DNA from: Candidatus Uhrbacteria bacterium
GTDB lineage: Bacteria > Patescibacteriota > Patescibacteriia > UBA9934
Direction of reading: 5' to 3'
DNA length: 64,000 bases
Assembly: GCA_903848275.1 (NCBI GenBank)
Contig: CAINGB010000001.1
Location: forward strand, 1,175-65,174
Position numbers and translations under genes: made by a program. Every line of letters starts with the position of its first letter. Position 1 is the stretch's first letter. The notes under the pieces are model-generated. The model ran no database searches. It was not told the DNA's origin and worked only from the letters and a program-made list of their open reading frames with translations. This document shows, in pieces, positions 1 to 64,000 of the stretch.

Positions 1-304
1 ATAACCGTATCAACGAACCCCAAATAATAAGCGGAAGCATAATAGCCTGACCTAGGACATTCTCAAAACCAACCATTAACTGCTGACTCCTCGTACAAGT
101 ATAAGCGCCTTGTTGTCTAAATCCTTCCGACACACAACTGTAAGCCACGCCAGTTTTTACACCCTGCACCGTAAAACCCTTGCCATCAGGCTGCTCATTC
201 TTAAAACCATCTATGTTATGTAACGCCAGAGCAAACCACAGCAAGAAAACACTAGCCGTAACCACACACGCTATTAAAATTACGGTTAGTATTTCTTTTT
301 TCAT
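1..304 (-). CDS. partial CDS (C-terminus off window): putative lipoprotein/secreted protein
   Basis: Minus-strand ATG at 304; N-terminus MKKEILTVILIAC... with lipobox-like LIAC; frame open to window edge. Confidence 0.35.
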   Translation of the reverse strand, partial: MKKEILTVILIACVVTASVFLLWFALALHNIDGFKNEQPDGKGFTVQGVKTGVAYSCVSEGFRQQGAYTCTRSQQLMVGFENVLGQAIMLPLIIWGSLIRL

Positions 305-314
305 AAACAAATTA

Positions 315-860
315 TTAATCATCTCTGGCTGCTTTGCGCATTCTGTACAACCTTTCAGTAAAACCTCCTTCCGTTAAAAATGCTTTTTCAAGCGCTTTCA
401 ACTGTTGATCAAGTAAATAGCTAGCCTGGTGAATAACGCAAATTATAGCATTCGCAGCAGTCTCTGGCTTCTCTAAATATGACTGATAAGTCGAATAAGA
501 CCTATTCTCTACGTAAGCTAATCCACGTACAGCCTGAGCCTCTGGATTATCCTTACCCCATAGTAACAAGTGCCGCTGTCGTAAATAATCTTCGTAATCT
601 ATTAATAATTCCTCAAGACTGGCGCGAGCTACATTAACCAACTTAATTTCTGTCTTCTTAGAGGTTCCTGATGCCTGACAACCTTCCGCGATATTTTGTC
701 TACCTGAACGAGCAGCCTGAATCATCTGATCACGCATTCGATAATCTTTAACGAACTTATTGCAGAATTCGAAAGTAAAATCATAAACTAACGTAGTTGT
801 TTGATAGGATTTTAAAGTCCTATAACCACCATGCTTCTGAATAAGTCCTTCATCTAACAT
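315..860 (-). CDS. four-helix-bundle protein (23S rRNA intervening-sequence protein family, with C-terminal extension)
   Basis: Motif ...QMIQAARSGRQNIAEG... typical of the four-helix-bundle family; 181 aa. Confidence 0.6.
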   Translation of the reverse strand: MLDEGLIQKHGGYRTLKSYQTTTLVYDFTFEFCNKFVKDYRMRDQMIQAARSGRQNIAEGCQASGTSKKTEIKLVNVARASLEELLIDYEDYLRQRHLLLWGKDNPEAQAVRGLAYVENRSYSTYQSYLEKPETAANAIICVIHQASYLLDQQLKALEKAFLTEGGFTERLYRMRKAARDD

Positions 861-890
861 AGGTCCAATCGGTCCTACAAGTCACATAAA

Positions 891-3677
891 TTAAACCCCA
901 TGACACTTCTTGAACTTCTTACCACTGCCACACGGACAGGCATCATTCCTATGAGTCTTGCTAAAGTCAACAGACTCACCCGGCGCTACCGCGACCTCAT
1001 TCGTCCTACTGGTCTCATAGGTAGTATTCACTGTTGACCCATTAGAGCCCTTATCAGCGGAAGACATTTGCATCCCACGAATTAATTGCGGCGCTAATTC
1101 CAGCATCTTTTTAGCCGCCACCGCTTGGTCAAAGAGCTTAAAGAGATTGTAAGCCACGTCGTGTTGCACTTCGTCCTGCATGGTGCCGAACAAACGGAAC
1201 GACTCGTGCTTGTACTCAACCAGCGGATCGCGCTGCGCATAGCCTTGCAAACCAATCGTGTGACGCAAGTACGTCATCTCGTCCAAATGACGCATCCAAT
1301 GACTATCCATGGCGCGCAAAAGTACATTGCGCTCAATCTTCTGCACCTGCACTTCGTCGCCAAATGTTGTGACTGCTTCCTGATATTTAGCCTGCAAATA
1401 GCCAAGCATGCGTTCGATCACCGTTGTTCGTTGTCTGGCCAATTCCTCCTTATCCAAACTCAAGTTTGGCAAAGTCGTAGTAATCGCTGACTTTGTTTCC
1501 TCATCGAGCGGCACAATCGTATTGAGAGTTTCGATGATTTCTTTTACATCCCAATCACCCTTCACCATTTCGTTGCCTGCCACGTCGTTCGCGAACGACG
1601 TGGGCACATTCACGCGTTCACCAGTATGCGCCAACACCACGTGTTCTAATTCACGTTCAATCGTCGCCATCACATCAGCATGAGCCACTGTCACATCCTC
1701 TTGCAAAATCTTGCGACGGCGACCATAAGCCGACAGACGGTGCTTATTCAACACGTCGTCGTATTCCAAAACGTGCTTACGAGTATCGTAGTTGTTGCCT
1801 TCTACCCGCTTTTGCGCCCCTTCAAGTGAACGCGTAATCATCTTGCTCTCAATCGGTGTTGAGTCATCAAAGCCGAGCGTATCCATCATACTCTTCACGC
1901 GACTGCTGCCAAAAATACGCATCAAATCATCGTCTAAGGAAACGTAGAACTGCGTCATGCCAGGGTCACCCTGACGAGCCGCACGACCACGCAACTGGTT
2001 ATCAATGCGACGTGACTCATGACGTTCTGTGCCCAGCACAAAGAGGCCACCAAGCGCGCGGACTTCTTCTGCCTCGGCTGGATTTGGTGGGTTGCCGCCC
2101 AAAATAATGTCGACACCACGGCCGGCCATGTTAGTCGCCACCGTTACTGCGCCTTTACGGCCAGCTTGAGCAATAATCTCACCTTCACGTTCGTGGTTCT
2201 TAGCATTTAACACTTCATAACGCACACCAGCCAAACGTAGCAACTCACTCAAGCGCTCATTCTTCTCCACAGAAATCGTACCAATCAGCACTGGCTGACC
2301 ACGTTCCTGCAAAGCCTTAACTTCCTGCACCAAAGCCAAGAACTTACCATTTTCCGTTTTATAAATACGGTCTGGTGCATCCTTACGCAAGTTAATTTTG
2401 TTCGTTGGAATCTCGACAACTTCCAAATTATAAGTCTTCGCTAATTCTTCCGCCTCAGTCGCCGCGGTACCCGTCATACCACCCAACTTCTTATAAAGAC
2501 GGAAATAATTCTGGTACGTAATTGTCGCCAACGTACGGCTCTCGCGTTGAATCTTCACATTTTCCTTGGCTTCAATCGCCTGGTGTAAACCTTCACTATA
2601 ACGGCGACCCTCCATTACGCGGCCAGTAAACTCGTCCACAATCATCACTTCACCATCACGCACAATGTAATCACGATCACGTAAAAATAAAGCGTGAGCC
2701 TTCAACGCTTGATCCGCATGGTGCACGGTACTGAGACCACCTTCGGCATACAAGTTAGCAATACCCAAGGCTTTTTCAATCTGCTGCAAACCAGTTTCTG
2801 TAAACGTCGCCGAACGTAACTTCTCATCGATATTATAGTCCTCATTAAGCTGCAAGTGCTTAACGATATCGGCAAAGCGATAATAAGTATCCGCCGACTC
2901 CTCAGCTGGCGCACTAATAATCAACGGCGTCCTGGCCTCATCAATCAAAATGCTATCAACCTCGTCGACAATAGCGTAATGCAATTCTCGTTGCACCATG
3001 TGGCTCGCTTCCTGCGCCATGTTATCGCGCAAATAGTCAAAACCGTATTCATTGTTCGTGCCGTAAGTAATATCCGTGGCATAGGCTGCCTGTCGACTGT
3101 CTGGGCGCAAAAAGTCCATTTCCACCCGGAAGGACGACGTCGTAACCGCGCCATCTTCAGGCACTGGCACCTTGTACTCAGCATCAAACACATAGCCACA
3201 CTCATGCTGGATGCAGCCAACTGTTAAGCCCAAGAAAGTAAAAACCTTGCCCATCCACACGGCGTCACGCTTAGCCAAGTAATCGTTAACCGTCACGGCG
3301 TGTACACCTTTGCCAGCGAGTGCATTCAAATAAATCGGCGCAGTGCTCGTCAACGTCTTACCTTCACCAGTGCGCATTTCCGCAATCATGCCACGATGCA
3401 AAGCCAAGCCACCCATCATCTGCACATCATAATGACGCTGACCGATGCTCCGTTTGGCTGCTTCACGCACCACCGCAAAAGCCTCAAAAGCAATATCGTC
3501 AAGCGTGGACCCCGCCGCCAATCTCTCTTTAAATTCTACCGTCTTGCCCTTTAACTGTTCATCAGTCAAAACTGAAATCATTGGCTCAAAAGCCAAGATC
3601 TTAGCAGCATCAGCTTGCAAACTTTTCACCAGCTTAGCATTTGGGTCACCAAAAATCTTATTCAACAAGGACATAGG
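891..3677 (-). CDS. secA: preprotein translocase ATPase SecA
   Basis: DEAD-like motor motifs (MRTGEGKTL, DEVDSILIDEARTPLIIS); C-terminal zinc finger CPCGSGKKFKKCHG; start taken at internal MSLLNKIFG (ORF extends to 3734). Confidence 0.95.
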   Translation of the reverse strand, partial: PMSLLNKIFGDPNAKLVKSLQADAAKILAFEPMISVLTDEQLKGKTVEFKERLAAGSTLDDIAFEAFAVVREAAKRSIGQRHYDVQMMGGLALHRGMIAEMRTGEGKTLTSTAPIYLNALAGKGVHAVTVNDYLAKRDAVWMGKVFTFLGLTVGCIQHECGYVFDAEYKVPVPEDGAVTTSSFRVEMDFLRPDSRQAAYATDITYGTNNEYGFDYLRDNMAQEASHMVQRELHYAIVDEVDSILIDEARTPLIISAPAEESADTYYRFADIVKHLQLNEDYNIDEKLRSATFTETGLQQIEKALGIANLYAEGGLSTVHHADQALKAHALFLRDRDYIVRDGEVMIVDEFTGRVMEGRRYSEGLHQAIEAKENVKIQRESRTLATITYQNYFRLYKKLGGMTGTAATEAEELAKTYNLEVVEIPTNKINLRKDAPDRIYKTENGKFLALVQEVKALQERGQPVLIGTISVEKNERLSELLRLAGVRYEVLNAKNHEREGEIIAQAGRKGAVTVATNMAGRGVDIILGGNPPNPAEAEEVRALGGLFVLGTERHESRRIDNQLRGRAARQGDPGMTQFYVSLDDDLMRIFGSSRVKSMMDTLGFDDSTPIESKMITRSLEGAQKRVEGNNYDTRKHVLEYDDVLNKHRLSAYGRRRKILQEDVTVAHADVMATIERELEHVVLAHTGERVNVPTSFANDVAGNEMVKGDWDVKEIIETLNTIVPLDEETKSAITTTLPNLSLDKEELARQRTTVIERMLGYLQAKYQEAVTTFGDEVQVQKIERNVLLRAMDSHWMRHLDEMTYLRHTIGLQGYAQRDPLVEYKHESFRLFGTMQDEVQHDVAYNLFKLFDQAVAAKKMLELAPQLIRGMQMSSADKGSNGSTVNTTYETSRTNEVAVAPGESVDFSKTHRNDACPCGSGKKFKKCHGV

Positions 3678-3743
3678 CAAACATACGATTATGCCCCCAA
3701 GTTTGCCTGAAAAACCCTTTTTCCACAAGAGCAAAAACTGGCT

Positions 3744-5027
3744 TTATACCACCAGTTTTCTAGCCACACTATCAATATCCCCTGCGCCCATGATCAATAC
3801 TACGTCGCCTGGCTGAACCAAATCACGTACTTGCTGTTCTGCTTCTACCAGATCCTTAGCGTAACTCATAGGCCTATCATGACCTAATCGGCGCTCAACC
3901 GCGGCCAACAAATCACAACTCGAAACCGTCGCATCATCTGTCCGTCCTGTCACGCCATAAATCTCGACCAAGATTAAAGCATCGGCCAAATCAAAAGAAC
4001 TCACGAACTCCTCGAATAATTCTCTCGTTCGGTTATGTTGATGTGGCTGGAAACACAAAACGATTCTTCGGCTAGCATAAAATTTCTTCGCCCCTTCCAA
4101 CGTTCCCTTAATCGCTGTTGGATGATGACCGTAATCAGAAACAACTGTGACTCCATTTAATTCACCAACTACTTCGAATCTCCTCCAAATCCCGCGATAG
4201 TTCTCTAATGACTTCTTAATCATCTCATCGCTTACACCGAATTCACGAGCAACTACTCGCGCCGCCGCCGCATTCGCCCGATTAAATTCACCCGGTACCA
4301 ACAACTCATAACCAATCACATCGTTCACGCCATATTGCTCAATGGTCGAGCCAATAAGTCGCTTCGAGTTCGCATCGTCCACATTAACAAACACGCTCTT
4401 GCCTGTCTGCTCCACCAACTGCTGAAACGTCGCCACAATGTGATCCAGGTCTCTATACACATCTAGGTGATCTTCTTCAATGTTAGTAATAACTGTAACT
4501 TCTGGGTGAAGCTGCACCATCTTCTGCTTATACTCATCACCTTCAATAATTAAAATATCGCTCTGGCCAATCCGCAAATTACCAAGCTCCCAACCGGGCA
4601 CGAGACTACCAACAAAAACCGTCGGATCCAGCCCAGCGTCGACAAATATCTGACCCGTCATGGCCGTCGTAGTACTCTTACCATTTGTACCAGTTACGCA
4701 GATAGTTCGATACTGCTTCGATAACTCTCCTAACCAACCAAAATGACCAAGCTGTTCAATTCCCCGCTTAGTCGCCTCGATTCTTTCGATATTATCCAAA
4801 CCAGCCGCTTCAGTGAAGACCACGAGATCACAATCCTCTGGGATATTACTCGCCTCATGCCCAATCCTTATTGCCGCGCCTCTCTTAATTAAATCATCGG
4901 TTATCGCCGACTGCGTACTATCGGACCCGCTGACAGTCTTGCCCTGCGCCAACAAAAACTTACCGACGGCACTGATACCAATGCCGCCAGCCCCAATTAA
5001 ATGAACGTGCTTCACACTATCCAGCAT
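3744..5027 (-). CDS. murC: UDP-N-acetylmuramate--L-alanine ligase MurC
   Basis: Mur ligase motifs: HLIGAGGIGISAVG Rossmann-like N-term, GTNGKSTTTAM P-loop; start moved to internal Met to avoid overlap with hpf. Confidence 0.9.
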   Translation of the reverse strand: MLDSVKHVHLIGAGGIGISAVGKFLLAQGKTVSGSDSTQSAITDDLIKRGAAIRIGHEASNIPEDCDLVVFTEAAGLDNIERIEATKRGIEQLGHFGWLGELSKQYRTICVTGTNGKSTTTAMTGQIFVDAGLDPTVFVGSLVPGWELGNLRIGQSDILIIEGDEYKQKMVQLHPEVTVITNIEEDHLDVYRDLDHIVATFQQLVEQTGKSVFVNVDDANSKRLIGSTIEQYGVNDVIGYELLVPGEFNRANAAAARVVAREFGVSDEMIKKSLENYRGIWRRFEVVGELNGVTVVSDYGHHPTAIKGTLEGAKKFYASRRIVLCFQPHQHNRTRELFEEFVSSFDLADALILVEIYGVTGRTDDATVSSCDLLAAVERRLGHDRPMSYAKDLVEAEQQVRDLVQPGDVVLIMGAGDIDSVARKLVV

Positions 5028-5028
5028 A

Positions 5029-5346
5029 CTAGCTATGTGCGTCCAACTTTTCCTTATGAGCAATCAACTGACGCTTCAAGTCATCCTTGGCAACATCAAT
5101 CGCGGCATACAAATCCTCCTCAATAGCTTCAGCTCGCAAGGTGACACCGGGGATCGTCATCATAAACTCAGCCCGGAAAATCTTGCCCTTCTGGTGGTGC
5201 TCACTAGTCTTGCCAACCTCAGCCGACACCTCGCATGTACTGTAACGTTCGCAAAATTTTTCCAAGCTCATGAGCTTCTCTTGCACGTAGTTACTAATTG
5301 CCTCAGTCATCTCCATGTGTGTCGCCAAAGTTGATAGAATATTCAT
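5029..5346 (-). CDS. hpf: ribosome hibernation-promoting factor / RaiA (S30EA family)
   Basis: 105 aa; pattern MNI...THMEMTEAI..YV.EKL..LEKF typical of the sigma-54-modulation/HPF family. Confidence 0.8.
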   Translation of the reverse strand: MNILSTLATHMEMTEAISNYVQEKLMSLEKFCERYSTCEVSAEVGKTSEHHQKGKIFRAEFMMTIPGVTLRAEAIEEDLYAAIDVAKDDLKRQLIAHKEKLDAHS

Positions 5347-5350
5347 ATAT

Positions 5351-7924
5351 TTAGATTCTACCTTTTATTAACATAGGTCGCAAATAGCGCCCAGTGTGAC
5401 TCTCTGGTCGGCGTGCGATATCTTCCGGCGTGCCTGTTGCCACCACATTACCGCCTTGGTCACCACCTTCTGGCCCCATATCGATGATGTAGTCAGCCGT
5501 CTTGATCACGTCCAAGTTATGCTCAATCACAATCATACTATTGCCCTTGTCGACTAAGCGATGCAGCACCTCAAGCAGCTTCCGTACATCATCAAAATGT
5601 AAACCAGTTGTTGGTTCGTCGAGCATATACAACGTCCTGCCAGTCTGACGCTTGCTCAACTCACTCGCCAACTTCACGCGCTGCGCCTCACCACCCGACA
5701 ACGTGGTCGCACTCTGCCCAAGTTTAATATAACTTAAGCCGACCTCATTCAAGGCCTTGAGTTTATCATTCACGTCTGGCAAGTCCGCAAAGAACACCGC
5801 TGCTTCTTCAATCGTCATCTCGAGCACGTCGCTGATGTTCTTCTCCTTGTACGTCACCTCAAGCGTCTCGCGACTAAACCGCTTGCCCTTACAAACCTCA
5901 CACGTCACATACACTGTCGGCAAGAAATGCATTTCAATTTCAATCACCCCGTGACCTTCGCAGTGATCACAGCGTCCACCTGGCACGTTAAAGCTAAAGC
6001 GTCCTGGCTTATAACCACGAAACCTCGCTTCTTCCGTCATCGCAAACAAGTCGCGAATCGGACCCCAAGCGCCAGTATACGTCGCTGGATTACTGCGTGG
6101 CGTCCGACCAATGGCGCCCTGGTCAATTAGAATCGCTTTATCGATATACTCAATACCGAGCACGGTTTTATGCGCTCCAGCATGCTTTTTGCCACCGTAA
6201 AGTTTTTGCGCCACCGCCTTATACATGACGTCATAGGCCAAGCTCGACTTACCGCTGCCAGACACACCAGTGATACAAACAAAACGCCGCAACGGAAAGT
6301 CCACGTCGACATTCTTTAAGTTATGTTCCGTCGCCCCGCGTACCTTAATCGCTCCGCTATCATTGACGCGACGCTTGTCCGGAATCGGAATCATTTCATC
6401 GCCTCGTAAGTAAGCCGCCGTCCGCGACTTCTTATCCGCAAAAATTGCCGGCACCGGTCCAGCCGCCACCACGTAACCACCATGCACACCAGCCCCTGGC
6501 CCAATCTCCACCATGTAATCACTGCGACGAATCGTGTCTTCATCATGCTCGACTACCAACACTGTGTTGCCGAGGTCACGCAAATACTCCAGCGTCTTGA
6601 TCAATTTTTCATTATCACGTTGATGCAAGCCAATCGTCGGTTCATCAAGCACGTACAAAGCCCCGGTCAGTCGTGACCCAATCTGCGAGGCTAAGCGAAT
6701 ACGTTGCGCTTCACCACCCGACAACGTACCGGCTGTTCTGTTCAAAGTTAGATAATGCAAGCCGACGTCGAGTAAGAACGTCAACCTATTCTCAATTTCC
6801 TTCAGTACCATACTGGCAATCTCCCGTTGCCGAGCGTCGAGCCTAACGTTTAAAAAGAACTCGACAGCTTGATCAACCGAGTAACTCACCACGTCGGTGA
6901 TACTCTTGCCATCCACCCACACGAACTGTGCCTCACGCCGCAACCTATCACCATGACAGGTTAAACACAGCTCAGTCGAAAATAAATCGACCGTACCCAA
7001 ACCAGAACACGCTGCACAGGCACCGTACGGGCTGTTAAAACTAAACAAACGTGGCTCGATTTCCGGAAACGAGAACCCACATTTCACGCAGCTGAACTTG
7101 GACGACAGCACTCGTTCGTGATCACTGTAAACAACAATAGCTACACCTTCACCACGTTGTACCGCGGTTTCCAACGCTTCATTCAAACGCTGCGCCATGT
7201 CCTTACTTGGCTGCTTCAAATCGACGGCTGGAACGGTGTCCACCACCAAATCAATAGTATGTGCCGAGTAGCGCGACAAACTAATCTTCTCACTCAAATT
7301 ATGCATCTTGCCGTCAATCCGCACGTTAGCGAAACCGCTATTGTAAAGGTCATAAAGTAACTGGTAATATTCACCTTTACGCCCCTTCACCACTGGCGCC
7401 AAAATCAACACCTCTTCACCAGTCACCAACTTCTTTTTCTTTGTCGCCGCAGCCTTCGCCTCTTGTACATCGCGGACCACAATGTCGGCCATTTCGTCGA
7501 CAGTCAACTTCTCAATCTTCGTCAAACAGTTCGGACAATGCGGTTCACCAATACGCGCAAACAACACACGGAGGTAATCGTAAGTCTCCGTAATCGTAGC
7601 GATAGTCGAACGTGGATTCCGGCCATGTGCCTTTTGGTCAATACTAATAGCTGGCGACAAACCCTCAATCTCGTCGACATCTGGCTTTTGCATGGCCCCC
7701 AAAAACTGTCGCGCGTAAGCAGACAAGGATTCAATGTACCGACGCTGACCTTCCGCAAAGATGGTATCAAACGCTAAGCTCGACTTACCGCTGCCCGACA
7801 AACCGGTAATACACACCAACTGATTACGCGGAATCGTCACGTTGATATTTTTCAAATTGTGCTCCCGCGCTCCCTTAACAACAATATTATTTTGCATATA
7901 CGTACTTTTAAGAAGTGATGACAT
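5351..7924 (-). CDS. uvrA: excinuclease ABC subunit A UvrA (short form; alternative start at 7897)
   Basis: Two ABC modules (GLSGSGKSSLAFDTI, GVSGSGKSSLAYDV), signature LSGGEAQR twice, Zn modules CPNC and CVKCG...CAACSG. Confidence 0.9.
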   Translation of the reverse strand: MSSLLKSTYMQNNIVVKGAREHNLKNINVTIPRNQLVCITGLSGSGKSSLAFDTIFAEGQRRYIESLSAYARQFLGAMQKPDVDEIEGLSPAISIDQKAHGRNPRSTIATITETYDYLRVLFARIGEPHCPNCLTKIEKLTVDEMADIVVRDVQEAKAAATKKKKLVTGEEVLILAPVVKGRKGEYYQLLYDLYNSGFANVRIDGKMHNLSEKISLSRYSAHTIDLVVDTVPAVDLKQPSKDMAQRLNEALETAVQRGEGVAIVVYSDHERVLSSKFSCVKCGFSFPEIEPRLFSFNSPYGACAACSGLGTVDLFSTELCLTCHGDRLRREAQFVWVDGKSITDVVSYSVDQAVEFFLNVRLDARQREIASMVLKEIENRLTFLLDVGLHYLTLNRTAGTLSGGEAQRIRLASQIGSRLTGALYVLDEPTIGLHQRDNEKLIKTLEYLRDLGNTVLVVEHDEDTIRRSDYMVEIGPGAGVHGGYVVAAGPVPAIFADKKSRTAAYLRGDEMIPIPDKRRVNDSGAIKVRGATEHNLKNVDVDFPLRRFVCITGVSGSGKSSLAYDVMYKAVAQKLYGGKKHAGAHKTVLGIEYIDKAILIDQGAIGRTPRSNPATYTGAWGPIRDLFAMTEEARFRGYKPGRFSFNVPGGRCDHCEGHGVIEIEMHFLPTVYVTCEVCKGKRFSRETLEVTYKEKNISDVLEMTIEEAAVFFADLPDVNDKLKALNEVGLSYIKLGQSATTLSGGEAQRVKLASELSKRQTGRTLYMLDEPTTGLHFDDVRKLLEVLHRLVDKGNSMIVIEHNLDVIKTADYIIDMGPEGGDQGGNVVATGTPEDIARRPESHTGRYLRPMLIKGRI

Positions 7925-7950
7925 TGAATTGTGACGACACGAGCACCGGC

Positions 7951-7983
7951 CCTGCCACGTCGGTCGCGACCGACGTGGCCTGC
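7951..7983. repeat. GC-rich perfect palindrome CCACGTCGGTCGCGACCGACGTGG with conserved flanks (copy 1 of 2)
   Basis: 34-nt identity with 53871..53904; core is a 24-bp perfect palindrome; lies in the uvrA–uvrB intergenic region. Confidence 0.8.
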
Positions 7984-8048
7984 GCCAGCGCCCGAGTCAT
8001 ACGAGGTGAGACGGCTGGTGCGGTTGACGGCGCGCAGTTAGGAATAAT

Positions 8049-10076
8049 TTAATGTCGTCGCTTCTTTTTCGCAGATCCTTCCTTCTGACCAAGCTCTTGC
8101 TCGAGCACCACAATCTCATCTCTTAACAATCCCGCCGTTTCAAACATCAGGTTGGCGGCAGCGTCCTGCATCTCCCCCTTCTTCTCCGCAATCACCTCCC
8201 GCAATTCTCGTGGCGTGGCCGTCATCTCAATCGACAAAATCATTTTCGTTTCCTCTAATCTCTCCCCCATCAAATCTGCGCGAATGTCACTAATCTTTTT
8301 CTTGATAGTTTCTGGCGTAATGCCATGCTCTTCATTATAAGCCACTTGAATCGCGCGACGTCGGTCAGTTTCCGCAATCGCCTTTTTGAGTGAACCGGTC
8401 ATTACATCCGCATACAAAATAACTTGTCCGTTGACGTTGCGAGCGGCGCGACCAATCGTCTGAATAAGCGACGTGGCCGAGCGCAAGAAGCCTTCTTTGT
8501 CTGCGTCGAGAATGCCAATCAAAGAAACCTCCGGCAAGTCGAGCCCTTCACGCAACAAGTTAACGCCGACAATCACGTCATACAATCCCTTACGCAAATC
8601 TGTGAGAATCGTAATGCGATCGAGCGTCTCGACGTCGGAGTGCAAGTACGCCACCTTAATCTTTTTTTCTTTCAAATACTCAGTCAAATCTTCCGCCATC
8701 TTCTTAGTTAGCGTCGTCACCAAAGCCCGTTCGCCAACGCTTACTCGTTGCTCAATTCGTTCGATAAGATCTGCAATTTGGCCAAGATACTTACCCTTTT
8801 GAATTACCGGCATGACAATCGTTTCCGGGTCAACCAAACCAGTCGGCCGAATAATCTGTTCGACAATCTGATCACTAGTTGCTGCTTCGTACGGCCCCGG
8901 TGTGGCAGAAACGTACACCGTCTGCCCAATCTTTTTTACAAATTCGTCAAACTGTAACGGGCGGTTATCGCGCGCCGACGGCAAACGGAATCCATGCTCG
9001 ACCAGCGTATTCTTACGCGCTTGGTCACCCGCAAACATACCGCCAATCTGCGGCAACGTAACGTGCGACTCATCAATAATCGTCAAAAAATCTTTAGGGA
9101 AATAATCCATCAAGGTATACGGTGCCTCACCAACTTTACGCCCGTCGAAATGACGAGAGTAGTTTTCGATTCCGCTACAGAACCCAATATTACGCATCAT
9201 CTCAATGTCGTACTTAGTGCGGCGCGACAACCGTTCGTACTCCAACAGCTTCCCTTCTTTCTCAAAAATATCCAACTGCTTCTTGAGCTCATTCTCAATA
9301 TCCTTAATTGCCCGTTCGCGCTCCCCTTCCGCCGTCATAAAGTGCTTGGCCGGAAAGATCATCATGTCCCGCAAATTCTCACGACGTTCGCGCGTCACCG
9401 GGTCGAGCAACAAAATCTCGTCTATAATTCCCTTCGTCAAAGTTAAGCGATATAACACCTCTTCGTTCATTGGCATTAATTCCAGCACGTCACCCTGAGC
9501 CCTGAAATGACCGCGCTTCAAATCCGCCGTAGTCCGGGTAAATTGCATCGCGACGAGTCTGCGCAACAATTCGGTTCGTTCAATCTTATCCCGCACCATC
9601 AAACGCATACCACTCTTTTCGTATTCAACCGGCGAACCCAAACCGTAAATACATGACACGGAAGCCACAATAATCACATCCCGACGCGACAGCAAAGCCT
9701 GCGTGGCCGCATGGCGCAAGCGGTCAATCTCTTCGTTGATCTGCGCATCTTTCTCAATGTAAGTATCAGTCCGCGGCAAGTATGCTTCCGGCTGATAATA
9801 ATCGTAATAAGACACAAAATACTCCACCGCGTGATCCGGAAAGAACTCGCGGAACTCCTGACACAACTGCGCCGCCAACGTCTTGTTATGCGCAATCACC
9901 AAGGTCGGGCGCTGTTCCTGCACAATCACATTCGCCATGGTAAACGTCTTACCAGATCCCGTAACACCCAATAATGTTTGACGCTCAAACCCCGCGCGCA
10001 GCCCTTGAACGAGCTCCGCAATGGCCTTGGGCTGATCCCCGGCCGGCTTGTATTCTGACACTAATTTGAAGTCCAT
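8049..10076 (-). CDS. uvrB: excinuclease ABC subunit B UvrB
   Basis: Helicase motifs (GVTGSGKTFTMA, DESHVT), UvrB beta-hairpin region, C-terminal UvrC-interaction helix; start at MDFKLVSEYKPAGDQP. Confidence 0.95.
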   Translation of the reverse strand: MDFKLVSEYKPAGDQPKAIAELVQGLRAGFERQTLLGVTGSGKTFTMANVIVQEQRPTLVIAHNKTLAAQLCQEFREFFPDHAVEYFVSYYDYYQPEAYLPRTDTYIEKDAQINEEIDRLRHAATQALLSRRDVIIVASVSCIYGLGSPVEYEKSGMRLMVRDKIERTELLRRLVAMQFTRTTADLKRGHFRAQGDVLELMPMNEEVLYRLTLTKGIIDEILLLDPVTRERRENLRDMMIFPAKHFMTAEGERERAIKDIENELKKQLDIFEKEGKLLEYERLSRRTKYDIEMMRNIGFCSGIENYSRHFDGRKVGEAPYTLMDYFPKDFLTIIDESHVTLPQIGGMFAGDQARKNTLVEHGFRLPSARDNRPLQFDEFVKKIGQTVYVSATPGPYEAATSDQIVEQIIRPTGLVDPETIVMPVIQKGKYLGQIADLIERIEQRVSVGERALVTTLTKKMAEDLTEYLKEKKIKVAYLHSDVETLDRITILTDLRKGLYDVIVGVNLLREGLDLPEVSLIGILDADKEGFLRSATSLIQTIGRAARNVNGQVILYADVMTGSLKKAIAETDRRRAIQVAYNEEHGITPETIKKKISDIRADLMGERLEETKMILSIEMTATPRELREVIAEKKGEMQDAAANLMFETAGLLRDEIVVLEQELGQKEGSAKKKRRH

Positions 10077-10161
10077 AACGCAAATATCCGCGAGCACTGG
10101 CTCTACGGGAGGTCACTCTTAATTGTTTCTCTATAATACCGTACAAACAGCGAACAGGCAA

Positions 10162-10186
10162 GGCCCGGCCTCGACGAGGCCGGGCC
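10162..10186 (-). terminator. GC-rich hairpin GGCCCGGCCTCGACGAGGCCGGGCC downstream of the 10295..11497 gene
   Basis: Perfect inverted repeat with 10-bp stem, seen directly. Confidence 0.5.
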
Positions 10187-10237
10187 TAAAAAGGGCTACT
10201 TATCCACAGCTCGCGTCCGGGACAAAGTTCGTCCAGG

Positions 10238-10280
10238 ACAAATGAAGACCCCCACCGCCCGCGAGGACGATGGGGGTCAG
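10238..10280 (-). terminator. second hairpin GACCCCCA-N16-TGGGGGTC immediately downstream of the 10295 stop
   Basis: 8-bp inverted repeat, seen directly. Confidence 0.4.
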
Positions 10281-10294
10281 ACGACTCGGTACTT

Positions 10295-11497
10295 CTACAC
10301 GGTCTCTTCGTTCTTGGACGATCGCGAGCCCACCCAGTCAGAGGCCCGCACTAGCTCCTTCTTGATCATCGCCAGATGCGACTGTCGATTCATCGGCGTA
10401 ATGTGACTCAAAGACACGCTCAGACAGACGTTGATCTCCAACAAGACTTTGTTCTTGAAGCTCTGCCCCAGCGACTCAGGCAGCGCTGCTCGCCGCTCGT
10501 GAATCGCCGTGATCCACTCATTCCACATCTCGTCCGTCACCACCGTCCGGTGCTTGACCGCATCCGATACCTCGGTCACGAGGCCCTCGAACTCGTACTG
10601 CCACACGAGCAGCTTGAAGCAGTCGATGATGTTCTTCATGAGCTGCCGCAGGAACTCCATCGCGCCGGACTGATGTCCGCGACTCTCCGGCAGAAGACTA
10701 CCGATGACGCGCGCCACCTCCTCAGCGTCACGGATGCAGTGTGCACCCGGATCCACAAATGGCCTGACCACGAACAGGTCCTGCATGGTGGCCGCCAGCA
10801 GCTTGAAGTAGTCACGCACCGTCGGCTTGAACGCCTCCTGCCACACCAAGCCGAGCTTCTGCTCGAGTTCCGGTAGCAGCCCCTTGACCTGCTCGATCAC
10901 CGAACCGATGTACTGGTCGATCACCGTGCCAAGCGACACCACAATCTGCTGGTCCGTGTCGAGCTCTGCTCCGCGCTGGGCGGTGCGGATGGCCGCCGCC
11001 GAGTAGCCCAACCGCTTGCGCGAACTCGGGCCATCACGCTTGTTGGTCTTGCGGATGAGGTCACGCGCCTTGCGCACCTGCTGGTTGTTCGTGCCAAGGA
11101 GCTCCTCCCCCTCGTCTTCGAGCAATGCCTGCAGCTTGTTGCTTAGCGCCACCAGCTCGTCATACTTGGCGAACACGTCGCCGTAGGTCGCCGCCAGACT
11201 GAGGAGTGCCAACTGGTTCAGGTCGCGCACCAAGCACAGCTGCATATTCACCCACGAGTGGATGTACATCTGCATACGCCGAGCCTTGTACGCGTTGTCC
11301 GCAGACAGCCAAAGCTGCACGTACTTGCCCTTGCGTGCCCGCATGGCCTTCATGTCCGGCCCGAACAACGTTCCTGGCTTGACCTTGTTGTCGACGTCGA
11401 CTGCCACGAGGATCTTGTTCTCAGACCCGGGCAGATAGAACCAGGTTCCGCGGTTCTCAGCTTTCGCAGTCGGCACAGTGAGTTCAAAAATCTTCAT
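10295..11497 (-). CDS. hypothetical protein in a locally GC-rich insert (no recognised domain)
   Basis: 400-aa ORF; GC visibly higher than neighbours (long GC-only antisense ORF 10376..10876 is a symptom); flanked by hairpins. Confidence 0.6.
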   Translation of the reverse strand: MKIFELTVPTAKAENRGTWFYLPGSENKILVAVDVDNKVKPGTLFGPDMKAMRARKGKYVQLWLSADNAYKARRMQMYIHSWVNMQLCLVRDLNQLALLSLAATYGDVFAKYDELVALSNKLQALLEDEGEELLGTNNQQVRKARDLIRKTNKRDGPSSRKRLGYSAAAIRTAQRGAELDTDQQIVVSLGTVIDQYIGSVIEQVKGLLPELEQKLGLVWQEAFKPTVRDYFKLLAATMQDLFVVRPFVDPGAHCIRDAEEVARVIGSLLPESRGHQSGAMEFLRQLMKNIIDCFKLLVWQYEFEGLVTEVSDAVKHRTVVTDEMWNEWITAIHERRAALPESLGQSFKNKVLLEINVCLSVSLSHITPMNRQSHLAMIKKELVRASDWVGSRSSKNEETV

Positions 11498-11593
11498 CTC
11501 GTCTTCCTTTAGCAGCCTGCGCCGCTATTCACGTTTATCTGGCCGGAAATCGACCAGAGCGAATATTAGCCTAAAAACAACGACAAAGTCAAC

Positions 11594-12001
11594 CTATACG
11601 ACCAGTTCTGCCTTAATCTTCTCTGCCACCATCGCCAGCTCTTCTTGCGTTGGGTGCGTCTTCGCAAAAGCCCGTGCTACTCCGTCGACCCGCGGCATCA
11701 AATGTAAATGCGTGTGGAAAACGTCTTGTCCAGCAGCTATCCCATGGTTCATGCCTAAATTATAACCACTCGCTCCCACCGCTTTCATAATCGCCGGCGC
11801 CGTCAAATAAATCGCTTTCATCAGCTCAACAGCTTCATCAACACTCCCAACTGCCAAATTCTCCGCATGTTTCTTCGGCACAAACAACGTATGTCCCACT
11901 GACACCGGACCAATATCCAAAAACGCCAACACATGTTCATTCTCAAACACTTTATGACACGGAATCTCCCCCGCAATTATTTTACAAAAGATACAGTCCA
12001 T
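11594..12001 (-). CDS. HIT-family (histidine triad) hydrolase
   Basis: Histidine triad HTHLHLMP; N-term MDCIFCKIIAGEIP. Confidence 0.8.
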   Translation of the reverse strand: MDCIFCKIIAGEIPCHKVFENEHVLAFLDIGPVSVGHTLFVPKKHAENLAVGSVDEAVELMKAIYLTAPAIMKAVGASGYNLGMNHGIAAGQDVFHTHLHLMPRVDGVARAFAKTHPTQEELAMVAEKIKAELVV

Positions 12002-12348
12002 ACCGGTAAAATTAAACAACCAAGGCTTAAAAGTAAACGCAACTCACCAAATATCACACCCTCTCGCCAAACGATCACCGCCAGCACGCCGCCGATCGCC
12101 AACGCTGGCAAATAATACCAGCGATAATTCACCGGTGTCGGCTTCGTGAACGCATAAAGAGTACCGAAAATTACCGCGAGCAGCAAGACCAAATGCGGCG
12201 AAAAAACATAGCTCACAAAGCCCGGGCTCTTGTATTCGATAGTTAACAAGGCCAAATAACTCGCCAAACTCGTATAGAACGCCGTGCGCAATAATCGTTG
12301 ATACATATTACCTATACCAAGCAATCTTAATCTTCTCAATATCGACAC
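11977..12348 (-). CDS. small integral membrane protein (about 4 TM)
   Basis: Hydrophobic segments throughout; no other motif. Confidence 0.4.
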   Translation of the reverse strand: MSILRRLRLLGIGNMYQRLLRTAFYTSLASYLALLTIEYKSPGFVSYVFSPHLVLLLAVIFGTLYAFTKPTPVNYRWYYLPALAIGGVLAVIVWREGVIFGELRLLLSLGCLILPVWTVSFVK

Positions 12349-12844
12349 TGTGCCCGTCAGCCTTCACTTGCGGCGCTGACAAAATAAATTTAATCGTGCC
12401 ATTAGTTCGCGGCAACTGCGTAATATCAAAATTAACCGTCGACTCCTGCCAGTCGCTGCTCTCGACCACAAAATTATCAAACGTTCGCAAGTCAAAACTA
12501 TTCGTCGTCATATCCGTAATCACGCCCAGCTTAAAAATCGGCTGCTCATGATTACGGTAGTACAACGTTACCTCGGCACTGGTGTAATCTCCGTTCGGCA
12601 CTTTCGCCGTAAAATAAGCCGGGTCATCAACCATTGTCACATACTCATTATCCGTCGACGCTGGGACTCGGGCTACCGGCAAAATACGATTGATATAAGG
12701 CGACCTATCAAGCGCATTCACCCGCACCACAAACGTACCACCTGGCGCCCAGTGCAACCAAGCTAACACAACAAGCAACGTCAAAGGCACAGCAATAATC
12801 GCCGCATGTTCCAGTCCCTCAATTACTTGCGCTCTTTTCAACAT
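12308..12844 (-). CDS. hypothetical protein with N-terminal TM anchor
   Basis: N-terminal hydrophobic helix then a soluble domain. Confidence 0.4.
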   Translation of the reverse strand: MLKRAQVIEGLEHAAIIAVPLTLLVVLAWLHWAPGGTFVVRVNALDRSPYINRILPVARVPASTDNEYVTMVDDPAYFTAKVPNGDYTSAEVTLYYRNHEQPIFKLGVITDMTTNSFDLRTFDNFVVESSDWQESTVNFDITQLPRTNGTIKFILSAPQVKADGHSVDIEKIKIAWYR

Positions 12845-12898
12845 ATTTTTTGGTCTACATTCAATGTATACATTGAATGTAGACCACTTATCCCCAGG

Positions 12899-14464
12899 TC
12901 ACCTAACCGAAATTCTATATAACGCCTCATCTTCGATATTATCGACCAGCTCAATCTTCAAGCCCATCTTTCCTAGCTTATCATCATTTAAATAATTAAG
13001 GTCGACTTCCGGAAACGGAATCCCGAAGTAATACAACGGCGCCAGCTTAACAGCTATCGGCATGGCTGCATACGTCGCCTCACTTCGTAACGGCTGAATT
13101 ACATGTCGTTCTGGCCACAAAAACTTATCAGCTCGGTCCACAACAATAATCGAATCCACCTCGGTCTCCGCCAATATCGTATCCCTCTTCGCTGCACTTG
13201 CCAGCAGAACTTGCCGAGTTTTAAGCAAGCCATCACTACCACCGAAAACCAACGAGCTCGACAATAATGCAACTACCAACAACCCTCCTTTCAGCCGCCA
13301 TCTCAACAACCCTTTAGTCGCAAACAACGTTGCCAACACAAACAGCGGCAACCAATAGCGCAAATGCGAGTCCCCAATTGTAATCGCCGTCGGATCTGGA
13401 TTGTCATTAAACGACCAACTACCGTACAACACGCCCAGCCACGCAGCCAAAATCAACGTGCCAAGCGCCAGCTTGCGCCAGCCTCCTTTTTCGCGCAACG
13501 ACACATAAATCCCAATCGCCGCCAAAATACTCAGCCACCAGAATAAACCAATCCCATAATGCCAAACATTTTTAATGATCGCTTTCGGGTGCACACCAAA
13601 CGGTAACAGCAAATTGATAATCGAACGTTGAATAGGCAGGGTCACCGTCCCCCGCCCCTGTAAATTTTCATGGTCAATTGCCTCCGCGGACACATGACTA
13701 TCAACCACCGTATACCCCGTCGACCACGGTTGCTGATACAAAGCAACATTGAGACTCGCATTCACAGCAATCGGCAAAGCAAAACCGAGCAGCAACATCA
13801 GCCACGGCAATTTACCAGCCACCTCTTTGCGATACGTAATCGAGATCGCCATTACTACTGGCAATATCCAAACTAATTCCGACAAGCGAAAAAACGCCGC
13901 CAAGCCAATGCCCAAGCCAGCCAGCAAAAACTCCAGCCAAGCCTTCTTCAACGGCTTCACCACCACCAACCACACCGCGAAAATAAGAAAGCAAACAAAC
14001 CCCACGTTCGGCATCATCGTGCGGGCCGCGTAATACCAAACCGCTGGCTGCAACGCCAACATCGTCGTCGCCACATAAGCGAATATCTCATTCTTCGTTA
14101 CCTTTTTCACCGTGGCGAACCAAGCGAATAAAGCTAACATCAACAAAATCGGCGTCAATAATCGCAAACCAAAAGTACCAACTAAATGTCCAAACAAACC
14201 AGCTGCAAACGACAAGCCAAGAAAACTCCCCGGCACAATAAACTCGCCCACCGCTAACGCACTCCGCGGGTGCACCAGCCCTCTCAACTGCGCTGTCACG
14301 TCGTCATGGATAGCTAGACTACCAGTCTGCAACATTGAGTTTGCAAACGTATAATTAGCATTCTCATCCGGCGAAGTAAAAGACGCCGACACCCCAACCG
14401 TCAACCATGACGTCGAACAGAAATAAATGACGAGCGCTACAATAATTACAATCTTCTTTCGCAT
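12899..14464 (-). CDS. GT-C fold glycosyltransferase-like polytopic membrane protein (ArnT/PMT-like)
   Basis: More than 10 TM helices; N-terminal loop with DE-containing motif; start moved to MRKKIVIIV to avoid a 139-bp overlap; contains an in-frame REP. Confidence 0.45.
   Translation of the reverse strand: MRKKIVIIVALVIYFCSTSWLTVGVSASFTSPDENANYTFANSMLQTGSLAIHDDVTAQLRGLVHPRSALAVGEFIVPGSFLGLSFAAGLFGHLVGTFGLRLLTPILLMLALFAWFATVKKVTKNEIFAYVATTMLALQPAVWYYAARTMMPNVGFVCFLIFAVWLVVVKPLKKAWLEFLLAGLGIGLAAFFRLSELVWILPVVMAISITYRKEVAGKLPWLMLLLGFALPIAVNASLNVALYQQPWSTGYTVVDSHVSAEAIDHENLQGRGTVTLPIQRSIINLLLPFGVHPKAIIKNVWHYGIGLFWWLSILAAIGIYVSLREKGGWRKLALGTLILAAWLGVLYGSWSFNDNPDPTAITIGDSHLRYWLPLFVLATLFATKGLLRWRLKGGLLVVALLSSSLVFGGSDGLLKTRQVLLASAAKRDTILAETEVDSIIVVDRADKFLWPERHVIQPLRSEATYAAMPIAVKLAPLYYFGIPFPEVDLNYLNDDKLGKMGLKIELVDNIEDEALYRISVR
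13631..13656 (+). repeat. REP hairpin AATAGGCAGGGTCACCGTCCCCCGCC (copy inside a CDS, in-frame)
   Basis: Matches the REPs flanking the RAYT gene at 17190 and 17522; translated as QGRGTVTLPIQ in the minus-strand CDS. Confidence 0.75.
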
Positions 14465-14466
14465 AC

Positions 14467-15045
14467 TTACAAAGAGTAGGTCAAAGCAGCGATCGCGCCA
14501 AGCACCGTCGCCACAACTAACGCCCATTGACCAACCAAGATCAAAACCGGAATCTGCAACAAAATAGCTAACAGCAGTAGCGTCATCGATAACACCTGAA
14601 GACACAGCTTACTCTTTCCCCACAAATTAGCCATCATGACTGCTTTATTAGTTCGCGCCCTCAAGCCCCAAAGAATAAATGGCAAAAGATCGCAACCAAT
14701 CGCTGCAACTACAACAATTGGGTTAAAATAACGTAAAGCAAAAACCAGAATTACCGAACCAATCAGCAGTCTATCAGCCACCGGATCGAAAACAATACCC
14801 CATGGGGTAATTTGCCCACGAACCCGAGCTAAAGAACCATCCAGCATATCTGTCGACGCTGTCAGAATAAATAATGGAACACCGAAAGTTAAATTATTAG
14901 TGCCCAGTAAATAGACCACTACCGGAGTTAATACGAAACGCAAAACAGTCAGGTGATTAGGCCTGATAAAAGCTGGAATAAACGGCAAAACCAACGCTCT
15001 TAGTACGTAATCTTGCGGGAACAATTTTGCTGGGTTACGCGCCAT
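14467..15045 (-). CDS. CDP-alcohol phosphatidyltransferase family protein (PgsA-like)
   Basis: Motif DMLDGSLARVRGQITPWGIVFDPVADR (D-x2-DG-x2-AR...G-x3-D-x3-D). Confidence 0.7.
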   Translation of the reverse strand: MARNPAKLFPQDYVLRALVLPFIPAFIRPNHLTVLRFVLTPVVVYLLGTNNLTFGVPLFILTASTDMLDGSLARVRGQITPWGIVFDPVADRLLIGSVILVFALRYFNPIVVVAAIGCDLLPFILWGLRARTNKAVMMANLWGKSKLCLQVLSMTLLLLAILLQIPVLILVGQWALVVATVLGAIAALTYSL

Positions 15046-15100
15046 ATTCTCCCTAATCCCTGTTACAGCTGCCAAGTCTATGTTATTATCATACCAGATT

Positions 15101-17170
15101 ATGGAAAAAATATTCCTTCGAGCTACAATTGCGCTGAGCTTAGTCACAATTCTCGGCAGCCTACTCTACTACACCCTTCCAGTCACCTGGCTCGGCTTAT
15201 TCCTGATCCTCATCTTTTCTGTCTTGGTCGCCATCCTTCTCCCCTTAAAATCCCCCGAATCAAGTCAACCAAAGCTCAGCTTTGGGCGCAAACCAGAAAT
15301 CACGCTGAGCGCGATAATAATCCTTGCGCTAACCGCCTGGTGGACCGTCGTCTTCCCCATCAGTATCACCACCGCCGTTCGCTCCCCTTGGGGCATTGTT
15401 CCCGTTTTCTCCCTAGCAGCTCTCGCGATCGCAATCTTTAGTTTGATTGTATTAACTTCTTCTAGCCGGGTGACGCGGAGGGAGGCCCCTGCCGGGCGCG
15501 CAGCTTGCGAGCATCTGGCGGGGTCCGCAGTGGCAGGACCCGGCCGTAGAGACGATATAATAACCACCGCTCTCTTTATCATTACTTTATTTTCAGCGAT
15601 CTCCATGGCCGCCGTCATCTACCCAATTGGCTTCGGTTTCGACCCCTTTCTCCATCGCGCTACAGTCGAGCACATCGCTACCTTCGGCACCATTACGCCT
15701 AAGCCGTTGTACTACATCGGCCAATACGCCCTCGAGCTCACCCTGCATCTCATCGGCGGCTTACAACTTATCCTCGTCGATCGTTTCCTCCTCCCTCTTC
15801 TCGCCGCCATTTTACTCACCGGCAGCACTCTCCTCGGTCTTGCATCTTACACTAAAATCAAGTCAAATTTCGTCCTCGCTGGCCTCTTACTCTTTCCCCT
15901 CAGCACCCTCATCTCAACAACTCCCCAAGGCCTAGCCTACGTTTTCTGCGCCAGCGCCATCATGCTTTCCTTCACTTCATCACTCATCCCCGCTGGCCTC
16001 TTAGCCCTCGCCGCCGCTATCACTCACCCTATCGCCGGCATTCCCGCCGTCATCTTCGTCTTCACCTCTTATCTCCTCCGTCGAGCCACAAATCGCACAT
16101 ACCAAAAAATAATCTTGGCCTGCGCTTTCATTCTCAGCACCCTCGCCATCCCCACTCTCTTCGCCCTCCAAGCCGCCAAATCCGGCCTCGCCCTCTCTCT
16201 CAACCTGGCTAACCTTTTTGACCTCTCCCGCTGGCACTCTCTCGGCCTCACCTCATTCTTCAGTAATCACTTTAACACCTGGTACGACGCCCTTTACTTG
16301 GTCATCGATAACCTCTTCCTCATCACCATAATCTTCGCTCTCATCGGCTTCTTTTATCACTTAACATCGAAATCCTTTACATTGGGTGACGCGGGGCAGG
16401 TCCCCTGCGCGGCGCGCAACGCAGTGAGCACCGAGGAGGGTGGCCAAGCGGCAGGACCCAATGAACTCAGGCACCCAAATCTCTTATTACTCTTACTCAC
16501 CTCAAGCGCCATGTTCCTGAGCTTCGTCGTCCTCTCCCTCCTCTTCAACTTCGACTTCCTAATCTCCTACGAACGAAGCGACTACGCCTTACGCTGCCTC
16601 ACTTTAGCGCATATTTTCTTAATCCCTCTAGCCGCCTTAGGCCTCGTCACCATCAATAACTTCTTACAAAAAAAACCACTGGCCCTCCGCCTCACCTTCT
16701 TCGTCCTCCTCACCGTTATCGCTATCGGCAACATTTACGGCGCCTATCCTCGCCACGACAACTACGCTACTAGTGCCGGCTTCAACACCTCGCAGGCCGA
16801 CGTCGACGCAGTGCAAAAAATCGACACTCTGGCGGACGGTCAAGACTACATCGTTCTTGCCAACCAAGCCACTTCTGCCGCCGCTATCAGTCTCTACGGC
16901 TTCAAAAAATATTATCACGACGACATCTTCTACTACCCAATCCCAACTGGCGGCCCGCTCTATCAAAAATATCTAACCATGGTCAACAACACGCCGAGCC
17001 TCGACACTATTCATGAAGCTATGGACTTAGCTGGCGTCAATCTGGCCTACTTCGCCATTAGCGATTATTGGTGGGACGCTAAAAACATTATCTCTCAAAG
17101 CAAACTCCTCACCAACTCATGGTTCACGACTCCCGACGGCTCCGTCACGGTCTTTGAATTCCGCCGCTAA
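15101..17170 (+). CDS. large polytopic membrane protein (envelope/glycosylation-type) carrying two in-frame GC-rich repeat insertions
   Basis: 690 aa, many TM helices plus C-terminal soluble domain; two hydrophilic about 28-aa loops are encoded exactly by repeat copies A and B. Confidence 0.55.
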   Translation: MEKIFLRATIALSLVTILGSLLYYTLPVTWLGLFLILIFSVLVAILLPLKSPESSQPKLSFGRKPEITLSAIIILALTAWWTVVFPISITTAVRSPWGIVPVFSLAALAIAIFSLIVLTSSSRVTRREAPAGRAACEHLAGSAVAGPGRRDDIITTALFIITLFSAISMAAVIYPIGFGFDPFLHRATVEHIATFGTITPKPLYYIGQYALELTLHLIGGLQLILVDRFLLPLLAAILLTGSTLLGLASYTKIKSNFVLAGLLLFPLSTLISTTPQGLAYVFCASAIMLSFTSSLIPAGLLALAAAITHPIAGIPAVIFVFTSYLLRRATNRTYQKIILACAFILSTLAIPTLFALQAAKSGLALSLNLANLFDLSRWHSLGLTSFFSNHFNTWYDALYLVIDNLFLITIIFALIGFFYHLTSKSFTLGDAGQVPCAARNAVSTEEGGQAAGPNELRHPNLLLLLLTSSAMFLSFVVLSLLFNFDFLISYERSDYALRCLTLAHIFLIPLAALGLVTINNFLQKKPLALRLTFFVLLTVIAIGNIYGAYPRHDNYATSAGFNTSQADVDAVQKIDTLADGQDYIVLANQATSAAAISLYGFKKYYHDDIFYYPIPTGGPLYQKYLTMVNNTPSLDTIHEAMDLAGVNLAYFAISDYWWDAKNIISQSKLLTNSWFTTPDGSVTVFEFRR
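15465..15544 (+). repeat. GC-rich element, copy A (GCCGGGTGACGCGGAGGGAGGCCCCTG...GGCAGGACCCGGC), in-frame in a CDS
   Basis: Conserved termini GGGTGACGCG...GGCAGGACCC with inverted flanks; subfamily shared with copy E. Confidence 0.8.
16382..16461 (+). repeat. GC-rich element, copy B, in-frame in a CDS
   Basis: Interior nearly identical to copies C and D (GGTCCCCTGC...GAGGAGGGTGGCCAAGCGGCAGGACCC). Confidence 0.8.
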
Positions 17171-17504
17171 TTAATAATAGTAATTTCTCAATAGGCGGGG
17201 TCACCGTCCCCCGCCGTAATTCCCTTTCTGAAAACCACCGAGCCATAAAACCCTTTACCCCCTTCATATAATCACTAAATGTTTTTGTTCCCTGTGGCCA
17301 GATAATACAATGGAAATGATCGGGCATTACCACGGCTGCAATCAGTAAAACGTTATATTGCTTCGAATAGTATTTCAACTCCTTTATCAGCATCAATGCA
17401 GCTTCTTCGTCTATAAACAATGGCAATCGATTAAACGTAGTGGATGAGATAAAATGTGGCAAATTCAGCTCAGTCCACAAAGCATGAGTTCGTGCAGAAC
17501 GCAT
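17145..17504 (-). CDS. REP-associated tyrosine transposase (RAYT, IS200/IS605 TnpA-like Y1 HUH)
   Basis: HUH motif VMPDHFHCII, N-terminal pattern LPHFISSTTFNRLPLF, Tyr in SDYMKGV; flanked by inverted REP hairpins; ORF 3' end reads through a REP. Confidence 0.7.
   Translation of the reverse strand: MRSARTHALWTELNLPHFISSTTFNRLPLFIDEEAALMLIKELKYYSKQYNVLLIAAVVMPDHFHCIIWPQGTKTFSDYMKGVKGFMARWFSERELRRGTVTPPIEKLLLLISGGIQRP
17190..17215 (+). repeat. REP hairpin AATAGGCGGGGTCACCGTCCCCCGCC (3' flank of RAYT)
   Basis: Stem GGCGGGG/CCCCGCC; seen directly. Confidence 0.8.
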
Positions 17505-17521
17505 AATAGATTATTTATCAT

Positions 17522-17547
17522 GGCGGGGGACGGTGACCCCGCCTATT
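17522..17547 (-). repeat. REP hairpin, inverted copy (5' flank of RAYT)
   Basis: Reverse complement of the 17190 copy, including the AATA flank. Confidence 0.8.
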
Positions 17548-17566
17548 AATTAGCTCAATAACCAAG

Positions 17567-18154
17567 TCAGCTAATCTGCTCAGTTAATTCAGCTATTCGG
17601 CTTTGTGCTAAGCCCGTCCGATGCGCCAACAACTCTACCTCATGATCCGTTAAATGCTTAGCCAGTAATACGTTCGCCTCAGCCAAAGCTGCAAATTCAA
17701 TATCCGTTAAACCAGTAATCGCCGTCACGGGGTACGTCATAGCCGTCAGCTTTGAAACCAATTCATCACCATCAATCAAGCGCAAACCTTTGTGACTCGC
17801 ATAAGCCACAGCCTCCTGACTAAAAACGCTATTTGTCACCACCCAATACTCATCAAAGTGCGGGCAAGCCTGCACATCAGCCCCATCCAGCAAATCAAGA
17901 TAGGTCGCGTACGCCGCCAACACCGTCTGCAACGTCACCAGTTGCCCGTGCTCGGGTAAAAACACCGTTTTAATAGCGTAGGTCTTACAAGTTTGTTGGG
18001 CCACCACGTCGAGGTCATGCGTTGCACAAGCCCCTGGTACAGCTACTCCACATTCAGCCTTGAAACCCTGTTCGTTTAACATCGCAGCCACAAAATGCGT
18101 GAACGCTAAATTCACAACGCCTAGACGCAACAAGGCACGACGTAAATCCTCCAT
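17567..18154 (-). CDS. restriction endonuclease-like (Mrr_cat / PD-(D/E)XK) domain protein
   Basis: D-LDVVAQQTCK pattern and C-terminal RLIDGDEL resemble the Mrr catalytic domain; weak. Confidence 0.4.
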   Translation of the reverse strand: MEDLRRALLRLGVVNLAFTHFVAAMLNEQGFKAECGVAVPGACATHDLDVVAQQTCKTYAIKTVFLPEHGQLVTLQTVLAAYATYLDLLDGADVQACPHFDEYWVVTNSVFSQEAVAYASHKGLRLIDGDELVSKLTAMTYPVTAITGLTDIEFAALAEANVLLAKHLTDHEVELLAHRTGLAQSRIAELTEQIS

Positions 18155-18160
18155 ACGCCT

Positions 18161-19354
18161 CTATTGTACTACAAGTGTGGTCAACAGGTCTCGTCCTTTA
18201 GCTTCCCATTCACTCAAACCAAGCGTCTGCTTTTCTAAAATATAATCCGCCACATACTGGACAGCTGCTACATGGTCAGTAGCATTCAACTCCTTGGCAT
18301 ATTTCTCGACGTAAGCATAATGCAACTCTTCACGCTTAGCATCATCTTCCACCTGTCGCCAAGATTCAGCTTCAATCACCACCGCAAACTCCGAGCCACC
18401 GTCATCCAACGCCTTTTGCAAATAGGCCACCAATTCTTCTTGCACGTCACTAATGGTCCGGCCAGACAAATCATCCTTAGACAATCGACCCTTCAACTTC
18501 GCTAATAACGCCGCCACCTGCGCATCCGAATTAGCAAAATCAAGATGCAAATCCTGCGTTACATAAAATGGCTTCATGTCGTAAGTAATCTTTTCCGGAT
18601 GAGCGTTAATATCCGCCGCCACCAAACCCTCATACAACGCCCGAGCTGTACCAAAACTCATCTTCGTGTCTACAAAACTATACAGTAAATATTGCAGAGC
18701 TGCTGGTACATGAGCTGACGGCCCACCAAACTTACGCAACACATCCACAATAAACACCGCTTGGTTTTGACTCCGTTGTGGGTCACCAATCGCATAGCTC
18801 TGCCGATGACGCAACCATTGTAGAGACGACGTCGTCGGCAAACCCAAAACTCGAAGCGAACCCAGTACCTGCGAGAAACCAGCCGTCACCACATAGTCAG
18901 CTTTGACGCCTAAAATATGCTCAATCTGAGCAATGCCGTAATCCAAACCAGCAAACGCACAGGCATTGGCCAAGTAATAATCGGTCGGCAAATAATTGCC
19001 CGGTGGAATATAGCTATAAGTACCACGCGGCACGCTCGTCACTTTTACCGTCCAATCTTTCACGTTGATCGCAAACAAATGAATAGCGTCGCAATGCTGC
19101 TCCTTGCCCTCTTTTCGTGAATCAATACCGAGCACCAGCACATTCACCACATTCTCATCACCAAAAGGTGCTGCGTCCGTCTCAAGCGTTGTCGCTGCTC
19201 GTTCTGCCAAAACTGTCTGCACCACATCAGCAATTTGTGGCACCGGAGCAGCAATCTCCTCAGCCTGGGTATGGAAAATTATCACTACTACCACGCACAC
19301 CACCACAAAACTCGTAACCACTCCTAGCAACAACCGTAAGCGAAAGCGGGACAT
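18161..19354 (-). CDS. LytR-CpsA-Psr (LCP) family cell-envelope phosphotransferase
   Basis: N-terminal TM anchor; LCP motifs VLVLGIDSR...HCDAIHLF. Confidence 0.8.
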   Translation of the reverse strand: MSRFRLRLLLGVVTSFVVVCVVVVIIFHTQAEEIAAPVPQIADVVQTVLAERAATTLETDAAPFGDENVVNVLVLGIDSRKEGKEQHCDAIHLFAINVKDWTVKVTSVPRGTYSYIPPGNYLPTDYYLANACAFAGLDYGIAQIEHILGVKADYVVTAGFSQVLGSLRVLGLPTTSSLQWLRHRQSYAIGDPQRSQNQAVFIVDVLRKFGGPSAHVPAALQYLLYSFVDTKMSFGTARALYEGLVAADINAHPEKITYDMKPFYVTQDLHLDFANSDAQVAALLAKLKGRLSKDDLSGRTISDVQEELVAYLQKALDDGGSEFAVVIEAESWRQVEDDAKREELHYAYVEKYAKELNATDHVAAVQYVADYILEKQTLGLSEWEAKGRDLLTTLVVQ

Positions 19355-19362
19355 ATCTTTTA

Positions 19363-20340
19363 TTAAATCAGGTTAATTGACTGCGCTAAGTGGTACTGGC
19401 CGATGGCCCTGGCAACGTTATGACTGCGTCGATCCGGATATTTCTCGGCATTAAAGCCGAAGTAATTATCGCGCACCACATCAATCAAGAACCGGCTAGT
19501 CAACTCAAACGCAATCAACTTAGTAGCCCGAAGGTACAGGTTTTGCTCACTATCAGTCAACTCCCTACCCAATCCTTCAGCATAACCAGCCAAAGCTGCC
19601 TGACACAGCGCCTGATCTATGACCGCTTCAGCGTCATCTTCACTCGTCTTATTGCACCAGGAACGCAGCGCATCACCCAAATCAATCGCTGGGAAGTGCC
19701 ATAAAATAGTATCGAAATCAATCACGCCGACTGCCTTCCCTAATTCGTCAAACAACAAATTTGAAATCTTCAAGTCACCATGAATAACCTGTTTCATCTG
19801 CACAGATTCGTTGAGCAACAACTTCGGTACCTGATCAATAATATCTTGCGCCATCACCATTAACTCACTCGGCAACTCAGCACTCACCGCTGTCAGCTCG
19901 TTAACGATGTACTCCGTCTCATGAAAATGCGGAATACTCCCGGTCGGCCTGTAATCCAGCTTAGCCAGCAAGCCATGCATCTCTCCCACCATCCTGCCCG
20001 CCTCCCGCGCCATCTTTTCGTTATCAATAGCATCCACAACCACACCATCAATCCACGGATACACTCGCCACCTATCACCTTCACTATCCGTCGCGAACGG
20101 CTGACCATCATTCGTCAAAAGCAATTTTGGTACTCGTAACCCATGCTCAGCCAAATAACTCGTCACTACCAGCATATCCGACGCCGCTGCGTCAGGAATT
20201 ATCTGGTGAATCTTCTGCAATACAAAAACCCCTCCCAAGGCTGTCACTTTGTACGTGGTATTTATCAACCCATTCCCTACCGGCTCAAGTGTAGTCACCG
20301 CACCTAATTGCCAGTTATTGACCACGTCATTTGGCTGCAT
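19363..20340 (-). CDS. phosphotransferase (APH / homoserine-kinase-II-like kinase fold) family protein
   Basis: Catalytic loop HGDLKISNLLFD and IDFD motif. Confidence 0.7.
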   Translation of the reverse strand: MQPNDVVNNWQLGAVTTLEPVGNGLINTTYKVTALGGVFVLQKIHQIIPDAAASDMLVVTSYLAEHGLRVPKLLLTNDGQPFATDSEGDRWRVYPWIDGVVVDAIDNEKMAREAGRMVGEMHGLLAKLDYRPTGSIPHFHETEYIVNELTAVSAELPSELMVMAQDIIDQVPKLLLNESVQMKQVIHGDLKISNLLFDELGKAVGVIDFDTILWHFPAIDLGDALRSWCNKTSEDDAEAVIDQALCQAALAGYAEGLGRELTDSEQNLYLRATKLIAFELTSRFLIDVVRDNYFGFNAEKYPDRRSHNVARAIGQYHLAQSINLI

Positions 20341-20397
20341 AAAAATTTATTACTTTCTGTATCTGTTTTATCACGCGCCGAACTTTGCTGCAACAAA

Positions 20398-20430
20398 CAA
20401 AAAAGCCCGGAATTAAACCGGACTTTTCTG
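20398..20430 (-). terminator. rho-independent terminator downstream of hup
   Basis: Minus-strand hairpin GTCCGG...CCGGGC followed by TTTTTT. Confidence 0.5.
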
Positions 20431-20443
20431 AGTCAATTGCAGT

Positions 20444-20731
20444 TTACAGAAGAGCCTCCTTACAAGCCTTACCTACGCCGAACTTGAGGACGGTCTTAGC
20501 TGGAATCTGGATAGTTGCACCAGTGGCTGGGTTGCGGCCCATACGAGCTGCGCGTGCCTTCTTAGCCAACTTACCGAGACCTGGGAGAACAACTTCACCA
20601 GCGCGCTTTACTTCGCTGTACAAGAGAGCCAACATACCATCCCACATTTCGCCAGTCTGCTTCTTGCTCACGCCCCACTTCTCAGACAATTCAGCAACGA
20701 GCTGTGACTTGGTCAAACGTTTTGCGGCCAT
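20444..20731 (-). CDS. hup: DNA-binding protein HU
   Basis: 95 aa; ...RMGRNPATGATIQIPAKTVLKFGVGKA... HU/IHF fold signature. Confidence 0.9.
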   Translation of the reverse strand: MAAKRLTKSQLVAELSEKWGVSKKQTGEMWDGMLALLYSEVKRAGEVVLPGLGKLAKKARAARMGRNPATGATIQIPAKTVLKFGVGKACKEALL

Positions 20732-20810
20732 AAAAAAATTTATGATTTGTTAATTACGCCGTAAATCTTAACATATTCAGCGAATTGAGGAAATAGTTAT
20801 GCACAGCCCG

Positions 20811-20860
20811 GTGCCAGGTGTGTGCTAGGTACTGGGTAGCACCTAGCACACACCTGGCAC
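20811..20860. promoter_or_regulatory. 20-bp perfect inverted repeat (GTGCCAGGTGTGTGCTAGGT-N10-reverse complement) between htrA stop and hup start
   Basis: Arms are exact reverse complements; no T-run follows on either strand. Confidence 0.5.
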
Positions 20861-20922
20861 TGTCTCATTTAATTATAACAAAAAAGAGGCTAACTACAGC
20901 CTCTCTCTTGCAACAACTGTCA

Positions 20923-22194
20923 TTACTTGGTCGTCTTCGCTGGTTCAGTTAACGTCACTGTAATCTCTTTTTCTTCACCATCATGCAGCACTTTTAATTT
21001 CACTTCCTCACCAGCCGATCTGTCCTGCAACAAATTATTAAGCGGCTTTTCAGTTGTGACATCAACTCCGTCAACACTCAAAATAATGTCGTTCTCAACT
21101 AATCCCGCCTTGTCCGCTGGCGAGCCTGGCACCACCGCCAACTCTCCGTTACTACCGCGCAGCAACAACGCTCCATGGTCAACCGTCAGATTGTTGGCGT
21201 CTATCAGTTGTTGATCAATCGTCACAAAACGTACTCCCAAGAACGGCCGTACAATGTGGCCATACTTTTTCATATCATCAATCGACTTGCTGACCTCGTT
21301 AGCCGGCAAAGCAAACGCAATGTTCGATCCGCCATTACTAGCCGCCACATTGACGCCAATCACAAAGCCTTGCAAGTCGAGTAATGGTCCGCCAGAATTA
21401 CCAGAATTAATTGCCGCATCCGTCTGAATCACGTCCTGCAGTAATTCCGATTGACCTTGGCCACTCGAAGCTGTCACCGAGCGCGACAAGCCAGACACCA
21501 CACCGACCGACACTGTGTTGCGGAACTGACCAAGTGCGTTACCAATCGCAATCACTGACTGACCCTGTTTCAGCTGATCAGAATCACCAAACTGCAAGTA
21601 AGCCAAGTCCCTGCCGCCATTGTCTATTTTAAGCAAAGCAATATCGTAAACATCACCAAGCGCCACCACAGTCGCGTCGTGCTTACTGCCATCATTCAAG
21701 AAGACGGTATAGGAAGCCTCTTTATCTGCCACCACATGTTGGTTAGTGACAACATAACCATCAGCCGAGATTATGAAGCCCGAACCACTACTCACCTCTT
21801 GCGATTTTGTACCATTCTGCCGGTATTGTGGAATGACGAAACCAAACCCCACGCTCTGATTATACTGCTCCATGTTCGGCACATCTTTAGTGGCGACAAT
21901 CGACACCACTGCTGGATTAACCCTAGCCACTGCGTCGACCACGCTTACTCCGTCTGTACCACCACTAACGGATACCCCGTCAGCTACTACCTGACTCGTC
22001 GTACCTGCCCCAAACCAATTAGCCAACTTGCCGCTCTTATGAGCCGCTGTCAAACCTACACCCGCCAAAATGAAGACTACACACATCGCGACAATTGAAC
22101 CCATCAAGCCGAACACGAAAGCTTCTTTTTTACGCTTAATATCTTGTTCATCGAGCATACAAATTTCTATTAATAACAATAGAAATTGTAGCAC
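20923..22194 (-). CDS. HtrA/DegP-family serine protease with C-terminal PDZ domain
   Basis: Catalytic motifs TNQHVV, GNSGGPLLD; N-terminal TM; PDZ-like C-terminus; start could be an internal Met. Confidence 0.85.
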   Translation of the reverse strand: MLQFLLLLIEICMLDEQDIKRKKEAFVFGLMGSIVAMCVVFILAGVGLTAAHKSGKLANWFGAGTTSQVVADGVSVSGGTDGVSVVDAVARVNPAVVSIVATKDVPNMEQYNQSVGFGFVIPQYRQNGTKSQEVSSGSGFIISADGYVVTNQHVVADKEASYTVFLNDGSKHDATVVALGDVYDIALLKIDNGGRDLAYLQFGDSDQLKQGQSVIAIGNALGQFRNTVSVGVVSGLSRSVTASSGQGQSELLQDVIQTDAAINSGNSGGPLLDLQGFVIGVNVAASNGGSNIAFALPANEVSKSIDDMKKYGHIVRPFLGVRFVTIDQQLIDANNLTVDHGALLLRGSNGELAVVPGSPADKAGLVENDIILSVDGVDVTTEKPLNNLLQDRSAGEEVKLKVLHDGEEKEITVTLTEPAKTTK

Positions 22195-22202
22195 GGCCTT
22201 TT

Positions 22203-22757
22203 TTACTTCGCATCTTCTACCTTCACTACCTCTTCATTGTTACCATAGCGAGAGCGGATTTTCGCCAAATTTAAACGCACAATATCCGCCAAAGAAACAT
22301 GCAGTTCAGTCGCCAACTGCGCCATGTACCACAACACATCGCCTAATTCATCCGCAATCATCCTACGGTGCTCAGCATCAATCTCGCCCTCATGTTTGCG
22401 CCACATTTTTTTAACGACGTTGGCTACTTCGCCAGCCTCTCCCGCCAAACCTAAAGTCGGGTAAATCGGATTATTCCCATGATTCGGGTAAATCGCCGTT
22501 TTCCGGCTTTCCCGTTGATAGCCCTCCCAGTCAACGTCGATCGCTTCACTCACCAACTGAAATCGCGGCGTAATCTCCCCCTCAAGCACTAACTGCTCTG
22601 TAAACATAGTGAGCGGTCGTACCCACACCCCAGCCTCGCCGTACAACGCCCGGTACACCACCAGTTCTTCTCTACTCTCACTATGCAGCGCGACAGCCAT
22701 CACCCGATAGTGATTGCCTTTGTAATGCTTATAAGTTGCTCCGATGATTACTGACAT
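22203..22757 (-). CDS. DUF1653–MazG-like nucleoside triphosphate pyrophosphohydrolase fusion
   Basis: N-term YKHYKGNHYRV (DUF1653-like); MazG motifs LGLAGEAGEVANVVKK...ELGDVLWY. Confidence 0.65.
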   Translation of the reverse strand: MSVIIGATYKHYKGNHYRVMAVALHSESREELVVYRALYGEAGVWVRPLTMFTEQLVLEGEITPRFQLVSEAIDVDWEGYQRESRKTAIYPNHGNNPIYPTLGLAGEAGEVANVVKKMWRKHEGEIDAEHRRMIADELGDVLWYMAQLATELHVSLADIVRLNLAKIRSRYGNNEEVVKVEDAK

Positions 22758-23026
22758 ATTTTTTACTAAAGGCTGGGTAGTGACGTAGCTGGGTAGCGGG
22801 GTAGATTAAACTATTTAGCAGCCTGAGCCTTGTAGGAGAGAGCAACTGGCAGGGTGGTCCTCTGACGACGCCAAGACCGGCCCGTGTCTATCGCTCCGAT
22901 CAATCACGAGGCTCGGCAAGATAGCGAGAGACCGGTCGCCATTCCTCCACCAACTCAGTTAAGAAATGTGGCGGTCGCGTCTGCAGCTAGGAAGAGGACT
23001 ACTCTGCCGGTTGCGAGCAACGAACA

Positions 23027-24025
23027 CTAGACCAAATACTTCCCATCCTTAAACACCACCTCGGCATCAATCGTCACCTGCGTCACATCGACGAAGACGT
23101 CAACATGGTAACGGCTTGAGCGCTTCGGGAAACCAGGCTTAGCGTAAATAGTATGCTTCTGCCCGAGCGACAAGTGGATGCCACACATCCGTTCGTAGCT
23201 GCCAATATCCGTCAAACGAATATCGCGTGTCATGGCCCGGTTCATCCCAAAACCAAGTTCACGCACCCACAGTTGTTCGTCCATTTTAATCTGGTCAAGA
23301 ATGTCGACAAACTCTGGTGGTGCATCTGGTGCGTCGACGATAATCCCTTCTTTGATGACCACCAACACCGGCTGTTCAGGCGAAATAACTCTAAACTTAT
23401 TGTCACCAAACGCAAACAGCTTGACCGTGCCGTTCACGCCGCTCATATTCGTCGGCTCCGTGAACACCTCACCGATCGGAAACTGACCGCCAGTATTCTT
23501 CATCCCCGTGTAATCGCCAATATTCAGTTTAGCATCCTCCATCGGCGTGTCATACACCAACTCAGCCCCATTACAGCTCACCACAATGCGTTGCGCCTTA
23601 TCGATCTGCGCCTTAATCGCTGGCCCCACTGTGCGGTAATATTCTTTATCGTATTCCAACGCCTTAATATACGTCGGCCATTCCACCTCTGGAATGCGTC
23701 CCAAATGCGGATGCTCAATCACTTTCAAGCTACGATTAAACAACTCTAAACGGAACCTAAACTCATTCAATCTAAAACTAGTCGATTGCACCATCACCAC
23801 TAAATCCTTCGGCGCCAACAAATCAATCGCCGCTTTAATCTCATCTGGCGTCTGCTTATTGAAGTCGACCAAAATCGCCTCCGGCAAAACCGCCTTATAC
23901 GCCTCGGTCAGCATAGTCGTCAGCCCACAATCCTCATCAAACACAATCATCGCCTTATTCTCAGGCGTATATTCCAACGCCTCGAACACGACTCCGTGAA
24001 TAATCTCATTTAACGAAAGCTCCAT
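23027..24025 (-). CDS. hypothetical protein, possibly aminopeptidase-like (M29-type H-x-D, weak)
   Basis: 332 aa; GIHLSLG and YHVDVFVD motifs only. Confidence 0.3.
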   Translation of the reverse strand: MELSLNEIIHGVVFEALEYTPENKAMIVFDEDCGLTTMLTEAYKAVLPEAILVDFNKQTPDEIKAAIDLLAPKDLVVMVQSTSFRLNEFRFRLELFNRSLKVIEHPHLGRIPEVEWPTYIKALEYDKEYYRTVGPAIKAQIDKAQRIVVSCNGAELVYDTPMEDAKLNIGDYTGMKNTGGQFPIGEVFTEPTNMSGVNGTVKLFAFGDNKFRVISPEQPVLVVIKEGIIVDAPDAPPEFVDILDQIKMDEQLWVRELGFGMNRAMTRDIRLTDIGSYERMCGIHLSLGQKHTIYAKPGFPKRSSRYHVDVFVDVTQVTIDAEVVFKDGKYLV

Positions 24026-24069
24026 AGTGTAGTTAGCCTACACCATGGAGCTATTTTCTGGAAGTCTAG

Positions 24070-25134
24070 CTACTCAATGTTAACTGGTATTTCAACTGAC
24101 TTACTCTTAGCTGGATCACCTGATGGATTATCATTACTCAAAACGAGCGTCCCGCAAGAAGTCGTTGGTACGGCCGTGTAAGTCAACGTAGCCGTAAACG
24201 GCACGAAGTCCGTCGTCATCCAGTCACCCGTAGCATGCGCTTGGCCAGTTGCTACCGTATTACCATCAGCATCAAGCAAGCTAACTGGGAACACAGCTTC
24301 GGAATACCAAGTACCACGAGCCACACCACTAATCGCCACCGGACTCGTCAACGTCTCATTATCAATCGGTGAGGCCACACGAATCAAATCACTATACTGA
24401 CCACTGCCAGTCATCATGCCAGACATTGTAGTACAGCCAAGAGTTGAAGTATCAGTTGTTGTATCTGGCCAATCCATCATTCTTGTTCCGAAATCATCAG
24501 CTCCGCTCGTCGACAAATCAGCAGTTCGGATGCTCGTACCAACAATACCAAAGAATGAGAACATGACGATCATGCCGATTATCCACACCAAGTTCAAACA
24601 GAAAATCACCAAGCCGATCGTATCCCACACCTTCTGCACGCGTTTAAATTCGTCGACGCTGACCCACTGACGCTCGCGCCAGGCCCATTCTTTACCTTTA
24701 GCACCAAGCACGAACATCATGATAAAGCCGACCATTGGCACAAAGCACAACAGTGACAACCAGACGCTATTGCCAATACCCCAAATCCAGGTCAGCATAA
24801 AACCACCCCAGCTCCAGCCCTTAATCTCCGCTGGCACGGTCGACGCTTCACCTTTACCTGAGCGCTTATCGAATGCTCCAGTAATTGGTGTTGGTTGCGC
24901 CAACAAGTAAATACCCACCGGGATACCTACAAACATACCCAGGATGCAGAGTATCCCGCCTAAACCCATCAAAAGACGCATGATATTGCCCAACATAAAA
25001 GCTCCATCTGAGCCGGTACCACCACCTGATTGCGCAATGATAAAGCTCGCCATGGCGTACATAGCCATAAGTACCACTAGAATTATCGGCGGTAATACAA
25101 TGCATAATACCCCCATCAGTTTGTTATTCTTCAT
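24070..25134 (-). CDS. membrane protein with C-terminal Gmad2-type Ig-like domain
   Basis: Six-plus TM N-terminal half; C-terminal beta-rich domain. Confidence 0.4.
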   Translation of the reverse strand: MKNNKLMGVLCIVLPPIILVVLMAMYAMASFIIAQSGGGTGSDGAFMLGNIMRLLMGLGGILCILGMFVGIPVGIYLLAQPTPITGAFDKRSGKGEASTVPAEIKGWSWGGFMLTWIWGIGNSVWLSLLCFVPMVGFIMMFVLGAKGKEWAWRERQWVSVDEFKRVQKVWDTIGLVIFCLNLVWIIGMIVMFSFFGIVGTSIRTADLSTSGADDFGTRMMDWPDTTTDTSTLGCTTMSGMMTGSGQYSDLIRVASPIDNETLTSPVAISGVARGTWYSEAVFPVSLLDADGNTVATGQAHATGDWMTTDFVPFTATLTYTAVPTTSCGTLVLSNDNPSGDPAKSKSVEIPVNIE

Positions 25135-25143
25135 AGAAAAAAG

Positions 25144-25401
25144 CTAATTATTAGCCCAAGTATAGCACAGCTTAATCTTCTCCGCCCTCGTCATCTTCTT
25201 CAGCGCATTCTCCCGCAAATGCGCCGCACTCTCGGACTCCTGCGCCTCGACGAAAACTAATTTAAGCGGCCCTCGCCCCCTAGTATACTTCGCCCCTTTC
25301 CCTAACCTGTGTTTCTCTACTCTGGCCTGCACATCGGTGGCAATCCCGGTGTATAGCGTCCCGTCACCGCACTGCAGAATGTAGACAAACCAGTCGGACA
25401 T
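25144..25401 (-). CDS. GIY-YIG nuclease-domain small protein (UPF0213-like)
   Basis: WFVYILQCGDGTLYTGIATDVQARVEKH...GAKYTRGRGPLKLV. Confidence 0.75.
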   Translation of the reverse strand: MSDWFVYILQCGDGTLYTGIATDVQARVEKHRLGKGAKYTRGRGPLKLVFVEAQESESAAHLRENALKKMTRAEKIKLCYTWANN

Positions 25402-25455
25402 AAAAATAGTTGGTAGTTAGTAGTCGGTAGTTGGTAGCTTAAAAATTTTATTGAG

Positions 25456-25605
25456 CCCAAAAGACCAAGTAGCGAGGGGCAGGCCTAACATCCTTTAGTC
25501 GGGTGACGCGAGCCAGGTCCCCTGCTGGGCGCGGAACGCCTAGTGAGCACCCAGGAGGGTGGCCAAGCGGCAGGACCCGACGAACCTTCGCACCCCAAGC
25601 CTTGG
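25456..25605 (+). repeat. GC-rich element, copy C, extended 150-nt form
   Basis: Near-identical over about 150 nt to 29166..29316; core 25498..25581. Confidence 0.85.
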
Positions 25606-25649
25606 CCTAGATTGTTTCGCTAACGCTCGCAAAAACAAATCAAATAGAG

Positions 25650-26192
25650 TTAAATCCGCAACTTCCGCAGCTCTCCCCGCAACTTCTTCGCTTCCGGCAA
25701 CATCTCCAGCATCCTCCGCCAAAAAGCCGGCCCGTGGTTATGCTCAGCAATATGGCACAACTCATGCACGACCAAATAATCCTGCAACTCCGGTGGCAAC
25801 ATGACAACCCTGTAATTAAACGACAAATTTCCTACTCTATTACAACTTCCCCATCTGCTCTGCTGATTGCGAATGCTCAGCTTCCCAATCGTAAAGCCGT
25901 AATGCAGATTAAAATATTGCAGCCGAGCCTCAACCAACCTTAGCGCCGCCTGCTTATTCTTCTTGTACTCAACCGTCGTCCCCTCGCCAATCCTCTTAGC
26001 TGACGTCAATTTCATCTTCATTCTCACCTCCTCAATCCAAGCCATTTTACTCTTCACTAACCCCGCAATCATCCGCAAGCTCACCCTCAATGGCGCCGAA
26101 ACCCTCACCTCGCCCGACCCATCAATCCGTATTCGCACACTCCGCGACCGCCGGTAGCGCTTAATTTTAAAACCGACTTCATCGCTAACCAT
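25650..26192 (-). CDS. DUF45 / M48-family (YgjP-like) zinc metallopeptidase
   Basis: HELCHIAEHNH zinc-binding motif; N-terminal pattern typical of DUF45. Confidence 0.75.
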   Translation of the reverse strand: MVSDEVGFKIKRYRRSRSVRIRIDGSGEVRVSAPLRVSLRMIAGLVKSKMAWIEEVRMKMKLTSAKRIGEGTTVEYKKNKQAALRLVEARLQYFNLHYGFTIGKLSIRNQQSRWGSCNRVGNLSFNYRVVMLPPELQDYLVVHELCHIAEHNHGPAFWRRMLEMLPEAKKLRGELRKLRI

Positions 26193-26271
26193 AAAGAAAA
26201 TATAATAACTTGTATTTTATTGGGAAAAAGATGATACAATAGTCTCAGAATTTATCATTAGCTACAATCCT

Positions 26272-26631
26272 ATGGCCTTCTTCGACACTCTCCGCGAACA
26301 AGCTGGCAGATTCTTCAAAGCTCCCAAAAAAGAAGGTCGTGGTGGTATCGACATTCCACGTCCTGATGTTACACCAGAAGAGTACGAGAAAGAAGTTCTA
26401 GGCACTCAACCACAAGGCCTCGATGATCTCAAGAAAGCTGCAGAAGAAAGACAATTTGATGCCGCCCTAGCCGCAGATTATAGCGGTGACCATGCTCGCG
26501 CCGACGCCATTCGTAAAGAAATGAAAGCAGACGTTATCAATCAAGAGCCAATTCCTATGGAATCAGCTGACGAAGAAATTAGCGATGATGACGATATTAC
26601 CGAAGAGATGGAACAACATAAAGTCGCCTAA
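26272..26631 (+). CDS. hypothetical acidic protein
   Basis: 119-aa ORF with extended -10 (TGATACAAT) upstream; no domain recognised. Confidence 0.4.
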   Translation: MAFFDTLREQAGRFFKAPKKEGRGGIDIPRPDVTPEEYEKEVLGTQPQGLDDLKKAAEERQFDAALAADYSGDHARADAIRKEMKADVINQEPIPMESADEEISDDDDITEEMEQHKVA

Positions 26632-27905
26632 AACTGTTCCGAGAACAAAGCCGCAAAGGCTTCACGAAACCGCCACCACAGACTCCGCTTACGCCACTCG
26701 CGTAGGCGGATTTCTTTAGCCTGTTTACTATCGCGAGCAAAGGCCGACGTCAGCTCACTCACCAAATTCTCGTCGAGCACCGCTAACACATTCTCCTCAT
26801 TCAATTCCTTACTACGGATGTCTATATTGGCACTGCCCACAATCGCCCAAGCTTCGTCGACCACAATAAACTTGCTGTGCAACATAGTCTTCTGGTACTC
26901 AAAAATCCGCACGCCAGCTGCTAACAACTCCTCATAATAATAACGCCCGGCCCACAAGACCGGCGGCACATCTATCAACTCATTCGGCACCATCACCCGC
27001 ACGTCGACACCAGCCATCGCTCGTGCCTTCAAAACTGCCAGAATGTGATGATCTGGTACAAAGTACGGATTCTCAAGCAGTATCTGCCGTTGCGCTCCCA
27101 TGAACGACATCCAGAGTAGCGAGCGCATGGGGTGCACCACATCACTCGGCGAAGACGCAATACTAACGAACGGTACCGTACCGCGTGACTTCACTACCGG
27201 AAAATATTTCTTGCCAACCAAAATCTCACCGGTCGACCCAGACCACATTTGCACAAAAGCCGCCTGCAAACGCAGCGCCATCGTGCCAGTCACCTCAAAC
27301 ATATTATCCCGCCAATGCTTAGGGTCCTGCGCATGCCCTAACCACTCGTCGCTCACCGACATCCCGCCAGTAAAAGCAATCTTACCGTCAATCACAATCG
27401 ACCGCCGGTGATTACGTCGCAAGTAACGACTGAACTTACCAAATTCAAACCTACTAAACCAAGCCACTACGCCGCCTGCCGCCTGCAACACTCTAAACTT
27501 ATCTTCCGGCGCGTAAAAACCACCCAAACTATCCAAAAAAACACGCACCTCCACCCCCTCCCGTGCCTTCTCAATTAACAAGCTGAGAAGCACGTCTGAT
27601 AATCTACCATCCGCCCAAATAAACGTCATTAAGTGAATATGGTGCTTGGCCGCCTTCATGGCCGCAAACATGGCCGGAAAAATCTCATCACCATTAGTCA
27701 GCATCTCTACTCGATCGCCCTTGTCTATCGCCGCTCCAGTCAACGCCGACAAGGCCGCCATAAACTCGTCAGAGCCTGTCACGATCGGCGTCCCAGTAAT
27801 GGCGTTCGGTCGCTTGCCAACGGAACTAAAAAGCGTGACCAGCGTATAAGCCAGCACACACAGTAAAATAATGATAATAACTATGAGCCACCAAAGTGTA
27901 ATCAT
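26628..27905 (-). CDS. cls: cardiolipin synthase (phospholipase D superfamily, two HKD motifs)
   Basis: HKD motifs NHRRSIVIDG and HSKFIVVDEAWAIVGSANIDIRS; N-terminal TM helices. Confidence 0.85.
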   Translation of the reverse strand: MITLWWLIVIIIILLCVLAYTLVTLFSSVGKRPNAITGTPIVTGSDEFMAALSALTGAAIDKGDRVEMLTNGDEIFPAMFAAMKAAKHHIHLMTFIWADGRLSDVLLSLLIEKAREGVEVRVFLDSLGGFYAPEDKFRVLQAAGGVVAWFSRFEFGKFSRYLRRNHRRSIVIDGKIAFTGGMSVSDEWLGHAQDPKHWRDNMFEVTGTMALRLQAAFVQMWSGSTGEILVGKKYFPVVKSRGTVPFVSIASSPSDVVHPMRSLLWMSFMGAQRQILLENPYFVPDHHILAVLKARAMAGVDVRVMVPNELIDVPPVLWAGRYYYEELLAAGVRIFEYQKTMLHSKFIVVDEAWAIVGSANIDIRSKELNEENVLAVLDENLVSELTSAFARDSKQAKEIRLREWRKRSLWWRFREAFAALFSEQF

Positions 27906-27960
27906 ATCCCCCTATTCATCTGTAGTATAACACAAACAAAAAATCCCTCAGCCTAAGCTA

Positions 27961-28046
27961 AAGGATATTTTGGTGGGCCGGGAAGGGTTCGAACCTTCGA
28001 AGGCGTGAGCCAGGAGATTTACAGTCTCCCCCGTTTGACCGCTTCG
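27961..28046 (-). tRNA. tRNA-Tyr (anticodon GTA), long variable arm, CCA encoded
   Basis: Manual fold: acceptor GGGTCGG/CCGGCCC, anticodon loop CTGTAAA, T-loop TTCGAAC, 14-nt variable arm. Confidence 0.85.
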
Positions 28047-28123
28047 GTACCGACCCTGGAGCCGGGGGTCGGATTCGAACCGACGACCTGCTGTTTACAA
28101 AACAGCTGCTCTAACCAACTGAG
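28047..28123 (-). tRNA. tRNA-Thr (anticodon TGT), CCA encoded
   Basis: Manual fold: D-stem GCTC/GAGC, anticodon stem GCTGT/ACAGC with loop TTTGTAA, T-arm GTCGG-TTCGAAT-CCGAC. Confidence 0.85.
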
Positions 28124-28177
28124 CTACACCGGCGTACTAGCGCGAGTAAGATAACAAATAATGCCATTTTAGGCAAC

Positions 28178-29131
28178 TTATTCATTCCTTAGCTTTTTTA
28201 ATGCCTTTTGGTAGTACCCAGCCAAATCCGTCGCATAGTTCGGATTCATCGTCCGCCAGTTCGCTCCGTTATACTGCGTGGCAAATTGCTCGGCATGTTC
28301 GTTGATTGGGAAGATCGACGTCGGCTCATCCAATTTTTCCGCCATAAATCCCACCAACAACTTAACCGCATTCTTCGGGCTATTCATCTGCCCCACTGTC
28401 TTGTTCAAATTATGCCGAGCTCGTTTACCTGCCCCTTTATCCAACACATGATAAGGCGAAATAGAAAATGTGTGATTAGTTGAGTCATACAAAGAAAACT
28501 GGTTCGAACCAATATGCTCGCCCGACTCCATCTTAGCAATCGCCAACATGCTAGCACTGAACTCATCCTCGCCTATTTTCTCAATGATCTTGCGAGCCGT
28601 TTCCCCATAACATTCATCCTTCTCTAATTCCTCGATTCCTTTCTTCGCTTCCGTTAAAAAATCCTCATCGCTAATTTGCAACTTCGAACGCTCAACCGGT
28701 ATCGGCAACCATTCCACATCATGCACCGACTGTTCGGCAATATTAAAACCGACGGTACGCCTCTGCTGCTTATCTAAATATCCGTACTCTGGCAACAAAC
28801 TCAAAGTATTTTGAATACTCTCTTTCGTATCACCAGGCTGCACCCGATAATAATCGAGTCCAATATCATGAAAAATCTCAATCCCCGGCATAATCATCTC
28901 CGTTCTCGCTGCTCGCTCTTCCGCTGTAAACTCCCCACCCAGCACCTCTAAATCAAACTCCGGGTTATCACGATACTTCATCTCCATCTGTTCACTCGTC
29001 CCTATGTCGACGCCGTGAGTCATCGTTTCCGACTGCGCCTGCCGAATCGTCTCCGCACCAAGTCCAGCCGTGCCAATCGCAAAAGCTGTCGTCAAACCAC
29101 GCAGATACTTATTTGGCCGTTCGTGCATCAT
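28178..29131 (-). CDS. hypothetical protein
   Basis: 317-aa ORF; no domain recognised. Confidence 0.4.
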   Translation of the reverse strand: MMHERPNKYLRGLTTAFAIGTAGLGAETIRQAQSETMTHGVDIGTSEQMEMKYRDNPEFDLEVLGGEFTAEERAARTEMIMPGIEIFHDIGLDYYRVQPGDTKESIQNTLSLLPEYGYLDKQQRRTVGFNIAEQSVHDVEWLPIPVERSKLQISDEDFLTEAKKGIEELEKDECYGETARKIIEKIGEDEFSASMLAIAKMESGEHIGSNQFSLYDSTNHTFSISPYHVLDKGAGKRARHNLNKTVGQMNSPKNAVKLLVGFMAEKLDEPTSIFPINEHAEQFATQYNGANWRTMNPNYATDLAGYYQKALKKLRNE

Positions 29132-29165
29132 ATTTTATTAGAAGTAGTCTAACCATTTTTAGCAG

Positions 29166-29316
29166 CCCAAAAGGCCAAGTAGCGAGGGGCAGGCCTAACC
29201 TCTTGTAGTCGGGTGACGCGAGCCAGGTCCCCTGCTGGGCGCGGAACGCCTAGTGAGCACCCAGGAGGGTGGCCAAGCGGCAGGACCCGAAGAACTTTCG
29301 CACCCCAAGCCTTGGT
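29166..29316 (+). repeat. GC-rich element, copy D, extended 150-nt form
   Basis: Near-identical to copy C; spurious ORFs 29149..29415 and 29213..29434 derive from it. Confidence 0.85.
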
Positions 29317-29332
29317 CGTAGAGCTAAAATAC

Positions 29333-29827
29333 TTAATTACCAGCTCCGACAAACAAATTATAAATCGCCTTAACAATCGGATCGACATCCGGCCCGTACA
29401 CCATAGCCCCACCAAGCGAACCAGTGATAAGTAATAATGCTAAGCCCAAAATAGACAAGGGAATGGCTACCCATGGCTGCAACATACTTTCTGCCAAACG
29501 GATAATCTGTTCGTTGAAGTACTTACGCAACAACAAAACCAAATGCGACAATGCTAAAATGCCGAAAGCTAAGGTGGTATAAAGGGCAAAGTGATCGTGC
29601 ACCTCTAGTACCTTTGACACCGTACCGTGCTGCTCTGCCGTTTGCTTGAGCAACCAACCAGAAAAGAAAGTCACCACACTGGTCGCTGAGCCAATTATTA
29701 CTAGCGCTGACTTCAACGGGAACCACCAGGTCGCTCGTACTAACTTAGGTAAACGAACCACCTCCACAGCTACATAGACGCTGAGCAAAGCAATTGGGAA
29801 GTGAACAAAGACTGGATGTAGGTCCAT
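29333..29827 (-). CDS. membrane protein (DUF2231-like)
   Basis: N-term HPVFVHFPIALL, 4 TM. Confidence 0.4.
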   Translation of the reverse strand: MDLHPVFVHFPIALLSVYVAVEVVRLPKLVRATWWFPLKSALVIIGSATSVVTFFSGWLLKQTAEQHGTVSKVLEVHDHFALYTTLAFGILALSHLVLLLRKYFNEQIIRLAESMLQPWVAIPLSILGLALLLITGSLGGAMVYGPDVDPIVKAIYNLFVGAGN

Positions 29828-29839
29828 AAATCAATATTA

Positions 29840-30364
29840 TTGTCGAGCTGCTCTAAACAGTATACGATGCACAGTATGAAACGCCAAGGCATCCACATTT
29901 TTAACCGCCCTCTCGGCCTCGTCCTCATCACTGTCTATAAAGTCTTGTGGGGCTTTGTTGAATGTTGTCTTGGCCTCCTGGCTATCTGGTCTGCCTCCCT
30001 TGTTTTTGGCGAATTAGCCGAAGATCCGCAAGACATCTTCGTCAACTTCGTCCTACACCACACCGCCTATTCCACCGGCAGCGCCATCCACGTCGGCGTG
30101 CTCTTCTTCTTACTCGGCTTCACCAAACTCGCCATCGCTTACGGCCTCTGGTATCGCTCCTGGAAAATCCGCCGCACCCTCATCATCTTCCTCTCCATCG
30201 TCACCGTCTTCACCCTCTTTGATTTCGCCATTCACTGGACTTTCTTCAAGGCCTTCGCCCTCCTGGCCGACTTCCTGGTCCTCTATTACCTCTGGCGCAT
30301 CCTCCCGCACCACCTCAAGGATCACGACGTCGGCTTGGTGCCGGAAGTTACAACTCAAACTTAA
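29840..30364 (+). CDS. membrane protein
   Basis: Hydrophobic throughout. Confidence 0.4.
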   Translation: MSSCSKQYTMHSMKRQGIHIFNRPLGLVLITVYKVLWGFVECCLGLLAIWSASLVFGELAEDPQDIFVNFVLHHTAYSTGSAIHVGVLFFLLGFTKLAIAYGLWYRSWKIRRTLIIFLSIVTVFTLFDFAIHWTFFKAFALLADFLVLYYLWRILPHHLKDHDVGLVPEVTTQT

Positions 30365-30371
30365 ATCGTAC

Positions 30372-30400
30372 TTTAATATTCTGTTCAGAAATGATATAAT
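30372..30400 (+). promoter_or_regulatory. candidate sigma-70-type promoter with extended -10 (TGATATAAT)
   Basis: TGnTATAAT at 30392..30400, 17 nt upstream of the 30417 ATG. Confidence 0.35.
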
Positions 30401-30416
30401 CGAACTAACAACGATT

Positions 30417-31088
30417 ATGTCATATACTCAACAAACCAAAAATACAGCTATTAAACTACGTCGACGTGGACTTTCTATTTTAGTAATTGCCGCAAAATTA
30501 CAAATAGCTAAAAGCACCATCTCGCTTTGGGTTAAAGACGTCCCTCTCCCGCTAGAACTTCGTGAGAAATTACAACAAAACTTCGTTAACGGTCGTGCTA
30601 AAGGTTCGGCTATCGGTAAAGCTAAACGAGCCATCGTACGAGAGAACATGACCAAAGCCACAAGTTTAGACGTTGCTCGACTTCCTGATACCAAATCCTT
30701 TTGGCGTCTCGTCGCCGCCCTTCTTTATTGGTGCGAAGGTGGCAAACAAAGTCTCTCCAGCGGAATCAATTTCAGTAACTCAGACCCAGAACTAATGAAG
30801 ACCTTTATCACCGCTCTGCGCCATGGCTTCACTCTAGACGAGTCAAAATTCCGCGTTTTACTTCATTTACACGAATATCATGACGAAGCAAAACAACAAA
30901 CCTTCTGGTCTAAAGTCACTGGCATCCCCATCACCCAATTCCAAAAAACCTATCAAAAGCCCCATACCGGCAAACGTAAACACCTCAATTATGAGGGTTG
31001 TGCATCACTTCGCTACTATAATGCTGGTATTGTCAAAAACCTGATTATCCTATACAGTCAGTTCGCAAAACACAGCGAAGGGACGTAG
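30417..31088 (+). CDS. HTH-domain protein
   Basis: N-terminal HTH (RRRGLSILVIAAKLQIAKSTISLWV); stop codon lies inside tRNA-Trp. Confidence 0.4.
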   Translation: MSYTQQTKNTAIKLRRRGLSILVIAAKLQIAKSTISLWVKDVPLPLELREKLQQNFVNGRAKGSAIGKAKRAIVRENMTKATSLDVARLPDTKSFWRLVAALLYWCEGGKQSLSSGINFSNSDPELMKTFITALRHGFTLDESKFRVLLHLHEYHDEAKQQTFWSKVTGIPITQFQKTYQKPHTGKRKHLNYEGCASLRYYNAGIVKNLIILYSQFAKHSEGT

Positions 31089-31153
31089 TGAAATGGCTAT
31101 CACAAATCTCTCCAAAAGATTTATTCAGGGTTCGAATCCCTGCGTCCCTGCCA
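31079..31153 (+). tRNA. tRNA-Trp (anticodon CCA), CCA encoded
   Basis: Manual fold: perfect acceptor AGGGACG/CGTCCCT, D-stem GTGA/TCAC, anticodon loop CTCCAAA, T-arm CAGGG-TTCGAAT-CCCTG. Confidence 0.9.
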
Positions 31154-31238
31154 AGAGCCGGTTTGGTGTTTATGACCGCTTTCCTAGTGGAAAGTGATCG
31201 GGTTCCGGGAGACCGGAGTCCCATCAAACCAGTTGCTG

Positions 31239-31268
31239 AAAAACCACCACAGTCGTGGTGGTTTTTCA
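31239..31268 (+). terminator. rho-independent terminator after tRNA-Trp
   Basis: AAAAACCACCAC-AGTC-GTGGTGGTTTTT hairpin with T-run. Confidence 0.7.
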
Positions 31269-31311
31269 ATGATTTGAAAGGTATACTCTGTCTGATTTTG
31301 AAAACCTATTT

Positions 31312-33279
31312 ATGGTAATAGACAAGGTCTCAATTCAAAATTTTCGTTCTATTGAAGACGAGACACTTTTTTGTTCCGAGCTTACTGCCCTTGTTGGAAG
31401 AAATGGATCCGGCAAATCGTCATTTTTACGTGCATTAGAATTATTCTATAGCCTCGGACCAAAGGTGGATGCAGAAGATTTTTATAATCGTGACACAAAC
31501 CGAGAGATCGTTATTGCTGTAACTTACAAAGAACTAAATAGTGAGGCTCTTTCACTTTTTGAAAAATACGCACAAGATGGAGCATTGACCGTTGAGAGAG
31601 TCGTTACTCTAAAAGAAGGCAAAGCAAACTTTTCGTACCATGGATCGTCTTTACAAAATGCAAGGTGCACAGATGTGCGTGAGGCACTGACTTTAACTGA
31701 TAAAGCCAAGACTGCAAAAGAGAAGTATACAAAGCTGAAGGCAGAAGCATCGTTCACCACTCTTCCGAATGCCACAACAAAAGAAGCCATAGCTATCGCA
31801 CTGAAGGACTGGGAAACAGCAAATCCTACTCAATGCGAACGTGCCCGCGATGATGGAAAGTTTTTCGGTTTCACTTCTGTGGCAAACGGATACCTTGGGA
31901 GATTCACAAAGTTTTTATTTATTCCTGCAGTCCGTGACGCTTCACAGGACGCAAATGATGGAGCTTCCTCGCCCATAGAGGGGTTAATGAATTTAGTTGT
32001 TCGTAGCGTCCTTGCCAGCAAGCCAGCATTATCCGAATTAAAAAAGTCGACACAGCAACAATTTAGTGAACTCATGGATCCATCAAAGTTAACTGAACTC
32101 AACGATTTGGCTGGCGGTATGACGCAAACTCTCCAGAGTTTTGTGCCAGAAGCAAGTATTGAAATGTCGTGGCAAAAACTTAATGATATTGAATTTCCAC
32201 TCCCTAAAGCAGACACAAAATTAAATCAGGATGGGTATGCATCTCCTGTTGCGCGAGCAGGTCACGGATTACAGAGAGCGTTTATCATCACTGCACTACA
32301 GCATTTAGTTTTAGCACAACAAAAATCCAATTCATCGTCGGATTCATCATCACCGGTTACGCTACCGGTACTTGTTTTGGCAATTGAAGAGCCGGAACTG
32401 TATCAGCATCCAAATAGTCAGCACCATCTGGCAAAAATTATTCTTGAAATCGCGCGAGGTAAAACTCCGGGCGTCGCAGAAAAAACTCAAGTGATCTATG
32501 GAACCCATTCACCATACTTTGTAGGTATTGATCGAATAAATCAAATCAGATTACTCCGGAAACGATCTTCTGCTAGTGTTGCCAATCCGAAGGTGACGCA
32601 TGTTGTCCAAACAGATATAGAAAAAGTTGCTAAAAAAGTTTGGGAGGTAAATGGAAGCATCGGCGCAACGTATACTGGCGCGACCTTACTACCCAGGCTA
32701 GCCTCTATCATGAGCCCGTCCATGAATGAAGGATTTTTCGCCGATGTCGCAGTGTTGGTTGAAGGCGAAGGTGATGTGGCGACTATCACAGGAACAGCAG
32801 AGGCGCTAGGGCATGATTTTGCAAGTCTGGGTATTTCGGTAATAGCTTGTTGCGGTAAAGAAAGTATTGATCGACCAGCGATAATTTTTTCTGATTTAGG
32901 CATTGAAACTTTTGTAGTTTGGGACTCAGACAAGGGAAAGAAAGACGCCAAGAAAGAATTGAACCATAACATGCAGCGACTCGTTGGCGCGAAGCTAGAA
33001 GATTTTCCGCCAACGCAGGTTAGCGATAAATATGCGTGTTTTGAAGTCGAGCTGGAGGATACTCTAAGCAAGGAGATTGGAACGAACTTTGAAACATATT
33101 TGCAGGCTATTCAGAATGAGTTAGGGATTCCAAGACGTAACCAAGCAATTAAGAACCCTGTTGTTATTTCTCGTATACTAAGGGCAGCTAAAGCTAATGG
33201 TGAAAAGTCAGTAACGCTTGAATCAATCGTCGAAAAAATTGTTCAATTAAGGGAGCCTGGTAGATCCTTGAAAGAGTAG
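31312..33279 (+). CDS. OLD-family ATP-dependent nuclease (ABC-type ATPase + C-terminal Toprim)
   Basis: Walker A GRNGSGKSS; Toprim-like VAVLVEGEGDVATITG...VVWDSDKG. Confidence 0.75.
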   Translation: MVIDKVSIQNFRSIEDETLFCSELTALVGRNGSGKSSFLRALELFYSLGPKVDAEDFYNRDTNREIVIAVTYKELNSEALSLFEKYAQDGALTVERVVTLKEGKANFSYHGSSLQNARCTDVREALTLTDKAKTAKEKYTKLKAEASFTTLPNATTKEAIAIALKDWETANPTQCERARDDGKFFGFTSVANGYLGRFTKFLFIPAVRDASQDANDGASSPIEGLMNLVVRSVLASKPALSELKKSTQQQFSELMDPSKLTELNDLAGGMTQTLQSFVPEASIEMSWQKLNDIEFPLPKADTKLNQDGYASPVARAGHGLQRAFIITALQHLVLAQQKSNSSSDSSSPVTLPVLVLAIEEPELYQHPNSQHHLAKIILEIARGKTPGVAEKTQVIYGTHSPYFVGIDRINQIRLLRKRSSASVANPKVTHVVQTDIEKVAKKVWEVNGSIGATYTGATLLPRLASIMSPSMNEGFFADVAVLVEGEGDVATITGTAEALGHDFASLGISVIACCGKESIDRPAIIFSDLGIETFVVWDSDKGKKDAKKELNHNMQRLVGAKLEDFPPTQVSDKYACFEVELEDTLSKEIGTNFETYLQAIQNELGIPRRNQAIKNPVVISRILRAAKANGEKSVTLESIVEKIVQLREPGRSLKE

Positions 33280-33368
33280 TGTTTTTTTGAGAGAATATAG
33301 TTGTTACTAAAAATTCATAAGCTTCTCGAGGGACTTGATAACCGAGCTACCATCTAAATAAATAGCGT

Positions 33369-34931
33369 ATGACTAAGGAGCAAGAACGGACAGAGCTACA
33401 CCGCGCTATTTGGCAGATCGCTAATGATCTTCGTGGAAGCGTAGACGGATGGGATTTCAAGCAGTACGTGCTTGGAATGCTCTTTTATCGTTTTATCAGC
33501 GAGAATTTAACCAACTACATCAACGCCGATGAGCGTCGCGCGGGAAAGCAAAGTTTCGACTATACAAACCTTTCTGATAAAGATGCCGAATTTGGTCGCG
33601 CTGACACGGTGAAAGAAAAAGGGTTTTATATCTTACCAAGTGACCTTTTTGTTAATGTTCGCAGCCATGCCCGCAACAACGCGAACCTTAACGAAGCCCT
33701 TGTAAATGTCTTCCGTAACATCGAAAGTTCCGCGAAGGGATTTGAGAGCGAGGACGACATCAAGGGTTTGTTTCAGGATCTCGACGTTAACTCACCAAAG
33801 CTCGGAAATAGCGTCGAACAGCGAAACCAAAAGCTCGTGAAGCTTCTTGAAGCTATTGGCGATCTTCGTCTTGGAAACTATTCGGACAATAGCATCGATG
33901 CTTTCGGTGACGCATATGAGTATTTAATGGGAATGTACGCTGCGGATGCAGGTCGATCCGGTGGCGAATATTACACCCCACAAGAAGTTAGTGAACTTCT
34001 TGCTGAGATTACCACAGTCGGCAAAACAGAAGTGAATAAAGTTTACGATCCGGCTTGTGGTTCCGGCTCTCTTCTTTTGAAATTTGCCAAGGTACTCGGC
34101 AAAGAAAATGTGCGACAAGGTTTTTACGGTCAAGAGATCAACCTCACCACCTACAACCTTTGCCGCATTAACATGTTCTTGCACGATATTAACTACAACC
34201 ATTTTAATATCGGGCTTGGCGATACCCTCACTGATCCGAAGCACTGGGACGACGAGCCGTTCGATGCCATCGTTTCTAACCCGCCCTATTCCATTAGCTG
34301 GGAGGGCGACGCCAACCCACTGCTGATCAACGACCCTCGATTTGCTCCCGCTGGTGTACTCGCGCCAAAGAGCAAAGCTGACCTCGCCTTTGCCATGCAC
34401 ATGCTCTCTTGGCTCTCAACGAGCGGCACTGCCGCTATCGTTGAGTTCCCGGGAGTTCTTTATCGCGGTGGCGCAGAACGGCAGATTCGTAAATATCTCG
34501 TTGACAATAATTACGTCGACACGGTGATTCAGCTTCCGTCTGATTTGTTTTTCGGTACAACTATTGGTACCTGCATTATTGTGCTCAAAAAGAGCAAAAA
34601 GAATAATAAAACACTTTTTATCGACGCATCGGCTGAATTTGTACGAAGTGGAAACAAAAATAAACTTTCTGATACAAATCGTGCCAGAATTTTGGAGGCG
34701 TTCACAAATCGTCAGGATATTAAGTACTTTGCAAAGCTCGTCGACAACCAAACGGTCGCGGACAATGATTACACTATTGCCGTATCAAGCTATGTTATTG
34801 CTGAAGATACTCGCGAGGCGATAAATATCACGGAACTTAATGCAAAAATTGCAAAGATCGTTTCGAGACAAGGCGAATTACGTACCGCTATCGATGCGAT
34901 CGTAAACGATATTGAGGGGTCAAATAATTGA
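33369..34931 (+). CDS. hsdM: type I restriction-modification N6-adenine DNA methyltransferase subunit HsdM
   Basis: Motif I DPACGSGSLLL, motif IV NPPYS; HsdM N-terminal domain. Confidence 0.9.
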   Translation: MTKEQERTELHRAIWQIANDLRGSVDGWDFKQYVLGMLFYRFISENLTNYINADERRAGKQSFDYTNLSDKDAEFGRADTVKEKGFYILPSDLFVNVRSHARNNANLNEALVNVFRNIESSAKGFESEDDIKGLFQDLDVNSPKLGNSVEQRNQKLVKLLEAIGDLRLGNYSDNSIDAFGDAYEYLMGMYAADAGRSGGEYYTPQEVSELLAEITTVGKTEVNKVYDPACGSGSLLLKFAKVLGKENVRQGFYGQEINLTTYNLCRINMFLHDINYNHFNIGLGDTLTDPKHWDDEPFDAIVSNPPYSISWEGDANPLLINDPRFAPAGVLAPKSKADLAFAMHMLSWLSTSGTAAIVEFPGVLYRGGAERQIRKYLVDNNYVDTVIQLPSDLFFGTTIGTCIIVLKKSKKNNKTLFIDASAEFVRSGNKNKLSDTNRARILEAFTNRQDIKYFAKLVDNQTVADNDYTIAVSSYVIAEDTREAINITELNAKIAKIVSRQGELRTAIDAIVNDIEGSNN

Positions 34932-34935
34932 TCAT

Positions 34936-36156
34936 ATGAGTAAGATTGATCAATTGATTAGTGAATTATGCCCAGAGGGAGTGGAGTTTAAAACGATAGG
35001 AGAATTTGTTGAATTTGCAAAAGGAGCAAGTATTCCTCGAGCCAGAACCTCGGTTGATTATGAAGTTCCGTACCTACATTACGGCGATGTCTACAAGTTG
35101 TATAAAAAAGAGGTCGATCTTGATGTTGTTTATAATTCAATCATTAAGGTCTCATCACATGAGAGAGTTCGCGAAAATCAATATATTCAGACGGGAGATA
35201 TCGTTTATAACCTAACCTCAGAAACGAAAGAGGATTTGGGTAAGGCTATCGTGGTTATCAATAATAGCGGACGGAAATTTATTGCAGGAACCGAAACAAC
35301 TGTAATGAAAATTACACGGAAGGATCTTGTCGATCCATGTTTTTTGAACTATGTGTTGATGACGGAGTGGTATTTGCAGGAGTTCAGACAACATACAACT
35401 GGCACCAAAGTCTACCGTGTTCATCCCCGTGCCATTGCAAAAATCTCGATCCCTCTTCCGCCACTTGTGATTCAAAGAGAGATCGTTAACATTCTTGATA
35501 GGTTCACAGAGCTGGAGACAGAGCTGGAGACAGAGCTGGAGACAGAGCTGGAGACAAGAATGATGCAATACGACTACTATCGTTCAGAGGTTCTGACATC
35601 ATCTGATTCAGAGAGAGCGATATCTGACGTCTGTGGGATTAGTAGAGGAAGAGTGATGTCGAGGGATTATCTCAGAGCGAACGTGGGCGAATATCCGGTT
35701 TATTCTTCGCAAACTGCCAACGATGGAATTTTCGGATACATCGATACTTACGATTACGAAGGTGAATACGTAACCTGGACAACAGACGGAGCGAACGCAG
35801 GATCAATTTTTTACCGCAATGGAAAATTTAGTATCACGAATGTCTGCGGGCTCTTAAAAGTTACCGCTGATGATGTTAATGCAAAATTTCTCACGTATAT
35901 CCTCGGTACTGTTTCAAAAAAATATGTTAGTGCGGGCATGGGAAACCCGAAGCTGATGAGCAACGTTATGGCTAATATCAAGGTGCGAATTCCCACCTTG
36001 ATCGAACAAGAGCGTATCGTAACCTTACTCGACAAATTCGATACCCTAGTGAACGATATCTCCATTGGTCTCCCAGCTGAACTCGCGGCACGTCGAAAAC
36101 AGTATGAGTACTATCGGAGCAAGCTCCTGACTTTCAAAGAATATGCCAAAAGCTAA
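34936..36156 (+). CDS. hsdS: type I R-M specificity subunit HsdS (two target-recognition domains, repeat-bearing central region)
   Basis: Position in hsdM-S-R; overlapping stop/start; conserved central and C-terminal helices; (ELET)4 repeat. Confidence 0.8.
   Translation: MSKIDQLISELCPEGVEFKTIGEFVEFAKGASIPRARTSVDYEVPYLHYGDVYKLYKKEVDLDVVYNSIIKVSSHERVRENQYIQTGDIVYNLTSETKEDLGKAIVVINNSGRKFIAGTETTVMKITRKDLVDPCFLNYVLMTEWYLQEFRQHTTGTKVYRVHPRAIAKISIPLPPLVIQREIVNILDRFTELETELETELETELETRMMQYDYYRSEVLTSSDSERAISDVCGISRGRVMSRDYLRANVGEYPVYSSQTANDGIFGYIDTYDYEGEYVTWTTDGANAGSIFYRNGKFSITNVCGLLKVTADDVNAKFLTYILGTVSKKYVSAGMGNPKLMSNVMANIKVRIPTLIEQERIVTLLDKFDTLVNDISIGLPAELAARRKQYEYYRSKLLTFKEYAKS
35509..35556 (+). 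repeat. 4 x 12-bp perfect tandem repeat GAGCTGGAGACA inside hsdS, encoding (ELET)4
   Basis: Seen directly. Confidence 0.95.
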
Positions 36157-39100
36157 GAAATATAATCTTGTTGCAGAGAGTGCTCAAAGCACGGTCGTCG
36201 CTGAATATACGCCAGACGACAAGCGAGCCTCGTACTATCAAAGCGAGGCTGATCTTGAGCGTGCACTTATTAAACAGCTCGAGGCGCAGGCGTATGAGTA
36301 TGTCGCTATTACCTCTGAGGCGGATTTGGTGGTCAATCTACGTAAGCAGTTGGAGAATTTGAACGACTTTGCTTTTACCGACAGTGAATGGGATCAATTC
36401 TTTGCGGGTGAGATTGCCAATCCAAATCAAAGCATTGAAGAAAAGACGGCTACTATTCAGGAGGATCATATCAGGACTCTCACGCGCGATGATGGAAGCG
36501 TGAAGAATATTTATCTTCTCAAGAAAGACAACGTTCATAACAATAGCGTACAGGTGATTAACCAGTACGCGACCGATGAAGGACGGCGCAGCAACCGTTA
36601 CGATGTTACCGTTCTCGTGAATGGACTCCCAATGGTACACATCGAGCTCAAGCGTCGTGGAGTAGCAATTCAAGAAGCCTTCAATCAGATCAATCGTTAT
36701 CAGCGCGAAAGCTTCTGGGCTGCGGCTGGGCTTTTTGAATACGTTCAGCTGTTTGTTATTTCAAACGGCACACACACGAAGTATTACAGCAATACCACGC
36801 GCTCACAGCATGTTAAAGACAGTGTTGATGGTGCAGTAAAGAAAGGCAAACGCACGAGCAATAGCTTTGAATTCACAAGCTGGTGGGCGGATGCAACGAA
36901 TCGTCCGATTACGGATTTAATGGACTTCGCGAAAACCTTCTTTGCTAAGCACGCGCTTTTGAACATCTTGACTCGTTACTGCGTATTTACAAGCGATCAC
37001 CTGTTGTTAGTGATGCGTCCGTACCAAATCGTAGCGACCGAACGAATTCTCAGTCGTATCGAGATTAGTACGAATTATAAAAAGTTGGGCACCGTGGAGG
37101 CTGGTGGCTACATCTGGCACACCACGGGATCTGGAAAGACGCTCACGAGCTTTAAGACAGCGCAGTTAGCAAGCAAGCTTCCCCACATCGATAAAGTCAT
37201 CTTCGTGGTAGACCGCAAGGATTTGGACTACCAAACCATGCTCGAGTATGACAAATTCGAGAAGGGTGCCGCCAATAGCAACACGAGCACTGCGATTCTT
37301 GGACGCCAGCTCGAAAATTCGAATTCGCGCATCATTGTTACCACCATCCAAAAGCTCGATCGTTTCATCGGTCGCAATTTCAACCACTCAATTTTTGATG
37401 GTCATGTCGTGATTATTTTTGACGAATGCCACCGTTCGCAGTTTGGCGACATGCACACAGCGATCACAAAAGCCTTCAAAAATTATCACCTTTTCGGTTT
37501 TACCGGAACGCCAATTTTTGCTGCCAATGCCTCATCGGGTAGTCATCCTGACCTCAAAACAACAGAACAAGCCTTCGGAGAAAAGCTTCACACCTACACC
37601 ATCGTTGATGCAATTGCCGACAAGAATGTCCTACCCTTTAAGGTTGATTACGTCTCCACCGTTCGCGAAGCAGAAAACATTGAAGATAAGAAAGTTAGCG
37701 ACATTGACCGCGAGGCTATTCTTGCCGCTCCAGAACGGCTATCAAATATCGTTGGTTATATTCGTGAACATTTTGATCAAAAGACAAAGCGCAACAGCTT
37801 CTATCAATTGAAGGATCGGCGACTGGCAGGGTTTAACTCGATCTTTGCTGTTTCTTCAATTGAGATGGCCAAGAAATATTACGCAGAGTTCAAGAAGCAA
37901 CTTGCCGGCATCCCGAGCGATAAGCATTTGAAAATCGCAACTATCTTCAGCTTTGGAGTGAATGACGAAGATGCCGATGGCATGATCGATGAGAACTCGG
38001 AGGACACGAGTGGTCTCGACGTCAGCTCGCGAGACTTCTTGGAGAATGCCATCGTCGACTATAACGCCATGTTCGGCACATCGTACGACACATCAGCTGA
38101 CAAGTTCCAGAATTACTATAAAGACGTAAGTTTGCGGGTGAAGAATCGAGAGATCGACGTACTCATTGTTGTGAACATGTTCCTCACCGGTTTTGATGCA
38201 ACAACGCTCAATACGTTGTGGGTAGATAAGAACCTTCGTTTGCACGGACTGCTCCAAGCATATTCGCGTACAAACCGCATTCTCAATAGTGTAAAAACCT
38301 TCGGCAACATCGTCTGCTTCCGCAACTTAGAAAAAGCAACAAACGAAGCAATCGCGCTTTTTGGCGATAAGGAAGCGAGTGGAATCGTTCTTCTTAAGGC
38401 TTACGCTGATTATTACCACGGTTACAAAAACGAGGGTAAGGAAGTGCGGGGTTATGAAAGCCTGGTAAATGAATTGATGGAAAGATTCCCTGTCGGGGAA
38501 AGAATTCTCGGCGAACAAGATCAAAAGGACTTCATCAAGTTGTACGGTGCAATTTTGCGCGTACGCAACATTTTGACCACCTTCGATGAATTCGCCGGCC
38601 ATGAGATTTTGACCGAACGTGATGTTCAGGACTATCACAGCGCGTACATCGACATTTACAATGAGTTCCGAAAAAACGTAAAAGATGAAAAGGAGAACGT
38701 GAACGACGACGTTGTTTTTGAAATGGAATTAATCAAGCAGGTAGAGATCAATATCGATCACGTTTTGAACCTCATTAAGCAATATCACGAGGATCATACG
38801 AAGAATCGAGAACTTTTGGTTGACATTAATAAGGCGATTGATTCCAGTGTTGAGTTGCGTAACAAAAAGGATCTTCTTAACCAATTCATCACATCGCTTG
38901 ATGTTCATTCGGTGGTTGACAGCGATTGGCGTGAATTCGTGGACAAAAAGAAGCTTGAGGAACTCGAAGAAATTATTGCTCATGAAAATCTTGATCATGA
39001 TGCAACGTTTACCTTCGTGCGGAATGCATTTCGTGACGGCAATATTGTAGGGAATGGAACAGCAATCGCGAAAGTGCTTCCTCCTGTATCTCGCTTCTCC

Positions 39101-39196
39101 CCAACGGGCGAGCGCACGAAAAAGCGCGAGAGCGTCTTGGGGAAACTAACACATTTCTTTGAGAGATTCTTCGACATTTCCGGAGGTGACCTTTAA
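36143..39196 (+). CDS. hsdR: type I restriction enzyme endonuclease/translocase subunit HsdR
   Basis: N-terminal nuclease region, SF2 helicase motifs TGSGKTLTS and FDECHRSQ; 1017 aa. Confidence 0.9.
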   Translation: MPKAKKYNLVAESAQSTVVAEYTPDDKRASYYQSEADLERALIKQLEAQAYEYVAITSEADLVVNLRKQLENLNDFAFTDSEWDQFFAGEIANPNQSIEEKTATIQEDHIRTLTRDDGSVKNIYLLKKDNVHNNSVQVINQYATDEGRRSNRYDVTVLVNGLPMVHIELKRRGVAIQEAFNQINRYQRESFWAAAGLFEYVQLFVISNGTHTKYYSNTTRSQHVKDSVDGAVKKGKRTSNSFEFTSWWADATNRPITDLMDFAKTFFAKHALLNILTRYCVFTSDHLLLVMRPYQIVATERILSRIEISTNYKKLGTVEAGGYIWHTTGSGKTLTSFKTAQLASKLPHIDKVIFVVDRKDLDYQTMLEYDKFEKGAANSNTSTAILGRQLENSNSRIIVTTIQKLDRFIGRNFNHSIFDGHVVIIFDECHRSQFGDMHTAITKAFKNYHLFGFTGTPIFAANASSGSHPDLKTTEQAFGEKLHTYTIVDAIADKNVLPFKVDYVSTVREAENIEDKKVSDIDREAILAAPERLSNIVGYIREHFDQKTKRNSFYQLKDRRLAGFNSIFAVSSIEMAKKYYAEFKKQLAGIPSDKHLKIATIFSFGVNDEDADGMIDENSEDTSGLDVSSRDFLENAIVDYNAMFGTSYDTSADKFQNYYKDVSLRVKNREIDVLIVVNMFLTGFDATTLNTLWVDKNLRLHGLLQAYSRTNRILNSVKTFGNIVCFRNLEKATNEAIALFGDKEASGIVLLKAYADYYHGYKNEGKEVRGYESLVNELMERFPVGERILGEQDQKDFIKLYGAILRVRNILTTFDEFAGHEILTERDVQDYHSAYIDIYNEFRKNVKDEKENVNDDVVFEMELIKQVEINIDHVLNLIKQYHEDHTKNRELLVDINKAIDSSVELRNKKDLLNQFITSLDVHSVVDSDWREFVDKKKLEELEEIIAHENLDHDATFTFVRNAFRDGNIVGNGTAIAKVLPPVSRFSPTGERTKKRESVLGKLTHFFERFFDISGGDL

Positions 39197-40548
39197 TCGA
39201 CTCTCGTAATATTTAAAATGCGATCCCGAATAGTGATCGCATTTTGTAGATCCTCGAGAACTTCACGTTTTTCATCACGAGTGCCGTGGGTCAAAATGTG
39301 TTTGGCAAACTTTCGGATGCTGATTTCTTTTTCCTTTGGCTTGGCTATTTTTTCTCCAAGCACCTCTTCCGCGAAAGCCTTATAGCGATCCAGTTCACTT
39401 TCAATCCGCTTCTTAGCTCCGATCTGACCGATATCTATCTCATCAATTATTTTTAAGAGTTGATCAAGGACATCTTTTTCTCGCATTGGTTGTTCCGTAC
39501 ATTCTCGTCCACTTGATTTACCACATCGGTAGTAAACATACCGATGAACATTCCCGTTACCCTTATTTCGTTTGATCTTCTCTTCAGCCGTAATGCCCGA
39601 TCCACAAGCACCGCATTTAAACATCTTCGTGAACTGAAATTCCTTTTCTCCATAGATTGGCCTATCCGGCACGGAAAGCTGATTCTGTACTCGATCAAAC
39701 AGCTCTTGAGTGATCAACGGCTCATGTGCGCCTTTGTACCATTTGCCGCTACCGGCTGGAGCTTCGAATGATCCGTAATAAAATGGGTTCTTCAATATTT
39801 TATACACGCTGCTCAGCGTTACATTTTTCCCCGTACGAGTCTTGAAATTGATCTCTTTGAGGTAGGTGAAGATTGCTCGCCCCGTCGCTTGCTGATGCCC
39901 CACCATTTCGAATACTTTTTTGATGACCGGCGCACGTTCTTCGTCGATGAATATCCTATTTTGCCCTCGATTGATTGAACGCTCATTAAGGTAGCCGAGC
40001 GGAGGCAAGCCAGGTCGCCAACCCATCTCTACTTTATTCTTCAAGCCGCGTTTGACGTTGATCCCTCTGTTATCGTTTTCCAGTTTTGCCTGACTGCCAA
40101 GGATCATGAGTAGGAACTTTTCATTTGGTGAATTAGTGAACTTCTGTGAATGCGTGCGGATGCCGTGGAGCCTCCCTTTATCCATAAGATCGACGAGCAT
40201 GCCAAGGTCGCCAGCATTACGGCTCAATCGATCTGGTGCCCAAGTGAGGATCGCATTGAACATTCCTTGGTCAATATCCGTCATGAGTCGGTTAAACTCT
40301 GGTCGTTCTCCGGATGCTTTTGCTGAATGACTCTCCCGTCGAATCTCGGTAACGTTCATGCCTTCACGGACTGCCAGTTCTTGCATCTCGTGAATCTGTG
40401 AGTCGATGGACAATGCTTGACGTTCGTCGTCTTCTGAACTTTTTCTCGCATATAGGCAATAACGGAGGTCAACGATGACCTCGCCTTTACCAACGTTATT
40501 TGCTCTGTTTTCTGCCAGCAGTGTTGGACTCGAAAGTTGTTGATTCAT
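39193..40548 (-). CDS. large serine recombinase (resolvase-type catalytic domain + recombinase domain + zinc ribbon)
   Basis: Catalytic-Ser N-terminus RYCLYARKSSEDDERQALSIDSQ; zinc ribbon CGACGSG...YYRCGK; 451 aa. Confidence 0.85.
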   Translation of the reverse strand: MNQQLSSPTLLAENRANNVGKGEVIVDLRYCLYARKSSEDDERQALSIDSQIHEMQELAVREGMNVTEIRRESHSAKASGERPEFNRLMTDIDQGMFNAILTWAPDRLSRNAGDLGMLVDLMDKGRLHGIRTHSQKFTNSPNEKFLLMILGSQAKLENDNRGINVKRGLKNKVEMGWRPGLPPLGYLNERSINRGQNRIFIDEERAPVIKKVFEMVGHQQATGRAIFTYLKEINFKTRTGKNVTLSSVYKILKNPFYYGSFEAPAGSGKWYKGAHEPLITQELFDRVQNQLSVPDRPIYGEKEFQFTKMFKCGACGSGITAEEKIKRNKGNGNVHRYVYYRCGKSSGRECTEQPMREKDVLDQLLKIIDEIDIGQIGAKKRIESELDRYKAFAEEVLGEKIAKPKEKEISIRKFAKHILTHGTRDEKREVLEDLQNAITIRDRILNITRVD

Positions 40549-40612
40549 ATGGACTTGATACGTGGTGTTTATGCCCGCCTTCCTCTAGGCAAGGACATTA
40601 ATGCCACGTCTG

Positions 40613-40629
40613 TCCGGGGTGTCTAGGCC
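40613..40629 (+). repeat. left copy of a 17-nt inverted-repeat pair (TCCGGGGTGTCTAGGCC)
   Basis: Reverse complement recurs at 41425..41442; lies just upstream of the recombinase gene start. Confidence 0.6.
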
Positions 40630-40709
40630 TGTGAACTGTTGGTAACTTCCGACCGGAGTGGCTGCGATACGGCGGTCAATATTAAACAGCCGACATGCGG
40701 GTCAGACGG

Positions 40710-41171
40710 CTAGAAGAAACGCTTCGGTAATGAGATTCCGCCTAATGGTTTCGCTCTCGTGCCGATAACGAGACCATTCATCGCTACCTTGATTGCACGA
40801 CCCCCACTCGCCTGAAACGCGACTTCTTTTTGTTTTAGCAGTAATGCGTCAATGAACATGGTGACTCTTGGATCGCTCGCAATGGCAAACGGATTGTTTC
40901 GATCGATCACGCCGAGGTCGCCCCACTCCTCGTCGTTGGGATACGTCACCCAATTATTGTCGAGTTCGTGCATGATCGCCTTCAGATTCAGCCGTCGATT
41001 AGCCGACGTGATTATCACGATAAATCCTCCATTACCTCTAAACAGTGTTAGTTCGAGTAATGCTTCCTCGGAAACGCCTACTTTCTTTGCGATATCTCTT
41101 GAAGCCGTTGCGGCTCCTTTTGGGAGCTGAAATACCTCTAAATTGACCGTTAGTTCGAGTGGATATTCCAT
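40710..41171 (-). CDS. YbaK/ProX-like aminoacyl-tRNA deacylase domain protein
   Basis: Pattern EALLELTLFRGNGG-FIVIITSANRRLNLKAI and C-terminal VAFQASGGRAIKV resemble the YbaK family. Confidence 0.45.
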   Translation of the reverse strand: MEYPLELTVNLEVFQLPKGAATASRDIAKKVGVSEEALLELTLFRGNGGFIVIITSANRRLNLKAIMHELDNNWVTYPNDEEWGDLGVIDRNNPFAIASDPRVTMFIDALLLKQKEVAFQASGGRAIKVAMNGLVIGTRAKPLGGISLPKRFF

Positions 41172-41424
41172 AGTTCTATCAACATCAATGCCACAACGGT
41201 GGGGGTTGTCTAGTCCCTGAAAACCCTTGAAAAGTCGACCTTCTCTAAAGGGTAAGGAAGGACATTTAAGCCAATAAAAACGACTTTACTTCCGGGTGTT
41301 TGTAAGCTATGCTTTGGCAGTCTTAGGTTCAACCCACGCAAGGGTCATTTTGGCCATTTCCGAATAGCGCGCAAAGAGCGGCATCCGGTAAAACAATCGA
41401 CTGCACTATTCGGTGCATAGGTTG

Positions 41425-41442
41425 GGCCTAAGACACCCCGGA
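41425..41442 (-). repeat. right copy of the inverted-repeat pair (GGCCTAAGACACCCCGGA)
   Basis: See 40613..40629. Confidence 0.6.
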
Positions 41443-41485
41443 TGTCGCTTATGTTTAAAGCGATCCGGTTGTCTTAACCCTCGCT

Positions 41486-43648
41486 ATGAACATCACTGCT
41501 AGACCCTGTCGGATGCGCGACGTGATCGCCAGCGACAGTTACTACTCAATTCCAGATTACCAACGCCCTTACGAATGGACGGCGGAAAATGTGGAAGACT
41601 TTTGGACGGATTTGACGAAGGCCTTTGAGCACAAAGAAGACGGATACTTTTTAGATAAGCTCATCCTGGTCAATCGCGGAGACGGCAAGGACTTCGAGGT
41701 GGTCGACGGACGACAGCGTCTGACGACGACCATGATTCTCCTCGCGGTACTCCGTGATTTTTTCTTTGAGCATGATTTGCCGGAACGTGCCGACGAGATT
41801 CAGAACACCTGCATCAAGCGTGGAAAGTATCGGCTGCAAGTTCGACCAGAAGAGCGTGCCTCATTCGAGGATCGTATCCTGAAGTCCGTCGGCATTTTGA
41901 AAGACGTCGCCAAGAGCAACCTGCCAGAAACATTCAAGATGGCCGTCACGCTTCTCAATCAATTCATTGAGGAAAAATCCGAAGAGCTAAAATCGAAAAA
42001 TGCCGAAATCGACATCGTTATTTATCTCGACGAGTTCTACCATTTCCTTCTCGACGAAGTAGTGTTGATTGTGATGACGACGGACTCGGTTTCTTCAGCC
42101 TTTACCATCTTCGAAGCGATCAACACTCGCGGCAAGGACTTGGAGACAAAAGACCTTTTGAAGAACCTGCTTATTCGCCGCATTGAGGAAGAAGTGACGC
42201 GCCACAATGCCGAATATCCGACGGCGCAGAAGTCTTTCGACGACGAGAAGCGACGCTTCTTGGACACATGGCTGGAGATCGGAAAAGTAAAAGTTCCGAC
42301 CGACGAATTATTGCGCCATCATCGTATTGCCGTCGTCGGCGACCGTTCACGCAAAGATTTGTTCCGCGAGATTTCCGAAGACATCAAGGACGCCAACGCA
42401 ACCACCGAGGCGTTCATGGATAACTGGAAGCGTTCGGTCGATGCGTTCGTCGAGCTCAAGGCCGGTACGTGGCATGGCGAGGCACTGAACGGATCGGCGC
42501 AAAAGGCACTGCTCCTTCTTTGGAACATCGGTCATGGTTATTGGATTCCAGTACTCATTTCCGCCTGGCGTGATGGCATCGACCGTGAAAAAGCTCAGAC
42601 GTTGATCGAAGGGCTTGAACGCTTTTGTGGCCTTTCGTTCGTGGCTGGCCACACCTCGCGCGGCGTCCTTTCAACGCTCCTCGCATCCGTGCGCGACCTC
42701 AACAACAAACAGTCTGTGGAGAACGTTCTCGCCCGCATCGAAGCATTTCTTCGCAAGAACCGCGTCTTCCGCGATGCGACCGAGAACCTACGGAGCGATG
42801 TGTATCACGCGAGCTGGGGGAAATATGCCTTGGCCAAGTATGAGTACACGCTTTTGGATGATTCCATCATTCGCGAGATTCCGTTTTCGCGAACGGTTCA
42901 GCTGGAGCACATCCTGCCGCAGACGATGACCGATCCCGCATGGACGGCGTTGTTTACCGAAACCGAGCATGACGAGCTGGTGAACACGCTCGGTAACGTA
43001 ACACTTCTTGCCGGAAGCATGAGCGAGGGGCGAAAGTCCAAAAACCAATCTGCTTCGAACAAGCCGTTCGCCGACAAGGTAAAAATCTATCGTGGTGAGA
43101 CGAACAAGGACGGGCTAACCGCCTTCCGAATGACGCAAGAAGTCGCGGAGTACGAATCCTGGACACCAAACGTCATTCGCGAGCGAACGGAGATCGTTCT
43201 TTCAACACTTGTTGGCGCATGGGACGTCACCGCCGAGGATATGGACAGCCAACCCGAGATCGTCACGTCTGATTCTGTCAGGCCAGTTGATACAGAAATT
43301 CTTACGAGCGACGATATCCGCTTCCGTCTTGAAGAAACGCTTGGACGCGAGAGTGATCTTACTCCACGCCTCATCGTTTTCCTCAAGGTTCTTCTCTCCG
43401 AAGGTCGTAGCTTTACCCAAGAGGAGCTTCGCGCTAATCTGTACGACAATGGAATCGGCACTGACCTCGGCCAGGCGGGGCGATATTTGAGCAATATTTC
43501 TCAATTCGTCACCAACGTGAACAACGCCCATCTTCGAGCCATCATTGCCTACGACCTCGAACACGATCGCCCAGGCGCACGAAAGGATAACTACCGGATC
43601 CGCAACGAATATCGAGACCTCGTTCGTGACGCGCTCGCCAAACTTTAA
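41486..43648 (+). CDS. GmrSD-type type IV restriction enzyme (DUF262 ParB-like NTPase + DUF1524 His-Me finger nuclease)
   Basis: DUF262 motifs IPDYQRPYEW, DGRQRLTT; DUF1524 motifs EHILPQ...LGNVTLLAGSMSEG. Confidence 0.75.
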   Translation: MNITARPCRMRDVIASDSYYSIPDYQRPYEWTAENVEDFWTDLTKAFEHKEDGYFLDKLILVNRGDGKDFEVVDGRQRLTTTMILLAVLRDFFFEHDLPERADEIQNTCIKRGKYRLQVRPEERASFEDRILKSVGILKDVAKSNLPETFKMAVTLLNQFIEEKSEELKSKNAEIDIVIYLDEFYHFLLDEVVLIVMTTDSVSSAFTIFEAINTRGKDLETKDLLKNLLIRRIEEEVTRHNAEYPTAQKSFDDEKRRFLDTWLEIGKVKVPTDELLRHHRIAVVGDRSRKDLFREISEDIKDANATTEAFMDNWKRSVDAFVELKAGTWHGEALNGSAQKALLLLWNIGHGYWIPVLISAWRDGIDREKAQTLIEGLERFCGLSFVAGHTSRGVLSTLLASVRDLNNKQSVENVLARIEAFLRKNRVFRDATENLRSDVYHASWGKYALAKYEYTLLDDSIIREIPFSRTVQLEHILPQTMTDPAWTALFTETEHDELVNTLGNVTLLAGSMSEGRKSKNQSASNKPFADKVKIYRGETNKDGLTAFRMTQEVAEYESWTPNVIRERTEIVLSTLVGAWDVTAEDMDSQPEIVTSDSVRPVDTEILTSDDIRFRLEETLGRESDLTPRLIVFLKVLLSEGRSFTQEELRANLYDNGIGTDLGQAGRYLSNISQFVTNVNNAHLRAIIAYDLEHDRPGARKDNYRIRNEYRDLVRDALAKL

Positions 43649-43657
43649 CCTTCTTCT

Positions 43658-45130
43658 ATGCTTTCCAAGTCGAACTTCATGCAATTCCTTCGTTGCTCTT
43701 GCGAGCTATGGCTCACGAAGCAGCGACCGGATCTCGTACCTCCAACGGATCCCGCGCTTCAGCGCATCTTCGACGAGGGGAACATTGTCGACAAATGGGC
43801 GCAGAAGCTCTTCCCAGGCGGCGTGGACGTTGATGGATTCGGAAAGCCTGCCGCTGAGAACACGAGGAAGGCGATCGCGAACGGTGCGACCGTCCTGCTT
43901 CAGCCGACATTTATGACTGCGAAGCTTTCTTGCCGTGGCGACATCCTGACGAAAAATGCCGACGGATCGTGGGATATTTACGAGGTGAAGAGTTCGACGG
44001 ACGTGAAGGAGGAACATATTACCGACGTCGCTTTCCAGCGTATCTGCATCGAGGAAGCTGGCATTCGCATTTCGCGCACGTTCCTCGTTCACATCAACAA
44101 CCAATACGTTCGTAATGGCGAGATTGACCCCGAGCAACTATTCACCAAAGTCGACATCACGCGCGAAGTCGAGAATGTGATGCCGATGGCAAAGAAAGAA
44201 ATTCCCCGCGCCCTTGCTGTCCTCGATTGGGACAAGGTACCAGGACTCCTACACGTCATGTCCTGCAACGATCCTGCCGAGTGTGAATTCCTTTCTTGTT
44301 ATTTCAACCAGTTCAGAAGTGCCGACATTTATTCCATCGCCTCGTCTCTTCCGAAAGAGAAGCTTGTCGCGTTCCTTGAACGAGGTTTTATCACACCAGA
44401 ACAGGTTCCAGTTGATCTCATGGCCGAGCTTGGGGACATCAAGCTACCGGACGCAAAGGCTGAACCAACGCTCTTCGTAGACAAGGACACTATCAAATCC
44501 GAACTCGACGGACTCGTGTACCCGCTCTACTTTTTGGATTACGAAACGCAGCACTCCGCGGTGCCGGCGTTCGATGGTTACCGACCGTACCAGCAGATGG
44601 TTTTTCAGTATTCCGTTCACGTCGTGCGTGAACCTGGAGCCGAGCCGGAACACTACGAATTCCTCGCCGATGAACCAAAAGACCCCGCATCGATGGTTGC
44701 GGAGTCTCTCAAGAAGCACATTGGCGACACTGGAAGCATTATCGTGTGGAACGCTCGGTTCGAAGCATCCCGCAATGCGGAGATCGGCGAGCACCTGCCC
44801 GAGTTTGCAGACTTCATGGCGAACATCAACAACCGTATTTACGATCTGATGATGATCGTAAAGAAGGGCTACTACGTCGACTCACGTTTCGGTGGAAGCG
44901 CGTCGATCAAGAAGGTATTACCAGTCATGTGTCCCGAGCTTTCGTATAACGATCTCGCCATCCACGAGGGTGGCACGGCATCCGCGAGCTGGGCTACGCT
45001 CACGAACGCCGCGATTCCCGTCGAAGATCGAGAACAATTGCGCAAGGAAATGTTGGCGTATTGTTCGCTTGATACCTTCGCGATGCTGGCAATCCATCGA
45101 AAGTTTCTGGAGGTCGTTCGACCGTCTTAG
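43658..45130 (+). CDS. DUF2779-type two-nuclease protein (N-terminal PD-(D/E)XK Cas4-like + C-terminal DnaQ-like exonuclease)
   Basis: N-term MLSKSNFMQFLRCSCELWL; D...EVK motif; C-term LDYETQ and LDTFAMLAIH. Confidence 0.5.
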   Translation: MLSKSNFMQFLRCSCELWLTKQRPDLVPPTDPALQRIFDEGNIVDKWAQKLFPGGVDVDGFGKPAAENTRKAIANGATVLLQPTFMTAKLSCRGDILTKNADGSWDIYEVKSSTDVKEEHITDVAFQRICIEEAGIRISRTFLVHINNQYVRNGEIDPEQLFTKVDITREVENVMPMAKKEIPRALAVLDWDKVPGLLHVMSCNDPAECEFLSCYFNQFRSADIYSIASSLPKEKLVAFLERGFITPEQVPVDLMAELGDIKLPDAKAEPTLFVDKDTIKSELDGLVYPLYFLDYETQHSAVPAFDGYRPYQQMVFQYSVHVVREPGAEPEHYEFLADEPKDPASMVAESLKKHIGDTGSIIVWNARFEASRNAEIGEHLPEFADFMANINNRIYDLMMIVKKGYYVDSRFGGSASIKKVLPVMCPELSYNDLAIHEGGTASASWATLTNAAIPVEDREQLRKEMLAYCSLDTFAMLAIHRKFLEVVRPS

Positions 45131-46749
45131 CGGTCGTAGAGATTGCTCTCGGGAATACCCATCTTCCGACGATTTTCGATCCGCGCCTCTTCTGCCCTAT
45201 CAATCTCCTCAGCCAACTTCCGTTCGTCTTCCATTTCTTTTTCAAACTTTTCTTCATCGATCTCAATGAGATCAATACGCCTCATGTTGCCGACACCCAT
45301 ACCGATGTGGCTCGAGCGTGTTTTCTCGATCAGATAGTTCATGCCGAGAGAGAAGGCGTCACAAAGATCGTCGTGTTCGCCGGGTCCGAAGTTCACGAGC
45401 TGTTCGATGAGCTTCTCAGCGCCAACGCGAGGAAATACTACTTCCCCCTGGACGACATACGATGCTGGAATCTCAAGACGTTCACGCTTATTCATGCCGT
45501 GAAGTGCCACCATTCGTGCACGACATCCCTCTTGTCTCAATTCAGCGGCGACACGTTCCTGAAAACTTACGTCCTCAATGAGCACCTCTGCGTCACGGAT
45601 TTCCTTGAGCGCGTCCCTCTTTGTGATGATCGTGCTTACCGACTCGCTGACCTTCATATGTTTGTTGACGACGCCGGGCAATACGTAAAACTTGCGGTTC
45701 CTGCCACCACCATATACAGCGATCGTCACAAGTGCTGCATAGTCGGCAGTAGACTTATCTGAGACGGCAAGATCAGTGCCAATGACCAGATGACGGCATG
45801 TGAGGTCTTTCGGCAGCGCGTCATAGTACTGAAACTCCTCGCGCCGCAAGAGCTGAGTTTCATCGTCGACAATGCGGAGCATGAACTCGCGTTGCCAAGC
45901 GGATTCATTTGGAACGCTGCGGTGGAACTGCTCAACGGTTGCCTTGTCTATAAAACGCTCTGGCCAGGTAGGGTCACCGTTATCGTCGACGATCGGGACG
46001 CGAACGAACGTTCCATCAATGCGCTTTTCCTCGATGGCATTGCGGAGACGCTGTAGGATGCAGTCGGCATTCACCAAATTTCCAACATAGACGAACTGTG
46101 TGCGCTGATCTCCGCATGGAATGACCTCGCTCGTATACCAATCATAATTCGCATCGCGTGCGTCCTGCCCCCGTGTTGAGTCGATGTTTTCAACGTCGTC
46201 GCAGATTACCAAGTCTGGGCGATTCTGAAGGTGACGCAAACCACGGATGCCTTGCTCGCGCGAGAGGGCAATAATCTTTGCCCCGTACTGCTTGATAACA
46301 ATGGCACCCGCGTTCCATTCCTCATCCTGTTCTTCAAACGGTCCCAAATCTGATAAAAGCAATGGATTAGTGGACAGCTCCTCCTTGATGTTGGTCAGGT
46401 ATTGGCGCGCCTGTTTCTGAGTTTGGCCAATGATGAGAATGCACTTTTTCTGTGGCATCCCTACCACCGACCAGATCGGAAGCGAAAGGGATAAGATGGT
46501 CGACTTCCCCGACCCACGGAACGCAAGGGCTACCAAGAACTTCTGTTTGATGTTTTCAGTTTGTGCGAAGAGATACTGATGGAAGGCAGCGAATGGGCTG
46601 GTAAAGTAGTGGCCGAAGTACACACGCGCAAACATCTCGTGACTATTCTTTACCACCGTCGTTCGGACTGATTGGTTCGTCTGCATGAGCTGGATCATCT
46701 GATCCAACGCTATCGGATTCTGATTCGGGTCTGGCTGTTGTTTCGGCAT
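45127..46749 (-). CDS. phage terminase large subunit (probable true start near 46635)
   Basis: Walker A LAFRGSGKST, Walker B LVICDDVENID, C-terminal RNase-H-like nuclease region. Confidence 0.75.
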   Translation of the reverse strand: MPKQQPDPNQNPIALDQMIQLMQTNQSVRTTVVKNSHEMFARVYFGHYFTSPFAAFHQYLFAQTENIKQKFLVALAFRGSGKSTILSLSLPIWSVVGMPQKKCILIIGQTQKQARQYLTNIKEELSTNPLLLSDLGPFEEQDEEWNAGAIVIKQYGAKIIALSREQGIRGLRHLQNRPDLVICDDVENIDSTRGQDARDANYDWYTSEVIPCGDQRTQFVYVGNLVNADCILQRLRNAIEEKRIDGTFVRVPIVDDNGDPTWPERFIDKATVEQFHRSVPNESAWQREFMLRIVDDETQLLRREEFQYYDALPKDLTCRHLVIGTDLAVSDKSTADYAALVTIAVYGGGRNRKFYVLPGVVNKHMKVSESVSTIITKRDALKEIRDAEVLIEDVSFQERVAAELRQEGCRARMVALHGMNKRERLEIPASYVVQGEVVFPRVGAEKLIEQLVNFGPGEHDDLCDAFSLGMNYLIEKTRSSHIGMGVGNMRRIDLIEIDEEKFEKEMEDERKLAEEIDRAEEARIENRRKMGIPESNLYDR

Positions 46750-47191
46750 AGGAAATTGGAGATTGAATAAGAGTAGCCTTGTGAGTGGCGAGCATCTGCA
46801 TAAAGTCAGTGGTTAATGCTGTCGCCTCAGGTGACATTTCTGGCGGCTTAACGGTGACCGCGGCATCGATACGCAGTTTGTCCGCGTAGGCCTTGTGTCG
46901 GTTGCGAAGCCAGAACGCGATGGCCGGATAGTTTTGATCCTTGATAAGCGTGATGAGCTGGCTCTCGGCCATGTCGTTGATGAACGCCGTGCCTTCGCGA
47001 ATCGCTTCTTCTGTTTCCGATGCGAATGTCACATCCTCGTCTACCCATCGGTAGTAGGTCGCCCGTGCCACGCCGTTTTTCTCACATGCAACTTGGATGA
47101 TAGGAATTTTCCGGAGCTGATCGACGATGAGCTTCTTTTGTTCTTGTTGACGTTGGTCGATCAATTTACTGTCGCGTTTATTCTTGGGCAT
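46643..47191 (-). CDS. phage terminase small subunit (HTH DNA-binding)
   Basis: HTH ACEKNGVARATYYRWV; directly upstream of and overlapping terL. Confidence 0.6.
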   Translation of the reverse strand: MPKNKRDSKLIDQRQQEQKKLIVDQLRKIPIIQVACEKNGVARATYYRWVDEDVTFASETEEAIREGTAFINDMAESQLITLIKDQNYPAIAFWLRNRHKAYADKLRIDAAVTVKPPEMSPEATALTTDFMQMLATHKATLIQSPISYAETTARPESESDSVGSDDPAHADEPISPNDGGKE

Positions 47192-47972
47192 ACGTTGCGA
47201 TCTTAACGGCCTTGATGCCGGTTTTCTTTTCGAACCTGTCGATCACCGTCATGATGTACTCGGGATCGATCTCGACTCCATAGCATCGACGTTTCGTATC
47301 TTCTGCCGCTATCAAAGTTGACCCACTACCGAGATACCCATCGAATATAACGTCCCCGATGGTGGAACTATTCAAGATGATTCTGCGGAGCAATCCGACA
47401 GGTTTCATCGAGGGATGAAGGCCGCTCTTGCTCGGCTTTGGATAGAATAAAATCGATTTGTCCTTACTCTTCATGAACTTGTGCGTGCCGAGCCAGCCGT
47501 ACGCAAGAAGCTCGTGTTGCGGTAAATAGTCCAATCGACCGACCACCGCGTGGTTCTTGATCCAGATGATCAATTGGGCGAACTTGTATCCCTCCTCAAG
47601 CATCGCGTCGCGTAACGCGAAGATCATCTTGTCTGCATTGAAAATGTAGCAGGAGTTCTTCTTGGCAAAGTACGGCACGAGCGCCCCGAGCCACGCCTTG
47701 CTGAACGCCTTGTACTCGGCATCGGTCTGAATGTGGTCATTGATAATGTCACGGTCGTTGCCGAGCTTCTGCTTGAAACCGCGTTTCGATGCGGTTGCAT
47801 CTACAGAATACGGGGGATCACAGAGCAGCAGGCCGATCTTCTCAGTGCCGATTAACTTCTTGAGGAGCCCGACGTCAGACGAACTGCCACACGCGATGCG
47901 GTGCACTCCCAACTGGTAAATTTCCCCTGGCTTAACGGATGAGTTTCGGCTTGATGCCGGTGAGTTTTTCAT
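47178..47972 (-). CDS. DNA methyltransferase (N6A/N4C amino-MTase, beta class)
   Basis: DPPY motif IV (LLLCDPPYS) then motif I FDGYLGSGST. Confidence 0.8.
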   Translation of the reverse strand: MKNSPASSRNSSVKPGEIYQLGVHRIACGSSSDVGLLKKLIGTEKIGLLLCDPPYSVDATASKRGFKQKLGNDRDIINDHIQTDAEYKAFSKAWLGALVPYFAKKNSCYIFNADKMIFALRDAMLEEGYKFAQLIIWIKNHAVVGRLDYLPQHELLAYGWLGTHKFMKSKDKSILFYPKPSKSGLHPSMKPVGLLRRIILNSSTIGDVIFDGYLGSGSTLIAAEDTKRRCYGVEIDPEYIMTVIDRFEKKTGIKAVKIATYAQE

Positions 47973-49317
47973 AACGATTTAAGATTACTTGGCAAAAGAT
48001 TGGTTCTTGCTCACAGAGGAATGCACGCCTACGCAGTTGATCAGCACTAATGAGGAAACTTCCACTACCACCAAAGAGATCGAGTACTGCATCATTGATC
48101 TTGGTACATCGGCGCAACGCCTTCTCATGTAATGTTGGATTTTTAGAAGTTGGGTGTTCATACTCCTGCGCCGGAAGACGCTTCACCAACCAAATCTGCA
48201 GTTGATCCATCACGTCATCGATCAGACGATTGCCTGTGCCGATCTCCTTGTTCATGATTTCATTCAGGTTCGTAATCGTTGGAGCAAGAAATGGCTTACC
48301 ACGGGTGGCATATGTTGCCATCTCGATACATTTGTTGAAGGCAACTCCAGCGGTTGGTGTTGCATTATCTTTGACCCAAATGCATACACGTCGGTTTGTG
48401 AGGCCGAGATCCGTGAAGAGACTCTGGATGACACCGACCATGCATTCGTCCGACCAGTAAAAGACATGGCAGTCTGGCTTCGCCACAGCGAGCGCATTTT
48501 CCATCGTCTTCTTGAGGAACGCCCGATACTCCTCCGGCTTCCACGAATCGTTGGTCATGAGCCCGCCGTACTTGCCAGGCTTGCAACTCACGCCGCGGTC
48601 ATAGGAAAGGCCGATGTCGAAAGGAGGGTCACAATCGATCATGGAGATCGTCTCTTTGCCAACGAGCCGCTGGACGTTTTCAAGCTTGGTTGAATCGCCG
48701 CAAAGGAGCTTGTGTGCTCCAAGCGCATACAGGTCGCCAGTCTTCACCGTTGTCGTCTTCACTTCCTCGACCGCCTGTTCGAGGTCGAAGCCGTCGTCTT
48801 CCGTCGCGAGCGAGTCGCCCCAGAGCGCCGTGAGATCCGTGTCGTCGAAACCGACGTCGAGGAGCATGTCGATGTCGAATGCCTTCAACAAGTCCATATC
48901 GAACGAGCCGGAATTTTTGTTGAGGCGTAAATTAAGTTCGCGTTCACGTTTGATGTCCGTGATGTGAAGGAAGACGACAGGAACTTCCGTGATGCCAAGA
49001 TCCTTGGCGCACTGGAGACGGAAGTGACCTCCTACGAGCACTCCTTCGCGTCCCTTTGCGGAGTTCGCGATGAGCGGGTCGACGAACCCGAAGCGGCGGA
49101 TGCTCTCGCGGAGCTTTTCTGCCGCCGCGTCGTCCCAAACGCGAGGATTGTACTCGCTTGCGCGTAACGTATCTGTGGGAACCATGACGATCTTCAGATC
49201 GTTTGCGGCCTTCTTTGGCCGCACTAAACTAGCCTTTGCCATATGGTGAAAGGTGAGATGAATAAGTTTGCGTAACTTTTTATCGAAGGACTCGGTACCG
49301 TTGCCCTGATCGACCAC
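47932..49317 (-). CDS. ParB-like nuclease domain–DNA methyltransferase fusion (phage type)
   Basis: N-terminal ParB/Srx-like domain; MTase motifs CDPPFD and LDLFGGSGSFLI. Confidence 0.8.
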   Translation of the reverse strand: MVDQGNGTESFDKKLRKLIHLTFHHMAKASLVRPKKAANDLKIVMVPTDTLRASEYNPRVWDDAAAEKLRESIRRFGFVDPLIANSAKGREGVLVGGHFRLQCAKDLGITEVPVVFLHITDIKRERELNLRLNKNSGSFDMDLLKAFDIDMLLDVGFDDTDLTALWGDSLATEDDGFDLEQAVEEVKTTTVKTGDLYALGAHKLLCGDSTKLENVQRLVGKETISMIDCDPPFDIGLSYDRGVSCKPGKYGGLMTNDSWKPEEYRAFLKKTMENALAVAKPDCHVFYWSDECMVGVIQSLFTDLGLTNRRVCIWVKDNATPTAGVAFNKCIEMATYATRGKPFLAPTITNLNEIMNKEIGTGNRLIDDVMDQLQIWLVKRLPAQEYEHPTSKNPTLHEKALRRCTKINDAVLDLFGGSGSFLISADQLRRRAFLCEQEPIFCQVILNRYEKLTGIKPKLIR

Positions 49318-49548
49318 GCTCTTGGCGGCGAAAGGGGGAAAGGTCGTGCCGCCGAAGAGCGGATTTTATGAATGGGTGTAATTTTCTATCATTGGAAACT
49401 GGCTATGATGCCGTGATGGTTATGGTGAGTTAAGAGGTTCGTGGTGGGTGCGATTCCACCGGATCTGCATTCGGAAATGGGCCTATTTCCCAATGTGACC
49501 TTGCGCCGCCCGAAGGCGATCTAGCGTGTCTAAACAGTAGCATGTCCC

Positions 49549-49568
49549 AATGCCTTAATCAAGGCATT
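49549..49568. promoter_or_regulatory. candidate operator palindrome AATGCCTT-aatc-AAGGCATT in the divergent control region
   Basis: Perfect 8-bp arms with 4-bp spacer; nearby direct repeats (ACAAAGTA x2, 49595..49611) and palindrome GAGACG-aaaa-CGTCTC (49724..49739). Confidence 0.35.
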
Positions 49569-49754
49569 AAATCGCTAAGGTTAGCAAAAAGTAGACAAAG
49601 TATACAAAGTAGAAAAAGTCGCCTTCGCCGTGTCGCCAAAGATAGCCAAGAAATCGTATTTTACTATATAGCGTATATTTCTTTACAGCTTTCAATAAGC
49701 ATGCTAGGGTGGTGAAAAGAGTGAGACGAAAACGTCTCATGTGGATAACTTTCT

Positions 49755-50420
49755 ATGCATCATTTCCAGGAAATTCTCATCGAGATGGCGCGGTACCACA
49801 AGCTTGACGGCCGCAGTTACCGTCAAATTGCTTGGGAAATACACGCGGAGCACGGTAGTCAGGTGAAGTATCACCTCGACCGCCTTCTTAAGGACGGCAT
49901 TGTGATCGAAAAGAAGGACGGAACCTTCGTTGTCGCCGAGGACGCAAAGCGAAAGCCCTTACCTAAGGCAGTGGCCTTCAAACGTATTCCGCTTCTCGGT
50001 GCGGCGAACTGCGGTGACGCCACTATGATCGCAGAAGATCGCGTCGAGCAGTTCCTTCCAGTTTCGAGTAGCATCATCGAGCGAGACGCTGGTAAGTGGT
50101 TCGCTCTCCGTGCCGTCGGAAATTCCATGAACGAGGCGAGAGTCGGCGGCCTGACAATCGAAGACGGTGACTATGTCTTGGTAGACACCAGCGACAAGCA
50201 GCCAAAGGACAAAGACATCGTCGTTTCAATCATCGACGGCCTCGCCAACATTAAGATGTTTTACAATGACCAAGCGAACAAACAAATCACCCTCATCTCT
50301 CGCTCAACCGAGGAGCATCCGCCGATTCTCATTCACAAGAAGGACGCGGGTATCTACCTCATCGCAGGTAAGGTGAAGCACGTAATCAAGAAGCCGAAGA
50401 TGAGCTGGTCACACTCGTAG
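49755..50420 (+). CDS. LexA-like repressor (winged HTH + S24 autopeptidase domain)
   Basis: S24 catalytic Ser in AVGNSM, Lys in ANIKMF; LexA-type wHTH N-terminus; 2-nt gap to the next gene. Confidence 0.8.
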   Translation: MHHFQEILIEMARYHKLDGRSYRQIAWEIHAEHGSQVKYHLDRLLKDGIVIEKKDGTFVVAEDAKRKPLPKAVAFKRIPLLGAANCGDATMIAEDRVEQFLPVSSSIIERDAGKWFALRAVGNSMNEARVGGLTIEDGDYVLVDTSDKQPKDKDIVVSIIDGLANIKMFYNDQANKQITLISRSTEEHPPILIHKKDAGIYLIAGKVKHVIKKPKMSWSHS

Positions 50421-50422
50421 CT

Positions 50423-51568
50423 ATGGAACAAACTAAGAAAAAATCTAGCCGCGGCAAATCAAGAAGCTACTCCAAGCCGATTGAACGCGCACTCTACGCA
50501 TTTGCAGCCGGACGTTGCGAGTTCAAAGGATGCAACAAGCCCCTGCTTGTTCATCACCTCTCGTTGAACGCGGGCAACTTTGCCGAGAAGGCACACATCC
50601 GCCCCTTTAGTCCGGATGGTCCACGAGGTACGGGATCATCAAAAGATCGGTCTGACATTAATGGCGTAAGCAATTTGATGTTGCTCTGCGGTGGTTGCCA
50701 CGAGGAAATCGATGGCCGCCCCGACGAATATCCGATTGACCTGCTCAAGAAACATAAGAAGGAGCATGAGGATCGTGTGTCGATGGTAACCAGCCTCGGG
50801 TCTGAGTGCCGAACAAAAGTCATCGTGCTCAAAGCGAATATCGCTGGCCAGCCGACGTCAGCCTCGGACGAAGATGTCTACAGGGCACTGTTTCCTAACC
50901 GTTGGGCAACAAAGAAGCCCGTGGATGTCATCGACCTAACGGGTGTACTCGACCGTGCAAATGGTTACAGCACTTTTTCAGAAACTATCGCCGATCATGT
51001 GCGTGGGTTTTATAGCGAAATACCGGATCACGTCTCGGTGTTTGCTATTGGACCAATGCCCCTGCTCATGGATCTTGGCTCCCGGCTCAGCAATAAGATT
51101 CCTACCGATTTCTTCCAACTTCATCGAGATACGAAAAGTTGGGAATGGAAAAAGGAGGGTGGCGCTACGCGCTATGTCACCAGTAAGGCTCGTCAGGGTA
51201 CCGACCCCGCAAAAGTAGCTCTTGTTGTTTCACTCAGCGGGACAATAGATATCGCTGCACTTTCGCTCGACGACAAGTACAGCGTCTATCTACTAACGTT
51301 AGACGGCGCCATACCGAACCCGGGGTTTCTGCAAACGCAGAAAGACCATGATGGATTCCGGGAGGAATACAGACGGTGCATCGCTCAAATCGCATCCGAG
51401 AATCCTACCGTTAAAGAAATCCACTTCTTTCCCGCAATGCCGGCTCCAATCGCTGTAACGTGCGGCTATGATCTTCTCCCGAAGGCGCATCCCGCGCTCA
51501 TCATTCATGACTACGACAAGGCTCTCGGAGGCTTTCGCGAGGTTCATAAAATTAATTTTTCCGTATGA
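50423..51568 (+). CDS. HNH endonuclease–SAVED domain effector (Cap5-like)
   Basis: HNH CEFKGCNKPL...H...NLMLLCGGCHEEID; C-terminal duplicated CARF-like halves (FAIGPMPLLMDLGSRL, FFPAMPAPIAVTCGYDL). Confidence 0.65.
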   Translation: MEQTKKKSSRGKSRSYSKPIERALYAFAAGRCEFKGCNKPLLVHHLSLNAGNFAEKAHIRPFSPDGPRGTGSSKDRSDINGVSNLMLLCGGCHEEIDGRPDEYPIDLLKKHKKEHEDRVSMVTSLGSECRTKVIVLKANIAGQPTSASDEDVYRALFPNRWATKKPVDVIDLTGVLDRANGYSTFSETIADHVRGFYSEIPDHVSVFAIGPMPLLMDLGSRLSNKIPTDFFQLHRDTKSWEWKKEGGATRYVTSKARQGTDPAKVALVVSLSGTIDIAALSLDDKYSVYLLTLDGAIPNPGFLQTQKDHDGFREEYRRCIAQIASENPTVKEIHFFPAMPAPIAVTCGYDLLPKAHPALIIHDYDKALGGFREVHKINFSV

Positions 51569-52452
51569 CGTCACATGCTTATCTTTTGAAAGTCCTCGAA
51601 TCTCAACGTATTGTTCCGGGCAGCGCAGAACTGAATGCATTAACAACGGCACAAAAAGAGGTTGAGGAAATCATTCGCGCGTCGTTTAAAGACTCGAACC
51701 CTGTCATTTGTCCTGGCGGATCACTCGCGAAAGGCACCATGATAAAGGAATCCTACGACCTCGACATCATTTGTTATTTCCCCAAATCGGATGATGAACC
51801 CGGCGATACGCTCAAGGAAATTTACGAAAGCGTCGCTACAGCTCTGTCGGATAAGTATACGGTTCGTCGCAAGCGTTCAGCACTCCGTTTGTTCGATAAG
51901 GACACCGACACAAACGACTTCCATATTGATGTCGTACCGGGTCGTTACGTGGACGGAACGCAGGGAGACTGCTTCATTCATCAGCACGAAGGCGACAAGG
52001 TATATCTCAAGACGAACCTGCAGAAACACATCACCCACATCCGTAATAGTGGTGTCACAGACGCCATTTCGTTATTGAAGTTATGGAAAGTCCGCAATAG
52101 CATCCCTGTGAAGACCTTTGTTCTGGAGCTTCTGGTAGTTGAGGCATTGAAGGATCACAAAAACGACACGTTAAACGGACAACTCGAGCACGTGTTTTCT
52201 TTGTTGAGAGACCAGGAAATCGCTACCGTCACAGATCCGGCGAATGCGTCGAATGATCTATCGGACAGGTTTGATTCGAGCATGCGCTCTCGGCTGGCCA
52301 CAGAGGCAAAGAAAACACTAGAGGCTATTAATAACAAGGGATGGGAATCGGTTTATGGTGCCGTGTCGTCAGATGATGGCGCGAAGAAGATCGGTATCTT
52401 GTCGCGAGCAGCAAAGTCAGATGAAAGCTTTACTCGCCCTTGGCACTCATAA
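51565..52452 (+). CDS. cGAS/DncV-like nucleotidyltransferase (CD-NTase / SMODS)
   Basis: Pol-beta-type motifs GGSLAKGTMIKESYDLDII and DFHIDVVPG; ATGA overlap with upstream gene. Confidence 0.65.
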   Translation: MTSHAYLLKVLESQRIVPGSAELNALTTAQKEVEEIIRASFKDSNPVICPGGSLAKGTMIKESYDLDIICYFPKSDDEPGDTLKEIYESVATALSDKYTVRRKRSALRLFDKDTDTNDFHIDVVPGRYVDGTQGDCFIHQHEGDKVYLKTNLQKHITHIRNSGVTDAISLLKLWKVRNSIPVKTFVLELLVVEALKDHKNDTLNGQLEHVFSLLRDQEIATVTDPANASNDLSDRFDSSMRSRLATEAKKTLEAINNKGWESVYGAVSSDDGAKKIGILSRAAKSDESFTRPWHS

Positions 52453-53216
52453 ACATGATAAGCCTGGGCGAAGTACAAAACGAGGTCTCATTAACGCAGC
52501 CGTATCTGGCAATCTCGGAAGAACCCGACGGTTTTGTTATGCGCGGCATTTTTTTGATAGCCATCGATGGCGAATTAGCTGACGAATATCGCGTGGAAAT
52601 TATTGTCTCGAGAGAATTTCCTGAGAACATGCCAGTCATTCGAGAGATTGGCGGTCGAATTTTTCGGTCTGCCGCTCATCATGTCGAAGACAGTGGTATC
52701 GCATGTTTGTTGACGCCAGAGGAATATCACTGGAAGTGGAAAACGAAAGAGAATTTTTCCTTGGCTATGTACCTTGATGGCCCAGTTCGTCATTTCTTTA
52801 TCGGTCAATCTCTCGTTGAGCTTGGACAACCCTGGCCTGCGGGAGAACGTGGCCATGGTGTTGGCGGTTTGTTTGAATGGTATAAAGAAGTCCTTGCCAT
52901 TACTGATGATGGCGCCATTATTCGCTCCATTGAAGCACTGCGTCGACATGTTAAGGGGCATCATTCGTGTCCGTGTGGGTCAATGGTTCCTGTCAGACGT
53001 TGTCATTCCTCCATTCTGCGGATTCGGAACGCGATTCCTCCTAACGTCATTCAATCAACGTACGACAACTATATGCGCGAACGAACATCGGCAATCAGCG
53101 CATTTAAAAAGCTACATCTCGCGACACGAAAAAGACAACTTCCATTTTCTCCGCCCATTTACGTCGAGACAGACTATCGACTCTGGCCATCACCACAAGC
53201 AATTTTACAATTCTAG
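52440..53216 (+). CDS. E2-like (UBC-fold) protein, putative CBASS Cap2-type ancillary
   Basis: UBC-like core: beta strands then AAHHVEDSGIACLLTPEEY (HPN-like motif + Cys); C-terminal CPCGS...C cluster. Confidence 0.45.
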   Translation: MALINMISLGEVQNEVSLTQPYLAISEEPDGFVMRGIFLIAIDGELADEYRVEIIVSREFPENMPVIREIGGRIFRSAAHHVEDSGIACLLTPEEYHWKWKTKENFSLAMYLDGPVRHFFIGQSLVELGQPWPAGERGHGVGGLFEWYKEVLAITDDGAIIRSIEALRRHVKGHHSCPCGSMVPVRRCHSSILRIRNAIPPNVIQSTYDNYMRERTSAISAFKKLHLATRKRQLPFSPPIYVETDYRLWPSPQAILQF

Positions 53217-53708
53217 ATTCTCCTCCTTCAAAAATACGAAGTACCAGTGATGTTCACCATTACGAATCTCACGCGCTTTTAGCTCACCATTTCGCACCTT
53301 CTTTCCGATCGTCATGCGATGCCAACCGAATCTTTCCGTTAGCTCTTCTGACGAATACCAACTCTTACGGTCGGTGCACACGGAGCCGGGAATCACTCCA
53401 CTCTCGACCGCCCGTTGGCAAGGCATACACTTTACGTTGTATTGGTCGTACCAGCCTTGATCGCCACTGATCGTCTGGTGGCAAATCGCACAGTTGTATG
53501 TCTCATTTGATGGAAGTGCGAAGCCATTCGGCTCACCGACGAGCCGCTGCCTACATCGTTCGTAATGCTCCTCAATCCGCCCGAATGTCAGCATCAACTT
53601 GATCAAGTTTTCCGAGTATTCCAAGGCCTGATTATCGGTTAAATCCTCACCATACTCCTTCTTCCAAAACTCCTTACATAGGCGGATCTGTTCGTCTTTT
53701 GTGCGCAT
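53205..53708 (-). CDS. Cys-rich zinc-ribbon + excisionase-type HTH (HTH_17/AlpA-like) protein
   Basis: CAICHQ...CMPCQ; C-terminal WYSSEELTERFGWHRMTIGKKVRNGELKAREI. Confidence 0.4.
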   Translation of the reverse strand: MRTKDEQIRLCKEFWKKEYGEDLTDNQALEYSENLIKLMLTFGRIEEHYERCRQRLVGEPNGFALPSNETYNCAICHQTISGDQGWYDQYNVKCMPCQRAVESGVIPGSVCTDRKSWYSSEELTERFGWHRMTIGKKVRNGELKAREIRNGEHHWYFVFLKEENLEL

Positions 53709-53870
53709 AGAAATATGCTTAAAACTCCCTTGAAATCATCGTATTCCTATTTTGAGACACAGGCCATTCTCGTGTCTCATTTGTCTCATTTCGCATGACC
53801 GGAGTCCCTGTGGCCTGGTCGCCCTAATCTTCGTAAACCCCCTTGAATACCGAGTTCAGTACCGGAGTGT

Positions 53871-53904
53871 CCTGCCACGTCGGTCGCGACCGACGTGGCC
53901 TGCC
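53871..53904. repeat. GC-rich perfect palindrome element (copy 2 of 2)
   Basis: 34-nt identity with 7951..7983. Confidence 0.8.
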
Positions 53905-54069
53905 ACTAACGTATCAGATCGCACCGAGCGGTCTGCCACGCTACGTATCAGGTTCCCTAAATGGCGCCTATCACGTTCCTGTAGCAAGCCACGTCCAAGT
54001 CGTACCAAAGTGACAACACACAAGCGCCATCAGGCGTTTTTGTGTTTTATGGGTTATACTATCGACAGT

Positions 54070-54336
54070 ATGTGGTATTTCTATATTCTCCAAAGCCTCA
54101 CCAAACCAGACTATTTCTACAAAGGCTCCACGAGTAATTTAGAAAAACGCCTAGCCGAACATAATCTCGGTAAAACTATCTCTAATAAACCATACCTCCC
54201 ACTTCATATCGTCTACTACGAAGCCTACACAACCGAAAAAGCCGCCGGACTACGCGAATCTGCAGTAAAACAAAGTGGCTCAATTTCAGTACCATTATTA
54301 AGACGCATTAAGGAAAGTTTAAAAACAGGCAATTAA
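54070..54336 (+). CDS. GIY-YIG nuclease-domain small protein (second copy in window)
   Basis: MWYFYILQSLTKPDYFYKGSTSNLEKRLAEHN; start chosen at internal Met of ORF 53752..54336. Confidence 0.7.
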   Translation: MWYFYILQSLTKPDYFYKGSTSNLEKRLAEHNLGKTISNKPYLPLHIVYYEAYTTEKAAGLRESAVKQSGSISVPLLRRIKESLKTGN

Positions 54337-54337
54337 T

Positions 54338-55198
54338 ATGAAAGAACAAAAATTCAATACCGGCTCGTTGCAGCTAAATTACGTCGAAACAGCCACTGAC
54401 GGCATACCGTTGCTTCTCTTACACGGTGGCTCTTCAAGATGGCAGACTTTTAGTTCAGTTATTTCAGATCTAGAGAAATACGCCCACGTTTACGCCTTAG
54501 ATTTACGAGGGCATGGCCAATCAGACAGAGGCGATGACTACAAGATTCAAAGCTATGCCGAGGATGTCGCTGCATTCATAGCCAAACATATTCAAAAACC
54601 AACTGTTGTTTTCGGCCATTCCCTTGGTGGCATGGTCGGCATTATGTTGGCTGCTAGTCACCCCTCCTTAGTTAGTGGCTTAATCATTGGCGACTCACCG
54701 TTCAATTCAGATGTCTTGAAATCAGGTGACAATGCGTACGTAAAAAGATGGCAAGAGATGATTGAACAGGGAATGTCAGCAGAAGAAATCACCGAAGAAT
54801 TAAAAAACAGAAAAATTTACGTTCCTGAAAAGAAGCAAACGATCACAGCCCGCGAGTTTTATGGCGAAAATGATCCTTATTTCGCATCAATGGGCATTAG
54901 TTTGAGCCAAAACGATCCCGTCATGCTAGAGACTGTGACCAATAAAGTTGATGAAAGTTTCGCTGACTATAAAATCGAAGTATTATTTCCCAAAATCCAA
55001 TGCCCAGTTCTCGTACTCCAAGGTGACCCCGAGCACGGCGGCATGATCAAAGATAAAGATATTACCAAAGCTGAAACTTTGCTATCGAACGTGAAATGCT
55101 ACAAATGTAAAAACATTGGCCACGGTCTATATCTAGAAGACAAAGAACAAGTAGTCACTCAGATTATTTCCTTTTTGGAAGAACAGAAGAATCAATAA
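54338..55198 (+). CDS. alpha/beta hydrolase fold protein
   Basis: Nucleophile elbow GHSLGG; HGGSS oxyanion region. Confidence 0.75.
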   Translation: MKEQKFNTGSLQLNYVETATDGIPLLLLHGGSSRWQTFSSVISDLEKYAHVYALDLRGHGQSDRGDDYKIQSYAEDVAAFIAKHIQKPTVVFGHSLGGMVGIMLAASHPSLVSGLIIGDSPFNSDVLKSGDNAYVKRWQEMIEQGMSAEEITEELKNRKIYVPEKKQTITAREFYGENDPYFASMGISLSQNDPVMLETVTNKVDESFADYKIEVLFPKIQCPVLVLQGDPEHGGMIKDKDITKAETLLSNVKCYKCKNIGHGLYLEDKEQVVTQIISFLEEQKNQ

Positions 55199-55202
55199 AT
55201 AG

Positions 55203-55232
55203 GAAATCCTGCTATTACAGCAGGATTTTTTG
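55203..55232 (+). terminator. rho-independent terminator of the hydrolase gene
   Basis: GAAATCCTGCT-ATTAC-AGCAGGATTTTTTT. Confidence 0.7.
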
Positions 55233-55285
55233 TTCGCTAAATCAACTATTTTGCACAATTTCCTTTTTATGATACATTCTCCCCG

Positions 55286-55490
55286 GTGACTGCGAGGGGT
55301 AGCACAAAGAAACTGACAGGGCTTCGGCCAAGTCGGCGTGCTACAAGATGCGATGGTGCCAAATTCATGCCATCACTTCTACCCGAAGGGACGAATCACG
55401 ATTTTTGGATCTTGATATCTGTAGACAAGTGGTCACCACCTCTCCCTGACACCCAGAAGGCTTCGGCTAACTGGGTGTCTAATTTTTTTT
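55286..55490 (+). ncRNA. candidate small RNA of about 205 nt (own promoter and terminator), identity unknown
   Basis: -35 TTGCAC (55251), 17-bp spacer, extended -10 TGATACATT; ends in hairpin GACACCCAG-N14-CTGGGTGTC + T8 (55448..55490); two UUCG loops; only a GTG-start 69-aa ORF inside. Confidence 0.3.
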
Positions 55491-55498
55491 ACTAGGCA

Positions 55499-56506
55499 CT
55501 AACCTCTCCCCAAAAACTCCACTAACGCCACCTCATGTTTGCGCAGATGAGGAAACTTTTTCATCGAACTCAACTTCGGTTCTCGCCAGCTAAATCTCTG
55601 CTCAATATAACAAGTAATAACATCCGGGTGAATATAACTCCGTCTACACACCGCGCTCGTATTGCCGAGCGCCTCCGCCGCCTTACTTATAGCCTCTTTT
55701 ATATTTCGTTGTAATTCTTTTTTATTTCCCGGCGTCGACGTTTTCCACAAATGCTCCGCCACAATCACGGTGCCGTGCCACGTCCGGAAGTCCTTGGCCG
55801 TCACCTCCCTTTTGGCTATCTCTTGCAAATACTCGTTCACGTCCGTGGATTTGATGTCATGCACGGCGTCATTATCATCCACATACTCAAACAACTCATG
55901 CCCAGGAATATCCTGGCACGCCGCCACCACTTGCCGTAATCGTGCATCATGCAGCGGCACTTCATGCACAATTCCCTCCTTGCCCTTAAAAACGAGCCTC
56001 ATTTTCTCACCCGTCCCTTTAACGTGCCTATTCTCCAGCGTCGTCAAACCATAAGTCCCATTCTCTTCCGCATACTCATCGTTACCAATCCTCACATATT
56101 CATCATCGAGTAGCTTCACAATCGCCGCCAACACTTTTTCCTTATTCATTTCAGCCGACGCAAAATCCCGCGCCACAATCCGCCGTATCGGTGACAACGA
56201 CTTGGCAAAATCCACCAGTCGATGAAACTTCTTCTCATCCTGCTTAGCCGTCCAGTCAACATGATAAATATATTGTTTGCGGCCTTTACTATCACATCCC
56301 GTCGCTTGCAAATGTCCATTCGGCAACGCACAAATCCAAACATCTGTATACGCCGGCGGAATCGCCAACGCCTTAATTCTCGCCAGTGTTTCCCTGTCTT
56401 TCACCTTTTTCCCAGCCGCATCCACATACCAAAAAAACCCCAACCTCTTCCGTCGAGTAATCCCTGGCTGCTCATCGGTCACATAAATAAGCTTCATCAA
56501 GCCCAT
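55499..56506 (-). CDS. DNA topoisomerase IB (bacterial/poxvirus type)
   Basis: Motif TAKDFRTWHGT; active-site Tyr region SAVCRRSYIHP; 335 aa. Confidence 0.8.
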   Translation of the reverse strand: MGLMKLIYVTDEQPGITRRKRLGFFWYVDAAGKKVKDRETLARIKALAIPPAYTDVWICALPNGHLQATGCDSKGRKQYIYHVDWTAKQDEKKFHRLVDFAKSLSPIRRIVARDFASAEMNKEKVLAAIVKLLDDEYVRIGNDEYAEENGTYGLTTLENRHVKGTGEKMRLVFKGKEGIVHEVPLHDARLRQVVAACQDIPGHELFEYVDDNDAVHDIKSTDVNEYLQEIAKREVTAKDFRTWHGTVIVAEHLWKTSTPGNKKELQRNIKEAISKAAEALGNTSAVCRRSYIHPDVITCYIEQRFSWREPKLSSMKKFPHLRKHEVALVEFLGRG

Positions 56507-56546
56507 TATATCATGTTATACTTTCTCTAGTTTTAATCTACTGAAT

Positions 56547-56990
56547 ATGTTCGGACTCAAACGCTCCGCTGTCAAAATTAAAGCCTGGCTCAGTCACCGT
56601 CCAATACTCTATGCTTTAATCGGCGGTATCGGCGTTGTCCTCTTTTGGCGCGGCGTCTGGCACACCGTGGATTACCTCATGCTGCTCACTCAACATTCTA
56701 TCGCCCACACTTCTATCGACTTAACCACCAATCTCTGGTGGGACGGTCCGTTATCACTCGTTGTCGGATCTTTCATCCTCCTCAGTACCAGCGCCTTTGT
56801 CTTCAGCCTCATTGGTAACGAAATAATTATCTCTGGCTTACAAGCTGAAAAACGTCAACTTGCTAAAACCGGCAGCATCATGCACAGCGAATCACAGGAA
56901 ATAGATGAGCTCCGCCAGGCTTTTGCTAATATTTCATCCAAGCTCGAACATCTGGAGCGTGATGTCAACAAGAGCAATAACAAAAAATAA
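56547..56990 (+). CDS. membrane protein with C-terminal coiled coil
   Basis: 2–3 TM then charged helical tail. Confidence 0.4.
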   Translation: MFGLKRSAVKIKAWLSHRPILYALIGGIGVVLFWRGVWHTVDYLMLLTQHSIAHTSIDLTTNLWWDGPLSLVVGSFILLSTSAFVFSLIGNEIIISGLQAEKRQLAKTGSIMHSESQEIDELRQAFANISSKLEHLERDVNKSNNKK

Positions 56991-56991
56991 T

Positions 56992-57396
56992 ATGACTCAT
57001 ATCCCCTCCTTCCACACTAACATCATCCAAGCTGTCACTACTAACGAATATTTCAGGCGCGTGCTTTTTACCGGGGCAAAATCACAACTCGTTGTCATGA
57101 ACATTCCCCCGGGCGGTGAAGTCGGCCAAGAAACTCACCAGCACGTCGAGCAAACACTGTACTTCGAATCTGGTACCGGTCAGGCTATTCTCGACGGCCT
57201 ATCAACACCTATCGTGCCTGGCGACGTCGTGGTTGTTACCCCTGGCACGCAACATAACTTTCTTAATACCGGCACAACTCCACTCAAAATTTTCACCACC
57301 TATTCACCACCAAATCACCTCGACGGTCGCATTCAAGCCACTAAAGCCGACGCCGACGCGGACCGAGCCGACGAAAACTTCGGCGAGGCTCAGTAA
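56992..57396 (+). CDS. cupin-domain protein
   Basis: Cupin motifs GGEVGQETHQHVEQTLY and PGTQHNFLNTG; start at MTHIPSF just after the previous stop. Confidence 0.65.
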   Translation: MTHIPSFHTNIIQAVTTNEYFRRVLFTGAKSQLVVMNIPPGGEVGQETHQHVEQTLYFESGTGQAILDGLSTPIVPGDVVVVTPGTQHNFLNTGTTPLKIFTTYSPPNHLDGRIQATKADADADRADENFGEAQ

Positions 57397-57442
57397 AAAA
57401 TATGGTACACTTAAGGTAGTTAATTTTATTTCTACCTTGAGT

Positions 57443-59947
57443 ATGTCCAACCCACACTATCTAGCTAAAGTTTTTCGCACAATTGCCGCAACGGCCTTCG
57501 TCATCATCGGCGGGGCCTTTTGCTTCTCAGTGAACACACCTCACGCTTTAGCTGCTCTTGGCGACGGAGCTACCAGTGCAATCCACCTTCTTGATAGTGG
57601 CGAAGACGGCAAGCCGGATACCATTACCTTCAGCATCGCCAACCCGAACGGCGAAAGCTGGGCCGCTGTTGGTTCCTCGCCGTATGGCGTTAGTGTCACT
57701 CAAAATGGTGCCGCTATCACCGTAACTGGTGTCACTCGTACCTCGGGCGCCACCGCCAACCCAATCACCATCTCCGTTGCCCTCGATACTTCAGATTCCG
57801 ATCTTCAGTATAATACCGACGGTGTCGTCCTTTACCCCATTGAATTAATTTACACTCGTGTTGGTGGTGGGGTCGCTTGCACTAACTGCCTTCGCGACAA
57901 CGTCGATGAAGAAATGAACGCAATAGCCACCGGCGACACCAACGCCACCAACACAGAAGTAGACCTCATGAAGCCCGTCGTCATGACTATGTACGAAAAC
58001 GCGGCCTATACCCGCAACCTGACTTTTAATACTGTTGATATAGAATACTCAGAGCGCATGCATCTTTCATTGGATAACGACGGCGGAACAGATGTCTCTT
58101 ACGACGGCACAGCGACTGGAACTTCGACAGCTACGGCCGGTTCTATGACAGTCGCTCGTACTATTGCCGGTTTTGGCACTTGGGCTGCGCTGAACGGTGG
58201 CGACATGGCTATTTCCACCGTTGGTGGCAACGAAATAATCGCCTATCAAAATGCTTTTATTATCGTCATGAACGAAGTGGATAGTTCTTATTTCTCAGCT
58301 GGCAGCACTGCCCCAACTACCCCTGTTTTCACCCCCTCATATTCACCACTCACCGTCTTTGATGCTGCTGGCAATGGCGTCTCCACTAATACCAAAACCA
58401 TGTTCGAAAACGTCCCTTGGGACGTCACTGCGCCGACACTCGACAACACCTATTCTTGCTATAGCACCGTCAACGGTAAGGTAAATCGCGTTCAATTGTC
58501 CTTCAACGAAAATATTGACGACTACACTTTCGACACCAGCGTTTTCGAAGTGGACAACGATAGTACCAACAACGGTATCGGCGAGGAGACTCCCGTCTCT
58601 TTCAACACTGCCACCGCTGGTTGCGACGGCACGGCCGACGACACCGACTACGACGACGAAAAAATCCGCCTAGATCTCACCACCGGTATCACTGGCACCG
58701 ACAAGGCCTACGTGCACTATGCGGCTAATGGCAGCTACCATATACGTGATGGGGCTGGTAACCTCATGCTCGCCGGTTCCGCTCTCGGCACGGAAAATGA
58801 TCGAGCCGCGCCAATTGTTATGTCTACCACCCCAACTGCAGGCAGCAACATTCTCAACACCAGCCCGATCGTCCTCAACTTCAGCGAAGCGATGGACTCC
58901 ACTGCCGGTCACTTCGTCTACACTTTCCCAGGTGAACCAACTCTCACTCCAGTCTGGACTTCTGGCGACACCGTCCTCACTCTTAACGGTACCAAAATTC
59001 ACGGCAGTAAAACATTAACCGTCACAGCTGGTCCTGACGCAGCCGCTCAAGCTTTTGGTACTTTCCTCGCGACTAGCAACGCCTCGTTCAGCTTCACGGT
59101 TCTCGGTGGCTCCAACACTACTGCCACTCCAGCTGTAATCACCTACGCTCTCACCCTCACCTCCCCAACTGCTAGTTTTTCCTATCAAGCTGGTACTAAC
59201 ATTCCGATCACCTGGACCAGCAATCAAACCAATAGCACCGCTATGACTGCTATTAATCTCGCCTACTCAACAGACTCTGGCTTAACCTTCACCACTATCG
59301 CCAACAACGAAGTCAATGACGGCAGCTACACCTGGACGGCACCAAACATTAGTTCCAACAACGTCACTCTCAAAATCACCGGCACCGATCTCGTCACCAC
59401 CCTCGCTACCAACACCGGAGCCGCTTTCACCATCTCCTCCAGCGCATCTACACCAAACTCTGACACCACAGTTCCTGTCGCGCCAACTCTAGCCGCTGGC
59501 AGCTTCGTCAAAAGCTCAGCCAACAGCGCCGTCTACTACATCACCGCCGACGGTCATCGCCTCCCCTTTATCAACGAACAGGTCTACGCCACTTACGCCA
59601 GCGATTTTAGTAGCGTCGCCACTCTCACAGATATCGACCTCTCCGCCTACCCACTCGGTGCTCCAGTCGCGCCTAAACCAGGTACCGTGCTCGTCAAAAT
59701 CCAATCCACGGCCAACACCTATGCCGTGACCGGCACACCAGAGGCATCAGTTCTCCGCCTTATTACGAGCGAAGAACTTGCCGCCAGTCTCTACGGCAGT
59801 AACTGGGCCGACTACGTCATTGATCTCCCACCAACCATGTGGCCACATTTGACCATCGGCACCCAACTCGCCAACACCAGCGACTTAATCGTCGACCGTT
59901 CCACCCTCCTCCGCCGCGTTGATCTTTTTCTCACTATCCTCAGCTAA
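57443..59947 (+). CDS. large secreted Thr/Ser/Asn/Ala-rich surface protein (Ig-like repeats)
   Basis: Signal peptide MSNPHYLAKVFRTIAATAFVIIGGAFCFSVNTPHALA; low-complexity beta-rich repeats. Confidence 0.6.
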   Translation: MSNPHYLAKVFRTIAATAFVIIGGAFCFSVNTPHALAALGDGATSAIHLLDSGEDGKPDTITFSIANPNGESWAAVGSSPYGVSVTQNGAAITVTGVTRTSGATANPITISVALDTSDSDLQYNTDGVVLYPIELIYTRVGGGVACTNCLRDNVDEEMNAIATGDTNATNTEVDLMKPVVMTMYENAAYTRNLTFNTVDIEYSERMHLSLDNDGGTDVSYDGTATGTSTATAGSMTVARTIAGFGTWAALNGGDMAISTVGGNEIIAYQNAFIIVMNEVDSSYFSAGSTAPTTPVFTPSYSPLTVFDAAGNGVSTNTKTMFENVPWDVTAPTLDNTYSCYSTVNGKVNRVQLSFNENIDDYTFDTSVFEVDNDSTNNGIGEETPVSFNTATAGCDGTADDTDYDDEKIRLDLTTGITGTDKAYVHYAANGSYHIRDGAGNLMLAGSALGTENDRAAPIVMSTTPTAGSNILNTSPIVLNFSEAMDSTAGHFVYTFPGEPTLTPVWTSGDTVLTLNGTKIHGSKTLTVTAGPDAAAQAFGTFLATSNASFSFTVLGGSNTTATPAVITYALTLTSPTASFSYQAGTNIPITWTSNQTNSTAMTAINLAYSTDSGLTFTTIANNEVNDGSYTWTAPNISSNNVTLKITGTDLVTTLATNTGAAFTISSSASTPNSDTTVPVAPTLAAGSFVKSSANSAVYYITADGHRLPFINEQVYATYASDFSSVATLTDIDLSAYPLGAPVAPKPGTVLVKIQSTANTYAVTGTPEASVLRLITSEELAASLYGSNWADYVIDLPPTMWPHLTIGTQLANTSDLIVDRSTLLRRVDLFLTILS

Positions 59948-59996
59948 CATTCGTTAGTTCTCATTCAATCATCGCACCAATCTAGGCCCTACGTCA

Positions 59997-60090
59997 CAGC
60001 GGGTGGCGGCGAGCAGGTGCCCTGCGGGTCGCGACGTTGCAGCCTCTGCAGCTAGCGACTCGGAGGGTGCGAGCCAGACAGGACCCGCTG
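59997..60090 (+). repeat. GC-rich element, divergent copy F
   Basis: Ends CAGCGGGTG...GGACCCGCTG; same orientation as the other copies. Confidence 0.6.
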
Positions 60091-60114
60091 CCAGCAGAAA
60101 TTAATACCAATCTT

Positions 60115-60375
60115 ATGTTTAGTACCAACAGCCAAGATTATAGCGATCTCAATCGTCTTCCCGCTATCCTCCCCTTCATCTTCCTTATCATCATCCTCCT
60201 CGCCCTCTGGAGCATCTTCTGGAAAGGCCTCGCCCTCTGGCACGCCGCCCGTCACGGCCAGGGTTGGTGGTTCGGCCTTCTCCTCATTCTCAACACCGCC
60301 GGCATCTTGGAAATCATCTATCTCTTCGCTGTGCTAAAACTTAAGTTTTCCGAACTTTTCAGTAAAAAGAAATAA
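60115..60375 (+). CDS. small membrane protein
   Basis: Two TM helices; start at MFSTNSQ (the upstream part of ORF 60037 is the repeat). Confidence 0.4.
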   Translation: MFSTNSQDYSDLNRLPAILPFIFLIIILLALWSIFWKGLALWHAARHGQGWWFGLLLILNTAGILEIIYLFAVLKLKFSELFSKKK

Positions 60376-60410
60376 CACAACGAATCATTTAGTGGTAGAA
60401 TGTCTGCAAT

Positions 60411-62228
60411 ATGACTTCTATCCTTACCGAGCCAAAACGCGACTACATCCTACTCATTCTCATCGCCTTAACATTCGGTGCAGATTTACTTTTACACGAA
60501 CCGCTCACGCTCTTCATCATCGCAGGCGTTGCTGTCATTCCAACTTTCTGGAACTCTGCCCTCGCCGCTCGTCACGGCAAAATCACTATCGACACTTTCA
60601 ACACCTTCGCCGTCATCGTTTCTTTTGCGACTGGCGAGGCTTACTCTGCTGGGTTCATCGCCCTCATGTTGACGTCCGCCCGCATTCTCGACTGGTACAC
60701 CGAGTCACGCACTCATCATGCTATTGAAGAGTTACTCCGCCTCAAACCAACCACCGCTTTCCTCGAGCAAGGCCAAATTGTAACCGAGGTCGATGCTGAC
60801 ACCATCAAAACCGGCGACGTGGTGCTCGTCAAAAGTGGTGCTCGAATTCCTGTCGACGGCGTTGTCACCGACGGTTCAGCCCACGTCAACGAGGCTATCG
60901 TCACTGGCGAGTCAGAACCAATCGAGAAGAATGTCGGCGATCGTGTGATTAGCTCAACCCTAGTCGACATTGGTGTCCTGCATGTCAGAGCCACCCAAGT
61001 CGGCAAAGACTCCACCCTCGAGCGCATGGCCACCCTCATGCATACGGCCAGCTTACACAAATCCACTACCGAAAAATTAGCGGATCGTTTTGCTACCATC
61101 TTCTTACCCGTCGTCGGCCTCCTTGGTGCTCTCACCTACGCCATTACCCGCGATCTCACCATGACCGCCGCCCTCTTCCTCATTGCCTGTGCCGACGATA
61201 TGGCCGTCGCCATTCCTCTCGCCATGACCGCCTCACTCGGCCAAGCTGCCAAACGTGGTGTCATCGTTAAAGGCGGACAAACCCTCGACGCCTTAAGCCG
61301 CATGAAAACGCTTGTCCTCGACAAAACCGGCACGCTCACCTTCGGCAACCTAGCAATTCGTGCCGTCCATCTGGCGCCCAACGTCGACGAGAATCATTTC
61401 TGGACAGTCCTCGCCAGCGCCGAAAAATATTCGGAACACCCAGCCGGTCGTACCGCCTACAAAGAAGGCTTACGTCGACTGGGCACTGTGGCTGACCCCA
61501 CCGATTTTAAACTCTACAAGGGCAAAGGTGTGACTGCGCAAGTTGGCACCGAAACCATCGTTGCCGGCACTGAGCTGCTCTTCGCCGAACTCGGACTCCC
61601 CATCCCTACCGTACCCGAAGACGCCCTCGGCTCCGTCTTTTGGGTAGCTTGCAACGGCCAACACATTGGCTCTCTTGAAGTCGCCGACATTCCGCGTCCC
61701 GAAGCCGCCGCTAGCCTAGCTAAACTTCGCACTCTCGGCGTCACGCGCATCATCATGCTAACCGGTGATAACGAACGCGTCGCTAAAAACGTCGCTGAAT
61801 TACTCGGCATCACCGAATTCCGTTCTCGCATGACGCCAGAAGGTAAAATGCTCGCCCTGGAAGAGCTTTTTGCTACCGGTCCTGTCGGCATGGTCGGCGA
61901 CGGCGTAAATGACGCTCCAGCCTTAGCCCGCGCTGATATTGGCATTGCTATGGGCGGTGGTGGTGCCGCCGTTTCCGTGGAAGCTGCTGACGTCGTCATC
62001 ATGACCGACAACCTCGCACGTTTGCCGGAAATGATGGAACTCGGCCGCAGCACACTAAGCGTCGTTAAAGGCGACATTGTCATCTGGGTCATCTCAAATC
62101 TTGTCGGTTTCACCCTTGTTTTCACTGGAATCGCCGGTCCTGCTCTAGCCGCCTTCTACAACTTCGCCACCGACTTCTTTCCACTCTTCAACTCCAGCCG
62201 CCTCTTTAAAACAAAACGAGGGCCTTAA
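60411..62228 (+). CDS. cation-transporting P-type ATPase (short form)
   Basis: TGES, DKTGTLT, GDGVNDAPAL motifs. Confidence 0.85.
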   Translation: MTSILTEPKRDYILLILIALTFGADLLLHEPLTLFIIAGVAVIPTFWNSALAARHGKITIDTFNTFAVIVSFATGEAYSAGFIALMLTSARILDWYTESRTHHAIEELLRLKPTTAFLEQGQIVTEVDADTIKTGDVVLVKSGARIPVDGVVTDGSAHVNEAIVTGESEPIEKNVGDRVISSTLVDIGVLHVRATQVGKDSTLERMATLMHTASLHKSTTEKLADRFATIFLPVVGLLGALTYAITRDLTMTAALFLIACADDMAVAIPLAMTASLGQAAKRGVIVKGGQTLDALSRMKTLVLDKTGTLTFGNLAIRAVHLAPNVDENHFWTVLASAEKYSEHPAGRTAYKEGLRRLGTVADPTDFKLYKGKGVTAQVGTETIVAGTELLFAELGLPIPTVPEDALGSVFWVACNGQHIGSLEVADIPRPEAAASLAKLRTLGVTRIIMLTGDNERVAKNVAELLGITEFRSRMTPEGKMLALEELFATGPVGMVGDGVNDAPALARADIGIAMGGGGAAVSVEAADVVIMTDNLARLPEMMELGRSTLSVVKGDIVIWVISNLVGFTLVFTGIAGPALAAFYNFATDFFPLFNSSRLFKTKRGP

Positions 62229-62243
62229 AATAAACTTCTTTTA

Positions 62244-62324
62244 GTCGGGTGACGCGGAGGGAGGCCCCTGGGCGGCGCGCAGCTTGCGAGCACCGAACGG
62301 GGTCCGCAGTCGGCAGGACCCGAC
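62244..62324 (+). repeat. GC-rich element, copy E
   Basis: GTCGGGTGACGCGGAGGGAGGCCCCTG...GGCAGGACCCGAC; closest to copy A. Confidence 0.8.
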
Positions 62325-62369
62325 GAAGTCTTTTACTCTAATGCCCGAGTCTAAAACATTGATCAATTT

Positions 62370-63269
62370 ATGTCCCAAGTCCTCTTCATCGGCGCTGGCA
62401 AAATCGGCACTGCCCTAGCCCACGTCATCAATGACCGTGCTGCCATCGATCTCTGGGATCAAGACCCAACTCAGGCTCCCAACATGAAGCCTTTGGTCGA
62501 GAGTGTCCCTTTAGCTGACGTCATTTTTCTTTGCACTCCTTCCTGGACCATCCGCGCTATCATCGAGCAAATAATACCATTCTTACGCCCTATTACAGTT
62601 ATAGTTCTGTTAGCCAAAGGTCTTGAAGCAGAAACACAAAACACCATGGACACTGTGCTCGCCAATCTCCTGCCTGCCGTTCAACCGTGGGGCCTTCTCG
62701 GCGGTCCGCTATTAGCCGACGAACTAACCGACGAGTTGCCAAGCATTGGCGTTTTTGCTTCTGCTTCACGTCCAACATATCTCGAAATAAATAAACTTTT
62801 CCTAGGTACCAACGTCCGCCTCGAATACAGCACCGATCCTCACACCATCGCTCTCGCCGCCGTCCTTAAAAATATCTATGCCGTTATTCTCGGTCTCGCC
62901 GCGGGCCTCGGTTGGGGCTACAACGGCCAAGGCTGGTTGGCAGCTCGTGCGCTCACCGAAATAACCAACATCATCCAACAGCTTAATGGCGACGCAATTC
63001 TCGTAGCTGGCTCAGCTGGTGCTGGTGATTTTCTCGCCACCGCCATGAGTCCAGACTCTCACAACCGCACCGCCGGCATCGAGATCGCTAAAACGGGTCG
63101 CTGCATCACTACCAATGAAGGCTGTCGTTCTCTCCCACCTATCATCGCTCTACTCAACAATCAGCTCGATCAATTTCCACTCTTGTTCGCTCTCGATCAA
63201 ATCGTCAATCAACACGCCGCCGCAGCAGCCATTTTCCATGGTTTATTAATAGCACCTGAAATAAAATAA
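62370..63269 (+). CDS. gpsA: NAD(P)H-dependent glycerol-3-phosphate dehydrogenase
   Basis: FIGAGKIGTALA Rossmann, AKGLEAET, AAVLKNIYAVILG, GDFLATAMSPDSHNRTAG. Confidence 0.7.
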   Translation: MSQVLFIGAGKIGTALAHVINDRAAIDLWDQDPTQAPNMKPLVESVPLADVIFLCTPSWTIRAIIEQIIPFLRPITVIVLLAKGLEAETQNTMDTVLANLLPAVQPWGLLGGPLLADELTDELPSIGVFASASRPTYLEINKLFLGTNVRLEYSTDPHTIALAAVLKNIYAVILGLAAGLGWGYNGQGWLAARALTEITNIIQQLNGDAILVAGSAGAGDFLATAMSPDSHNRTAGIEIAKTGRCITTNEGCRSLPPIIALLNNQLDQFPLLFALDQIVNQHAAAAAIFHGLLIAPEIK

Positions 63270-63313
63270 AATTTGCTGTATACTGCAAACATTATTCATC
63301 TTAAATTACTCTT

Positions 63314-63583
63314 ATGAAGAACGGTCTTAACGCTAACAGTGTCGGCTTAGTCTTCGGCGGTGTCCTGGCTTTCTGGCATCTCGTCTGGTCACTCATGGTG
63401 GCCTTTGGTGTCGCCAACATGTATCTGACCTGGATTCTCAACCTGCATCGTATTAACATTACTATCAGCGTTCTTCCCTTCTCTCTCCCTATCGCTATTA
63501 CTTTAATCTTGGTCACTGGCGTCATTGGCTACATTGTCGGCTATATCTTTGCCCTCATCTGGAACGCCGTCAGCAAGAAATAA
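63314..63583 (+). CDS. small membrane protein
   Basis: Three TM helices. Confidence 0.4.
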   Translation: MKNGLNANSVGLVFGGVLAFWHLVWSLMVAFGVANMYLTWILNLHRINITISVLPFSLPIAITLILVTGVIGYIVGYIFALIWNAVSKK

Positions 63584-63589
63584 CTAGCT

Positions 63590-64000
63590 ATGTGCTTCTC
63601 GGCCAGCGCCAGTTTCATCGCCAGCGGAGCACTAGCCGTAATCGGCTTAGCGAGCTTAAGAATCGCTAAAAAGAAAGAGTGGAGCGCGGCGCTCGTGCCA
63701 CTCTTTTTTGCTATTCAACAAGCTATCGAAGGCTGGCAATGGCTAGCTCCTCACCCGAGCACCATCTCCACCATTCTCGGCTACGGATTTCTCTTCTTTG
63801 CTTTTCTCTTTTGGCCAATCTATATTCCTTCCGCTGTCTATTTCGCGGAAACTCATAAACGTCATCAACGCTTCATCAGTTATCTGCTAATACTCGGCTT
63901 ACTCGTCAGCCTCACCCTCCTCATCGCTCTAGTCTCCAGCCCTCTCACCATCAATGTCTGCAGCAACGTCATCTACCCCTGGTTCAACGCCTCTCTGCCC
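63590..64000 (+). CDS. partial CDS (3' end off window): membrane protein
   Basis: ATG at 63590; open hydrophobic frame to window edge. Confidence 0.35.
   Translation, partial: MCFSASASFIASGALAVIGLASLRIAKKKEWSAALVPLFFAIQQAIEGWQWLAPHPSTISTILGYGFLFFAFLFWPIYIPSAVYFAETHKRHQRFISYLLILGLLVSLTLLIALVSSPLTINVCSNVIYPWFNASLP

Follow-up and report, generated by a model that had tools for sequence, protein, structure and literature searches.

What does a LexA-like repressor of the S24 family control when it heads a CBASS operon: the operon, the mobile element around it, or neither? Because abortive-infection systems are toxic, their transcription has to be held under tight control, and the known regulators CapW, CapH/CapP, and CapK/CapS each sense DNA damage by a route of their own. 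The operon considered here occupies positions 49755 to 53216 of a 64-kb stretch of DNA (the window), and its features and those of its neighborhood are listed in Table 1. Related loci are referred to by L numbers.

Table 1. Coordinates of the repressor-CBASS operon, its control region, and the surrounding element backbone (positions in the window)
Feature	Position	Strand	Basis
Element integrase, a large serine recombinase	39193..40548	-	Resolvase, Recombinase, Zn_ribbon_recom domains; phrog_95 1.5e-66
Second cargo slot, TerL to recombinase: GmrSD type IV restriction enzyme and DUF2779/Cas4-like protein	41486..45130	+	Pfam
Terminase large subunit (TerL)	45127..46749	-	phrog_38 4e-75
Terminase small subunit-like protein (TerS)	46643..47191	-	HTH_Tnp_1_2, Sf6_terminase, PHROG
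Second DNA methyltransferase	47178..47972	-	N6_N4_Mtase 3e-26
ParB-N plus N6/N4 DNA methyltransferase (ParB-MTase), leading the divergent backbone operon	47932..49317	-	Pfam; phrog_498 2e-87
Tandem 9-bp repeats AAAGTAnAC/ACAAAGTnn, 3 copies	49588..49619	+	Copy number varies in relatives
Candidate operator, palindrome GTATA-TTTC-TTTAC (consensus yGTAAA-N4-TTTACr)	49673..49686	.	Kept in all five S24-clade loci
Candidate S24-CBASS promoter: -35 TTTACA (49682-49687), 17-nt spacer ending TGC, -10 TAGGGT (49705-49710)	49682..49710	+	Alignment of loci, inferred
Leader hairpin TGAGACG-AAAA-CGTCTCA, then invariant TGTGGATAACTT right before ATG	49722..49751	+	Folding z-scores, alignment
LexA-like autocleaving repressor of the S24 family (221 aa) with winged HTH at the N terminus, cleavage site Cys86-Gly87, Ser124/Lys167 dyad	49755..50420	+	Pfam, NCBIfam
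Cap5-type effector, HNH nuclease fused to SAVED sensor, 381 aa	50423..51568	+	Pfam, PADLOC, PDB
CD-NTase of 295 aa whose start overlaps the Cap5 gene (ATGA)	51565..52452	+	SMODS, PADLOC
E2-only protein of the UBC fold (253 aa) with a zinc-type motif, CPCG...C, in its C-terminal part; TTG 52440 as alternative start	52455..53216	+	PADLOC, AF2/Foldseek
Conserved 167-aa backbone gene, Zn ribbon and weak HTH_17/excisionase-like C terminus	53205..53708	-	Pfam HTH_17 only 0.008

The initial annotation assigned the four genes to an S24 repressor, an HNH-SAVED protein, a CD-NTase, and an E2, and all four assignments agree with the results of Pfam, PADLOC, PDB, and AF2/Foldseek searches. The effector contains the Pfam domains SAVED (5e-34) and HNH_2 (1e-5), matches the PADLOC SAVED-HNH effector model PDLC00746 (1e-127), and aligns in PDB sequence searches with the solved Cap5-type chains 8ysq (3e-45) and 7rwk (6e-34). 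The CD-NTase scores 31 bits against SMODS (Pfam cutoff, 26.5 bits) and matches the PADLOC cyclase model PDLC00803 (1e-71). Its translation carries GGS...DLD and DFHIDV, the Pol-β-type active site (GS ... [DE]x[DE] ... D), and it has 918 homologs at E values of 1e-20 or below; its sole PDB sequence match is SmCdnG (8hsb, 1e-3). The last gene product has no match in Pfam or NCBIfam. Its best PADLOC models are “E2” (PDLC00861, 8e-49), not “E1-E2,” and its AF2 model (pLDDT 73) is nearest to the UBC-fold proteins UFC1, UEV, and Ubc13, with a Foldseek probability of 0.99 and an E value of only 3e-3; the active-site loop (residues 72 to 91) has a pLDDT below 50. His76, Gly81, Cys84 (at the catalytic-Cys position), and the CPCG...C motif are invariant in 7 homologs (residues counted from the start at 52455). 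Neither the ORF list nor Pfam searches reveal an E1 or JAB gene between 49.7 and 53.7 kb. Judged from its sequence, this segment is a genuine type II-short (E2-only) CBASS directly behind a LexA-like repressor.

The closest likeness is to type II-short CBASS with a Cap5 effector, such as the CdnG-E2 system of Serratia marcescens, and to CdnG-Cap5 systems. The common parts are the CD-NTase, the E2 that lacks E1 and JAB partners, and the effector Cap5 with its HNH and SAVED domains. However, the present cyclase is only distant kin of SmCdnG, the present E2 has the C-terminal CPCG...C motif and a tail of ~40 residues, and the present operon is headed by an S24 gene. The placement of the effector gene before the cyclase gene, singled out earlier as a peculiarity, is not one: Cap5 also precedes the CD-NTase in L090, L092, L093, and a Vibrio plasmid, and members of this CD-NTase clade normally show this order.

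The four genes are packed like a single transcription unit. The repressor and Cap5 genes are joined by TAG-CT-ATG, a 2-nt gap, and the Cap5 and CD-NTase genes by the ATGA overlap. These two junctions stand as first described; the proposed 13-nt overlap at the E2 gene does not hold equally well, as the ATG at 52455, which leaves a 2-nt gap, is a more likely start than the TTG at 52440; a gene caller picked it on the identical metagenome contig L001. Terminator-like matches in the region show no excess (4 found versus 4.7 expected in shuffled sequence); one weak match lies within the CD-NTase gene. The repressor gene sits in an island of atypical GC skew.

The repressor contains the Peptidase_S24 domain (PF00717; 7e-17), aligns with LexA and UmuD structures, and has a Cys-Gly cleavage site in its linker and an intact Ser/Lys dyad, so that the initial description of a LexA-type repressor at the head of the operon is borne out. 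It binds DNA through a predicted winged helix of the LexA type, which sets it apart from lambda-like CI with its HTH_3 domain. Cys86-Gly87, Ser124 (in GNSM), and Lys167 (in ANIK) are invariant within the clade (7 close homologs), and Gly87, Ser124, and Lys167 also across 28 diverse homologs, which argues that self-cleavage has been retained. Because the protein scores only 65.2 bits against the NCBIfam lexA equivalog TIGR00498 (cutoff, 110.95), it is classed as a LexA-like or LexA-paralogous repressor rather than as LexA itself. Homologs at 40 to 46% identity are commonly annotated as LexA in Patescibacteria, and one of these, P0035, is found in an ordinary chromosomal setting, adjoining type IV pilus genes. 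Both observations would fit a chance neighborhood, with the S24 gene as the ordinary SOS LexA of the host, or an inert remnant, beside an acquired CBASS to which it has no regulatory link. Such a coincidence is highly improbable: the lexA score is well under the equivalog cutoff, the 2-nt gap to Cap5 leaves no room for a promoter, the gene lies inside a mobile-element backbone and within the GC skew island, and the tight arrangement of an S24 gene followed by cargo is seen again, with cargo that differs, at 10 or more independent loci.

In its placement, the S24 gene resembles CapH/CapP, CapW (WYL), and CapK/CapS, regulators whose repressors are encoded at the front of immune operons such as CBASS, or divergently from them, and are relieved by DNA damage; like the S24 repressor, these regulators are found with several unrelated defense systems. 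For CapH/CapP, de-repression of CBASS upon DNA damage has been described (bioRxiv 10.1101/2022.04.27.489752). In contrast to these regulators, the S24 repressor is one polypeptide of the LexA/UmuD/CI superfamily that is predicted to cleave itself, presumably with RecA-ssDNA as co-protease, and it involves neither an M78 peptidase nor a WYL domain or a kinase. Profile searches detect no HTH_3, M78, or WYL gene in the operon and no CapH/CapP pair (HTH_3 plus M78/ImmA-type metallopeptidase) next to it. The nearest relatives of this CBASS have HTH_3 plus Peptidase_M78, the CapH/CapP type, at the repressor position (L093 and L124), and L092 has HTH_3 followed by a 227-aa protein without a Pfam match, probably of the same type. 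An S24 gene is found at none of four sampled plasmid Cap5 loci, and no description of an S24-led CBASS was found in the papers that could be searched. An S24 gene in place of CapH/CapP is indeed unusual, as had been suggested. The presence of CapH/CapP in the equivalent position of the nearest relatives is a parallel that supports reading the S24 protein as an autorepressor subject to de-repression.

The cluster of phage genes divergent from the repressor is real and comprises ParB-MTase, a second methyltransferase, TerS, and TerL. TerS matches HTH_Tnp_1_2 (6.5e-6; 26.7 bits, slightly under the Pfam cutoff of 27.9), Sf6_terminase (0.035), and phrog_4044 (4e-6). For TerL, 494 relatives were confirmed in IMG/VR. 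A large serine recombinase follows TerL in ~20 IMG/VR loci; the gap between the two varies from 0 to 8 kb in relatives. On the other side, the 167-aa backbone gene is convergent with the E2 gene and closes the cassette slot. It is 60 to 66% identical in L003 and L004, and its homologs are found next to ParB-MTase in L037 and at other positions in L016 and L031. Integrase, TerS, and TerL are present, and no capsid, portal, or tail genes are found in the window or in ~20 related loci. In gene content, this arrangement is similar to that of phage satellites and of defense hotspots in mobile elements (PICI, PLE, P4 hotspots, and marine VEIMEs), which combine integrase and terminase genes with variable defense cargo at fixed slots and no structural genes. 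PLEs and VEIMEs, too, include serine recombinases and TerS (PMC9618062). Unlike these elements, the present one encodes both TerS and TerL, as well as two DNA methyltransferases. We found no description of this backbone (ParB-MTase, MTase, TerS, TerL, and serine recombinase) in the literature. The names of the metagenome-assembled genomes that contain the homologs indicate that the host is probably a member of Patescibacteria. Taken jointly with the regulatory reading given below, the view of the region as the defense-cargo arm of a small integrative, satellite-like element with loosely placed ends appears marginally more probable than not.

The S24 repressor tracks this backbone. Paired S24/ParB-MTase identities co-vary (72/78, 64/64, 62/59, 43/54, 38/46, and 32/43%), and the CD-NTases of those S24-led loci are unrelated, ranging from no significant similarity to 33% identity. 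One cyclase departs from this pattern: L003 and L095 share it at 85% identity, behind repressors that are only 45% identical. Related repressors head three unrelated CBASS types, an AlbA_2 plus CD-NTase cassette, two Thoeris-like TIR cassettes, a PARIS/OLD-like pair, and a type I HsdR, in a sample of about a dozen S24-led loci, many of them on short contigs. Because its identity follows the backbone and its homologs head non-CBASS cargo, the repressor is not a CBASS component, contrary to the initial annotation. It appears to be a general defense-cargo switch that probably responds to DNA damage.

Since the repressor co-evolves with the backbone while the cargo swaps, and also faces the packaging operon, it may mainly control the element. 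It would then be a CI-type master repressor that silences the ParB-MTase-MTase-TerS-TerL operon, and hence induction and packaging, with CBASS as lysogenic-conversion cargo co-transcribed with it, as in the case of rexAB and lambda cI. On this view, the element would be induced once the repressor is cleaved, and the expression of CBASS might decrease instead of increasing. Lambda cI-rexAB and SetR of SXT ICEs, as generally known, are S24 repressors co-transcribed with defense cargo and divergent from element functions, just as here. The S24/backbone pairing with non-CBASS cargo in L097, L103, and L023 and the PHROG matches of the repressor to phage transcriptional repressors and CI-like repressors also point in this direction. 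However, unlike in lambda cI and SetR, the repressor has a LexA-type winged helix and the element lacks capsid, tail, lysis, and replication modules. Among IMG/VR backbone relatives with more than ~1 kb upstream of ParB-MTase, a divergent S24 gene is found there only in L023; in L028, it lies elsewhere, downstream of the recombinase, and the remaining ones hold other genes upstream of ParB-MTase. The S24 gene is missing from most backbone relatives and is therefore not needed for element maintenance.

The control region offers a further point against a CI-type role. It spans ~436 bp, or ~510 bp if ParB-MTase starts at Met26 like its homologs (434 to 436 aa), which would place its true start, probably, at 49242. 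The sole operator-like site coincides with the candidate promoter of the repressor gene itself, about 350 to 430 nt from the ParB-MTase start. This palindrome occurs nowhere else in the 64-kb window and is found as a single copy, at the same position and a fixed distance from the repressor gene, in all five loci of the S24 clade; it is perfect in L003, L004, and L005 and has one mismatch (GTATA) in the window. Its right half overlaps the -35-like TTTACA of a conserved candidate promoter ~80 nt upstream of the repressor gene, and palindrome, -35 element, 17-nt spacer, and a TGn-TAnnnT -10 are kept in the five loci despite diverged flanks. This promoter assignment assumes σ70-like rules in Patescibacteria. 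The -10 is TAAGCT or TAATAT in relatives; TAGGGT in the window is weak, and a consensus promoter scanner scored the candidate under its threshold and did not call it. More distant S24 genes (L099, L101, and L103) have palindromes that embed TTGAC-type -35 elements. With a single site, placed over the -35 of its own gene, the repressor would seem to act by simple autorepression and not through a tripartite OR switch, and with this conserved candidate operator the de-repression of the operon proposed initially is plausible. In principle, binding at a -35 could also lead to activation, which is the effect of lambda CI at PRM. Overall, control of the element by a CI-type repressor is possible but rather unlikely as the main role; it is compatible with autorepression of the operon, as the repressor could do both jobs.

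Two more features of the control region recur in relatives. The tandem 9-bp repeats are also found upstream of the L095 S24 gene (43% identical). The leader hairpin has a z-score of -3.1 in the window; in L007 it scores -2.2, and in L003 it is weak. Its stem sequence varies by locus; the invariant 12-mer between it and the repressor ATG is unique in the window.

The reading that we favor, at slightly better than even, is that of an autorepressed operon, de-repressed on repressor self-cleavage, in an element with a swappable defense slot. A repressor dimer would bind the palindrome over its own -35 and restrict all four genes of the operon to low basal expression. RecA-ssDNA filaments would form upon DNA damage or during phage replication, and these filaments would trigger self-cleavage at Cys86-Gly87 by Ser124/Lys167 and de-repress the operon; RecA dependence and induction are what we infer from knowledge of the family. 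The E2 of E2-only CBASS regulates the system by modulating the cyclase. By homology to CdnG-Cap5 and E2-CBASS systems, the CD-NTase would, once phage is sensed, make a cyclic nucleotide under the influence of the E2. This nucleotide would bind the SAVED domain of Cap5, and the HNH nuclease would degrade DNA, resulting in abortive infection. Characterized Cap5 proteins are activated by tetramerization induced by 3'2'-cGAMP (PMC12804361). Alternatively, the repressor could answer a non-RecA cue, such as a helper-phage antirepressor or another protease, so that a specific phage protein induces the cassette. The satellite-like gene content (TerS, TerL, and integrase without capsid genes) is in line with this, as SaPI-type satellites are generally known to be de-repressed by helper-phage proteins. 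Nevertheless, the strict conservation of the cleavage site and the Ser/Lys dyad makes such a cue quite unlikely, and no antirepressor candidate was identified.

A broader proposal, to which we give somewhat less than even weight, is that LexA-paralogous S24 repressors may represent a further, single-protein class of DNA-damage-responsive switches of immune operons, next to CapW, CapH/CapP, and CapK/CapS, fixed at the head of a plug-in slot in previously undescribed terminase-bearing, capsid-less integrative elements of Patescibacteria, with CBASS, Thoeris-like, PARIS/OLD-like, or restriction cassettes exchanged in that slot. If so, a LexA-type self-cleaving repressor would couple abortive-infection immunity, as encoded by these cassettes, to RecA activation without an intermediate. 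Such a repressor would furthermore be one of several convergent answers to the same control problem, with the nearest relatives of the present CBASS using CapH/CapP at that very position. To our knowledge, few defense systems have been described in Patescibacteria, and these loci would provide a first outline of how defense genes are carried and exchanged there, in an element that is compact and has two cargo slots at fixed places.

The four plus-strand open reading frames described in the initial annotation are present and tightly packed. Genes 1 and 2 are joined as TAG-CT-ATG, genes 2 and 3 overlap at an ATGA, and, with the ATG at 52455 as the E2 start (the one a gene caller chose on an identical metagenome contig), the CD-NTase/E2 junction reads TAA-AC-ATG. 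The 13-nt overlap originally claimed holds for the alternative TTG at 52440 but not for this ATG. The intergenic space within the operon is too short for a promoter; terminator-like matches do not exceed the number seen in shuffled sequence, and one weak match falls inside the CD-NTase gene.

The S24 repressor proposed for gene 1 is confirmed by a match to the S24 peptidase domain (Pfam, 7e-17). Its resemblance to LexA spans residues 21 to 213 and scores 65 bits, against an equivalog cutoff of 111 bits, and its C-terminal domain can be aligned to the solved structures of LexA and UmuD. The catalytic and cleavage residues are conserved: Cys86-Gly87, Ser124, and Lys167 are invariant in seven clade members, and Gly87, Ser124, and Lys167 also in 28 diverse homologs. 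Gene 2 encodes, as annotated, a Cap5-type HNH-SAVED effector (Pfam, PADLOC, and PDB matches) and gene 3 a CD-NTase (Pfam and PADLOC), whose sole PDB sequence match is SmCdnG. Gene 4 has no match in Pfam or NCBIfam, and a PDB sequence search also returned none. The UBC/E2 fold assigned to it agrees with its match to the PADLOC CBASS E2 models (8e-49), with a His...Gly..Cys motif invariant among its homologs (a word-based search yielding only 7), and with a structural model in which a helix and four strands are followed by a loop and helices. The folds closest to this model are UFC1, UEV, and Ubc13 (probability 0.99, with weak E-values and a low-confidence active-site loop). No E1 or JAB gene is found at the operon, which therefore represents a type II-short (E2-only) CBASS. 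The E2 protein also contains a CPCG...(R)C(H) motif similar to the SEC-C zinc motif, which is doubled in the homologous proteins P0244, P0246, and P0247.

CD-NTases about 50% identical to this one are common, and their loci keep the Cap5-then-cyclase order. The effector-first arrangement is thus typical of this CD-NTase clade and not the novelty it was taken for. In two CBASS relatives, an HTH_3 protein and a peptidase (M78 in the related locus L093) stand in place of the S24 repressor, and a Sinorhizobium plasmid encodes ImmA/IrrE and an HTH protein. CapH/CapP de-repress CBASS upon DNA damage (10.1101/2022.04.27.489752); CapW and CapK/CapS act in the same way. Neither the papers on CapH/CapP, CapW, and CapK/CapS nor a full-text search mention an S24 or LexA-type CBASS regulator.

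An alignment of five loci reveals a conserved palindrome, yGTAAA-N4-TTTACr, at the putative promoter of the operon, present once per locus and unique in the window. Its right half forms a -35-like TTTACA; a -10 of the form TAnnnT comes after a spacer of 17 nt whose last bases are TGC. Palindromes embedding a TTGAC-type -35 are also found at several distant S24 genes. Upstream of the palindrome lie tandem 9-bp ACAAAGTnn repeats, shared with the 43%-identical repressor copy of locus L095, and the 12-mer TGTGGATAACTT, immediately 5' of the start codon, is invariant in the aligned loci. No second palindrome is found near the divergent operon. The placement of this candidate repressor site, on the -35 of the repressor's own gene and not beside the divergent genes, is consistent with autorepression of the S24-cargo operon in the manner of LexA. 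A leader hairpin was considered as the operator and dropped because its sequence varies from locus to locus among repressors that are 62-90% identical and because it is weakly folded in L003 and L004. On the leader side of the ParB-MTase there are several strong hairpins (fold z-score -2.3), including AATGCCTT-AATC-AAGGCATT, CATTCGGAAATGGG/CCTATTTCCCAATG, and GGCGGC.../...GCCGCC, all poorly conserved among relatives. Rfam has no match in the control region and finds only tRNAs over the window.

The operon lies in a region, from tRNA-Trp to about 53.8 kb, whose GC skew differs from that of both flanks. The region starts with an OLD-family nuclease (AAA_15 plus TOPRIM), a complete Type I R-M system (HsdM, HsdS, and HsdR), and a large serine recombinase, and continues with GmrSD, a DUF2779 protein, and TerL, TerS, MTase, and ParB-MTase (all four on the minus strand), followed by the S24-CBASS operon and the conserved 167-aa gene. 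HsdR and the recombinase are convergent and overlap by 4 nt; Type I R-M is also carried as cargo by the related elements L017, L028, and probably L012. TerL is a true phage large terminase, matching phrog_38 at 4e-75; IMG/VR contains 494 confirmed relatives, and more distant ones occur in ordinary phages (L033). The region contains no capsid, portal, or tail genes, and an intact prophage was rejected, as structural genes are absent after TerL both here and in close relatives. The 167-aa protein has no match in IMG/VR or PHROGs, and no DNA similarity of the 49.3-53.8 kb segment to GenBank phages or E. coli genomes was found.

The element would span about 39.19 kb (or 31.2 kb) to 53.8 kb. No repeat shared by its right edge and the recombinase side was found. 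A 12-nt direct repeat, GACCGGAGTCCC, encloses the whole 22.6-kb region of atypical skew, with one copy roughly 60 nt past tRNA-Trp and the other roughly 90 nt beyond the 167-aa gene; as about 0.08 such matches are expected by chance, it marks only candidate ends of the island. Three copies of a 22-nt perfect palindrome, CACGTCGGTCGCGACCGACGTG, one of them with 2 mismatches, are present with conserved flanks (CCTGCCA.../...TGGC), against 0 expected by chance. It resembles a REP-like repeat belonging to the host genome, which suggests a return to host DNA by 53.87 kb. The open reading frame there is probably over-extended: its GIY-YIG match is limited to residues 107-174, its upstream part overlaps the REP-like repeats, and its real start is likely near 54.05 kb.

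About 20 of the closest loci share the backbone order ParB-MTase, (MTase), TerS, TerL, and serine recombinase. The TerL-recombinase gap, which varies from 0 to 8 kb, forms a second slot for cargo, occupied here by GmrSD and the DUF2779 protein. In L037, a homolog of the 167-aa gene is directly upstream of ParB-MTase; the S24 cassette therefore fills the interval between these two genes. S24 is missing from most backbone relatives, which have other genes at that position. Two tandem TerL-like genes are found in L020, L021, and L028. In L036 (IMG/VR, 12.4 kb), the order is TerS-TerL-x-SerRec-...-ParB-MTase, with ParB-MTase and TerS at opposite ends; this resembles the backbone in circularly permuted form and hints at an excised form of about 12 kb. 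The element may have a satellite-like life style.

Homologs of the repressor are mainly LexA-like proteins of Patescibacteria, and a 90%-identical copy is found in a Patescibacteria MAG, the likely host group. Scans of metagenome, genome, and viral contig collections for the S24 clade gave no contigs beyond those in the comparison set. The closest copies have the same backbone and other cargo (see the table); the repressor is associated with a mobile backbone and varied defence cargo. A slot for CBASS only, considered after L003 and L004, was ruled out by L097, L023, L103, and L028. S24 identity parallels that of ParB-MTase and the CD-NTases of these loci are unrelated, indicating that the repressor stays with the backbone while the cargo is exchanged; one cyclase departs from this pattern, being 85% identical in loci whose repressors share only 45% identity. 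A chromosomal LexA-like homolog (44% identical) has neither cargo nor backbone around it. Loci that otherwise differ share a DUF2188 protein of 77-81 aa, which lies in varying positions next to CBASS and/or S24 genes. A 392-aa AlbA_2/Schlafen-domain protein, directly behind the repressor and in L095 between S24 and the CD-NTase, has no PADLOC match; it could be a CBASS-associated effector or regulator that has so far gone unrecognised.

Features of the window and of related loci (L numbers), with the cargo behind the S24 repressor; S24 identities are to the repressor of the window
Feature	Locus	Coordinates	Strand	Remarks
S24 repressor (gene 1)	window	49755-50420	+	
Cap5 (gene 2)	window	50423-51568	+	
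CD-NTase (gene 3)	window	51565-52452	+	
E2 (gene 4)	window	52455-53216	+	
SEC-C-like motif of E2	window	52965-53010		residues about 171-184
167-aa gene	window	53205-53708	-	
tRNA-Trp	window	31079-31153		
OLD nuclease, Type I R-M	window	31312-39196		between tRNA-Trp and recombinase
Large serine recombinase	window	39193-40548	-	between Type I R-M and GmrSD
Hairpin-rich segment	window	49243-49600		
AATGCCTT hairpin	window	49550-49569		
Leader hairpin	window	49722-49739		
GACCGGAGTCCC repeat	window	31211-31222; 53797-53808		
CACGTCGGTCGCGACCGACGTG palindrome	window	1581-1602; 7956-7977; 53876-53897		
GIY-YIG ORF	window	53752-54336		
DUF2188 protein	L003	10514-10753		
DUF2188 protein	L004	11424-11663		
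DUF2188 protein	L093	5555-5788		
DUF2188 protein	L099	6612-6854		
DUF2188 protein	L100	8652-8897		
AlbA_2/Schlafen protein	L007	1225-2403		
AlbA_2/Schlafen protein	L095	2133-3311		
Separate SEC-C domain protein	L097	1288-2055		TerL-recombinase slot
S24, 72% identical	L003			CD-NTase, Cap15
S24, 64% identical	L004			different CD-NTase clade, Cap5
S24, 90% identical	L007			AlbA_2 gene
S24, 43% identical	L095			AlbA_2, CD-NTase
S24, 40% identical	L100			DUF2188, CD-NTase, Cap15
S24, 43% identical	L097			same backbone; ThsB-type TIR, 210-aa protein
S24, 32% identical	L023			same backbone; two TIR proteins, 8xMP membrane protein
S24, 38% identical	L103			same backbone; AAA_15/21 ATPase, 148-aa protein, OLD nuclease
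S24, 25% identical	L028			Type I HsdR
S24, 44% identical	L099			PhoD-like protein

The repressor would bind its operator and repress its own operon; RecA-stimulated cleavage would then induce the operon upon damage or infection, and the CBASS signalling steps would follow downstream. The same architecture is compatible with the main rival explanation, that S24 may chiefly be the immunity repressor of the element, with CBASS as a co-transcribed passenger. Both may hold, with the repressor acting as a switch for the cargo as well as the immunity repressor of the element.
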